A stretch of 62,992 nucleotides of DNA, filler included, from Jimgerdemannia flammicorona (Eukaryota): assembly GCA_003990765.1 (NCBI GenBank). It is 2 parts of 2 records of this genome, joined end to end, with 100 filler letters (N's around TTAATTAATTAA, not from the genome) between each part and the next. Parts side by side here need not be neighbours in the genome. Positions count along the whole stretch, not along the records: positions 31,552 to 62,992 come from RBNJ01000397.1; 1 more part is not named here. One strand, 5' to 3'. The translations under genes and the position numbers were made by a program. Under the pieces are notes generated by a model. The model saw nothing but the letters and a program-made list of their open reading frames with translations. It did not search any database and had not been told where the DNA came from. Numbering within the stretch: the first letter of the stretch is position 1; each line of letters opens with the position of its first letter. Positions 1 to 62,992 of this stretch are shown here, piece by piece.

Positions 1-215
1 AGGACTATAAGACCTTGGGAAGGCACTCCAATAAGAACTTGCTTATAACAAACTTGAGTTAGTCTAAGAGATATACCTTAAAGAGAATCTGGTATATTTG
101 AAGGACTCAGTAATCACTATGTGACAATAAATACTCCTGCAAATATTTTCCTCCACAAATACTTCTCTTCTATAAATACTTCCTTCTTCTACAAACAGTT
201 TTTCCTACTATATAT

Positions 216-1950
216 TGTGATAAGCAGCAGAATTGGACTGCCAAAATTATAAATTAGCTATATACTATATCTAATATACTAAGCAACTAAGACTGCTTTA
301 CTATACCAATATTAATAATTAGCCAGAGATATCAGAAACAGTATATTTATCTATACTGGTCCTATATACTGTATCAAGTGGATATATTGTACCATTCAGG
401 TATACCTACTATAGATAGCAATCTATAATTAGTAATGTAGTAATCAGATAGTAACTATAACTATATAAAATACCCCAGAGACAAGAGTGAATAAACTTCA
501 GTTTAAAATTGAATCTAATGCAACAGTTTCCCTTTTCACTCTAGTCCTCTTTTCAATACAAAGCCTTGGTTCACTTGCTAGATAAGCCTGAAGAATTTGA
601 GTAAATCTGCTACTTAAGAAAGAGCTACCATTTTCAAGAAATTTGCCATCTTACCATAAAGCCAGTCTTCTGATGCAACTTTGCAGTAGAGCCAGTCATC
701 TGACACAACTCCATACAAATGAAGCCAGTCTTGATATAACTTTACTAAGAAAGTATTTTCTAAAGAAGTTTACTAATTCAGAAAGAATCTATATTATCTA
801 CCATTTTTGAGTTATTTGTCATCATTCTCAGAGAGCCCAATCCTTATCACCAAGCCAGTCTATCTGATATAACTCTGCACAAATAATACTAGTCTTTGAT
901 GTAACTTATCAGGAATCTGCAATTCATGATATCTAAGTTATCTGAGTTATTAAATTATCTATCATCTAAATTATCTATATCTTCTGAGTTATTGAATTAT
1001 CTGTCACCCAAGTTATCTAAGTTATCTAAGCTATCTGATATTCCCAAAGAAACCCACCAATTCAGGAGAATCTGTACCAAATTAAATTCTCTACCAAATA
1101 TAGAATATCATCAAGATTATCACACAGAAATTACATAAGGAACCTACTATACTATACAGAGATTGTCATGCAGAAATTGCCTACATAAGGAATACCCATG
1201 CCAGACAAAATTGCTGCTACACCTAGTGCTCCCAGTGAGTCAATCCAGATGGGATTTGAATCCCATCTGGATGGATTCAAATCAACTATTGTTTGATTTC
1301 CAAATTAGACAATTAAATGTTTATATCAATAACTTGATGAATAATCATCTACATTTGATGATCTTAGTGTCATTTGAAAGCCCTTAATAAGGTCTTTCTA
1401 ATGATACCAAGAAAATTAAAATTGGATTACACGTTACCGAGATATGTATTAAGGAAAATGTTCTATTTGGCAAAATTTCCAAAATCAGCAAATCAAATAA
1501 TTTACAAAATTGGTAATTCAGACATTTCCCTTCATAACTCAGCAATGCATGATCTGATTTAAATGTTCTTAGTATTATTAGATAGGCTTTATTAAGGGCA
1601 TTCAAATGATACTAAGATCATTAAATTTAGATAATTATTTATTAAGTTATTGATATAAACATTTAATTGTCTAATTTGAAAATCAAAACAATGGTTGATT
1701 CAATCCAAGTCAATCTGGATCCAATCTAGATTAAATTGACTCATTAGGAGCACTAGCTATACTCAAGAATCTATATCAATAAAGAAATCACTTGCAGATA
1801 TTCAGCTTTGATTATTATATTACTAAATACCAAGGATCTCAGGAATCTTAGAACATTTTATTGCTTTTTGACAAAATAACTGATAGCTCAAGCCAAACTA
1901 CACCAACCCCCAACTCTGTAATTTTCCTCTATTGAGCTGGGCATATTATA
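216..1950 (+). repeat. 5' LTR of Gypsy A copy 1 (interrupted by MITE 1224-1755)
   Basis: TG start; end ...GCATATTATA (decayed TTACA). Matches 9609-10929+16757-16791 once the MITE is removed. TATA-like TATATAAAA ~462, AATAAA ~490, 9-mer TTATCTRAG repeats ~930-1040. Confidence 0.9.
1224..1755. mobile_element. Non-autonomous hAT MITE with long internal inverted arms (foldback)
   Basis: Ends TAGTGCTCC...GGAGCACTA; 8-bp flanks GCTACACC/GCTATACT (2 C>T changes); absent from the 3' LTR; arms ~1279-1465 and ~1520-1700 are imperfect reverse complements. Confidence 0.9.
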
Positions 1951-1970
1951 TTTGGAAGCTTAACTGGGAA
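1951..1970 (+). promoter_or_regulatory. Primer-binding site (decayed tRNA-Pro type)
   Basis: TTTGGAAGCTTAACTGGGAA directly after the LTR; better-preserved copies read TTTGGGGGCTCAACTAGGAA (45301-45320 -) and TTTGGGGGCTTAACTGGGAA (27650-27669 -). Confidence 0.7.
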
Positions 1971-2099
1971 TATCTCAAATTGATGTGACTTTTCAGCTTA
2001 TAAGAACCCACAGTCAAACTGAATACATTTGATACAATACTAATCTCTGCTACTATGGAAGAATCAGTCATTACCAGTATTTGGACAGAAAGAGAAGTA

Positions 2100-5000
2100 A
2101 TCATCTCAAGACTTATCAACTATCTAGCTTCAGAAGGATTCCAACAAGAAGCCAGCATAGGTCTGATTTGAAACCTATTTTTAGAAATATAATAACTTGA
2201 TGAATATATGTCCAAATTCAATGATCATTAGCTTGTTAGATTCCCCTATATAATAGGAATATAACAAGCTAAAGATCATTGAATTTAGATATATATTCGT
2301 CGAGTTATTTAATTTCTAAAAATAGAGTTTGAATCAGACCATAGCACAGAATCCTCAGTCAGTACCAATAGATCTATTATCAGATCAATTAGATTATAGA
2401 TAGCCCTGTCAGAGTCTTTGATGAGCTTGTATAATAACTTAAAGATCTCATTGAATAAGCTCAATTCTCTGTAGGAGACCTACTAATTTCATTTATTAAA
2501 CCTCTATTACTAGTTGTGATAGGATAAGAAGACCAAGGAGTAGCTCTTTTAAGAATACCCAGACCTATTTCACCCTATCTAAGATCTCCAACACCATTCT
2601 CAGGATATCCAAGTGTCCTGAACTCTAGCAATAACTCAGAGAGTAAATCAGAATCAGTACTAGAATTAGAATTAGAATTAGAATCAGAATCAGTACCAGG
2701 ATCAGAACCAGAACCAGAATCAGAAGATAGTGATGATGAAATGGCCACCCTATTGCAGGATATCCCAAAGAAGACTCAAGAGAATTCCTTGATAGAATAG
2801 AAGAAATCACAGCTCTGAAGAACTTTACTCCTGAAAGGAAAATTGTTATCTACAAGGTCCAACTCAGAGAACCAACTAAAGAAATTTTTACCTGAGCAAG
2901 AAATGACCTAAACTCAGACCTTGGAGCAGCCATCAATGTAGCACCAACTTGACTAGTAAAGTATGAAGCCATGATTCATTGGCTCATTGAGAAGTATACA
3001 GGAAATGAGACCAGCTACAAGGCTTAAGAATCTATTATAGGAATGAAGATAAATCTTAGAGAATCACTCAGAGTATTCTTCACAAGAATTCAGAAGAGAA
3101 TACATACAGTCAAGTTCAATACCACCAACCAAGACATCATAGGTCTAATGACTTTTATAAATGAAATTCCCCTGAATATTACTCAGCATGTCTGCACCCT
3201 AGACATTAGAAGGTCTGAAGAGTAAGTAGATATAGTCTAAGGATTTTTTGATATCAGATAAGGAACTATCTAGAGTGAGTATAATAAGAAGGATAACAAA
3301 GAAGACATCTTGATCAAAGCCTTATAAGGACTCCTCCAAGGACAGGAAAGATCTAAAGAAAGAAAGCCAGCCAAAGAATAGAAGAAGAATAAGAGCAAAA
3401 TTCAAGACCTTAGTTCCAAGTTGGACTGATTGATGGGACAGATTGAAAAACTCACTATATATGAAAATTGGAACTAACAAGACAACAGAGGGTATACACT
3501 ACAAAGGAACCAAGGTTATCTACCCAGAGATAATAGGAGCTACTAGCAAGAAGAAAGAAGATACTCTGTCTGAGACAGAGCCCAAGTCTAGTACTTCTAC
3601 TGTGGACAATTCAGACACTATGCCACTTGATGTGATAACAAAAGAAGTGACTAAAGGGACTCAGAACTACCAAACTGAAGGAATAAAACTCAGTACAAAA
3701 AGACTGAAGCCCATTCTATTGAAGACTTTGAAGAAGAAAGCAACAGTGAAGACAACAGTAATCTGGACTTATATTTGGCCAAAGTCATCACAAGAAAGAC
3801 AGTCTATCTAGCAGAGAAAAGGAAGAGACCTGTAGGAAGACCATCCAGAAATATCAGCAGAAGAATTCAAGAAGAAGACAAAGAACATAAAGAGGAGCAA
3901 GTAGAAACACCTCTATAGTCTCCTTTATATTTTATCTCTGAAACAAATAAGCTACCCCCAGAGGATGAAGAAATGGAGCAAAAAGAACAGAAACCTGCTG
4001 TTCCAAAATCCAAGAAGAAGTATATTCTGAAGACTATGTCCAGAGACATCTATAATGAAACCTGGCAAAAGATTCAAGAATCTAAGATAGAAGTTTCTCT
4101 CCTGCAGTTCTTACAACTGATACCAGCTAGAGTCCAAAACAAATTGCTGAGGACCACCAGATCTAGTACTGGCTGGGTCTCAATTCTACTACAAGAACCA
4201 GCTCTCATCCCTATCTAAGCTACAGAGAGATATGTCAGTACCTAACTAAATAGAGATATTGGAGGACAAAAGGCAAAAATTCTCATAGATACAAGAGTAG
4301 CTATCTATATCATTGCCAAACAATTCCTGGATACCCTCCAATGGCCCATTAATGGACCATCTAACCTCAGTATCATAGTAGCAGATAGAGTCCAAACTCA
4401 ACCTCTTGGAGAAGTACAAAACATCACCATCTCTCTTGAACACATTCAGTTCTCTATCTCAAAAGCTATTGTCACTAAATCTATTATCTATGATATAATT
4501 CTTGGCACCAACTGAATGAAGGAAATTAATGCAGTTGTTGATATCAGTTAATAAGTACTCAAGTTTGACTACTGAGGTAAGAAGTACATAGTTAAGATAA
4601 CTAGCTATGAGCAATTGAAGAGAAGAGAAAGAAGAATCCAAAGATAGAAATGATCCCAGACTCAATCTCTAAATCAATCTAGTGGATGATAGGTCAGAAG
4701 ATAATATATAGATCAGGAACACCATCCCTATTACAATTGGAGCAATTGCAGGAGAGATCAAAAGATGCTTTATCTATCTCAAAAGACACAAGTGTCCCAA
4801 GCACTCTTCTAAGATCATTGGAACAAGGAAATCACCTGGTACAGCCTACTATGAGTGTAGAAAAAGAAAGAAGAAATACAGACATATTCCAGAAACACCT
4901 GCAGCTGAAGCTGCAGAAGTACAAGCAATCTGGGGTCAAGAATCATCTAAGAAAGAAGAAATCCCTAAACAGGAGGTTTCTGAACAAAAAGTATCTGAAG

Positions 5001-8000
5001 AAGAAGAGATTTCTGAACTCATTCCCTGAAATAATTGTTGCTAGACACTACCTGAAGATAGTGACCTCTGGAATATTGAAGAAGGATCCAGTATAATCCC
5101 CATTATTCCAAAGAAAGAAATATACCAAGGAAGAGATTTTGGCTAAGAAGATGTCTATACCAAATGGTCTTTTACTCTCTCCAAGACTACTGCTATCAGT
5201 GCTATCTACTAGACTAACAAGAAAGACAGAGACCCTGAAGATTAGAACTCCCAACCATAGTTATACAGTCAACTATATTCCAAGAAGTTACCATAAGATT
5301 ATAAAGTCAATTCAGAGGACAAGGTCTCTTTACCTGAACAGAAGTATATCTCTTGGCCATCCTTCTCCCAACTTATAATCAAGATGGATACCAATTCTCA
5401 AGATAATAGAAGATCAATAATCAGGAATAGTATTTTCAGGCAATGAGATATTACAATTATAGAAGACACTCAGACTGCTAAGATTGCAGACACCAGAAGA
5501 TTTACCTCAGTCAGGATATTGCAATCCACATATTGAAGAGAGGAGATAACAGAGGTCAGATCCAAAAAAGTCAAGCCAAGAAACCAGAAAGAAGGACTCT
5601 TAAGATCTATGATTTAGGAGAAGATATCCTAGCTCTCATCAGATATACAACCTACTGAGGATAGGTAGAAGATGCCACTAATTTCATAGAAGCCCTAGAC
5701 CCTATAGGAAAGAGAGAAATCAATTATCTCTAAGATCTCTCTACTGGAGCCAGATGGCTGCACCTCAATCTTAGAGTCTGGAGGCTCTCTGCTAGTAGAG
5801 CTTTAGTCCAAGAACAGCTCAAACTTAGCAAAAATATTGCCCAGTATATTCTGCTATATCCCAAGGCCAAACCCTGGACCAAAGCTCATCAAGAAGATAT
5901 AGAATATGATCTTTACAGTCTGGAGAATGAACTTATCAAGTCTGAGAGAATATTGATATTCAGAACTAGACTAGCCATATAGCCACCCCAAGGAACTTAC
6001 ATCTAACTGACCTCAAGATCTGGACTTACCAGACAGGGAATAACTATAGAAGAAGGAATCATAGACCTAGGATATACAGGCAAAATCCAAATCATTCTAG
6101 TATAAAATAACACTGAATTATTAGAAGATAGAGAATTACTTAAGCAGTTTTCATGAAAGTCAAGACCCTCCAATTTTAAAAAGTCTCTAAATTGACCAAA
6201 GAAATAAGGCAAGCTGAAAGATTTAGAAGCTTAGATAAGAAGAAAGTACATCTCCTTCAGGTCAACTATCTTAAGATGAATATCCCTTAGCAAGTATATC
6301 ACCAACTAGTCAAACTGTACAAAAATCTCATCCTGGAGCCTAGAGAGCAAACAACCTTCAAAATCTTTGTACCACCCAACCCAAGAAACCTCTTCTTTGA
6401 ACTCAATAAAGATATCCTGAAACTGAACATTGAAGGATACACATTCTCTGACAAGATGAATCCAATGTACTCCTGAGCAACTAACCAGAGTTGGGAAAGT
6501 ATCATCCTGTCAAAAAGAACTATCATTGGACATCTAGTGTCCTTTTTCAATCAAACTCACAGAGAAGTTTATGAGCTAATCTTATCAGGAAATAGCAAAA
6601 GGTTCTAGAAGAAAGGAAAGGCCCCTCTGTGACCCAAGAGACAGTAATATCTTCTATCAATATTGAAGAAGAACTGATACCTTAGCAATGGCAATAACTA
6701 GTAGAACTCCTCAATAAATATCAAGATATCTTTACTACTGATTATGGCAATCTGCTATATAACCCATTATACTACTATAGTATAAATATAGGAAATGTAA
6801 CACCTATCTGACAGAAACCCTATAGAATACTCCATTATTTAAAGATATTTGAAAAGGGACACATTTAAGAACTCTTAGATAATGGAGTCATCTGACCCTC
6901 TATCAGCCCTTGAGCCAGTCCAATACTTATCATACCAAAGAAAGGAGGATGGAGACTCTGTATAGACTATAGAAAACTTAATTCAGTCACTGAAAAGGAT
7001 ATCTATTCTTTGCTCAGAATTGATAATCTCTTGAACCAGTTATAAGATATCAGATACTTCAGCAGTATGGACCTTTTTACAAGATTCTATGAGATCTTTA
7101 TAAACCCTAAAGACATTCAGAAGATAGCCTTTCAAAACTGTTTAAATACCTCTGAATGCCCTTTGAACTTTGCAATATATCTTCCACCTTTCAGAGAATG
7201 ATAAATTCAGTCTACACTCCTCTAATTCACTACTATCTGATTGTATATATAGATGATTCCAACATCTATTCAGTAAATTTTGAGGAATACCTACACTACT
7301 TAGAAGAATTCTTCAAGCTTACCTATAAGAACCACTTGAGACTCAATACTAAGAAATACTACTTTGGGAAACAGAAACTTAAATTTCTTGGATTCATAGT
7401 TTTGAAAGAAAGAACCCATACAGATCCAAAGAAAACCAAAAAGATCAACAATTGGCCAGTACCCAAGACTCCAAAGGAAATACTATCATTCCTGATGCTA
7501 GTATCCTATTACAGAAGATTTATCAAGAACTTTGTCCAAATCACTGCTCTAATCTAAATTCTTCTCAAGAAAGAAGTACCTTATAAATAGATAGAATCAC
7601 AAGAGAAAGTCTTTAAAGAACTCAAGCACTATATGACTACAGCACCAATCCTTATTTGGCCCAACCTACAGAAGCCATTTATCTTGTATATGGATGCCTC
7701 TAAAGAGCAGTTCTAGTTCAAGAAGAACCTGATCAATAATACCATGTGATAGCTTATATAAGCCAAGCTACCAATTAGCAGCAGACAAACTATAGTAGCA
7801 CCAAATTGAAATATATTAGAAAAAGATTCACTTTGATAACAGATTATATAGCTCTCAAATGACCATTCAATTACAAGAAATCTACCAGAATCCTAGCCCA
7901 CTAGATCCTTATTCTCTAGGATTACAAAATCATCATTATCCACAAAGTAGAGAAAGCTCACAATAATGTTGATATACTTTTCTGCCAAACCCAATAAACC

Positions 8001-9060
8001 AGAAGAAAGATGTATCAAGGAACTATACTCTAAAGAAAGCTCCCCTAACCATTGAAGCATAAGAAGATCTTATCTAAAAAGAATACCAGAAAGCCCACCA
8101 AGAATAGGTGAATATAGAAGAAAAGCTATAAACAACATATCAACATTGGCTCAACCTCAGAACACAAGTTCAGAATATACTTAAGAAATGTAACACCTGC
8201 CAGAAGTACTAAGGAAAGAAGAACCATCAAGCACTACTGCAACCAATCATACCACCAGACAACATCTTTCAGAAATAGAAAGTAGATGTAATTGGACCTC
8301 TACTAGTTACACTAAGAGGAACAAATACATTCTTATATTTATAGAATATCTGACCAAGTGGCCCAAAGCTTTTCCAATGAAAATTGCAGATGTCATGACT
8401 ATTGTAGTCCTCATTCATAGACTCACACTCAGATATAGACCTTTAGAAGAACTCATCTCTGTTCAAGATACAGAATTCATCAATAATATAATTATATGTT
8501 ATACCCAAATTCACAAGATCTACCTCAAATGGACTATATCATACTATCTTCAGACCAATAGTATGATAGAACAAATGAACTAGACTATCAAGAAAGGACT
8601 TACTCAAGTCAATTCTATCAACTAAGACCTCTGCTTACCTGAGATCTTATGGGAAATTTGGAATACCCCTACTGTCTCAACTAAACAAAAGCTCTTTGAG
8701 ATGATGTTTGCCAAGAAAACCAGAACTGCTGACTATGAGAATCTCAGAAACTGCCTTAAGAAGACAGAAAAGTTATATAATCAAGCATAAGTTCAGATTA
8801 TTAATGCCCAAGAGAGATAAAAGAAGTACTATAGCCAGAAGTAGAAGAATTAGAAGATTAAGATTGGAGATCAAGTACTAGTTTGGAGAAGTATAATTGA
8901 AACAAACTTTGCTACCAAACTGGAGCCCAAATGGAAAGGATCTTATCTTTTTTATAATATCAGAGAAATCAGCATCTATTTAAGAAGTATGGATGGATGA
9001 ATTCTGAGAACACCAGTATATATTAACTACCTCAAGGTATATCTCTCTCCTTACTATGAA
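2100..9060 (+). pseudogene. gag-pol of Gypsy A copy 1 (gag, aspartic protease ~4250-4600, dUTPase ~5840-6150, RT ~6800-7560, RNase H, integrase ~8050-9050)
   Basis: Motifs LIDT(R)VA, YDLYS..TSRSGL..IDLGYTG, MPFELCN..FQRMIN..IVYIDD, YMDAS, QTNSMIEQMN, KWKGSY; many stops and frameshifts. Confidence 0.9.
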
Positions 9061-9129
9061 CCAGACAATTGACCAGTATCTCCAGACCCTTATCCTGAGA
9101 TCATTCTAGTCACTTCCAGTTCCCCTCTC

Positions 9130-9570
9130 ATAATTCTGCCAAGCTAATGGAAACCCTCTTCAGCAAATTCAAACCTATTAGGAGAATCTCATCTTGGTTA
9201 GACATTTACTACAAGTCTACCAACTATAGGCCTATTATATAATTAGATAACAGTTGCAGAACCTTCTAGCTGCAGACCTAATCTATATCAGGAACTCCAT
9301 TGGCCTGATATGAAAAAACACTACTGCTGTAGACAGATTATATACAATCTATAAACAAAACATCCCAATACTGATATAGGCACAATTCTCTCTGAATGAC
9401 ATATAAAACATAAGTCCTACTACCTACTGAAGTATTATCAACTATATTGAGATCTTGTTCTCAGAGGAAGAAGAAGAACTCCTTAAATAGAGTGACTCTG
9501 ATCTGAATGAAGATATTGGTTTAGATATTGATACTGAAGATACTTATGTACATTTAAATGATGACTAAAG
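9130..9570 (+). pseudogene. Accessory ORF3 remnant of Gypsy A between integrase and PPT
   Basis: Decayed translation ending IEILFSEEEEELL..SDSDLNEDIGLDIDTEDTYVHLNDD, homologous to 37808-38250 and 31000-31416. Confidence 0.6.
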
Positions 9571-9608
9571 AATAGTCTGAGAATAGACTATCCTTTAGTA
9601 GGGGCTGA

Positions 9609-10925
9609 TATAATAAGCAGCAGAATTAGACTGCCAAAATTATAAATTAGCCATATACTATATCTAGTATACTAAGCAACTTACTATATCAATCTGTATA
9701 ATTAGTCAGAGACACTAGAAACAATATATTTACCTGTACCAGTTCAGTACACTATACTGAGTGGGTATACTATACTAAGTGGATATACTGTACTATTCAG
9801 ATATATCTACTATTGATAGCAATCTATAATTAGTAATATAGTAATCAGATAGCAATCACAACTATATAAAATACTCCAGAGACAAGAGTGAATAAACCTC
9901 AGTCTGAAATTAAATCTAAAGCAACAGCTTCCCTTTCCACTCTAGTCTCCTTTCCAATACAAAGTCTTGGTTTGCTTGTCAGATAAGCCTGAAGAATTTG
10001 AGTAAATCTGCCACTCAAGGAAGAGCTACCATTTTCAAGAAGTTTACCATCTTGCTATAAAGCCAGTCTTCTGATATAACTTCATAGTAGAGTCAGTCAT
10101 CTGATATAACTCTATACAAATAAAGCCAGTCTTGATGTAACTTTGTTAAGAAAGTATTTTCTAAAGAAGTTTGCTAATTTAGGAAGAATCCATATCATCT
10201 GCCATTTTTGAGTTATTTGCTATTATTCCCAGAGAGCTCAATCCTTATCACCAAGCCAGTCTATCTGATGCAACTTTATAGTAGAGCCAGTCCATCCAAT
10301 ATAACCCTATACAAACAAAGTCAGTCCTTAATATAACTTACTAAGAATTCACAATCTATAATATTCAAGTTATCTGAGTTATTAAATTATCTGTCATCTG
10401 AATTATTTATATCTTCTGAGTTATTGAATTGTCTACTACCTGAGTTATCTAAGTTATTGAATTATCCATCACTTGAATTATCTATATCTTCTGAGTTATT
10501 GAATTGTCTACTATCTGAGTTATCTGAGTTATCTAAGCTATCTGATATTCTCAGAGAAACTCACCAATTCAGAAAAATCTGTGCCAAATTGAGTTCTTTA
10601 CTAAATATAGAATGCTATCAAGATTATTACACAGAAATCACATAAGGAATCTACTATGCTATACAGAGATTGTCATACAGAAATCACATAAGGAACCCAT
10701 TACACTATATAAGAGATTATCATGTAGAAATTATCTATATAAGAAATACCTGCACTACACAAAATTGCCATATACCCAAGAATCTATCTCAATAAGAAAA
10801 TTGCTCACAGATATCCAGCTTTGACTATTAAAGGACCTCAGAAATCTTAGAATATTTTGTTGCTTTTTAATAAAGTAACTAGGGGCTCAAGTCAAACTAC
10901 ACCAACCCCCAACCTTATAATTTAT

Positions 10926-10929
<4 letters not shown>
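9609..10929 (+). repeat. 3' LTR of Gypsy A copy 1 (completed by 16757-16791 after the LINE)
   Basis: Matches the 5' LTR; preceded by PPT; the last ~35 nt lie beyond the LINE insertion. Confidence 0.9.
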
Positions 10930-10995
<66 letters not shown>

Positions 10996-11060
10996 GTCTC
11001 TTGGACTGCCCTTTATTACTGCTGTCTATAATTCTAACAATACAATGTCACCCCAAACCC

Positions 11061-14000
11061 TCAACCAATGCCCTGTGGACCCAACCCTCTCCCCTTGACC
11101 TCCCTCTGCCCAAGCACAACCCAACCACCCACTACCCGAATCCTCTCACCACTCTTCCGGGAGATACACTGTACCAAACCCCTGTGATTCCCCCCACCTG
11201 GCCCCCACCCTTGCCACCAGTTATTCAAAATGTCCAATAATAACCATTCCCAATGTACCACCTTGTCCCCAACCCCAACCCCCCATCTCTCCTCAAATAC
11301 ATGAACCCAATGCCCAGCCAACCCAACCCATATGGCCAGAGCCCAACCAAGGGTCAGCCATTCATCCCCAACCCCACCCACCAGTCTCTGGCAGAGCTCT
11401 CCCCATCTCCCCCCTTCCCCTCCCTCCAAGGCACACAGCCCTAACCAGTCCATGATATATCTCCAAAACTCCTCCAAAACCTTGCACTCACTAAGCCAAT
11501 GTTCAGGCATTTGTACCACTCCTCCCTCCTGACCAACGTTGAAACATTCCTCACACTCGAATACACCATCATCCACTAAGTGCCCAGACCAATAGTTCAA
11601 CATTACATTCCGCCATAGGACTTACCACCATACCACCCAGAACTTGGGGGGCAGTCACTGCCTCACCCATTTGCTCCAAAGCCAGAGTCTATTCCAATCC
11701 CACTCCTCACCAATTCCAACTCTCTGCCAGACTTTGGGCCACAGGTCTCTACCCAAGCTCTGCAGACACTCCATACCCTTGCTAAGCTAAAAATCCTCCA
11801 CTGGAACACCACCCAGTAGAAGCCTGTCCCACTGCCACATCTGTAGTCCCCAATTCTCCTTGGCTTCATCACCTTGCCACTGAAGTCCAATTTTCTTAGC
11901 ACCATCTACCACCCCCCACCAAAAGCCCATAAACCACATCCTCCTGCTCCCATCCATGTTCACCATCACAAGCAGGTCACCAGAGTTACCATGAGGGAAA
12001 TACTGAATCTCCCACACCCTCTGTATGAGTAGCACCCACTCCCAGCCCCTTAGCTCACTCACCCTCCTCAACCACTAAGCTCTCAAGCAGTGAAGCTGCT
12101 TAGTAAAGTCAACTAAACTCAGCCCACCTCTTTCCATGGGCAGTGTGAGCACCTCCCAACCCACCTGGCTTTGCCACTCTCTCCAGATCTATGACCTCGC
12201 CATCTTCAACAGCCCCCTGACCACCCAAGTTGGGAAATCCAAATAATACCCCATATACTACAGCTTTAGCATCCAATACACATTCAGCACCATCACCCTT
12301 CCAGCTAGGGATATATGCTGATCTCCCCATCACAGCAGAACATTTCCCCACTCCAGAAGTTGTCAGTTCTACCATGCATGGGGAAAAAGAGATCCGAACA
12401 CTGAGAAGTAGATCCCCAAATATCATACTGGTTTGCCAGCCAGCACCACTGTCCCAATTACATCATCACCAACAATTCCAGCACCCAGCACCAGAGTCTT
12501 GCATTTGTGCCAGTTTAGTTTAGCACCAGAACCCCTCTCATATCATTCCACAGACCTCTGTAACTCCCCCACATCTATCAAGGAGCCCAGCCCAACCACC
12601 ATATCATCAGCAAAGACCCCCACCTTCCAATTAATCCCTAAAATGTCCAAACCCCCAATCTGACACCAAATCCTATCCAGTAGGGGCTCCAAGGAGAGGG
12701 CATACAATATGGGTGACAAGGGGTCTCCTTGTGGCACCTTATGCCCCAGGGGAAAGGTCACCCCCCTGTGGCTATTGATGATCAATACTGCCTGACTGTC
12801 CTCCAAGAGGCCGATTAATGATCCTCAGAACCCTGGGGGGATACCAATCCATTTCAGTACTCTCTCTAGCCAGATCCTCCACACTCTATCATAAGCCTTC
12901 TCTTGATCCAGAAATACCAACTAGCCATCTACCTCTATAGCCCAGGCATCTTCAATCACTCCATGTATCCAAGCTGTCCCATTGTGAATCAACTGGCCAC
13001 TGATAAACCCATGCTGCTCCACACTAAGCACCTACTGAGTGATTCCTTGCAGCCTCATCACCAAGATCTTTGTCACCAGTTTGCAGTCTATGTTGAGTAG
13101 CATGATCAGCTGCCAGTTCTTCCAATCTTCCTGCCTCCCCTCATTCTTATAGAGCAAGGAGACTAGCCCTAGGCACTGGCCCCCAATCCAAGTACTAGAC
13201 TGAAGAATCTCATCACATATAGTGGTCATTTCCTCTAGCACCTCACCCACCCCAGCCATCTTCTTCCAAAAATCCCAGGGAACCCCATCCTCCCCTGGAA
13301 CTGTCCCCTTACTTGTCGAGGCCACAACCTTGCAAATTTCCTCTCCACTCACTGGGTCCCCCAAAGTCCCTAGGTCTATTGCAGGGTTTGGGTGCCAATC
13401 CCCCAGCTGCCTTTCAATGTCCAAAGCATCCACTCCTCCTTCCTCCTCACTCCATAGATTCCCCCAATGGGTTCTCAGTATACCCAGAATCACCAGAGTC
13501 CCCACTACTAGCTCACCATTCGCATCCAGAACTCTCTCTCACCACTGCTTTGTTCATCGTGCTTGTAACAACTGCATCAAAAACTTAGTAGGCCTCTCCC
13601 CCTCCTCAAGTCTCTGCCACTGCAGTCAGGCCACTATCCCCTATAGCCTCACCTCCTCCTCTCTTCGTAACACTCCTTTAAGCTCCTCCACCTCCTTTCA
13701 GATTCTCACAATACACCAATCAGTCACCTCCCCATCTTCTAGCCCACCTGCCCATCTCCCCATGAGTGCCACCAGATACCACAAGGCCCACATCACCTGC
13801 CACCATTGCTGGGCACACCTTCCTTTCCCTGCTTCCCTCCAATACCCCTGAGCATTCACCTTCAGTCTCCTCTAGCAGTCTCCAATCCCCAGGCCCTGTT
13901 TCTGCCACCTTCTGATATTCCTGACAACCTCCATTTCCCAACTCTCCCACAAAGCCCTATTCTCCAACAAGGAAGAATTTAGCTGCCAATGACCAGGCCC

Positions 14001-14722
14001 ATCCTCACTTCCCCCAAACCTCCCCCCACCAAGCAGCCCCCAGTGATCAGACCACAGACACCAAACTACCTCCAGTGCCATCCAGACATCTGCTCCCCAA
14101 CACTCTGCTGTCAAACCCAGTCAATCCTAGAGCCCAGCCCTACTGCCCAATGGGTGTATACCCACTGATTGTCCCAAAACTGTCTTCCTGAGTCCACTAA
14201 AGAACTCAACCTCTCTGTCTCCAACCAGTCACCCAACCCACCACTCTCGCTCCACATGCCTCTCCCTCCATCTGTTCTATCTATCTCCTTATCCCATACT
14301 ATGTTGAAATCACCCCCCATGCAGTCCAACCCAACCTCTCCCAAGACACTGGCCTCTTTCAACCTGCAAATCCAATCCACCCTCTCCCCTCTCTCAGCTG
14401 GGCAGTAACAAGACCCAACTGTCAATGAGTTCCATCCAGGACTCTTCCACACTCCCCATACCACCTGAGACCCCCAATATCCAATGTCCCCAATGTCCCC
14501 CATCTCTTTCCAAATGAGAATACCCACTTTCCCCCTCTATACTGCCACCCCCCCCCATTCCTTAGTCCAATCCTGTAAATCCACATCTGCCTCATAATGA
14601 ACATCCTGTAACAAGAAAAGATCTGCATCCAGTCCCTTAAGCCATCCAAATATATACTTCCTCCTATCCGCCCCCCATAACCCATTTATATTCAAAGAGA
14701 ATATCCTAGTTATATTGTTCAT
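11061..14722 (-). pseudogene. LINE ORF2: AP endonuclease, reverse transcriptase, C-terminal Cys/His finger
   Basis: IFSLNINGL..LFLLQDVH, MGGDFN, SRIDW, SDH; NWQLIMLLNIDCKL, PQGDPLSPILY, FADD; CEEC..EHWLSEC. Frameshifted. Confidence 0.92.
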
Positions 14723-14759
14723 ATTGAAAGAATGTTGCAATAGAGACCCCAGCCTAGTA

Positions 14760-16600
14760 TTCCATACTCATCTCATCCCCAGCCAGATCCAAGTGCTATT
14801 TAGCTTCCAAGTCACCCTCTGCATTAGTCTGAGCATCCAGTGCCTCCAAGATTTCCTGACATTCTACCATCCACTACCTCCATCTCTGACTAGTAGTCTA
14901 TGCAGACTGTGCACTACTTCTCCAGTCCCTTCCTCAAGTTCCACAAGTATAATGCCCTGTCACTTACAATCCTTCTAAGTTCCTCTTCTCTCTGATTATT
15001 GACTTGAAATTCAACTGACTCCAGGAGAACAGCCAGGATCTCATTCCTCATCTTCCTCGGCACCTCCTCCCCCCATAGGATCTCCTCCCAATACCTCTCT
15101 TTCATAACCCTGAAATCCTCTCCCCCCAGCTCTTCCACCACTACCCCTTCCAGGGTCTTCCACATCCACTTCTCCTCATTCACCGCCTCCACCACACCCT
15201 GAATGATTTGCCCCCCATCCACCTCAGGGTCCACCAGTATGCTCTTCCTCACTGACTCATCCCACTCCTCATCCGGTACATCCAGCAGCTTCTCCTCCCC
15301 CTCAGCTCCACCCAGGACACTATACTGAGGGTGTACACCTTTACTCATTTCCACATCTACCTCCATATTGCCTTCCCTCTCCTCCTCCACTCCAATCTGA
15401 GCCCCACCCCAGGCCCTTTCACCCCCCTCAGCCCAGGTGCTCTCCTGCAATCCCACAACCCCCTCCCCTGAGCTTCCACTAACTCTACCCCCACCCAACT
15501 TCACCAGCAGCTCCTTCTGGATTTTCCTCCCCTGTATCTTCTCCCAGGCCCCCCTCTCTATCCAGACCCTCTTCCCATCCATCTCCCCCACCACTGTCCT
15601 GGCCTCAAACTCCTTCCAGGCCAATCTCCTCCTTACAACTGCCCCTTCCAGATCCTCCAGAGCCTCCAACAGGTCTTCCTCCTCCTCCTAGGTCCCCTTC
15701 ACCCTCATGACCTTGCACTTCACTGGTCTCTACCTCAGCATCGCTAGCCAGTCCCTAGACTTCCCTGTATTCTCCTTCCCAGCCAGCCTCACCCTGATAT
15801 TAATGTCACCAGTCCGAAGCTCTGTACCCTCCCAGACCTTGAACCCAACATCCACAATCTCTCCATACTCCTTGATTGCCTTCACAACCAACTCCCTGGT
15901 CCTCTCCTTCAACACTATAGGGAGATCCAATATTGTCAACTGCACCACTCGGGGGTCCCAGCGCATGTACCTGGCCATAGGGACCACAACCCTGCCAACT
16001 GTCACCCCCTTCTCCAAGGCTGCCAGCAAGGCATCTTCCTTCTTGAACCCCACCTTAACCCCTTCCTTCCCCTTCAAAAACTTCACCAACACTGCTCCCT
16101 TTACCTCCTGTACCACCAGCCCCAAAATCATTCTTGCCATTACTGCCAAGCCCCGGAAGCACATTGTGACCATGAATTCCGACCTCAACTTCTTGAGTAA
16201 CGGGGCCAACACCATGCCTGTCACCCCATCTGCCAGGTCCCTGGGCCTTGTGCCCACTCTCTGTCCCGAATTGTCAACCACCATCACATCTGGATTTTTT
16301 TGCCAGATCTTCAGTCACAGCCCCATCAACAGTCATATCTCCAGCCCCTACTCCCACTCCTCTCCTACCATCTGAAACTCCCCTGGGCACACCTTCCTGT
16401 CCCCCAGCAGTAGCTGTCAATGCCTTCCCTAGGCCCAGCCAACCATCTAGACCAGAGGCCATCTTCCCCATTCTGATCTTATCAGCAAAGGTCAACCTCT
16501 CCCCTCCTCTCTGCCTCAGACCACCCCTCCCTCCACCACCAGGGCCTCTGCTAGCCATCGAGGTCCCCAGCATCTCCAAACCATCTCCCCTCCTCCCCAT
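14760..16600 (-). pseudogene. LINE ORF1 (Gly-rich N-terminus, RRM-like core, acidic/coiled C-terminus)
   Basis: ORF pieces 16274-16600, 15730-16287 and 14914-15669 are collinear with the longer intact ORF 59434-60594; located upstream of ORF2. Confidence 0.8.
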
Positions 16601-16799
16601 CTGCTGCCAGCCAAAGGCACCACCACCCCCCTGGTCAGTATGCTCACTAGTTTGATCATTGCCATCTATGTTGATAGTTGTCGGACACCAAAAACATAGT
16701 AAAAAGTATTGTCTGAGTCTTGTATCACCCGAATGTTACTGGTGAAAAGAAAACTGTTATAATTTACCTCTATCAAGCTGGGTATATTATAGTATCCTT

Positions 16800-18400
16800 T
16801 TTTGTATTCTGCCTGTCTCTCTTTTAGATCAAATCATTCTTGTTTAATGAAAGGGGAATATCAGAGATATTAATTGTCTTATCATCTTTATCTGAGTCAA
16901 TATCTTTGCACAGATCATAAACTATTTTTTCAATCTCAAGTGGGTTGATATAATTACAAGCCTTATTAATTATCTTAAGCTATTTTATATATATTTTCTT
17001 ATACTCTCTTTTATTGAAAGTTCTTAGTAAGATATCAGGCCAGGTAATATAATCCAGCTATAATTATATAAAGGGATAAATATATATCAAATAAGTATAT
17101 ATTAGTAAATATAAATTTATAAACTTGAAAATATACTTACAAATATATAAATAATAGTAACTATATAATAGTTAATATGTTCATCTTTTTGAAACACATT
17201 TGTAAACTGAGGTTTCTGTTTGAAGAATATGAAATAAAGCAGTTGCTTTATATAGTTGCTATAGAATGGCTTACTGAGCTCACCCTTGTCATCCTTCAGA
17301 TAAATGAAATTATTCTGGACTCATAAATATTGTACCACTTGTTGGTGAGTATAAGTAAGATCTTTTAGAGCTATAGATCTTGGCTAATCTACATCAGAGA
17401 AGATTTCATCAAACTTTTTATCAAAGACTTCATGAATGTGGGAATAGTAGACTATAATCTGATAATATAACTATTTTTTAATAAAAATAAAAATGGTTGA
17501 GTTTGTGAACTGTCAAATAAATATATAAATAGAATATGAATAAAACACTCACTATAGCATAAATTGACCCATTACTATCTTTGGCCTTCAAGCCTATGTC
17601 TTTTTATTTTCAGATCACTGTCACACTTTGGGAAAAGATCTTCAAGGAAAAGATAATGAAGAAGTATGTCTACTGTGAGCTTTCAGATTACTTCATTGAT
17701 CTTATATTTCTAGTAAAGGTCACTGATTTCTATAGATTTGCTAAATTATGATAAGAAAATTCAATTTACATTTACTATATAAACTATAATTTACAAACTT
17801 ATTTTCAAAAATAACTTATCTATTTCTTTTTCTGCCTTGCTTAACTATCTGTCCTACATACTTGACCAAACAAGCCTTTACATAATTATTCTGAAGTACC
17901 TCATTATCTGGAAGTACCTCATCATCCAAAAACATCTTGCTATATAGAAATATCTCATCATTCTTAATTATAAGCTCAGGTTCTTCATTATTTCTACCTT
18001 GTTTGCCACCTCTACCTTGTTCACCAACTCTATCTTCATCTTGATCTTATATAGTCTTTTATCATTTAGCTGCCCTCTTATTGAAGTTGAAAGCTACAAA
18101 CTTACTGGTATTAACCTTGTCAGAGTATAATATGGTCTGCTTGGTTTCATATATCTTCATGGTCTGGTGTAATCTATCTATGGTCTGCTCCTTAGTTTTG
18201 TATACCTTCATAGTCTGCAGTCTGTCTATGGTCTATTACTCCTTGGTTTCATATAACTAATATGATTTATTTATAGCTTGGTGTATATTATTCATAGCTT
18301 AATACTTATTGTTCATATTGGAGCATATTTTATTCATCTTAGAATATGATCTATTATCTTTAGGCATGAAGAGATTGTGGTAGAGGGGGGGTAAGAAAAG
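16800..18400 (-). pseudogene. Heavily decayed multi-exon gene of unknown function
   Basis: Coding-like blocks on minus (e.g. YYSHIHEVFDKKFDEIFSDVD, NNFIYLKDDKGELSKPFYS, DEVLPDNEVL) separated by short AT-rich intron-like stretches; no recognisable domain. Confidence 0.35.
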
Positions 18401-18463
18401 ATATAATTCTTTTAGGTAAAGATCTCTTTTTATATCTACAATGTTTATAATAGATATACATAT

Positions 18464-18545
18464 TATAATGTAGTAGATGTCTAATCTCAGAAATATAGCA
18501 GATTTCTGTATCTTGAAAACTTGACTTGTTCTGACTCTCACAGAG
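18464..18545 (-). repeat. Terminal fragment of a family B LTR, interrupted by family C
   Basis: TATAATGTAGTAGATG...GATTTCTGTATCTTGAAA...CTGACTCTCACAGAG matches 24139-24218. Confidence 0.75.
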
Positions 18546-20588
18546 TATAAGCATATGTATAACCTCCAAGTCACTGAAATTATATATCACCCTCTGAACA
18601 AATCTGGAAATCACATGCAAGATCATGAAGCTGAGTCAAACTAAAGTTATAACATACAAAGCTGAGTCAACTCAAAGTCATAGAACACAAGATTTATATA
18701 AATAGAATCTTACTAATTAGGACCAAATATATATATACTGAGCATACAGATGTATCAAAACAGAGAACTATAACAAACTAAACAAATAACTCCAACTCTT
18801 GAACATATATACAAATATGACCCCTGAGATCTACAACTACATCCACACTGACATTTGGAATGCTATTGTCAACTTAGCCACACTCCCTCTGCCTCTTATA
18901 AATATCCATAGCCTAGCCCCCCTCTACTTTGTAGAAGTTCAATGGAATACTCTGAACATAGCAAAGTCCACCAAATTGGACAAATCTCAAGCTACTATCA
19001 GATCAGCCATCTCTTGGAAAATATGGTCAAACACTACCATTATACTAACATTATCCAGATATCTCAATACCAGAAGCTTATTACCTGTAAATACTGAGAA
19101 CTCTTTTAAAAGTATAGCTCCTTTATTTCCTATCTCCAAGTTACTATCACTGAGATGATTGCTATCTTATCTTATGGCCAAATCAATGATATGATATAAG
19201 AACTCAACTATAAGTATATTGAGTATATTCAAATCACAGACAGTACCTTTCTACACCCCAATGATCATATCTTGCAAATGTTTCAAGTTGGATATGCCAT
19301 GAAGGATATCTATAATATAATCTAGTTTGATAATAATGAAGCAGAAGATAATGATCTCTCTGACACTGATATGACCTCAAGCCAAGAATCCCTGCCAACT
19401 GATCACTTTGCTAACCTTGCTGATGAACTTACAATAGTTCATAAACACCTATGAGACCTATTGAAATAATGACCACTGGTATGAGTATTAATCTGCATTC
19501 ATTTCTGATTACTTCAACTATAATGAAGAGAATAGAGAACACAACCTGTACCTTCAAACAACTCTTAAGATCGAACCAACAACTCCACCATCCAAGTATG
19601 AGTAATATGAAGTACAACCACCAGCATACTACAACTCTGCAACTCACAGTGCTGTTACTTATAAAAGATATGCAGACAGTGAATCTGATGAAAGTGAAGA
19701 TGATACACCCCTCCTTCACCTACAAACTTCTTACCCAGTATATAAGACTAACAATGCCATTCTGTAGGATAGTAACAAAGTCTCAATATATTATTATCTC
19801 AGCAAATAGAGAGAAGTAATTCATAAACTTCTCTTCCTAAATGACTACTTCATCAGAGATAATGTCATCAATAGTGATGTCATCAAAGACTACCCAGATA
19901 GTATCTAAATTTATAGATAGCTTAGCAGTCATTAGTATAGTTAGATTAGCCTCATACAACATGACTGTAAACTCAGCAGTCAGACTATCTCTTGATATAT
20001 CAGATCACACTTATACTATATGACTGCATTCCAACTCAGCAAGATACTAAGTACTATATCCATATTTAATATAGTCTAGATAACCTCCTACTAGTATAAA
20101 TACCCCCTCTCTTAGATCTCAGAATCTCAGACTTGAACATTCTGAATATACAACAACTTCTGAGCACTTCTCCACAATATCTCTTCACACACTACTCCTA
20201 GTATAGTAATATCCTAAATAGCAAATAAACCTATTTAATAATCCACAAACTACTCTTAAGTAAATCTGCTCTCTGTTAGATCCTACTCCTAACTATATCA
20301 TGAAATTTCCTAATTGGGTATTGTCTGCATTGATATACCAATTCAACTAAGCTGGTCTTAGTTTCTAAAACTTTTTGAAATACAGAAAATCCTGAATATC
20401 TAAAACTAGTCTGAAAAAGGACTTTAGTTGAGACATCAATCTGATCTTGAAATCAATAAGTATAGAGGATATACTCTATATGAAATTGATCTTGACCTAA
20501 GGAAAACAGTCTTCCAGAATATCCAGAACTTCCAGAAAACCCCTCCAGAATTACATAATGGTTACTCTAACAAGTAACCCTCTTATAA
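18546..20588 (+). repeat. ~2-kb 5' LTR of LTR family C (contains a decayed ORF)
   Basis: Homologous end to end with the inverted solo copy 33656-35704; followed by ACTTGGTAG (TGG-starting PBS-like) and gag-like sequence; TATAAATACCCC ~20095. Confidence 0.75.
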
Positions 20589-20599
20589 CTTGGTAGTAG

Positions 20600-21830
20600 T
20601 AGTTTATAATCTAATTCAACTTTAAGATACTTCCTCACCCTGCTACAAATCCCTCTAAGAATTCCTACAAGTTAGTATAAAGCCCAACCTCTGAACTGGA
20701 ATTTATTCTGAACTATCTGACAATCTGGAGAGAATTGAACCTAACATAAAGGACAATTTGACCTCCATACCTACAACAAGTGGGACAGACATCATTCAAA
20801 GAAAGAAGTACTTCAATTAAATCAGCAGATAGGTGAAACCCTATATACCAAACTCCTTGCTCTATATCCTGTAAGTCAAGATGAAGAAGGTCTTATAGAA
20901 GTCTTCTTTACTCTCCTCAATAAGAGTTTTATTAGTTCTACAAATCTGAGTGACTTAGGACAACTAGTAGCTGTTTTTCTAGCCTTAGTTTCTCATAAAG
21001 CCCAAGCCTCTATAGCTAAGTAGCTCAACTCTACTGACTTTCACCATATAAGGACTAAGACTGCCTTATACTACTACTTTCAGAATTGCAAGGCCTGCCA
21101 TATTCTCAAAGAAGAAGTCAGAGAAACTCTCTGTCAACAACCTGACCCTAAACCAGAAGCAGGCCCAGCTAACCTTATCTGCAACTGAAACCAATACTGA
21201 ACTGGAGCTTGATTTTGAATCAAGCCTATCTGAAATCTGATATACAACTGATTCTGTCTACTTTGACACTGAGTAAACCCAACTACACAGAGACCAAACT
21301 GAAGAGAAGGAGGAGTATCTCAGTGAATTAGATTCCAAATACACTACTGAGGGAGATATACCTCCATTGAGAGAACATATCTAGTAATAGACAGCTATCT
21401 ATTGAGCCCTTACTTCAGATCTATAACTATTACTCTAGCAACTTACACAGACTCAAAGAACACCATCACACTCTGCACCAGTACCTCAGATAGTTCCAGT
21501 AACACTACTACCAGTAGTCCAACTACCTCTAGTAAACAACATAGCAAACCAATAGATTCTAGACCTCACAGCCCAGGTAGCTATAATGATAGCAACCATT
21601 ACTGCCTTAGCTAAACAGACCAGACCAACAAAAAATCTGAGCCTACCTACCTTCAATGGTACTGCACAAGAAGTCCAAAGCTTTATTAGTATAGTTGATA
21701 CCAACTTTGAAACCAATCAATAGACCTACAAGTGAGTTGCTGACTGCCTTCTGATAAACAATTAAGACCACACTCTGGAACAACTCTTTGCTACTACTAC
21801 AGCCTATGTCCATCAAGTTATTACATTCTT
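20600..21830 (+). pseudogene. gag remnant of LTR family C (truncated)
   Basis: Follows LTR and PBS; KNLSLPTFNGTAQEVQSFISIVDTNFE resembles the PxFxG..xxF start of Ty3/Gypsy capsid domains. Confidence 0.55.
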
Positions 21831-21834
21831 CTAA

Positions 21835-22557
21835 GGACCAAAGGGTGAAACTGAAATGGAGTCTGGGCCTGGAGTATAGAGATAAGGCAATGATTACTAC
21901 CTAAGTATTGAGTGGTTTAGTGGCACATACTGTAGAGAAATGTTATGCTCAACTTTCACTCAGGCCACCTTATGGAGGGGGGAAACTTTGATTGTAAGGA
22001 GTGCTATAATATAGGACAGGAAGAGGGGTTTATGCAGATGCCAGAACATTGGCTGGAAGAGTGCGAGATACTTAGAGACTTTTGGTTAGTAGTTGGAAAT
22101 AGGTTGGGTGTTGTGTGCAGGTAGGATAGAGAGTGGGGTCAATGGGAAGATCTGAGAGATAGATTGGTAGAGGGAGTGGGGAGGGAGTGGGTTGGGTATT
22201 AGTAGTATAGGTGAGACTGACAGGTTACTGGCTATTTGTGTTTGAGAAAAGAAAGCATTTGAGTTTGAGAGAGTATTTGGCAAGATAGGAAGGGCTGATG
22301 GAGGATACCTTGATGGGCTGGTGGCTGGTTAGGGTCTGCAGAGAGATTGATAGTATCATTTGATAGAGAAAATCTATAGGCAGAGTAAGAGAAAAGTTAG
22401 AGTAGTGAGTGGTAGGGTGGTTTTCAAATATGAGAGTATAGAGAGAGGGACTATCTAGGGGTATTGAGTAGTGTGAGGGGATAATATAATTATATATAAT
22501 AGATTGGTAATAAATGGTAGAGTCTAAGTGACTATAAAATAAAAAAAAAAAAAAAAA
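21835..22557 (+). mobile_element. 5'-truncated LINE copy (3' end)
   Basis: CKECYNIGQEEG..QMPEHWLEEC homologous to 11061-11603; ends GACTATAAAAT-poly(A). Confidence 0.88.
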
Positions 22558-22559
22558 GA

Positions 22560-22980
22560 TAGTAGTAGAGAATTAGTGAGTATATTAGGATCCAGAGCTG
22601 AATTAATGAAAGCAGATATAGGTACCAGAGCCTAGGACTTCTTGAGATAGTAGTGAAGACTATAGTAAAACTATATACTGATAGAATTAATATATTGCAG
22701 AGAGTCAAAGATAACTTTCAGCTCTAAATTCTAAGTTTTTAAGAAAGTACTAAGTTTCAATTGCCTATTTCAGTAGAGTCTAGATATTGCTTTTGAATTT
22801 TTATACTAGTGGGAGAGCTGAGCTTATATTTCAAGTTGATTAGGCTCAGAATTATTAATAAGTCAGATTTGAGGGTTTTGTAATAAGAATACTGCTTTAT
22901 TCTTATATTTGGAGAAAGTGGAGCTGAGGTTATAATATAATCAGTACCAAACTCTAGATATTTATCAAATTAAAGAATAG
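22560..22980 (-). pseudogene. Possible decayed non-LTR RT thumb-region fragment
   Basis: Minus-strand KYL(E/G)FG-like motif near 22945-22965 followed by coding-like sequence; very degenerate. Confidence 0.25.
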
Positions 22981-23046
22981 TATATGAGACTACTTAAAAT
23001 ATAATTTTACTTTATTATTTATTACTCAAATTGATAATATTCTCAG

Positions 23047-23193
23047 TAGTACTTCTAAATGAATCAAATCAATTTAAATCAAATTGGATTAGGATTGATT
23101 TCAATCAAATTAAATTGAGAATTTTTATATTTAAATTGAATTTGAATCAAATTAAGGTCTGATTTAATTTAATTTGAATTAAATTGAATATTA
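23047..23193. mobile_element. Decayed hAT end or small MITE
   Basis: Starts TAGTACTTC (cf. TAGTGCTCC) with AATCAAAT/GAATTTGAAT repeats that are the C>T/G>A-decayed form of the hAT subterminal GATTCG repeats; no convincing TSD. Confidence 0.35.
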
Positions 23194-23579
23194 ATTTGAG
23201 AATCTCAGTGGCTTACTATATTATGAGATAGTCAGTTTTTTATTTAAAAGATATATCATTTGAAATTTATATATAACTAAATTTTACATCTAACCAAAAT
23301 TTACATATAATCAAAATTCACATTTATCAAAATTCATATATAACTAATATACATTTTCAAAATTCTTATATATATATAACTCTAGTCCTAATCCTGGTCT
23401 CAGCTATATCTAGCTATAGTAGCAGCTATCTGGTGAACATTATTATATAACCTCTTTCTTAGCAAAAGATTAGAGATTAATAGATTGAATTGTTGATAGA
23501 TTTTGAGAAGAGTATAATATAGTTTTCTATATCTTCTATAATTTTAGCAGCTTATATAAGATTGATCTTTAGTTTTGAA

Positions 23580-23900
23580 GTAGTGGCTTAAGCAGTAATA
23601 GCAGCTTAGACTTAGGCAGTGGCTTGAGCTTAGGCAGTAGCTTGGGTAATAGCTTAGACAGTAGCAGTAGCTTGAGCAGTAGTAGTAGCTTGAGCTTTGA
23701 CAGTAGCTTGAGCTTAAGTAACAACTTAAACTTGAGCAGTAGCTTAGGCTTAGATAGTAGCTTGGGCTAGAATAACAGCTTAGACTTAAGTAGTAGCTTA
23801 AGCTTAGATGATAGCTTGGGCTTAGATGACAGCTTTAGAGATCTCAGGAGTAGAGGCTTTAGAGACAGTCTGAGAGATAGCTTCAGAGATAGTCTTTAAG
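23580..23900. repeat. Degenerate ~18-bp tandem repeat (GCAGTAGCTTGAGCTTAR) followed by a 12-bp GAGAYAGYCTTY repeat
   Basis: Visible periodic units; period is a multiple of 3. Confidence 0.75.
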
Positions 23901-24138
23901 ATAAATTACTTAATTATTTTTTTAATTTTCTTCTTTTTCTTCTTTTGCTTCTTGTATTCATTATCAGTCTTAGATTTTTTATCATCCAACTAGATAATAA
24001 TCTTATTGATAGTATTGTTTATATTCTCAAAGGCTTCAGAAATATAATTAATATAGAATTGAAGTTTTTTATAAGGTGAGAATATTTTTTGTTTTTTGTT
24101 TTATTTTTTTTTTTATTAAAGTTAGCTTATTTATATAT

Positions 24139-27058
24139 TATAACATAGTGGATGCTTACTCTTGAAAGTACATCAGATTTCTGTATCTTGAAATCTGACT
24201 GTTCTGACTCTCGCAGAGTCTCTTGAAGTTGCAGGAGAGGGTGGGTGAGTTTGAAGTGTATCTGCCTATAGGCTTACTAGTTCCTTTGCTATCTCTTTGC
24301 TTTGAACTATTTTGATCTGAGGTTTATTCACTTTAAGATACTGGGTTATTTATATAAGTTTTGCTAGCTATAAGATGGGTAAGTTATGACTATGTTTTCT
24401 GTGAGTCAGTAAGTATAAATTCTCTACATCTGCCAGAATCTTTATGATCATAAAGGATTTACATCTGTAGAATTTCTACAGTTGCCAAAGTTTCTATGAA
24501 TGTTAAAGTTTCTATACTTGTAAAATATGACTGCTATTTGTAAGACTAAGCTATATTGAGAATTGGATTCAGGTACCATGATCAAATGTCTAATTCTTCT
24601 GATTCATGTTACTAATTCAGATTGACTGTCACAACTTCCTCCTGAATAGGTGATTCATCCCTGAAGTATCCTATTCACTCAAACTCCCAGGCTTCTATGA
24701 TCTGTATCTCCTTATACTGTGCAATTTGTGCTATTACATTCTTCCAATATTGTCTTCTAACCTGTCCAAAATCTCCTAAGATTACTTCTCGAAGATGAGC
24801 TAGAGCTGACTTATCATCTTTGAATAATTTGTGCACTCTCTTGGCAATCATGATCTGAATGTAGGTGAGCTGACATTCTTTAATCCAGTCTTCTTTCCCC
24901 ATCTTCAGATTTGAATTCAGTAGTTATCCTAGCTTGAAGTATTTCTGAAACTCAGTTCATGTCTGGTAGGCTTTGAAGTGCAAAATTCATGATAGGTGGG
25001 TCTGGACTATACTTTGTACACTATCAAAGGATTCCTCCATTGTTGGTAGTTCAGTAGAACACCATTGTCTCTCTATGGCTTATTGGGTGGTGCTGGTGAT
25101 CTTGAGGGCAGCTGCATTACTTCATTAGCTGGTCATGGTACTTCTTGAGTCTGTTTCAGTGGATAGTAGTGGGGATGATTGTGCCTGAGAGTTTTTGTAG
25201 CCAAAAGGTGGTCCCTTTTATATCTTGCACAAGGTAAGGTCCTTCCTACTTAGGCTCCAGTTTTCATGACCATGAAGCTTCTACTATATTCCAATATACT
25301 AGGACTTTGTCTCCTATCTTGATAATCTCCAAGGGTTTGTGAGTCTTTTCCACATTCCTCTGTTGTAGTGTCTGTGCCTTGGTTATGTAATCCTCAGCCT
25401 TCTTCCTGATTTGGTATAGTCTCCATATTTCCATGTCCACATGTTTCCATATAGCATCTCTATTGGATAATAGGGTTCCCTGAGAACATTCTTCTCTGAA
25501 CAGCATTTCTCAAGGGGTAAAGTGGGTACTTTGTGATCAGATATCCCGGAGAGTGGATAATGCTATTGGCAGATAGTGATCCCAGTTCTTGTAGTTATCA
25601 CAGATCTTGGCAATAATGTTCTTGAGGGTCTTGTTAGTCCTTTCTACTTGTCCGTTTCCTTGAGGGTGATATACTGTGGTCCAAATATGCTGGATCTTAT
25701 ACTTCTTGTAGAGAACTTTGAAAAACTGGTTCACAAATTCTATTCCTCTATCTGTAGTTACTTGCAATGGGGTCTTGAATTGGCAGATGATTTCTTTGTG
25801 GAAGAAATCAGTGATTGATTGTGCATTGGCTTCTATGAGGGGTCCTGCTTCTATCTATTTTGTAAAAAGGTCTATGATGATGATGATGTATCGGTTGCCA
25901 GTCAAAGTCAAGGGTAGAGGGCTGATTACATCCATTGCAATGTGGGCAAATGGTACTGGTTCTATGTGTGCTGATCCTGGGGCTTGATTTTATTGGTCTT
26001 GTTTCTGTTTCTAGCATTTTTCACAGGTCTTGACGAATTGTCTGATATCTTCCTCCATCTCTGGCCACCATATTGTTCTTCTTGCCTTGTCATAAGTATT
26101 CATTCCTCCTAGATGGCCAAGTTCATATACTGATTTCATTGCTTGCTCCTTCTTGTATTCTGGTATAACTAGTAGTTTTCCTTTCTTCAGTATTTCTCTG
26201 TCAGTTTCAAATTGTTTCTATGTTCTGTTGATAATTGTTTGTATTCATTCTTCCAGATGTTGGGGCATTTTTCGCTGTCCCAGGTATGTGATAATTCTAT
26301 AGTAGAGCTCCTTATTCATGATTGATTTGTTGGTTGGAGGTAGTTCGAGATGTCCATGAGAGGGCATCTGTATTGGCATTGGTTCTTCCAGAGCAGTGTA
26401 CAATGGTTACATCATAAGCTTGCAACTTCATTATCTATCTGACATAGATTCCTTTGGGTTGTCCGGTTGTCAGTAGTCAGGTAAGAGCTGAGTGGTCCAT
26501 TTGGATGATGAAGTGTCTTCCAGCCAAGTAGTAGTGGAACTTTTCTATGGCCCAGATAACTGCAAGGTATTCCAACTTGTAGGATTTTTATTCTTTTTCA
26601 GCTCCTCGGGTTCCACAGCTGAGGTATGTGATGACATACTCCACTTTATCTTTCTTTTGAGCTAAGACTGCTCCTAGTCCTTGTGCACTTGCATCAGTCT
26701 GTAGGATGAATTCTTGAGTCCAGTCAGGTCTTCTGAGGATGGGTGCCTGGGTCAGTCTAACCTTGAGTTCATCCTTCTTGTTGAGTTCATAGATTGGTCC
26801 CACAATATTAGAAAATCCTCTAATAAATCTGTGATAATAGGAGGCAAGTTCCATGAAGGCTTAGGCTTCTATAACAGTGGTGGGTCTTGGGTATGCTGCC
26901 ACTACTTGTATCTCAAGGGGGTCTGTGTGTGTTCTGTCTCAGTTAATGATGTGACCAAGATAGGAGATCTTGATTTCTGTAAATTTGTATTTCTTGGGCT
27001 TAATGTATAGGCCATGCTCTCTCAGTCTTTCTATTATCTACCAGATGTGCTACAGGTG
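24139..27058 (-). mobile_element. Ty3/Gypsy family B, 3' half (RT end, RNase H, integrase, extra ORF, PPT, 3' LTR 24139-24633)
   Basis: YLGHII, LASYYHRFI, FILQTDASAQGLGAVL, VTTDRGIEF, HPQGNGQVERTN; PPT AGGAGGAAGT then TGTGACAG at 24633. Confidence 0.9.
24675..25040 (-). pseudogene. Accessory ORF downstream of integrase in Gypsy B
   Basis: MEESFDSVQSIVQ... continuing via a frameshift into ORF 24675-24902, which ends just before the PPT. Confidence 0.5.
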
Positions 27059-29053
27059 TTCTTGGGGTCTTCTTCTTGGTATTCTGCAAAAGTTGGCAAT
27101 AAGGTGGCCATTTCATCATCACTTTCTTCTAATTCTGATTCTGGTCTGGATTCTGATTCTGATTCACTTTCTGAGCTATCACTGAAAATGGGAGTGCTTG
27201 GGTATCCTGAGGATGGTGTTCTGGATCTTAGATAAAGTGAAATGAGCCTAGGTATTATTGTAGGAGCTACTTCCAACTCTGCAAGGAGTTGTGGTAAAGG
27301 TTCTATTAGTGAGATTGATGGGACTGATATGGGGTATCTGGCTGTAAGATCTCGGGCTTATGTAATAAGATTTTCTAGTTCTTGTACAAGTTCTTCAAAA
27401 TCTCCAACAGGGCTGCCCATATTGTCTGGTTGGTCTGGTTGGAGATTTCAGGCTATACTGCCTTCTGGTTCTGATTGGGATCCTTCTGATACTGGGTAGT
27501 TGGCAAGTCTTGATATAATTACTTCTCTTCCTATCCAGATACTGGTAATAACTGGCTCTCCTGTGGTGGCAGAGATTGGTGTTGTATCAAATATATCCAG
27601 TTTGATTGTGAGTTCTTGTGAGCTAAAAAGTCATATCAATTTTGAAATCTTCCCAGTTAAGCCCCCAAATGTAACATGCCTGACTCAATGGAGGCAAATT
27701 ACAAGGTTGGGGGTTGATGTAGTTTGGCTTGAGCCTACAGTTACTTTGTTAAAAAGTAATAAAATGTTCTAAGATTCCTGAAGTTCTTGGTGTTTAGTGG
27801 TTTAATAGTCAAAGCTGGATATCTGTGAGTGATTTCCTTATTGGGATGGTTCTCTGGGTATAGCAGCAATTTATATATCTTTCCTTCTTGAGTCAACTGG
27901 GAATTGATAAAATTTCATATATAGTGTGAGCAGTTTTCTTTTATATGACAGTCTGGCAATTTAGTGGTTTTCCTTCTTGAGTGGTGGTGATCTCTCATGT
28001 AGCGATCTCTCATGTGATAATCTCTGTGTAGTGCAATGATCTCCAAAAGTATGTGATTTCTGAGTAACAATCTTGTGTAGTGTGAACAGATTCCTTATGT
28101 GGTATAATCTGGTAATTTAGTGGATAACTTGATTTAGGTGCAGGTTCTCCTGAATTGGTGGGCTTCTGGGAATAATAACTTGGATGGCATGGATAATTCA
28201 AATAACTGAGAATAATGCTGGCAGTGGTAACTCAATAACTTGGGCTCACTGAGAATAATGAATAACTCAGATGGCATAGATAACTTAGATGTTGTATAAC
28301 TCAGGTGGTACAGATTCTTCCTGAATCAGTGACTTCAGCTAGGAATATAGATAACTTGAAAATGGTAGATGACATGGATTCTTCCTGAATCGGCGGCTCT
28401 CTGGAAATACTACTCGGGTGGTATGGATTCTTCCTGAATTGGCGGCTCTCTGGAAATACTACTCGGGTGGTATGGATTCTTCCTGAATTGGTGGCTTCAA
28501 CTGGGAAATAACTCAGATTCTTCAGGCTTATTTGGCAAGTGAACCAAAAATGTAACAAACTCTTCTTTGTATCAGAAAGTGGATCAGAGTGAAAAAGGGG
28601 AACCAATGCTCACAATCTCCTAGTAGTGGCTTTAGAGTAGACATTTCTCCTAAGTATTGCAATCCTTCCTGGATCAAGTGGCTTTTGGCAGGCATATCCC
28701 TCAAAGTATAATAGGCAGACTTGTCTTTTGCTTTTGAATTCAGACTTTTTGGACTGAGGTTTATTCACTATTGTCTCTGGGGTATTTTAAACATTGTGGT
28801 TACTATCTGGTTACTATGTTGCTAACTATAGATTTGCTACATATAGCAAGTTGTGCAGGTCCAGCACAAGTGTACAGGTCTAGTACAGATGTACAGGTCC
28901 TGTACAGATATACCTTATCTGATAGTCTGGCTATTTATACAGTTCCTGCAGCAATGGTTGCTGGTTACTATGCTGTGTGTTTATGTCATCTGGCTAATTA
29001 TTTGTATCATCTGGCTAAGGTATAATTCAGGTGGTATATCTTGATTTATCACA
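27059..29053 (-). mobile_element. Gypsy A copy 2: 5' LTR (27670-29053), PBS and gag N-terminus, fused to family B RT
   Basis: LTR TG...CA homologous to the other A LTRs; gag SRTPSSGYPSTP..DDEMATLLPTF matches 44556-44927 and then switches abruptly to family B RT sequence. Confidence 0.88.
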
Positions 29054-29630
29054 ATATATATTGAAACTTGATATTTGCAATGATCTAGCATATACTGGAG
29101 TTTGCTATAGGGTGTACTCTTTTTTTGATTGGCTGAAGCAAATTGTTTTAGATGACTGAGGATTGTTAGTTAATTTTAAAACAGATTTTTTTTTTTTTTA
29201 AAAAAAAAAAAAATAGTTAATAGATTCAATAGTTACTGTCAATAAGAAAATATAGGGTGAGGTTATAGATGAAAGTAAGTAGAATGTACTGAGGAATATT
29301 GTCAGAGTTTTGAAAGTAAATGATGACTCCTTGGCTCTATATCTATTTTATCTACCTCTATATAGTAATGTAATAATTCATCACTCTCAACTACCAGTTT
29401 TTTGATAATCATATAAGAAATTTAGTCAAATAAACCACCCTGACAATAAGCTCTACAATACTAATATATAATCTTTTAATTGATTAACTAGAGGATAAGC
29501 TAGAGAACAGACTAGAGGATGGTAATAATTTTCAGTTAAGCCTGGAACAGAGAGATATTATAGAGGTTGCTCTAAACAAGCTCAGAAAATACTACTCCAA
29601 AACAGATACTACTATATACTCAATTAGTAT
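29054..29630 (+). pseudogene. Internal hAT transposase fragment (third, more decayed copy)
   Basis: Reverse-complement match to ~56520-57060 (RWNS..ALEFA, LIDQLEDKLE, LNKLRKYYSKTDT); bounded on both sides by Gypsy A LTRs. Confidence 0.85.
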
Positions 29631-31412
29631 TGTAACGTGCCGGCTCAATGGAGGCAAATTACAAGGTTGGGGGTTGATGTAGTTTGGCTTGAGCCCCCAG
29701 TTACTTTGTCAAAAAGCAACAAAATGTTCTTGGTGTTTAGCGGTATAATAGTCAAGATCTGGATACTGTGCGAGTGGTTTCCTTTTTGGGACGGTTCTCT
29801 GGGTGTAGCGGCGATTTGTGTGTGAATGGACTTCCTTCTTGGGTCAACTGGGAATGGTATAATTTGTGTAGCATAAGCGGTTTCCTTCTTGAGTAGCGGG
29901 TGATTTCTGTGTAGCATGACGATCTTGTGCATGATGGTCTGGCAATTTAGCGGTTCTCCTTATGCGATTTCTGCATGATGATCTCTGTGTAGCGCGACAG
30001 GTTCCTTATGCGGGACATTCTGATAATTTCAGTGGATAACTCGATTTGGCTCACTGGGAATTGTATGGCGTAGGTTCTGGAAATAATGCTGGCGGCAGAT
30101 ATCTCAATAACTCGGGCTCACTGGGAACAATGAATAACTCGGACGGCGTGAATCGGGCTCTTCTGGGAATGCAGATAACTTGAAAATGGCAGATGGCGCA
30201 GATCCTTTCCGAATCGGTAAACTTCTTGAAAACAGCGGCTTTAACTGGGAATATGGTGGATAACTTAGAAATAGTGGATAACTTAGATAACTTGGGTGGC
30301 GCAGATTCTTTCTGAATCGGCTTCAACTGGGAATACTACTCGGATTCTTGGCAAGTTACATCAAAGACTGGCTTCGTTTGTGCAGGGTTACGTCGTAGAC
30401 TGGCTCCACTGTGAAGTTGCGTCAGAAAGACTGGCTTGTGGCAAGAATAGGGCTCTCTGGGAATGCAGCGAAGTTCTTCCTTGAACTTGGCGGAAAACTG
30501 GGATTCTTCAGGCTTATCTGGCAAGCACACCAAAAACAAACTTGTTCTTTGTATCGGAAAGTGGACCGGAGTGGAAAAGGGGACCAATGCTCACAATCTC
30601 CTAACAGTGGCTGTAGAGTTCCTCTCGAAGTGTGGTAGGCAGACTTGACTTTTGCTTTTGGATTCAATTTCAGACTGAGGTTTTTATTCACTCTTGCCTC
30701 TGGAGTAATTTATACAAGTTGGTTGCTATCTGGTTACTATGTGGCTAACTATAGATCTGCTACTTGTGGCAGGTATACAGAGTCTGTACAGTGTATAGGA
30801 CCTGTACAGTGTACAGAGTCTGTACAGATAAACAGACCCTTTCTGGTATGTCTGGCTATTTATACAGTTTCCGCAGCAAGAGTTGCTGGTTACTAAGCTG
30901 AGTGTTCACATCATCTTGTTCGTGTCATCTGGTTAAGATATGATTCGGGTGGTATGTCTTGGCTTGTCACATCAGCCCCCACTGAAGAGTAGTCGGTCTC
31001 AGACTATTCTTCAGTCATCATCCCAATAAGCATAGGCTGCTTCTGCATCTATACCTGTTCCATCATCTTCATTGTCTGTACTGGAGTTACTCCATTCTAG
31101 GGGCTCTTCTTCTTCTTCAGGGAATAGGATTTCAATAGAGTTGATGATGCTCAGATAAGTAACAGGGTTCATTCCTTGAATATCATTCAGAGAGAATTGT
31201 GCCTGTGTCAGGGCTGTGACATTTCATTTATAAATGGTATATAGTCTGTCTGTGGCAGTAGTGTCTCTTCTGGTCAGACCTGTAGTATTTCTGATATAGG
31301 TTTGTTCTGGGGCTGAGAGGTTCTGTAACTGTTCACTGATTGCATAATAGGCCTGCAGTTGGTGGACTTATAGTAGGCATCTGGCCAAGGTGAGATTTTC
31401 TTAATGAGCTTG

Positions 31413-31416
<4 letters not shown>
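29631..31416 (-). mobile_element. Gypsy A copy 3: young 3' LTR (29631-30971), PPT and ORF3 end, cut by poly-T and the gap
   Basis: TGTAACG...TCACA LTR retaining many CpG; PPT AGTGGGGGCTGA (30972-30983 -); left flank GTAT. Confidence 0.9.
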
Positions 31417-31451
<35 letters not shown>

Positions 31452-31551
31452 NNNNNNNNNNNNNNNNNNNNNNNNNNNNNNNNNNNNNNNNNNNNTTAAT
31501 TAATTAANNNNNNNNNNNNNNNNNNNNNNNNNNNNNNNNNNNNNNNNNNNN
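31452..31551. other. Artificial scaffold linker N44-TTAATTAATTAA-N44
   Basis: Exactly 100 nt, symmetric, central 12-mer gives stops in all six frames. Confidence 0.95.
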
Positions 31552-31665
31552 AAAAAAAGAGAGTGGAGAAGGGGATCCAAGGGGTATTGGGTGAGGGATG
31601 GGGGTGAAATTGTATTATTATTTATAAATTGAGATATTAAAGGGAAGTCTGAGAGACTATAAAAA
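31552..31665 (+). mobile_element. LINE 3' terminus fragment
   Basis: G-rich 3' UTR ending GAGACTATAAAAA, as at 10991 (-) and 22530 (+). Confidence 0.65.
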
Positions 31666-31699
31666 TATATATATATATATATATATAACATTTTTGCTA

Positions 31700-33655
31700 A
31701 AATACTAGAATGGTTGGCTAAGCACTATGATATAACTGATATTGTTTAATATATTGATAAGTTCTTTGATACCTGCTTACCCACTCAGTGGATCTTCTCA
31801 CCACTACATCTTCTTCTATCAGTATGCTACTCTATTGAGTTCTCAGTACAGGATGATAAGATAGATGGTCCTACTATGATGCTCTCCTTCTATTAATATA
31901 CACGCCATTTTGGTAATAGTCTTGAAACTTATATAATGTTTAACTTCTATAAAATGAGATATTTTATCTCTTATTAGGTTACTTTCCTTTACCTGCCAAG
32001 TCATACCACAAGGCTACTCCTTCATTTGCCACTTTATTGACTCATTCTCATTTATCTCATACCTTGACTACTATATTAATCTGATGGCTGACTTTTATGC
32101 TGACCAATGATAGTAGTTACATTTTCTGAATCATTGAAATGATATTGCCATCATCACTGAGATAGAAGATGTGATTTTTGACTACTTTTAGAGTGATACT
32201 AGTGATATATTGAGGTTTACAGCTTTCTTCAACAGAGTATAGTTCTTTATACTATAGTTGGAGACTATATTCTCACCTGAGAATATTCAATTCAAGGAGT
32301 TATATGCTATTATCATCACTGTAGCCACCTGGGGTCTCTATTGACAATATTGATACATCTATATATATATTGAAAATTAGGCAGTGCTCACTTGCATCAA
32401 CTCCAGTATATCTCACAACCCTAAACTACTTAAACTCTTATAATAATTACTTTTTCTCAGCATACAATACTCATTTCAGCTTAGGGCATCATATATTTTT
32501 TCTCATTATAATGCTATTACTGATACTCTATCTTCTCTTGATCTCTTATACTTTTTCTCTCTTTCCTCTAATACTGATCAGGCCCTATAATATCTAACTT
32601 TCTCTCTATACTCATCTTCTATCTCTCACTGCTTTCTTCCTATGGTTTAGCTTAGAAAGCTCTAAATAACAGTTATATAATGTAGAATAATATAGTTTTT
32701 ATAAGTTCTGTACCCTCAACAATATCCACAACCCCAATAGCTCCATTATACCAGTCTCTGAACAATATTTGATCTAGTGGGTCTGCTCACTAGCTATCTG
32801 ATATTTATATTTTATAATTATTAAGTTATACATTTCTATAGTATACTCTCTGCATATCAATACTGGCCTCTCTGATCCTCTTGATGACCTCCTGCAACTA
32901 CTATGAGACTTAGAGATATTAAATACTAACTTGGAGTACCTTCAATATAATCCTACCTACTAATTACATTGTCAATTCTGATCTTGATCCTTCCTCTATT
33001 AGATCTGTTAGTTATAGACTAACTCAACTTTGCTGCAATCATCATATTAATATACTTTGGCTTCCTTCACTTAGGTAAATTTACTTGAAGGTCAATATTC
33101 AACCCCACTATGCATCTGTCCTAATTATCTATATATTTCTAACCATTAATCTATCATCTGGATTATATTACTCTGATGATCTCTTCCTCAAAAACAGATC
33201 TCTTATAACATAACATCATCCTCTATATCATATGAGTCCCACTGAGTACACCATACTCTCTCTATCTATTTCAGACTCTCTTCTTCACATCCTTGGCCCT
33301 GCTAACTCCACTCCTCTTCTATCAGATAAATAATACACCTTTCAATCATGATTGGCTTCTTCTTTGTCTATGGTCGCTATTAGACTACTAGTATATATCT
33401 TTGCAGGCCATAGCTTTTACATCAGTACTACCATATATATTATCAAAGCTGGGTTTTCAAACTATAAGATTCAAATTTTTAGATATTAGTATAGCAGTTC
33501 CTATTGACTTTATATCCAGATGCCTACATCCTGCATCCTCCCACTAATGACTGCTCTTGTTACTCACAATACCACTCAGTACCTGATAACTTCTGAGATG
33601 ATATAGGGACCCTCTCTATTGCAAATAACTTAGTCACTTAACAAGCATATATTGG
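31700..33655 (+). mobile_element. Decayed DIRS/Ngaro-type tyrosine-recombinase retrotransposon (RT end, RNase H, YR)
   Basis: SLI(R)LLSFTCQVIPQG (~31967), IQFKELYAIIITVATWG (~32285), YFGFL(H)LG(K)F (~33052), FAGHSF(Y)IS..AGFSNYKIQI...SSSY*LYI (~33400-33517), i.e. the R...HSxR..GRW..Y recombinase pattern after transition decay. Confidence 0.82.
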
Positions 33656-35704
33656 TATAAAGGGTACTATATTAGAGTACTGTTACATAGTTCTGAAAGA
33701 GTTTTCTGAAAGTTCTGGATATTCAGGAAGACTATTTTCTTAAGGTCAAGATCATTTTCATATAGAGTACATTCTTTATACTTATTGATTTTAAGATTAA
33801 ATTAATGTCTCAACCAAAGTCCCTTTTCAGACTTATTCTGGATATTTAGGATTTTTTATATTTCAGGAGGTTTGAGAAACTAAGGCCAGCTTAGTTGGAT
33901 CAGCATATTACTCAGACAATACCTAATTAGAAAATTGTGAGATCTAGTTTGGAGTGGGACCTAATGTAGTATAAGTATACTTAAGAGTTGTTTGTGAATT
34001 ATTAAATAGGTTTATTTGCTATTTATAATATTACTATTGGCTAATACTAGAAGTAGTATGTGAAGGGATATTTGTGTGAGGGAGGTGTTCTTGACTTGTT
34101 TATCTATGTTCTTGTCTGAGTTTCTGAGGTCTGGAGGAGTAGGTATTTATACTAATGAGAGGCTATCTGGACTATACTAAATATAGATATAGCACTTAGT
34201 ATTTTGATGAGTCAGAATACAGTCATATAGTATAAGTGTGAACTAACATATCAAGAGTTTGACTGACTGTTGAGTATGTATACTGTCATATATAATAAGG
34301 CTAATTTAATAATATCAATAACTGCTAAGCTATCTAAAGATTTAGACACTATCTGGATATTCTATAATAAGGTCACTATTTATGATATTATCTCTGATGA
34401 AGTAGTTATCTAGGAAGAATAGTTCTTGGATTATATCTCTCTATTTATTTATATAGTAGAATGTTGAAACTATTTCACCATCCTATAGAATGACATCATC
34501 TATCTCATATACTAGATAGGGTGTCAGTGGGCAGAAGAGGGATGTATCATCTTCACTTTTATCGATTTACTATCAGCATACCTTCAGTAAGTTATGGTAC
34601 TATATGTTATAGGGTTATACATAGTATGCTGGTAGCTGTTATTCACATCATTTGTACTCAAGAGGTGGGGTTATTGGTTCAATCTTGAGAGTTGTCTGGA
34701 GGTATAGATTATATTTTCTGGTCTCTTCATTATAGTTGAAGTAATCAGATATAAATGTAGGTTGATATTTATACCAGTGATCATTATTTCAATAGATCTT
34801 GTAGGTAGTTATAAACTGTTGTAAGTTCATTAGCAAGATTGGTAGAGTGATCAGAGTTGGCAGTGATCCTTAGCTAGAGGTCATGTTAGCATCAGAGGGA
34901 TCATTGTCTTTGCTTTATTATTGTCAAACTGGATTATATCATAGATATCCTTTATGGCATATCCAACTTAGGGTATTTACAGGATATAGTCATTGGGATA
35001 TAAGAAGGGTCTGTTTGTAGTTTGGGTATACTCAATATGCTTATAGTTGAGTTCTTATACCATGTCATCAATTTGATCATAGGTCAGGGTGGCAACCATT
35101 TTAGTAGTAGTAACTTAGAGATAGGGAATAAAGGTGCTATACTTATAAAAGAGTTCACAGTGTTTGCAGGCAATAAGTTTCTAGTGTTGAGACATTTCAG
35201 TAATATCTGCTTCCTAGTGGTGGCTAATCATATCTTCTAGGAGGCAGTCAATCAAATAGTAGCTTGAGATTTATCTGATTCAGTGGGCCTTGCTAAGTAT
35301 GTTCAGAGTGTTCCATTGGGCTTCTATGAAATAGAGGAGTGCTAGACTATAGATATTCATGAGGGACAGGAGAGCTGTAGCTTTATTGACAATGGCAATC
35401 CAAATATCAGTATAGATACAGTTGTAGATTTCAGTAGTCATGTCTGGATATATGTTTGAGAGTTGTACTTATTGCTTATTATGGTTCTTTATTTTGATAT
35501 ATATATTATATATTCAGTATATATACTTTTGGTCCTAATTGGTAAGATTTCATTTTTGTATCTCTTATATTCTGTAACTTCAAGTGGACTTAGCTTTGTA
35601 ATCTGTGACTTTGAGTTGACTCAGCTTTATGATCTTACATAGATTTTCAAATTTGTTCTGAGAGCGACATGTGATTTCAGTGGCTTGGAGGTTGTGTGCT
35701 TACA
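33656..35704 (-). repeat. Solo LTR of family C (~2.05 kb)
   Basis: Reverse complement of 18546-20588; ends CTTACA at 35704; 5-bp flanks ATTGG/ATTGA. Confidence 0.82.
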
Positions 35705-36007
35705 ATTGAGTAGGCCCCCTCAACCACAAGACAACTAGAGCAAGATTCTATGAACTTATTACAATCTGTTTGATGACTTTATTGCATTCCCCTTTATATT
35801 TAAAAAACAATCAGAGTAGAGCTCTACTACTGTTATCACAAATTCTTCTTGATATTTATATATATTTTATATCTATAGATACTCTTTTTATGAATGCATC
35901 TTCATTAGACAGAGACTCAGGACTATAAGTATATGGAGTTTTCATACTCATGTGATGTTCAGATCTCTTCAACCATATTACTACTTATATATATTTCCTT
36001 TCTTTAG

Positions 36008-36522
36008 GCTGGGTTCATATCAAACTGACCAATGTATACATTTGAGACTGACTTTCTCATACATGCATTTGTCCAAATACAATATATATATATATATCAA
36101 TATATTTGCTTTGTTCTGTTTGGGTAACAGCTGTATAATAGTAGTAGAGATTTAATAAATAGATCCCAAAAAGGGATAGTGTATTAAAGATATATTGCTA
36201 CAATCTCTCAAATAGAAAATACTAAAAATAGTACTTAATCATATATTTTTCAACTTCATACCTCTATCTATTTCACTTTTACCTCACATTTCACTTTCAT
36301 CTTGTATTCAAACACTTAGCCATTACTCCACATTTATTACACCCTCTCACCTCTCTTTGGTATACTTCTCATTAGGTTCTTATCAAACTAACTGATTGTA
36401 TATATTCAAGACTGACTTCCTCATATATATATTTATTCAAATACAATATATATATATATATCAATCTGTTTGCCTCATTCTGTATAAATAATAGCTATAT
36501 AATAGTGATAGGGATTTAATAA
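36008..36522 (+). repeat. ~150-bp direct duplication (36008-36158 and 36370-36522)
   Basis: GGTTCWTATCAAACTRAC...AGACTGACTTYCTCAT...AAATACAA(TA)nTCAAT...GATTTAATAA occurs twice. Confidence 0.8.
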
Positions 36523-37807
36523 CCACTGTATCCAGATTTGACTATTATACTACTAAATACTGTAATGTACCTGGCTCAATGGAGGCAAATTACAAAGTTG
36601 GAGGTGGATGTAGTTTGGCTTGAGCCCCCAGTTACTTTGTTAAAAGCAATAAAATGTTCTTGGTATTTAGCAGTATAATAGTCAAGATCTGGATACTGTA
36701 TAAGTGGTTTCCTTTTTGGGACAGGTTCTTGGGTATAGCAGTGGTTTGTATGAGCAGTTTCCTTCTTGGGTAGTGGTCAATTTGTGTATAGTGCAAGTAG
36801 GTTTCTTATTCAGATCAACTGGGAATGCCACAATTTTGTATAGCAATGCAATCTCCAAAAGTATGTGATTTCTGGCATAATGATCTCTTGTGTAGCATAA
36901 CAGTCTCTGTATAGCATGAGTGGATTTCCTTATGCAGGTCAACTGGGAATGTGGCAATCTGGTGGATAACTCAATTTGGGATAAATTGGGCAAGGCAGAT
37001 AATTCGGATAACTCAGATGAGGGGGATAACTTGATAACTTGGATAACTCAGATAACTTGAATGCAGATAATTCGAATAATGTGAATTTGGTGGGTTTCTG
37101 GCTTTGTCTGGTAAGCATACCAAAATATAGCAGATTTACTAGGAATACTGACAAATATAGCAGGCTCTCTGGGAACAATAACTTGGGCAACAGGCTTTAC
37201 TGGGAATGGCGGATAACTCAAAAGGCAGTGAAGTCCTTTACTCAAACTTAGGTAACAAATCTTCAGGCTTATCAGGTAAGCAAACCAAAAACAGATTCTT
37301 TTTTATATTGGAAAGTGGACTGGAGTGGAAGAGAAGAGAACCAAGCTTACAACTTCTTGGCAGTGGCTCATTGACAGACATATCTCCTAAGTGTTGCAAT
37401 CTAATTCCTTTAGGATCAAGTGGCTTTTGGCAGGCATTTCTTCTAAGTGTACCAGACAATTGACTTTTGCTTTGATTTGTATTCAACTTTCAGACTGAGG
37501 TTTATTCACTCTTATCTCTGGGGTATTTTATATATTGTGGTTGCTATCTGGTTGCTATCTGGCTAACTATAGATTTGCTATTATGGTGTATTTGGGTAGA
37601 CAGCTACTGTCTGGCAGACAGTTACTGTCTAGAGAACAGCCACTGTTCACATTATTCCCTTCTTTGGCTATCTGGTTATTTATACATTTTCTATAGTAAT
37701 AGTTGCTGGTTACTATACTATGCTAATGTTTATGTCATCTGGTTAGGTTTCAAGATTACTACATTTTGTGGTTTGTCACATTAGCCTCCACTAAAGGGTA
37801 GTCTGTC

Positions 37808-38250
37808 TCAGACTATCCTTTTGTCATTATTCCAATAAGCATAGATATCTTTTGCATCTATGCCTGTTCTATCATCTCCTTCTATATCTGAGTCACTCCA
37901 TTCTAGCTCTGGATCTTCTTGTTCTTCAGGAAACAAGATGTCTACTTGTTGAAGAATACTCTGAAAGGTGGTCTCATTAATTTGATAGATAGCATTGAGG
38001 TAGAAGTGAGACTGCACCAGGGCTCCAACATTTCGTTTGTACAAGGTGTAGATTCATTTGGCAGTTCTTGTTTCTTGGCAGGTTATGCCAGCTGGTCCTC
38101 CAATATATGGCTGTTCTTGAAGTAGTTGTCTGATATTATAAAAGACCTGTAGATGGAGAATCTGTAACAATCTTTAGGTGATGGCAAGGTTCTTTTGATG
38201 CTTCTAGATCAATTGTATTGGGGTTCCTTCAAGTTGGCAGAACTGGAGTA
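37808..38250 (-). pseudogene. Accessory ORF3 of Gypsy A copy 4
   Basis: ORF 37808-38044 ..VDILFPEEQEDPELEWSDSDIEGDDRTGIDAKDIYAYWNND; homologues in the other A copies. Confidence 0.65.
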
Positions 38251-38316
38251 AGGGAATTGGTAGGGCTTGAAAGGAACTGAGGATGAGGGTTTGGAGATGC
38301 TGATCTATCCTCTGGG

Positions 38317-39400
38317 TCATGATTTGTGCAGGCATATCTTGAGTTGGTTGATGTGAACTAGAGTCCTCAAGACATGTCCATTCATACTCCTTAAATAGAT
38401 ACTGGTTCCTCTGATGTTGTATATAAGATAAGGTCCTTCCCATTTCAGTTCCATCTTGGTAGCAAAGTTTGTCTTAATCATGCTTCTCCAAACTAGGACT
38501 TGATCATCAATCTTGATCTTCTGATCCTTCTGCTTCTGGTCATAATACTTCTTTTGTCTTTCGTGAGCCTTGATAATCTGATTTTGGACTTCATTTCTCA
38601 GCTGATCTCCTTTTTCAAGAAGTTTTCTGAGGTTCTCATGGTCAGTAGTTCTGATTTTCTTGGCAACATCATTTCGAATGGTTTTTGTTTGGTTGAGGCT
38701 GTAGGGGTGTTTCAGATTTCCCACAGAATTTCAGATAAACAGAGGTCTCAATTAGTAGGATTGACCTTGGCAAGTCCTTTCTTGATGGTCTGGTTCATTC
38801 TTTTGGTCATTCCATTGGTCTGTGGATGATAAGAGGTGGTTCTCCTCAGGTGGATTCCATGAATTCATGCATAACTTGAGATTATGTTATTCACAAACTC
38901 AGTTTCTCAGTCAGAAATAAGTTCTTCAGGGGGTCCATATCAGAGAGAAAGGTCATGGAGATATCCAACAATGGTCAGGGCATCTGCTATCTCCATGGAG
39001 TATGCTTCAGGCCATTTGGTCAGATGTTCAACAAACATCAGAATGTACTTGTTTCATTTTGGTATTACTGGCAGGGGTTCTATTATGTCTACTCCCCATC
39101 TTTGAAAGATGTGAGTAGGTGGGGGAATTATTGCAGAGGGGCTTGATAGTTCTTCTTTCTTTGGTACTTCTGGCATGTATCACATTTCTGAATGATGTCT
39201 TGGACTTGTGCTCTGAGGTGGGGCCAATGTTGATATTGTTTTCAAATCTTGTCTTCTATACTTGTCTGTCCTTGGTGGGCTTTCTGGTGTTCTTGTCGGA
39301 TGAGATCTTCTTATTTCTTGATGGTCATAGGGACTTCCTTCAGGGTGTAGTTCTTTGGAACACCCTTCTTCTGGTTCATTGAGGTTGGCAGGAAAGTACA
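38317..39400 (-). pseudogene. Integrase (HHCC, DDE core, GPY/F; no chromodomain)
   Basis: H..AH...CDTC, WGVDII, LISD*ETEF, PQTNGMTKRMN, KWEGPY. Confidence 0.9.
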
Positions 39401-40845
39401 ACAACATTGTTGTAAACTTTCTCTGCTTTGTGAATGATGGTAATTTTGTAATCCTGAAGAATAAAGATCCAGCAGGCTAGGATTCTGGTGGGTTCTTTGT
39501 GGTTGAATAGCTATTTGAGAGCTGCATGGTCTGTGATCAGAGTGAACCTTTTTCCAATAAGATAATGTTTGAACAGAATGACTGCCTATATGACTGCAAG
39601 ACACAATTTAGTACTACCATAGTTCATCTGCTGCTGATTGGTAGCTCTGCTTACATAAGCTATCATATGATACTATTGATTGAGTCCTTCTTGGGCTAGA
39701 ACTGCTCTAAGGCCATCTTTAGAAGCATCTGTATACAAGATGAATGACCTCTGTAGATTGGGGTGCACAAGGATTGGTGCTGTAGTCATGCAGTTCTTGA
39801 GTTCTTTGAAGGCTTTTTCTTGTGATTCTGTCCATTTGAATGGCACTTCTTTCTTGAAAAGGATTTGGATTAGGGCAGTGATTTGGGCAAAGTCCTTGAT
39901 AAATCTTCTATAGTAGGATACTAGCATCAGGAATGATAGTGTTTCCTTCAGGGTCTTTGGTACTGGCCAATTGTTGATCTTCTCAGTTTTCTTTGGGTCT
40001 GCATGGGTTCTTTTTTTTGAAACTATGAATCCAAGGAATTCAAGTTTCTGTTTTCCAAAGTAGTATTTCTTTGCATTCAATCTTAAGTGGTTCTTATGGG
40101 TGAGTTTGAAGAATTCCTCTAGGTAGTGCAGGTGTTCTTCAAAATTTGCTGAATAGATGTTAGAATCATCCATTTATACAATCAGACAGTGGTGGATCAA
40201 GGGGGCATAGACTGAATTCATCATCCTCTGGAAGGTGGGGAGTACATTGCAAAGTTCAAAGGGCATTCAGAGGTACTCAAACAGTTTTCCTAGAACAAGG
40301 AAGGCTGTCTTTTGAATGTCCTTGGGGTCCATGGGGATCTCATGGAATCCTGCAAAGAAGTCCATACTGCTGAAGTATCTGGTATCTTGTAACTGATCCA
40401 AAAGGTCATCGATTCTGGGCAAAGGATAGGCATCCTTTTTGGTGACTGAATTGAGTTTCCTGTAATCCACACAAAGTCTCCATCTCCCTTTCTTTGGTAC
40501 AATAAGTATAGGGCTGGCCCAGGGGCTGGTAGAGGGTCGGATGACCCCATTGTCTAAGAGTTCTTTAATGTGCTCTTTTTCGAATATCTTTGAGTGATGG
40601 GGTATTCTATAGGGTTTCTGCCAGATGGGTGTTGTATTTCCTGTATTTATGCTGTGATAATATGATGGATTGTATGGCAGGTTGCCATAATCAGTAGTGA
40701 AGATATCTTGATATTTGTTGAGAAGTTCTACTAGTTGTTGCTGTTGTTGAGGTGTCAATTCTTCTCCAATATTGGTGGAAGGCTTCACTGTCTTCTGGGT
40801 CGCAGAGGGGTCTTTCCTTTCTTCTGGGACCTTTTGCCATTTCAC
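39401..40845 (-). pseudogene. Reverse transcriptase and RNase H
   Basis: SPWASPILIVPKK.RWRLCVDYRKLN..KDAYPLPRIDDLL, MDD, YYRRFIKDFA, LYTDAS, TLITDHAAL. Confidence 0.95.
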
Positions 40846-41289
40846 AATAGGTTTAGTTCATAGATTTCCCTATGAGTTTGGTTGAGAAAAGGCACCAGAT
40901 GTCCTATGATGGTTCCTTTTGGCAATATGATGGTCTCCCAACTTTGGTTGGTTGCTTGGGAGTATACTGGATTCATCTTGTCAGGGACTGTGTATCTCTC
41001 TATATCCAGGTGGGGAATATCTTCCTTGGGTTTGAAGAAAAGGTTTCTGGGGTCGGGTGGTGCAAAGATTTCAAAGGTAGTTTGTTCTCCAGGCTCTAGG
41101 ATCAGATTCTTGTACAGTCTGACTGGTTGCCAGTATACTTGCTGGGGAACATTCCTCTTGAGGTGGTTGACTTGTAGGAGGTGTACTTCCTTCCTGTCTG
41201 AACTTCCAAATTCCTTGGCTTGTCTTGTTCCTTTAGTTAGTTTGGAGACTTTCTATAACTGTGGGGTCTTGACCTTCATGAAGACTGCT

Positions 41290-41605
41290 TGGGCAATCTT
41301 CTGTCCTCTAATGATTTGGTGCTATTCTGCACTGCTGTTGTGTAAGATAACTTTGATTTTACCCATATATCCTAGGTCAATGGTTCCTCCTTCCACAGTT
41401 ATTCCTTATCTGGCAAGTCCAGACCTTGAGGTCAGTTGGATGTAAGATCCTTGGGGTGGCTGTATGGCTAATCCAGTTCTGATTATGAAGGTTTTTCCAG
41501 ACTTGATAGATTCATCCTCCAGACTGTAAAGATCATACCCTATATCTTCTGGATGAGCTTTGGTCGAAGGTTTGGCCTTGGGATGTAACAGGGCATACTG
41601 GGCAA
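41290..41605 (-). pseudogene. dUTPase domain within pol, upstream of RT
   Basis: KAHPEDIGYDLYS...TGLAIQPP.GSYIQLTSRSGLAR*GITVEGGTIDLGYMGKIKVIL.N...IAQAV: trimeric dUTPase motifs I-IV. Confidence 0.92.
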
Positions 41606-42894
41606 TGTCCTTGCTAAGTTTGGGCTGTTCTAGGGCTGAGGCTCTGCTAGTAGAGAGTCTCCAGGCTCTGAGGTTGAGGTGTGGCCATCTGGCTCCAGTA
41701 GAGGGGTCTTGGAGATAGTTGATTCCTCTTCTTCCTATAGGGTCTAGGGCTTCCATGAAGTTGGTGGCATCTTCTGCCCATCCTTGGCAGGTTGTATGTC
41801 TGATGAGAGCTAGGATGTCCTCTCCTAAATCATAGATCTTGAGGGTCCTTCTTCCTGGCTTTTTGGTCTGGCTTTTTTAAATCTGGCTTCAGTTATCTCT
41901 TCTCTTCAAGGTGTAAACTGCAACATCATGACTGAGATGGATCTTCTGATGCCTGCAGTCTTGGCAATCTGGGTGTCTTCTATGGTTGCAATATCCCATT
42001 GCTCAGAAATAATGTTCTCAGTTGTTAATCTCTTATTGTCTCGGGAATTGGTATCCATCTTGGTCATAAGTTGGTGGAAGAGTAGACAAGGGGTATACTT
42101 CTGTCTGGGTGAAGAGGCCTTATCCTCTAAATCAGCTTTGCAACTTGGTGGTAACTTCTTGAAAGGTAGTTGACTGTGTAACTATGTTTGGGGGTTCTGA
42201 TCTCTGGGGTCTCTATCTCTCCTATTGGTCTAGTAGATGGCACTAATAGCAGTAGTCTCAGGGAGAGTGAAAGACCATTTGGTGTGGACATCTTTCTAGC
42301 TGAAAAGCCTTTTCTTGGTGAGTTTCTTTCTTAGGGATAATGGTGATTGTGCTTGGTCCTTCTTCTATATTCCAAGGGTCATTATCTTCAGGTGGTGTCC
42401 ATCAAGGGCCATCCCAGAGAATGAGTTCAGGGACCTCTTCTTCTTCAGGTGCTTCTTGTTCAGGAACTTCTTGGTCTGGGACTTCTTCTTCTTCAGATGA
42501 TTCTTGTCTCCAAATTGCTTGCACTTCTGCAGCTTTGGCTACAGGTATTTCTGGAGCATGTCTGCATTTCTTCTTCTTCTTTCTGCACTCAGGGCAGGCT
42601 GCACCAGGTGATTTCCTTGTCCCAATGATCTTGGAGGAGTGCTCAGGGCACTTGTGTCTCTTGAGGCAGGTGGGGCATTCCTTGCTTTCTCCTACAATGG
42701 CTCCAATGGTAATGGGGACAGTATTCTTAGCCCATACATTATCTTCTGGTCTGTCATCTATCAGGTTAATTCAGGGATTGAGTCTAGGATCATTTCCATC
42801 TTCAGATTCTTCCTCTTCTTCTGTGGTAGATTCTTCACTACTGGCATATTCCTCCTGGATAGTGACCTTCTTCTTCTTCTTTGATTGCTCATAG

Positions 42895-43250
42895 CTAGTC
42901 ACCTTAACTCTGTACTTCTTGCCTTGGTAGTCAAACTTGAGTACTTGTTGACCAATATCAACAACCGCATTCATTTCCTTCATCCAGTTGGTACCAAGAA
43001 TCATATCATAGGTGACAGCTTTAGTGACAACAGCTTTTGGGATGGAGAACTGAATCCATCCAAGGGAGATGGTGATATTTTATACTTCTCCAAGGGGTTG
43101 AGTTCAGGCTCTATCTACTACTATGATGCTAAGGTTGAATGGTCCATCAATGGGCCATTAGAGGGTATCCAAGAATCATTTTACAATGACACAGACAGCT
43201 ACTCCTGTATCTATGAGGATTTTCGCCTTTTGACCTCCAATATCTCCATG
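42895..43250 (-). pseudogene. Retropepsin-like aspartic protease
   Basis: ILIDTGVAVSV ... YDMILGTNWM. Confidence 0.9.
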
Positions 43251-43299
43251 TAGGTAGGTGCTGACATGTCTCTCAGCTGCTTGGACAGAGATGGGAGCT

Positions 43300-45150
43300 G
43301 GTTCTTGCTGTGGGATTGGAACTCAACCAGTGCTAGACCTGGTGGTTCTCAGCAATTTGTTTCCTGGTGTCAGTTGCAGGAACTGCAGGAGAGGGACTTC
43401 CATCTTGGCCTCTTGAATCTTCTACCAGGCTTCATTGTAGATGTCTCTAGACATGGTCTTTGGGATGTACTTCTTCTTGGACTTTGGGGCAGCAGGTTCC
43501 TGTTCTTCTTGTTCTATTTCTTTATCTTCTGATGACAACTCATTTGTCTTGGGGACAAATGGTGAGGGGGTTCAGGGAGGTGTTTCTACTTGTTCTTCCT
43601 CATGTTCTTCATCTTCCTCATGGATGATCCTTCTGCTGATATTTCTGGATGGCCTTCCTATAGGTCTCTTCCTTTTCTCTGCTGGGTAGACTGTTTTTTG
43701 GATGGTAACCTTGGTAGGGTACAAGTCTAGGTCACTGTTGTCTTCACTATTGTTTGCTTCCTCAAAATCTTCAATAGGGTGGGCTTCAGTCTTCTTGTAC
43801 TGAGTGTCATTCCTTCAGTTTGGTGGTTCTGAGTCCCTTTGGTGACTTCTTTTGTTGTCACATTCAGTGGCATAGTGTCCAAATTGTCCACAGTAGAAGC
43901 ATTAGACTTGAGCTCTTTCTTGGACAGAGTATCTTCTTTCTTCTTGCTGGTAATTCCTGTTATCTTTTGGTAGATAACCTTGGCTCCTCTGTGGTGGATA
44001 TCCTCTGTTGTCTTGGTAGCTCCGATTTTTACATATGGTGAGTTTTTCAATCTGTCTAACCAACCAGTCCAACTTTGAGCTGAGGTCTTGGATTTCACTT
44101 CTATCCTTCTTTCCTTCTTTGGCTGGCCTTTTTTCTTCAGATCTTTCTTGTCCTTGAAGGAGTCCTTGCAGGGCTTTGATCAGAATGTCTTCTTTATCTT
44201 CTTTCTTGTCATGATCACTCTAAGTGGTTCCTTGTCTGATATCAAAGAATCCTTGGGCTGCATCCACTTACTCTTCAGACCTTCTGATGCCTAGGGTGTA
44301 GACATACTGGACAATGTTCAGGGGAATTCCATTCATGAAGGTCATTGGACCTATGATATCCTGGTTGGTGGCATTGAACCCAGCAGCATGCATTCTTTTC
44401 TGGATTCTTGTGAAGAAGGCTCTGAGTAATTCTCCAAGATTCATCTTCATCTCCATGATGGATTCCTGTGCCTTATGGCAGGTTTCATTTTTTGCATACT
44501 TTGTAATGAGCCAGTGGACTATGACCACATATTCTAGCTTATAAGACATTGCTGCTTATATCTGTCTCACCAGTTCTGAATCTGAGTTGTCTGCTGTTTG
44601 ATGGAAAATTCCTCTGGCTGGTTCTCTGAGCTGAGCCTTGTAGATGGTGATTTTTCTTTCATCCGAGAGGTTTCTCAGGGCTGCAATTCCTTCATTTCCA
44701 TCAAGGAATTCTCTGGGGTCTTCCTCTGGGTATCCTGCATAGGTTGGCAATGAGGTGGCCATTTCATCATCACTTTCTTCTAATTCTGGTTCTGGCTCAG
44801 ATTCTGATTCTGATTCACTATCTGAGTTATCACTGGAGATGGGGGTGCTTGGGTATCTTGAGGATGGTGTTCTGGACCTTGAATGAAGTGGAATGAGCCT
44901 AGGTATTCTTGTAGGAGCTACTTTCAATTCTGCAAGTAGTTGTGGTAAAGGTTCTATTGGTGAGATTGATGGGACTAGTATGGGGTATCTGGCTGTAAGA
45001 TCTCAGGCTTATGTGATAAGATCTTCTAGTTCTTGTGCAAGTTCTTCAAAATCTCCAGCAGGGCCACCTGTGTCATCTGGTTGGTCTTATTGGGGATTTC
45101 AGGCTGTACTGCCTTCTGGTTCTGATTGGGATCCTTCTGATGCTAGGTAG
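43300..45150 (-). pseudogene. gag (acidic SESE tract, capsid, zinc knuckle)
   Basis: LPTYAGYPEEDPREFL; C(F)YCGQFGHYA..C knuckle at ~43860-43905. Confidence 0.8.
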
Positions 45151-46604
45151 TTGGCAAGTCTTGATGTGATTACTTCTCTTCCTGCCCAAATGCTGGTGAT
45201 AACTAGTTCTCCTGTAGTGGCAGAGATTAGTGTTATATCAAATATATCCAGTTTGACTGTGGGTTCTTGTGAGCTGAAAAGTCACATTGATTTTAAAATC
45301 TTCCTAGTTGAGCCCCCAAATGTAATGTACTTGGCTCAATGAAGGCAAATTATAAGGTTGGGGGTGGATGTAGTTTGGATGGAGCCTCCAGTTACTTTGT
45401 TAAAAGCAACAAAATGTTCTTAGTGTTTAGTGGTATAATAGTAAAGATCTGGATACTATGTGAGCAGTTTCTTTTTTAGGACAGGTTCTTGGGTGTAATA
45501 GCAGTTTGTGTGAGTAGTTTCTTTTTTAGGACAGGTTCTTGTATGTAACAGCAGTTTGTGTGAGTAGTTTCATTCTTGGGTGGCAGTCAATTTGTGTGTA
45601 GCATGAGCAGGTTCCTTATTTGGGTCAACTGGGAATGCCATAATTTTGTATAGCAAGGCAATCTCCAAAAGTATATAATTTCTGACATGATGATCTCTTG
45701 TATAGCACAACAATCTCTATATAGTGTGAGTGGATTTCCTTATGTGGGTCAACTGGGAATGTGGCGATCTGGCAGATAACTTGATTTGGTAGATGATTTG
45801 GATAAATTGGGTGAGGCAGATAATTTGGATAACTTGGACAAGGTAGATAACTTAATAACTTGGATAACTCAGATAACTTGAATGTGGATAATTCGAATAA
45901 TGTGAATTCAGCAGGTTTCTGGCTTTGTCTGGTAAGTATACCAAAATATAGTGGGTTTATTGGGAATACTGATGAATATAGCAGGCTCTCTGGGAACAAT
46001 AACTTGGGCGATGGGCTTTACTGGGAATGGTGGATAACTCAAAAGTTGGCAAAGTCCTTCACTTGAACTTAGACAGCAAATCTTCAGACTTATCAGGTAA
46101 GCAAACCAAAAGCAGATTCTTCTTTATATCAGAAAGTAGACCAGAGTAGAAGAGAAGAGAACCAAGCTCACAACTTCTTGGCAGTGGCTTTTGGCAGGCA
46201 TATCTCCTAAGTGTTATAATCTAATTGCTTTAGAATCAAGTAGCTTTTAGCAGGTATTTCTCCTAAGTGTACCAGACAATTGACTTTTGCTTTGGTTTAT
46301 ATTCAACTTTCAGACTAAGGTTTATTCACTCTTGTCTCTGGGGTATTTTATACATTGTGGTTACTATCTGGTTGCTATCTGGCTAACTATAGATTTGCTA
46401 TTTATGGTGTGTTTGGGTGAACAGCCACTGTCTAGCAGACAGTTACTGTCCAGGGAACAGCCACCATTCACATTATTCCCTTCTTTGGCTATCTGGTTAT
46501 TTATATATTTTCTGCAGTAATGGTTGCTGATTACTATGCTATGCTAATATTTACATCACCTGGTTGGTTTTGAGATTGCTATATTTTGTGGTTTGTCACA
46601 ATAC

Positions 46605-46725
46605 CAATAAGGACACCAGGAATCTTAGAACATTTTGTTGCTTTTAACAAAGTAACTGAGGTTTCAAGCCAAACTACATCAACCCCCAAACTTGTAATTT
46701 TCCACCATTGAGCTGGTATATTATA
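46605..46725 (+). repeat. 3' end of an older family A LTR (left part 36523-36560) that received copy 4
   Basis: 36523-36560 joined to 46605-46725 reproduces 1793-1950. Confidence 0.85.
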
Positions 46726-47089
46726 ATATGAATAATATGATAAATAATACAAACAATACAAATAATGTGAAAAATGTTATCTAGCTTATATATCTCTGAA
46801 TACTCAGTACTATAGTAAGTATTATACAAACTATTATAATAATATATTTATCTAATAATCTATTTAGTTTCTTGATAACAAAGGTCCTGATTTTAAAGGT
46901 CATTTATATTATAAAATTAGTCACTTATACTAAGTCAGAAATTATAAATCATTACTTAGCTAACTTGTATAAATACCCCCAGTATTTCAATCTGAAATAA
47001 AGCAGTTTTTATTCAGTTCTTGATATAAGAATCATATTCTCTCTCTATATATATATTCTTCTGAGTCTTAGTAATAATATCTAAGTAAC
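46726..47089 (+). repeat. Family D LTR fragment (+), interrupted by an inverted D LTR
   Basis: Reverse complement of ~47401-47820; TATAAATACCCCC ~46968 and AATAAA ~46996. Confidence 0.8.
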
Positions 47090-47835
47090 TATAATAACCC
47101 TCTTTCTATATCTCTCTTATCCTTTAGATAATTAGGGAAATAAGATATTATTTAGAGACTTCATACATATGTAAGTTTACCAAGAAGCCTTCAGTGTGAG
47201 GAAGTACTCACTTAAAAGTAGTTATAGCAGCAATATCCTTCTTAATAACTGCAGTTATAAGGGACTTATTTATTACTGTGCACAGACCTTGGAATTTAGG
47301 TATAATAAGGAGTTTTCCTTAAATCTTTTGGGATTTATATACTGGTCTTTGGTTCTGGCAGAAGTTAGCTAGGCTTCTAGAGTTTAGTCAGAAACACCAG
47401 AGTTACTTAGGTATCATTACTAAGACTCAGAAGAATTATGTATGTAGAGGAGAGACTTGATTCTTATATTAAGGACTGAACTAAAACTGCTTTATTTCAG
47501 ATAGAATATTAGGGATATTTATACAAGTTGGTTTGCAATTTCTGATAAAACTGCTTTATTTTAGATGGAATATTGGGGGTATTTATATAAGTTGATTCAT
47601 GATTTCTGACTAAGTATAAGTAACTAATTTGGTAACTATAGATGAGATTTGTGATTATGGCCTTTATGATTAGGTCCTTTTGTAATCAGGATTTTTTGTG
47701 ATCAGAATCTTTTATAATATAGATTCTTAGGTAATGATTAGTTGCTATGATAATTTGCTATAGTATCAGTTATTGGAGATAAGCTGGATATCATCTATCT
47801 GCATCATTCACATCATTCATGTTCTGCTTATTACA
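47090..47835 (-). repeat. Family D LTR
   Basis: Homologous to 60783-61596; TATAATAAC...ATTACA ends. Confidence 0.82.
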
Positions 47836-48139
47836 TTTGTCTAGTGCTCTGAATGGATGCAATTTATCCAGATGAGATTCAAATCAGATTTGTTATGTGA
47901 TGATTTAAATTAACTCGGATTGGTCTTGTGATCTGATCTGAATTGATCTGGATTAATCCAGATTAATCCCTCTGGATTGATCTATCCAGATTGATCACAC
48001 AAAATCTTTGGTAATATCACTCTTTCTTTTTATTCATTTTTCACTCTTTTTTTTTTCCTGCTACATTTTAGTGATATCACCCTTTCTTTTGTTTCTTCTC
48101 TTCTTTTGTTCTTTCTTTGTTCTTTTTCTTTCCTGCTAC

Positions 48140-50134
48140 ATCACAAGTAAACAAAACAGCAGCCCTTAATCATATATTGGTCAGTTTACTCATTTTTTTA
48201 CTCTGTAATGATCATCAAAAGAGAGAGTATTCAAGGTAAAAATACACTCTCTGCTGACAATATTAGATTCTTTCTCATATGGGCAGCATACAAGCTACTC
48301 ATCAAGAGTGGTGGCAATAGTGATAAAAATGGCTGAGATGAGGGAGAATTCTGGCAACAACTCATAGTGGTCCTTCGGACCTCAGAATTCACAGACCTCA
48401 CAGCTATATGTGGCAGCCTTTCTAGAGCAGCTGATAGTAGATGTAGATTGCTCTTTTTCTGCTACTACTTGTTTAAAATCCCCCAGTATCTCAATTCACC
48501 TCATGCTTTTCTTAGGGTCCACAGCTCTCTGGCAAGATCTGCCAACTTTATTCACAACATCTGGTCAAGATGAAGAAAGGCTGGAGGATGTTGCAGGGCA
48601 TACCTTTAGTGGCTGAGCAGTTGAGTCAATGTATCACATAGTAGAGATCTCAAAAGGAACAGAAGCAAGCCTTCACGAGCAATCTTGTGTAACTCGTCAG
48701 CATGCAACTCATTGGCATTCAACTTACTCACATATGCTCTTTTCTGAAAATACCCCTCTCTGTATTTTATTTAACTTCATTTTTATGTGGTCTCCCCTAA
48801 AAAGTCCCACACAACACCCACATGCAACCTGTCTACATGCAACTTGTCCAAATGTAATCTGTCTGTATGTAACCCACCCACATGCAACCTGTCTACATAC
48901 ATATCTTGGCCTCTCAGATCAGGGCTCAGTTCTATTGGAAAGGAGAGTTCAAAGTTACCCAAGTTCAACTATATCCAGCATTTGATCAAATAGAGAAATT
49001 TAAGGGCAAGATGTTCAGCATGAGTAGTACCAGCATTATCATCAAGACTTGGGGGTCTATATTCAAATCAGAGCTAATCATTCTTGACCAAGGGGTCCAT
49101 TGGTCAGTAGGAGTAATCAACAATGAAGAGAATCATATTATTGTTAATGATTGTGGAGAGGTGGTTGTGATGGTGGTAAGAAACCTCTATGGTGATGAGC
49201 TTTGCTGTCACATCAATGAGGTTTGCAAGGATTGTATCAAATACTGGGTAGCAGAAAATTGGAGGTGAAAAAAGTAAGGAGGGGGGGTTTGGACAGGAAT
49301 TGGGTATACTGCAACATTAGTGAAGAGTGGGTTCCAGCATTCTGAAATCCCCCACACTCATCTCTCTTTTTTTTTTTTTTTTCCTCCTCACCAGATAATC
49401 ACTCTCTTTGCTGACATACTCTTTTTTATACAATTCCAGAAATGTACAAGATTCTGTACCCCTACTGGAACTTTAGAAGTGCTATTTAAGAGCAAACTAT
49501 ACTTGAGCACAATATGGCCTGTGCAGTAATAGTGGCTATGATCTGGGGTTCTTTGAGCTGATTGGTAGAGTATATGGCAGGCCAGCTTTGTGGTGATCTC
49601 AGTGCAGCTGTATATACATTCTTGGTGCAATTTAGTGTACCATATGAGGTGAGGAGCTTCACATTTTTGATGCTGCAGCCCGGGGGGTTTCTGCCCCCCT
49701 GCATGCAAAAAGAACGGATCAGATGCTATCTGTTTTGGCAGGTTTCTAAGCCAGGGCTCCTGGGGCTGGACCAAGGGCAGATATCCACCAGTACAGCCTA
49801 GCAGTATGAGGTCCTGGGCCAAGAGTTCACTCAACCATATACTTGGATCACATTAGGATACATTGGACACAACATTTCTCTGCCCATATATACAGACATC
49901 AACATCACTCTAGTAATGTTTTATATTCTGGAAAGGAAGGGTCCAACCTGGAAGGATAGCGATGGAGTCTGGTATAACCTCACCTATGGTTTTGGGGTCC
50001 CATTTGTGGCCAACACAGCTGTCCTATTTCAACCACACAACTACCATGGTACTGTCATCTTTGAGGAGAGCTCAGATATAATAGTTATCACACTCACAAT
50101 AGATGACAGATTCATCAAGGTCTGGGACCAGTGA
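48140..50134 (+). pseudogene. hAT cargo gene, older copy (putative 2OG-Fe(II) dioxygenase)
   Basis: Same exons as 52988-55047; reads NISLPIYTD (H>Y decay) ... LFQPHNYHGT. Confidence 0.65.
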
Positions 50135-50920
50135 GTGGAGCAGTTTTTGTGAGGGTTGGGCAGTCTTTTGTAGGGGGTTGGGCTGATAACTGGGCACCTC
50201 TTTCTGTAGCACTAGTTTAGCCATTATGTCAGGCCCTACTGGCCCCTTGGCCCTGCTCTGTGGTGCTGCCAGCGTGGCACTACAGTGCAGGGCCAGGATG
50301 CCTGTGGGACCCGACCAGTGATGGGGCCTGAATCTGTGGTGGACTTCGACTGCTGGAAGCATCCTCTGACTGCCAGAAACACCCTCTGACCACTGGAAGC
50401 ACCCTCTGACCACCAGAAGTACCCTCTGACCTGGACTCAGACTCCTTGGTGGCTTGGGGTTGCCCCTTTGCTGCTGGTGGAGGACTGCAAATTTTGTGCA
50501 CTCCCTCCACCACCCCACCAACCCCCAGCCTGGGCACAGGCTGCTTGGGGTTGCCCCAAGCTGCTGGCAGGGGGCCACAAATTTTGTATACTCTCTTTAC
50601 CTACCCCTGCCCTCTGTCTACCCTCCTGTTCCAGACACTTGTGGCTGCCCCTTACTACTGGTGGAGGGTCACAAATTTTGCACACTCTCTCTGCCCACTG
50701 ACCCAGGCACTGACAGCATGGGGCTGCCCCTTGTTGCTGGCAGAGGGCTACAAATTTTGCATGCTCCCTCCACTACTGCCAACCCCACTGACCACTGCCC
50801 CACTTGGGCTGCAAACTCCAGACCAAGTCCAGGTTTGTTTTTTCCTTTTTTATTTTTGAAAAAGAATTAAATAATCTATGGGCCAATTAACTTATCTGTG
50901 AAACCCAGGACCTGCCAAAT

Positions 50921-52643
50921 TTTAGCAGCCTGAGCCCCACTAAGATTTCAGACACATACATGCCCAGATTGTCTCAGTATTCAGTACACATCTCTTAGGG
51001 GCAATGAGATTCACTCTGCCTGAGAACACCCACTCAACAAGAGCACTGGTGGCAGGAATTGCCAGGTAGTTCAAGCCATACCACATAGGCTGGAGAAGTC
51101 TGTTTGACATAGCTGCAGCTACACACCTTGGTGGGTAGAGCAGTGGTTAGGTTAGAGGATTAAATTGGCCCAATGCAACCAACTGCCTGCCTGATAACTC
51201 ACCTTCTACCAGTTGAGCACCTCCATTCCCTCTAGCAGGATCATGCAGTCACTGGTGAGGTAAATGGTGAGTTCATCTATTGATGGCAGCTCTTCCACTG
51301 ATAGCTCCCTCTTCATCTTTCTGCTGAAGTAAATGTGGGACAGGAGGGATCTCTTGGCATATTTGTCCAGACTTCATCCAGAATCTTGTGGCAGTACATA
51401 GTTTTTCCAGTACATTTCAATTATGGCCTGCTTGGTTTCCTCAATAAAGTACTACTCCCAGCTCTAATCTTTATAGTATTGTAGCTTTAAGTGTAGGTCC
51501 AGCACTGTTTGGAGAAAAGAGAGTGAGTTTTTGCAGGGGTTTCTCTATTTTGGAAGAGGCAACAACCACATGCCAACATATCTATACTGATTGAGTATAT
51601 GATAGCATCGGTTTAGGAGTAGTATTTTCTGAGCTTACTTAGAGCAACCTCTATGGTATCTCTCTGATCTGGACTTAACTATAAATTACCACAACCCTCC
51701 AGCCTATTCTTGAGCTTGTCCTCTAGCCAGTCAATCAAAAGGTTGTATACTGGTATTGCAGAGCTTATTGTCAGGGTTATTTGTTTGACTATATCCTTCA
51801 TACAATCGTCAAAACACTGGCATTTATATGCAGTGAGGTATTATATTGTTTAGAGGCAGACAAAATGAGTATGGGGCCAGAGCAATCACTACTTACTTCC
51901 AAAATGCTGACCACATTCCTAAGTACATCCCACTCACTTTTACCTAGTGCCTTGCCCCACATTTCCTTGTTGGCAGCAACTGTTAAATCTATTGGCTTGT
52001 TTTGTTTTTTTGTTTACAAAAAACCAAACAAAATCCTCAATTATCCAAAATAAGTTGCTTTAGCCAACTGAAAAAAAAAGGACACATACCACAGCAAATT
52101 CCAGCATGCACTGGATCATTGCAAATATTGAGTTCCAATATGTACAGATGTCCAATATCAGCTCCTTCAGGGCTAAACTGATTGCCCTACACTGTGCAGC
52201 AAATTTGTCTCATCATTGTGGGGATGATCAGACCAATACAACTAGTTTGCACAGCTTGGAAACTATACTCTGGGCCCCTCCTCTCTCAGATGTTTTGTCT
52301 ACATGCATAAGATAGCTCTGAACAGTGAGGTTTAGTATGTGGGCCTGGTATCACACACAGTAGTTTTTTGCACCAAAGGCCACATTTTCCTATTTGAGGC
52401 TGTCTGCTAAAACTTCAAAAAATGTTGAGTTGTTTGTGGTATTGTCTGTCATAATGGCCAAAATCTGTACTTGAAATATTCAGTTGGCCAATTTATACAA
52501 AAATAAATAACCAATAAAATCTGTTTGTTTTAGAAACTCTCTCAAAATACTGACCTGATGGTAAGTCCCCCTTTTTTACCTTGGTTGTGATCCCAAGCTC
52601 CTGGATACAACTAATAAAAGCATCTACAATGTTTTCTCCAGAA
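50921..52643 (-). pseudogene. hAT transposase, older copy, C-terminal part
   Basis: MTDN, AHILNL, WNS, IPATSALVEWVFS remnants. Confidence 0.88.
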
Positions 52644-52987
52644 TAGTGCTCCAAACGAACGGAGTTGATCCGGATGAGATTTGATTCGGATTCGTCATGT
52701 GATGGATTCGAATCAACTCGGATTGGTCTCGTGATCTGATCCGGATTGATCCGGATTGATCTGGTTTGATCTATCCAGATTGATCCATCTGGATTGACCC
52801 ATTCGGATTGATCCATTCGGATTGAAATCTTTGGTGATGTCATTTTCTGCTGCACTTTGGTGACATCACCCTTTCTTTTGTTCATTTTGCTCTTGTTTTT
52901 TTTTTCTGCCACACTTTGGTGACATCACCCTTTCCTTTGTTCCCTCTCTTTTTTTTGTTCTTTTTCTTTGTTCTTTTCTGCCGCATC

Positions 52988-55047
52988 ATGAGCAAACAAA
53001 ACAGCAGCCCTTAATTTGTACATTAGTCCAGTCTACTCATTTTTCACCCTGCAATGATCGTTAAAAGAGGGAGTATTCGAGGTGGAAACACACTCTCTGC
53101 TGACAATGTTAGATTCTTTCTCATATAGACAGCACACAAGCTGCTCATCGAGAGCCAAAGGGGTGATGGCAGTGGTGGTGGCGATGGTGATGGTGGGGAT
53201 GAGGGAGAATTCCGGCAACAACTCACGGTGGCCCTTTGGACCTCAGAATTCACAGACCTCACAGTTATGTATGCGGTAGCCTTTTTGGAGCAGCTGATAG
53301 TAGATGTAGGTTGCTCACTCGGCCGCCACTTGTTTACTTGTGTTTATTTATTTAAACTTCCCCAGCACGACCTAATTCACCTCGTGCTTTTCTTAGGGTC
53401 CACAGCTCTACGGCGAGATCTGCCGACTTTATTCGCAACATCTGGTCAAGATGAAGAAAGGCTGGCGGACGTTGCAGGGCATGCCTTTGGTGGCTGAGCT
53501 GTTGAGTCAATGCATCACGTGGCAGAGGTCTCAAAAGGAACAGAAGCAAGCCTTCGTGAGCAATTCTTGTGCAACTCATGCAACTCGTCGGTGTGCAACT
53601 CATCAGCATGCAGCTCACTCACTCATGCTCTTTTTCTGAAATACCCATCTCCATGTTTTATTTAATTTCATTTTTACATGGTCTCCCCCTAAAAAACACC
53701 CACACCTGCATGCAACCTGCATGCAACCCATCCACATGCAACCTGCCTGCCTGCACACAACCCGCCCACACGCAACCCATCCGCATACTTATCTCAGTCC
53801 CTCAGATCAGGGCTCAGTTCCATTAGAAAGGAGAGTTCAAAGTTACCTAAGTTCAACCATGTCCAGCATCTGATCAAATAGAGAAATTCAAGGGCAAGAT
53901 GTTCAGCATGAGCAGTACCAGCATCGTCATCAAGGCTTGGGGGTCTACATTCAAATCAGAGCCAATTGTACTCGACCAAGGGATCCATTGGCCAGCAGGA
54001 GTAACCAACGACGAAGAGGACCATATCTTTATTAACGAATGTGGAGAGGTGGTTGCGATGGTGGTAAGGAACCTCTATGGCAATGAGCTTTGCCGCCACA
54101 TCAACGAGATTTGCAAGGATTGCGTCAAATACCAGGTGGCAGGGAAGAGGGGGCGAAAAAAGCAAGGAGGGGGGGTTTGGATGGGAATTGGGTATACTGC
54201 AACACTGGTGAAGGGTGGGTTCCGAAATCCCCTGCACTCATCTCCCTTTTTTTTTTAACCCCTCCCCAGATAAATCACACTCTTCACCAACATACTCTTT
54301 TTGATATAATTCCAGGGATACACAAAATTCTGTACCCCTACTGGAACTTTAGAAGTGCCATCGAAGAGCAAACTGTGCGCAAGCATGACACAGCCTGTGT
54401 TGCGATGGTGGCTATGATCTGGGGTTCTTTGAGCAGATTGGTAGAGCATATGGCAGGCCAGCTTGGTGGTGATCTCGGTGCAGCTGTACATACATTCTTG
54501 GTGCAATTTAGCGTGCCGTATGAGGTAAGGAGCTCCGCTTTTTTGGGGTGCTGCAGCCTGGGGGGTTTCTGCAGCCTGTGGGGTTTCTGCCCCCCGAACG
54601 CAAAAAGGACTGACTGGTTGCTGTCCATTTTGGCAGGTTTCCAAGCCGGGGCTCCCAGGGCTGGACCAAGGGCAGGCATCCACCAGCACAGCCTGGCAGT
54701 ATGAGGTCCTGGGCCAAGGGTTCACCCAACTATATGCTCACATCACATCAGGATATGTCGGGTGCAACCTTTCTCTGCCCACACACACAGACAACAACAT
54801 CACCCTGGTAATGTTTTACGTCCCGGAAAGGAAGGGCCCAACTTGGGAGGATAGCGGCGGAGTCTGGTATGACCTCACCTACAGTTTCGGGGTCCCATTT
54901 GCGGCCAACACAGCCATCCTATTCCAACCACATGACTACCATAGCACCATCACCTTCGAGGAGAGCTCGGACACAACAGTCATCACACTCACAACGGATG
55001 ACAGGCTCATCAAGGCCTGGGACCAGCAGGTGGAGCAGTTTTTGTGA
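52988..55047 (+). pseudogene. Spliced cargo gene; C-terminal putative 2OG-Fe(II) dioxygenase (TET/JBP-like)
   Basis: Phase-0-compatible exons 53806-54135, 54270-54524, 54637-55047 plus upstream exons; last exon NLSLPTHTDNN..GGVWYDL...AILFQPHDYHST; nonsense changes TAG/TAA at ~53824/53848 are TGG/CAA in the older copy. 5' structure and start codon uncertain. Confidence 0.65.
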
Positions 55048-55332
55048 GGGTTAGGCAATCTTTCGTGAGGGTTAGACAGCCATTTTGTGCGGGTTGGGCA
55101 GTCTTATGTAGGGGGGTTGGGCCGGGTGCCTCTTATGTAGCCCTAGCTTAGCCGTTATGCAGGGCCCTACTGGCCCCTCGGCCCTGCTCTGTAGTGCCGC
55201 TGGTGTGGCACTGCGGCACAGGGCTGGGGTGCCCGTGGGACCCGAACTGGCGACTTCGACCACCGGAAACGCCCTCCGACCACCAGAAGCACCCTCCGAC
55301 CACCAGAAGCACTCTCCACCCCAGACTCCTTG

Positions 55333-55710
55333 GCGGCTTGGGGCTGCCCCTATGCCGCTGGCGGAGGGCCACAAATTTTGCGCACTCCCTCTGCCTGCCC
55401 CGCCTGCCAACTGACTCCGCCCACTGACCCGGGTGCTGACAGCTTGGGGCTGCCCCTCACTGCTGGCGGAGGGCCACAAATTTTGCGCGCTCTCTCCACC
55501 TCCCCCCCCGACCCAGACACTTGCGGCTTGGGGCTACCCCTTGCTGCTGGTGGAGGGCCACAAATTTTGCATGCTCCCTCCGCCAACCCACCCACCAACC
55601 CACCCACCGATCCACCCACTGACCTGCTCACCGACCCGCCCACTGACCTGCCTACCGACCCAGGCACTGGCAGCTTGGGGCTGCCCCTTGCGTGCCCCCT
55701 CCACCGCCGC
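55333..55710. repeat. Array of ~57-bp GC-rich hairpin-forming repeats with variable spacers between the convergent genes (also 50450-50775)
   Basis: GCTTGGGGCTGCCCCTYRCYGCTGGCGGAGGGCCACAAATTTTGCRYRCTCCCTCC x3 plus one partial. Confidence 0.85.
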
Positions 55711-55840
55711 CACTGCCAACCCCACTCCACTTTAGCTGCAAACTCCGGGCCGAGTCCTCAGGTTTTTTTTCCTTTTTATTAATTTGAAAGGTATTAAATA
55801 TCCACAAGGCCAACCAACTTATCTGTGGACCTGCTGAATT

Positions 55841-58566
55841 TTAGCAGCCCGAGCCCCACCAAGACTTCAGATACATACATGCCTGGATTGTCTCAGCATT
55901 CAGCACACACCTCTTTGGAGCAATGAGGTCCACCCCACCTGAGAACACCCACTTGATGGGAGCGCTGGAGGCAGGAATCGCCAGGTAGTCCTGAGCCATA
56001 CCACATAGGCTGGAGAAGTCCGTTTGACGCAGCTGCATGCCTCGGTGGATAGAGTGGTAGTTAGATTAGTGGGTTAGATTAGTGGGTTAAATTGGCCCAA
56101 CGTCCACCTAACAACCCACCTTCCACCAGTTGAGCACCTCCGTGCCCTCCAGCAGGACCATGCGGTCGCTGGCGAGGTAAATGGTAAGTTCGTCTATTGA
56201 CAGCAGCTCTTCCACTGATGGCTCCCTCTTCCTCTTTCTGCCAAAGTAAATGTGGGACAGGAGGGATCCCTCGGCATATTCGTCCAGACTTTGGCCAGAA
56301 CCTTGTGGCGGTGCGTAGTTTTTCCAGTACACTTCAATTATGGCCTGCTTGGTTCTCTCAATGAAGTGCTGCTCCCAGCCCTGATCTTTATGGTATTGTA
56401 GCTTTAAGTGTGGGTCCAGCACTGTTCGAAGAAAAGGAGAGTGAGTTTTTGCGGGGTTTCCTCTGTTTTGGAAGGGGCAATGGCCATACGCCGACATTGA
56501 CATTGACATATCTGTACTGATTGAGTATACGGTGGTATCTGTTTGGGTGTAGTATTTTCTAAGCTTGCTTAGAGCAACCACCACGGTGTCTCTCTGATCT
56601 GGGCTTAACCGTAAATCACCGCAACCCTCTAGCCTGTCCTCGAGCTTGTCCTCTAGCTGGTCAATCAGAAGGTTGTATACCGGTATCGCAGAGCTTATTG
56701 TCGGGGTCGTTTGTTTGACTATATCCTTCGTACAATCGTTGAAACACTGGTAGTTATATATGGTGAGGTGTTGCACTATGCAGAGGCAGACAAAATGAGT
56801 GTGGAGCCAGGGCAACCACCACTTACTTCCAAAACTCTGACAACATTCCTAAGTACATCCTACTCGCTTTCACCTAGAGCCTCGGCCCATATTTCCTTGT
56901 CGGCAGCCATCATTGAATCTATTGGCTTTTTTTTTTTTTTTTTTAAATAAATCTTCCATCATCCAAAACAGTTGCTTCAGCCAACTGAAGAAAAAAAGGA
57001 TGCATACTACAGCAAACTCCAGTGCATGCTGGATCATTGTAAATGTTGAGTTCCAACGCATACAGACGTCTAATATAAGCTCTTTTGGGGCTAAACTGAT
57101 TGCCCTACACTGTGCAGCGAATTTGTCTCGTCATTGTGGGGATGATCGGACCAACACAACCAGTTTGTGCAGCTTGGAAATTATACTCAGGGCCCCTCCT
57201 CTCTCAGATGTTTTGTCTACATGCATAAGATAGTCCTGAACAGCGAGGTTCAGTACATGGGCCTGGCATCGCACATGGTAGCTTTCTGTACTGAAGGCCA
57301 TGTTTTCCTGTTTGAGGCTGGCCGCTAAATCTTGGAAAAATGTTGAGTTGTTTGTGGTATTGTCCGTCGTAATGGCCAAAATCTGTACTTGAAATATTTG
57401 GTTGACAAATTTATGTGAAAATAAGTAACCAATAAAATCTGGTTTGGTTTAGGACCTCCCTCAAAACGCCAACCTGATGGCAAGCCCCCCTTTTTTACCT
57501 TGGTGGTGATCCCAAGCTCCTAGATACAACTAATAAAAGCTATAAAAAAAAAAAAAAATATACAACTAATAAAAGCATCTGTGATGTTGTCTCCAGAATG
57601 AGAGCCAGCAAGTTTGACGAAGTCAAGGGTGAGAGATTTAAGCTGCCAATCGAGGTCAATCCAATGACTGGTAATGCCCAGAAACGAAATTACATTGGGG
57701 GATGTCCATGTGTCAATCGTAAACGAAATTTTGCCTGCTGAATTCTGCTTATTGAATGTGAGGTTAAATTGGTGAGCTCTTTTGTATAATTCAGCTTGCA
57801 AAGGTCATGGTGCTGCCCTTATTTTACCTGAAGTGTCTGGTGGAGATTGTCGTGCTCCTTCCTATAGGCCTCCAGGATAACTTTGCGAATAGTATCAGCA
57901 CTTGGCAAATATAAATCATACTTGAGGAGGCCAAAGATGCTATGCAATTGATCACTCTCAATGGTTGTGAATGGCTGGTCTGTGTACACAATCCAGCAAA
58001 TGAGCCGATTTCGAAATTCTGCCAAAGAGTATGGCTAAAATTTTTGATTAAATAGCGTTATTGGTACAGAAATGGTCAGGTAATCAGATAAACGTACCCA
58101 CTACAGCTTGGATGTCGATTTTATTTGTCTCTATGTTCTTTTTGATTTTGTCAGAGTACTTGTCTTTTATGTGTCGATTCATGTTCGAAGTCATACCCCC
58201 AAGCATTTTGAACTTCTGGCTGGTGCAGTTCATAGGGGTGGATGAAACAATATCATGTGTGTGTCAAAACAATATCATGTGTGTATCAAAACAAAGTGTC
58301 AATAGGTGCATCTTAATTTTTTACCTGCAATAATTACAAACAACATCATCTCCTATCTTAGTACAATGTTGCCAGATTTCAGAGCGAGGATTGCGTGGAA
58401 GGTGTGGAACTATCAGGGATGTTTGACTTGAAGCATCATCGGTACTGTGAACTGTTGAAGACTGATCTGTCGACATGTGTGTTTGCATGTTTGCGTGTGC
58501 ATGTGTATGCATGTGTGTATGTGTATGTGTGTGTTGTATTGTGGATGCATCTGGCATATGAGTCAT
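55841..58566 (-). pseudogene. Intron-containing hAT (Ac/Tam3-like) transposase: BED finger, DDE core, C-terminal dimerisation domain
   Basis: RSEIWQHC..VVCNYC..TSNMNRHI; SFTIDTWTS; AITTDNTTNN; HVRCQAHVLNLAV; RWNSTFTMI; LDPHLK; DYLAIPASSAPIKWVFS (catalytic E>K); stop at ~57520. Confidence 0.95.
57541..57559 (+). mobile_element. Ultra-truncated LINE insertion (TAT-A15-T) with 17-bp TSD
   Basis: ATACAACTAATAAAAGC duplicated at 57524-57540 and 57560-57576; single copy in the older hAT (~52606-52622). Confidence 0.8.
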
Positions 58567-58569
58567 GTG

Positions 58570-59050
58570 GAGGATTTGGATTGGAGGATTTGGTTGAAGG
58601 ATTCGGATGAGGATTCAGATTGAAGGATTCGGATTGAAGGATTCGAATTGGAGGATTTGAATTGGAGGATTTGAATTGGAGGATTCGAATTGGAGGATTC
58701 GAATTGAGTGATTTGGATTGAGTGATTCGGATTGAGTGATTTGGATTGAGTGATTCGGATTGAGTGGTTCAGATTAGAGTGGTTCAGATGGGTGATTCAG
58801 ATGGGTGATTCAGATGGGGCGATTCAGATGGGGCGATTCAGATTGAGTGATTCAGATTGAGTGATTCGGATTGGGGTGGTTCGGATGAGTGATTCAGATG
58901 GAGTGATTTGGATGGGTGATTCGGATGGGGCGATTCAGATGGGGCGATTCGGATTAAATCCGAGTTGATCCGGATGGCTTTGGATTTGAAATTCGAATCA
59001 AACCATCATGTGATGAATCGAATCTGGATTTGATTTGAATTGACTCGTTC
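58570..59050. repeat. hAT subterminal repeat array, GATTCGGATT/GATTCAGAT units with ~13-14 bp period
   Basis: Roughly 30 units next to the right TIR; shorter related array at 52655-52825 and 47850-47995. Confidence 0.9.
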
Positions 59051-59203
59051 AGAGCACTACTCCAGAATGAGAGTTAGAAAGTTTGATAAAGTCAAGGTTG
59101 AGAGATTTAAGATGTCAATTGAAATCAATCTAATAAACAGTAATGCCCAGAAATGAAATTATATTGGAGGATATCTATGTGTTGATCATAAATGAAATTT
59201 TGC

Positions 59204-60782
59204 ACCTTTCACCAGTACCATTCAGGTGACACAAGACTTTAACAATACTTTTTCAATGTTTTTGATGACTGATGACTAGCAACATGAATGGCAATGATTG
59301 ATCTGGTGAGCATACTGGCCAGGGGGGGGGTGGTGCCTTTGGCTGGCAACAGGTGGGGAGGAGGAGAGATGGTTTGGAGATGCCAGGGGCCTCAATGGCT
59401 GGCTGAGGTGCTGGTGGTGGAGGGAGGGGCAGTTTGAGGCAGCGTGGAGGGGAGAGGTCGACCTTTGCTGACAAGGTCAAGATAGGGAGGATGTCCTTGG
59501 GTCTGGATGGCTGGCTGGGCTTGGGGAAGACATCGACGGTGGCTGCTGGCAGTCAGGGAGATGTGCCCAGTAGAGTGTCCAGTGGTAGGGGAGGGGGGGG
59601 AGTAGGGGCTGGTGGTGTGACTGCTGATGGGGCTGTGACTGAGGATCTGGAAAATAATCCAGATATGATAGCAGTTGATGGATCTAGACAGAGGGTGGGC
59701 ATGAGGCCCAGGGACCTGGCAGATGGGGTGACGGGCATGGTATCAGCCCTGTTACTTAAGAAATCAAGGTCAGAATTCACTGTCACAATGTGCTTCAGGG
59801 GCTTGGCAGTGACTGCAAGGATGATCTTGGGGCTGGTGGCACAGGAGGTGAAGGGGACAGCAGCAGTGAAGTTTTTGAAGGGGAAAGAAGGGGTTGAGGT
59901 GGGGTTTGAGAAGGAGGAAGTATTGCTGGCTGCCATGGGGAAGGGAGTGATGGTAGGTGGAGTCATGGTCCCTATGGCCAGGTGCATGTGCTGGGACCCC
60001 CGAGTGGTACAGTTGACAGTGTTGGATCTCTCTATAGTATCGAGAGAGCAGGCCAGGGAGTTGGTTGTGGGGGCAGTCAAGGAGTATGGGGAGATTGTGG
60101 ATGTCAGGTTCAAGGTCTGGGAGGGAATGGAGCTCAGGACAGGTGACGTCAATGTCCAGGTAAGGCTGGCTGGAAAGGAGACCACAGGAAAGACATGGGA
60201 TTGGCCAGCGACCCTGAAGTGGGGACCAATAGAGTGCAAGGTCATACAAGTGAAGGGGACTCTGGAAGAGGAGGAGGATCTGCTTGAGGCTCTTGAGGAC
60301 CTGGAGGGGGCTGTTGAGAGAAGGAGAGTAGCTTGGCAGGAGTACAAAGTGAAGATGGTGGTGGAAGTCATTGAGGGAAAGAGAACCAGGATAGACAAGG
60401 TGACCTGGGAGAAGATGCAAGAGAGGAGAATCCAGAAGGAGCTGCTGGCAAAGTTGGGGGGCAGTGGGGCTGACAGTAGTACAGGGGAAGGAGGAGTAGG
60501 GTTGCATGTGAGTGACTGGGTAGGGGGTAGTGTGGTGGCCCATAGTGGTGCTCAGGAAGGACCAAGGGCAGAGAGCAGGGAGGTGTGGAGGTAGATACCG
60601 AGATGAGTGACAGTGTCCACTCCCAGTATAGTGTCCCAGGGGGGACAGGGGGTGAGGAGGAGCTACTGGATGTCCTGGATGAGGAGTGGGATGAGTCAGT
60701 GAGGAGGAGTGCTCTGGTGGACCCAGGGGTGGGAGATGGTCAGGTCGCCCAAGGTTTGGCAGAGGTAGTAGAGGAGGAGAAG
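59204..60782 (+). mobile_element. LINE 5' part (5' UTR and ORF1 59434-60594), interrupted by a family D LTR
   Basis: TTTCACCAGTACCATTCAGGTGACACAAGAC matches the 5' end at 16715-16748 (-); ORF1 homologous to 15730-16600. Confidence 0.92.
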
Positions 60783-62977
60783 TGTAATAACTCTCACTTC
60801 TATCCCTCTCTTATCCTTTGGATAATCAGGGAAGTGGACTATTACTTAGGGACTTAGTACACAATGTGTACCAAGAAGCCTTCAGTTTGAGAAAGCACTT
60901 GTTTATAAGTACATAGTTGTAGCAGCAGTGCCTTATCTTTCAAAGGTCTTTCTCTGGTTTGCCTTCTGTTGCAAAGGTCTTTCTCTTGTGCCCTATTTTG
61001 AGGGTCTTGTTCTTTGCTGTGCACAGACTGAATTTGCCTTGGAATTCAGGTTCAATGGGTTTACTTAAGTCTTTGGGATTTATATATCAGTCTCAGTTCT
61101 GGCAGAAGTTAGCTAGGCTTCTGGAGTTTAGTCAGAAACACTAGAGCCACTTAGGTGTCATTAATAAGACTCAGAGGAATGTGTGTGTGTGGGTGGGGAA
61201 CTTGATTCTTATATCAAGGACTGAACTAAAACTGCTTTATTTCAGATGGAAACTGGGGGTATTTATACAAGTTGGTCCACGATTTCTGACTAAGTATGAG
61301 TGACTAATTTGGTAACTATAATGAGGTTTGTGATTGTGACCTTTGTCAGGTAGTTTTTGATAAAGAATATCTTTGTGATCAGAACCTCAATTACTAGGCA
61401 ATGATCAGTAGCTGTGACAACTGTTGCTGTGGCGCCAATTATTGGGGATAAGCTGAATATTGTTTTCCACATCATTTCACATCATTCATTCGTTCATCAC
61501 TCATTATTTATATACTGCACTCGATCGTATGATGACATCATCACTGGGTCATGTGATCATTCATCTCATCGTGTCCCATCTGTTCACTCTATTACATCCT
61601 TCCCCCCTTAGAAATCAATGTCCTCATTGATTGAGAAATTGAGAACCAGGGGAGAGAAAGGTGGGGAATCCTGCTCAGGATTGTTGGCATCTTCTTCAAT
61701 AGCAGGGGGGGTAGTGGGTGCTGATGGCTCACTGTCCAGGATGGAGAAGTCAATGAGGTCTGCAAATGGTTCTTACATTGGAATAGGTACTGATGTAGGG
61801 GTTCTCCATCTGATGCAGTTGGGGCCATCCAAGTAGGGTTCTTGATCTTCATGCCTGGAAATATCCATTCGGATGGGTGGTCCTTCAAAGAGGTCAGAGA
61901 GGCCTTGGAGCCATTGGTCAGGGTTGTCATTCAGGAGGGGGCTCCAGTGAGGCTCGATATCAGTAGACTTGAGAGCAATCCAGGAGTTGGCTTCTTGGGC
62001 AACCTTGACTTCTAGGGCATCAACCTCAGGGAAAGAGAGGTTCTGGAAATCCTTCAGTTATATGTAGTTGAGGTTGGGGATCACAAAGAGTGCATGGCAC
62101 ATGATTTGATAGACCTTCTTGGCAAGTCTTTGCTTGTGCCTGTCTAGGTGAGTCCAGTCAGAGACCTGGTCCATGGGTAGGCCATTTGTATGTTGGAGAA
62201 GCTGGTGACTGATTTCGTATTCATGCCAGATTTCTAGGTGGCTGGTAGCAAGATAGGCCCTTTCGATAAGTTTATAGCGGTCAAGGACATACTGTCCTAG
62301 GTCTGGGCTGGAGAGGTTAAGGGTCTCTGAGCGGTAGTTCCTTCCTTGGATAGCAACCTGGATGTGTCCAAAGAGGTGGTCAACCTGGCTTGGGAGGGGC
62401 TGGCTACGGTGGGCAGTTTGGCAGTGGGTGGCAGGCATTCTTGTCTTGTCTTTTCTTTGTGAAGAGAGGGAGATGAGAGTTGCAGAGTATTCTTGCCTTG
62501 GGTATTTATACTTATTCACCCATCTGATGTGACCTTCCTTTGGTCACACTTTCTGGCAAAATACATGACCTATGCTGTAAGTAGAGCATATGCTGGTCAT
62601 ATGAGAAAATCCTGATTTCAAAGATCTTGTCACCCGTAATTGTGGTTACACAGGGTTAACAGGTCTTGGTCCACTTTTTTTTTGTCTAGTTGGCACATTT
62701 GTGAGGACTGGCCATCCTTGTCTAGGGTGAGAGCTCCCATTGTCATGACTGGGGGTTCGAATCTCTCGGAAATAGACTTTTCTTGTAATCCAAGGCAATT
62801 CCTAGTAACAATATCTGTCACATGGATGGACTTAGACTGGTTTTGACATTGTTGGCTTTCCTAAGTTTCACATGAAGCATCCGTCATCATCTAGTGGAGA
62901 TGACACAGATAGCATGAAATGGAGTTGTTCAAATGCATTTTGCTGTACTGTACTAGATTGTTCTTTTGCTTGGGTGT
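60783..62977 (-). mobile_element. Family D LTR element, 3' end: 3' LTR 60783-61596, PPT GGGGGGAAGGA, accessory ORF
   Basis: TGTAATA...TATTACA LTR with purine tract immediately upstream on minus; pol not within the window, so superfamily not assignable. Confidence 0.8.
61608..62438 (-). pseudogene. 277-codon accessory ORF of family D (two internal TAA), unknown product
   Basis: One frame from ATG 62438 (MPATHCQ..) to TAA 61608 abutting the PPT; TATAAATA ~62503-62510 upstream. Confidence 0.6.
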
Positions 62978-62992
62978 CTTTTTTTTTTTTTT

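Follow-up and report, generated by a model that had tools for sequence, protein, structure and literature searches.

A canonical hAT transposon with an 8-bp TSD carries, next to its transposase, a cargo gene for a protein of 311 aa. Most likely this protein is an Fe(II)-dependent dioxygenase of a divergent TET/JBP-like kind that would counter silencing of the element. The transposon measures 6,416 bp (positions 52644-59059) and has inserted into an older copy from the same family. Both copies studied (n=2) lie within the window, by which we mean the whole 62,992-nt stretch of DNA that was analysed. The coordinates of their features are collected in Table 1.

Table 1. Features of the young hAT element and of the older copy into which it is inserted
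Feature	Position	Strand	Basis or remark
Older family copy, left part	47842-52643	+	split by the young insertion; resumes at 59068-59203
Cargo pseudogene of older copy	about 49011-50149	+	6 premature stops, no indel
Left TSD copy	52636-52643	.	8-mer CTCCAGAA
Left TIR	52644-52658	+	TAGTGCTC at 52644-52651, imperfect thereafter
Left subterminal short repeats	52719-52825	.	10- and 14-bp units; TRF
Cargo exon 1	53899-54214	+	first in-frame ATG as putative start; end-to-end alignment with P0003, P0008 and L001
Cargo intron 1 (corrected)	54215-54315	+	GT..AG, 101 nt, phase 1; position and phase match intron 1 of L001
Cargo exon 2	54316-54524	+	homologue alignment
Cargo intron 2	54525-54636	+	GT..AG, 112 nt, phase 0; L001 has an intron at the equivalent place
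Cargo exon 3	54637-55047	+	HxD, GG, distal His and stop codon; ORF and homologue alignment
GC-rich repeats separating the convergent genes	55035-55760	.	TRF and comparison of copies
hAT transposase gene, several exons	55841-58476	-	PF05699 match and ORFs
Right subterminal array	58568-58955	.	about 28 copies of a 14-bp unit; TRF
Right TIR	59045-59059	-	complement of TAGTGCTC at 59052-59059
Right TSD copy	59060-59067	.	8-mer CTCCAGAA

An 8-bp TSD, short TIRs and a PF05699 domain are all present in the element, placing it in the hAT superfamily. The TIRs pair perfectly over 8 positions, and of the 15 outermost positions 13 agree when the right end is reverse-complemented. The flanking 8-mer is found once in the intact young copy, at the homologous position 57591-57598. 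Because the flanks of the insertion are the two halves of the older copy, and the young copy has the 8-mer once, this empty site proves the 8-bp duplication, which goes beyond a chance repeat. Thus the perfect TSD and the TIRs of the initial annotation are confirmed by the termini and by the empty site in the homologous copy. By analogy with other hAT elements, the left subterminal repeats are putative transposase-binding sites.

Within the transposase gene, Pfam recognises the hAT dimerisation domain PF05699 at 55841-56065 (E 1.7e-10; score 41 bits, cut-off 21.4). Typical RNase-H-like DDE catalytic blocks and BED-finger-like blocks are visible in its ORFs by eye only; the exons with the DDE-like blocks gave no Pfam match and nothing meaningful among PDB sequences. 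Two lesions break the transposase of the young copy, a stop (57520-57522) and an insertion of 36 nt (57541-57576), and this copy is therefore no longer autonomous. Both copies in the window are dead as transposons.

The cargo gene lies on the plus strand, convergent to the transposase, and comprises three exons. ORF translation bears out both this arrangement and the residues previously quoted for the last exon. The second intron, too, stands as first proposed. The first had been placed at 54136-54269, a GT..AG interval that splices in frame, yet homologues place it some way downstream (Table 1). We rejected the earlier interval because splicing it out would delete a block that all full-length relatives conserve and bring in 16 residues that none of them has. 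This block, RG[KR]..G..GY[ST], belongs to exon 1 and is also present in P0003, P0008 and L001. A possible further exon upstream, at ~53481-53556, resembles the N-terminus of P0003 but was borne out neither by tblastn (E about 39) nor by a regex scan. MAFFT misplaced fragments of exons 1 and 2, and the alignments behind the structure predictions therefore omit them. Inactivating changes had been claimed for both copies. This holds for the young transposase and for the older cargo gene, whereas the cargo ORF of the young copy is open, its sole visible flaw being a Ser next to the distal His, where the other members conserve a Gly.

As the initial annotation had stated, the same gene is present in the older copy, where it has six premature stops and not one indel. 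The two copies are 77.8% identical over 5,030 columns, and the older has decayed strongly by C>T and G>A change: relative to the young copy it shows 262 C>T and 216 G>A changes, against 99 and 78 in the reverse direction. C>T/G>A change affects 40-69% of its CpG sites and 27-30% of its CpA sites. CpA decays as well as CpG, and therefore 5mCpG need not be the sole target. A hypermutation bias specific to TCG has been reported for Pucciniomycotina (Kojima 2025, PMC12730594); no such bias was seen in the older copy, where TCG had changed at 0.40 vs 0.49-0.69 in the other NCG contexts. Heavy C>T decay of this kind is the damage that a 5mC-oxidising enzyme would counter. Between the young and old cargo genes there are 0 indels in 936 coding bases, and the non-coding parts are gapped. 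Counts of transitions are 41, 30 and 62 for codon positions 1, 2 and 3. Codons with a single difference give 40 synonymous changes over 204 sites and 51 non-synonymous ones over 729. These are signs of purifying selection on the cargo gene, a signal confounded by context-dependent hypermutation.

By its sequence relationships, the cargo protein is a member of a small, fungus-like, transposon-associated family. An exhaustive phmmer search with exon 3 returned 7 matches, of which 5 were accepted, with identities to exon 3 of 82% (P0001), 51% (P0002), 37% (P0003), 32% (P0004) and 32% (P0007). The other two, P0005 and P0006, were set aside as presumably spurious, since both are long proteins made of repeats and matched exon 3 in 4-5 separate stretches. 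A search for homologous proteins with exon 3 at the 'longer' setting gave no match, and with the family profile as query it recovered P0003 and P0001 alone. Further relatives are P0008 and two metagenome loci, L001 and L002. Both intron positions and phases of the cargo gene are shared by L001, which lies on a 34%-GC metagenome contig. The relatives in this other lineage are multicopy and are decaying by transitions, as is typical of transposon copies. Taxa among the Atlas neighbours point to Mucoromycota as a possible home for the 34%-GC lineage.

Both triad His residues, the one in HxD and the distal one, are among the 16 columns that are invariant across six family sequences. Several His residues occur in the C-terminal half, and only the two at triad positions are invariant. 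The Asp of HxD is kept in all intact members; it is missing only in the decayed P0004 and P0007, and the near-identical locus L001 retains it. Thus the HxD...H pattern of a metal triad is present at the level of sequence, with both His residues found in 6/6 sequences. The initial annotation saw no evident 2OG-binding Arg. The alignment, however, offers three conserved candidates, namely in the RG[KR] block, 15 residues after the His of HxD, and in an R-L-[IV]-K block.

Standard domain searches returned nothing of this kind. Pfam, including PF12851 and PF20515, gave no match for the cargo exons, none for P0001-P0004 at E up to 1 and none for P0008 and the exons of L001 at E up to 10. Tet_JBP was likewise absent from the 99 ORFs of at least 90 aa elsewhere in the window, 7 of which match retroelement domains only. 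Searching the family profile against PDB sequences at E up to 10 recovered no TET protein or oxygenase, the one match (E 0.92) being irrelevant. Two AlphaFold runs gave unusable models (mean pLDDT 36.9 and 37.5), and Foldseek and VIA-align, run on the second of these low-confidence models, returned generic beta-sandwich rows only. In the ESM Atlas, one neighbour cluster of P0008 (recognition 2506) contains 15% PF20515 2OG-FeII_Oxy_6 (score 0.94, 191/256 features) and another 16% PF12851 Tet_JBP (score 0.90). P0003, with a recognition of 2142 that lies below the 2300 mark, scored 0.96 for PF20515 (209 features) and 0.91 for PF12851; Atlas scores come without E-values and are leads. The best ten family-carrying Atlas matches all belong to one family or clan.

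A further line of evidence comes from the PE-type proteins, carried on transposons of Pezizomycetes and Agaricus. AlphaFold-DB models of these match CMD1, NgTET and CcTET at e below 1e-5 (PMC12730594). Both the PE-type and the cargo family sit on DNA transposons and lack a clear sequence match to classical TET. Judged by eye and unscored, PE-type sequences printed in the supplement of PMC12730594 have their blocks in the same order as the cargo over ~250 residues. Shared with the cargo are, first, a hydrophobic strand with R[DN] at its end, an Arg-containing block with G..G[HYW][ST] behind it, a helix of the form A-[LM]-x-W and LPR[LM][DN]. Then come TH.[DE], an Arg ~15 residues on, GG..F....YG, N, HG[TS] and R-L-[IV]-K. 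By eye, and on printed sequences, the cargo blocks fit the PE-type better than the PU-type. The PE-type hallmark is HxE, in contrast to the HxD of intact cargo-family members, and three 5-residue motifs of the cargo family are absent from the text of the supplement to PMC12730594. Most likely the PE-type proteins are the nearest relatives of the cargo family, which has HxD where they have HxE. Taken together, the invariant triad, the PF20515 and PF12851 neighbours in the Atlas, the collinearity with the PE-type by eye and the signs of purifying selection lend indirect support to the dioxygenase first proposed, while Pfam and PDB sequence matches do not bear it out; a TET/JBP-like dioxygenase is the best available reading of the protein.

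Such an enzyme need not oxidise 5mC. We consider it rather unlikely that the cargo, as a TET/JBP-like or other Fe(II) oxygenase, catalyses a different reaction, for example CMD1-like glyceryl transfer to 5mC, thymine hydroxylation of the JBP type or demethylation of 6mA of the CcTET type. CMD1 is the best HHpred match of the PE-type proteins (e 1.4), for which another activity 'cannot be excluded' according to PMC12730594. Moreover, printed PU-type sequences have an Arg after their G..G[WF] block, where the cargo family has GY[ST], and the decay of CpA in the older copy would also fit a different target. However, PMC12730594 names a single fungal relative whose activity has been assayed, CcTET of Coprinopsis, and this protein oxidises 5mC. 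The cargo sequence points to no particular substrate, and Arg candidates are conserved within its family.

Second ORFs of unknown role are common in hAT and other DNA transposons, and the cargo could be one more non-enzymatic accessory protein (DNA-binding, regulatory or a transposition helper) or have an unrelated fold, in which case its HxD...H pattern would owe its conservation to something else. The commonness of such ORFs is consistent with this, as are the lack of any Pfam, PDB or fold match, the fold searches having been run on a model of pLDDT ~37, and Atlas scores that carry no E-values. We nevertheless regard this explanation as improbable: invariance among the His residues of the C-terminal half is confined to the triad positions, the collinearity with the printed PE-type sequences spans the whole domain and not the triad alone, and the ten best Atlas matches that carry a family agree on one family or clan. 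A host gene captured passively, or a passenger in decay, of no benefit to the element, is a very unlikely description of the cargo. Kojima's argument for a passive spread of TET/JBP genes from one transposon lineage to another (PMC12730594), the substituted Gly of the young copy and the death of both copies as transposons might suggest it. Against it stand the facts that the gene sits at the same place in copies 22% apart with 0 coding indels and an excess of third-position changes, and that its relatives in the other lineage behave as transposon copies do.

On the preferred reading of a TET/JBP-like dioxygenase, the element-encoded protein is predicted to bind Fe(II) through HxD and the distal His. 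Its substrate would be 5-methylcytosine or some other modified base in DNA, oxidised by preference within copies of the element, and the reaction would delay methylation-based silencing and C-to-T decay of the type seen in the older copy. With a DNA-demethylating enzyme of its own, a transposon would directly counter both the methylation of the genome and its C-to-T hypermutation.

Tentatively, the TET/JBP-like oxygenases borne by transposons may include a fourth type, as yet uncatalogued, to which the cargo belongs. It would have a PE-like core and HxD, and be old enough for two intron positions to be common to this genome and a 34%-GC fungal lineage. If so, it would extend TET-carrying transposons beyond the three reported fungal groups and into a canonical hAT with an 8-bp TSD. 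Since the position of the PU-type cofactor Arg is replaced, a protein of this type might catalyse a non-canonical base modification, such as a CMD1-like one.

The idea of TET/JBP cargo is itself already known. It has been published for hAT and ten other DNA-transposon lineages, and 20 TET-positive hAT families have been described from six Puccinia species, with an anti-methylation role proposed (Kojima 2025, PMC12730594). The view of the initial annotation that TET/JBP genes were not known as hAT cargo is therefore outdated. The anti-silencing proteins of plant Vandal (MuDR) transposons likewise counter silencing of their own family (PMC12730594); these are unrelated, non-enzymatic and sequence-specific, and the analogy is one of logic only. 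KDZ and Plavaka elements, together with CcTET, also link fungal DNA transposons to TET/JBP genes. However, their transposase superfamilies differ from hAT, and their AG-type proteins, unlike the present cargo, are recognisable TET/JBP members. Puccinia hAT7 shares with our element the hAT superfamily, the pairing of a transposase with a TET/JBP-type gene and the proposed anti-silencing role (PMC12730594). The hAT7 TSD measures 7 bp (PMC12730594), in contrast to 8 bp here, and the hAT7 termini compared begin CAACGGTGGG, whereas ours begin TAGTGCTC. Three hAT7 families have their TET gene oriented like the transposase and situated upstream of it (PMC12730594), whereas here the genes converge. 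Moreover, hAT7 cargoes are PU-type proteins, and by its motifs and, as judged by eye, its blocks the present cargo is not. A canonical hAT with an 8-bp TSD and a PE-like protein with HxD probably sets this element apart from the published families. The locus thus adds a clean example in a canonical hAT, proven by its empty site, and a protein lineage missed by standard domain searches, and it hints that the family reaches into a second, AT-rich fungal lineage. It would leave the concept unchanged but widen the catalogue and provide a compact 311-aa candidate for biochemistry.

The young copy opens with TAGTGCTC and closes with the reverse complement of that sequence; 13 of the 15 outermost positions agree. 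The octamer CTCCAGAA borders the element on both sides. To the left and right lie the separated parts of an older family member, the old copy (77.8% identity to the young one over 5,030 aligned columns), and the octamer is present a single time at the corresponding site of the young copy, which is uninterrupted there (57591-57598). The old copy is therefore an empty-site control, which proves that the 8 bp were duplicated and rules out a chance repeat. Taken together with a dimerisation domain in the transposase, these data confirm the initial annotation of a hAT element with TIRs and an 8-bp TSD and show that it transposed into another member of its own family by cut-and-paste. Short subterminal repeat arrays lie at both ends, the right array comprising ~28 copies of a 14-bp unit. 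Two copies of a ~40-bp unit, recognised by eye in the interval separating the left subterminal array from the second gene (hereafter the cargo gene), may be promoter elements.

The transposase is a multi-exon gene on the minus strand, with a Pfam hit to the hAT dimerisation domain in its last exon (E 1.7e-10, 41 bits; cut-off 21.4 bits). In the remaining exons, blocks typical of hAT transposases are recognisable by eye, and searches of these exons against Pfam and the PDB gave no match. The transposase of the young copy is dead; it carries a CAG-to-TAG stop and an in-frame insertion of 36 nt that adds 12 residues to an exon whose old-copy counterpart is intact. In this insertion a 17-bp duplication flanks 19 nt of A-rich filler, an arrangement suggestive of a footprint or of slippage. 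A third, more diverged fragment of the same transposase lies elsewhere in the window, and a tblastn search for the cargo gene near it found none. The window as a whole is a nest of transposons with long stretches at 31-40% GC, including decayed LTR-retrotransposon ORFs. Beyond the end of the old copy alignment at 59203 the GC content is 46-48%, and long overlapping ORFs of up to 395 aa on both strands, without a match in Pfam, probably belong to another inserted repeat.

Features of the nested hAT copies and of the surrounding window
Feature	Position	Strand	Remark
Young copy	52644-59059		hAT element
TSD, 8 bp	52636-52643 and 59060-59067		both flanks of young copy
Old copy	47842-52643, resuming 59068-59203		split by young copy
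~40-bp units	52840-52945		two copies
Cargo exons	53899-54214, 54316-54524, 54637-55047	+	model fitting P0003, P0008, L001
Cargo intron 1, corrected	54215-54315	+	GT..AG, phase 1
Cargo intron 2	54525-54636	+	GT..AG, phase 0
GC-rich repeats	55035-55760		tandem and dispersed, units 12-24 bp and ~100-170 bp
Transposase stop	57520-57522	-	CAG to TAG, young copy
36-nt insertion	57541-57576	-	in transposase exon, young copy
Third hAT transposase fragment	29061-29629	-	72% identity to 56515-57056
LTR-retrotransposon ORFs, decayed	7156-7554, 12546-12824, 25540-25854, 26591-26860, 39676-41876		reverse transcriptase, RNase H, integrase, dUTPase
Overlapping ORFs	59204-62992	both	probably another inserted repeat

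A second, spliced gene, convergent to the transposase as first described, lies on the plus strand and is conserved and kept in both copies. The convergent stop codons are 793 bp apart, and the interval is filled by GC-rich repeats; conservation between the copies is lowest here (66% identity, gaps counted). To identify relatives, cargo exon 3 was used as the query of an exhaustive phmmer search of 1.84 billion representatives. Five of the seven matches were accepted, namely P0001 (82% identity to exon 3), P0002 (51%), P0003 (37%), P0004 (32%) and P0007 (32%); P0005 and P0006, both long repeat proteins, were left out. P0008 was added by a word-indexed search with P0003, and a metagenome scan confirmed two loci, L001 and L002, among 63 pattern matches examined.

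Comparison with these relatives upholds intron 2 as originally drawn and overturns intron 1. The original intron 1 (54136-54269) cuts out a block through which P0003, P0008 and L001 exon 1 read on (RG[KR], then G..G, then GY[ST]), and the first 16 residues of the exon 2 that followed it have no counterpart in the same three sequences. The corrected product is open and 311 aa long, and its alignment with P0003 covers the latter from residue ~92 to the C-terminus. Both intron positions and phases recur in L001, whose contig has 34% GC. P0003 and P0008 are uninterrupted across both sites and so probably represent spliced transcripts or paralogues that lack introns. The N-terminus of the cargo protein is uncertain: that of P0003 is ~60 residues longer, and tblastn and a regex scan for an upstream exon gave none that was convincing. 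MAFFT repeatedly paired 54139-54205 (basic residues, GGG, aromatic, GY) with 54820-54885, after the HxD (basic residues, GG, aromatic, Y); this similarity may be coincidental or the trace of an ancient duplication within the gene.

L001 and L002 come from separate metagenome records and are 99.0% identical over 2.7 kb, L002 being a copy of L001 that carries stops. Their 29 differences, 8 of which fall at a ragged contig end, are mostly G>A (11) and C>T (6), and P0004 and P0007 are further decayed variants in this lineage. Given this near-copy with stops and the two decayed proteins, the family behaves as multicopy DNA in a second lineage. No transposase is visible on the two short contigs. Downstream of the L001 homologue, at 2320-2945, are two ORFs of 93 and 94 aa, neither with a match in Pfam.

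Among the differences between the two copies, C>T and G>A changes on the old-copy side predominate (262 and 216, vs 99 and 78 in the reverse direction), showing strong transition decay of the old copy. There, C-to-T decay has reached 40-69% of CpG and 27-30% of CpA sites; a weaker, CpA-biased change is seen in the young copy (12-19%). The TCG bias reported for Pucciniomycotina was not seen in either copy (47842-57540). The decay thus combines features of methyl-CpG deamination with those of RIP-like mutation. As noted initially, the older copy has the same gene, its 936 coding bases free of indels though with 6 premature stops. Coding transitions are distributed 41/30/62 over codon positions 1/2/3 (chi-square ~11.9, 2 d.f., p ~0.003). 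Codons with a single difference comprise 40 synonymous and 51 non-synonymous changes (204 and 729 sites), giving a crude omega of ~0.4-0.5, and transversions are at 0.7-2.4% in exons, below most non-coding parts (2.3-5.5%). We read this pattern as purifying selection while the family was active, followed by neutral decay after insertion, with the caveat that hypermutation is context-dependent.

The Pfam search proposed in the initial annotation returned no match for any family member, and a family profile searched against PDB sequences found no oxygenase at E up to 10. AlphaFold models from alignments of 6 and 8 rows had mean pLDDT of 36.9 and 37.5, and fold searches with the second gave weak generic rows only. 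Across six sequences 16 columns are invariant, among them the HxD His and the distal His; the HxD Asp is absent only in the decayed P0004 and P0007 and is present in the near-identical L001. A 2OG-binding Arg had been described as not evident. At the sequence level we found three conserved candidates: in RG[KR], 15 residues past the HxD His, and ~21 residues past the distal His. Moreover, ESM-Atlas feature searches with P0003 and P0008, which are 46% identical, recovered the same neighbours, unnamed clusters from Basidiomycota and Mucoromycota. A cluster with PF20515 (2OG-FeII_Oxy_6) on 15% of its members scored 0.96 for P0003 (209/256 features) and 0.94 for P0008 (191/256), and a viral cluster with PF12851 (Tet_JBP) on 16% scored 0.91 and 0.90; such scores are leads without E-values, and the recognition value of P0003 was under the tool's mark. 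The conserved residues and the Atlas neighbours, like the PE-type comparison below, point indirectly to a TET/JBP-like Fe(II) oxygenase. Within the element, the predicted enzyme would modify DNA at 5mC or at a different modified base, which could delay silencing and deamination-type decay. The original observation was largely right, apart from one wrong intron, and its interpretation is a plausible hypothesis.

TET/JBP genes in complete DNA transposons of 11 lineages have been described by Kojima (Biology 2025, PMC12730594), who classes the proteins as PU, AG and PE and argues that transposons use them to evade C-to-T hypermutation and silencing by methylation. The initial annotation knew of none as hAT cargo, yet the same paper describes 20 hAT families ('hAT7', with 7-bp TSDs) from six Puccinia species; both the central idea of the annotation and the general notion of hAT cargo have therefore been published. 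Three 5-residue motifs of our family are absent from the supplement text of that paper, where DNA cells are truncated and protein cells appeared whole, and the family is thus not in its table. PE-type proteins are there reported to give marginal HHpred matches (e 1.4 to CMD1, 19 to NgTET), although their AlphaFold-DB models match CMD1, NgTET and CcTET at e below 1e-5; blank sequence searches are therefore what would be expected of a PE-like protein. By eye and unscored, the PE-type TET domains printed in the supplement (Agaricus, Tuber, Morchella, Ascobolus) share the blocks of our family and their order, beginning with the strand that precedes the Arg block and ending at the C-terminal R-L-[IV]-K; the closest stretch runs from GG to the distal HG[TS]. 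However, the PE-type hallmark is HxE rather than HxD, and its five carriers there do not include hAT, the carrier of our family. Compared with hAT7, the young element has an 8-bp rather than a 7-bp TSD, termini beginning TAGTGCTC rather than CAACGGTGGG (two hAT7 entries compared), convergent genes, and a PE-like rather than a PU-type protein. The locus is of some value as a protein lineage missed by domain databases that may extend to a second fungal lineage, and it probably adds a member to the TET-carrying DNA transposons already described from fungi.
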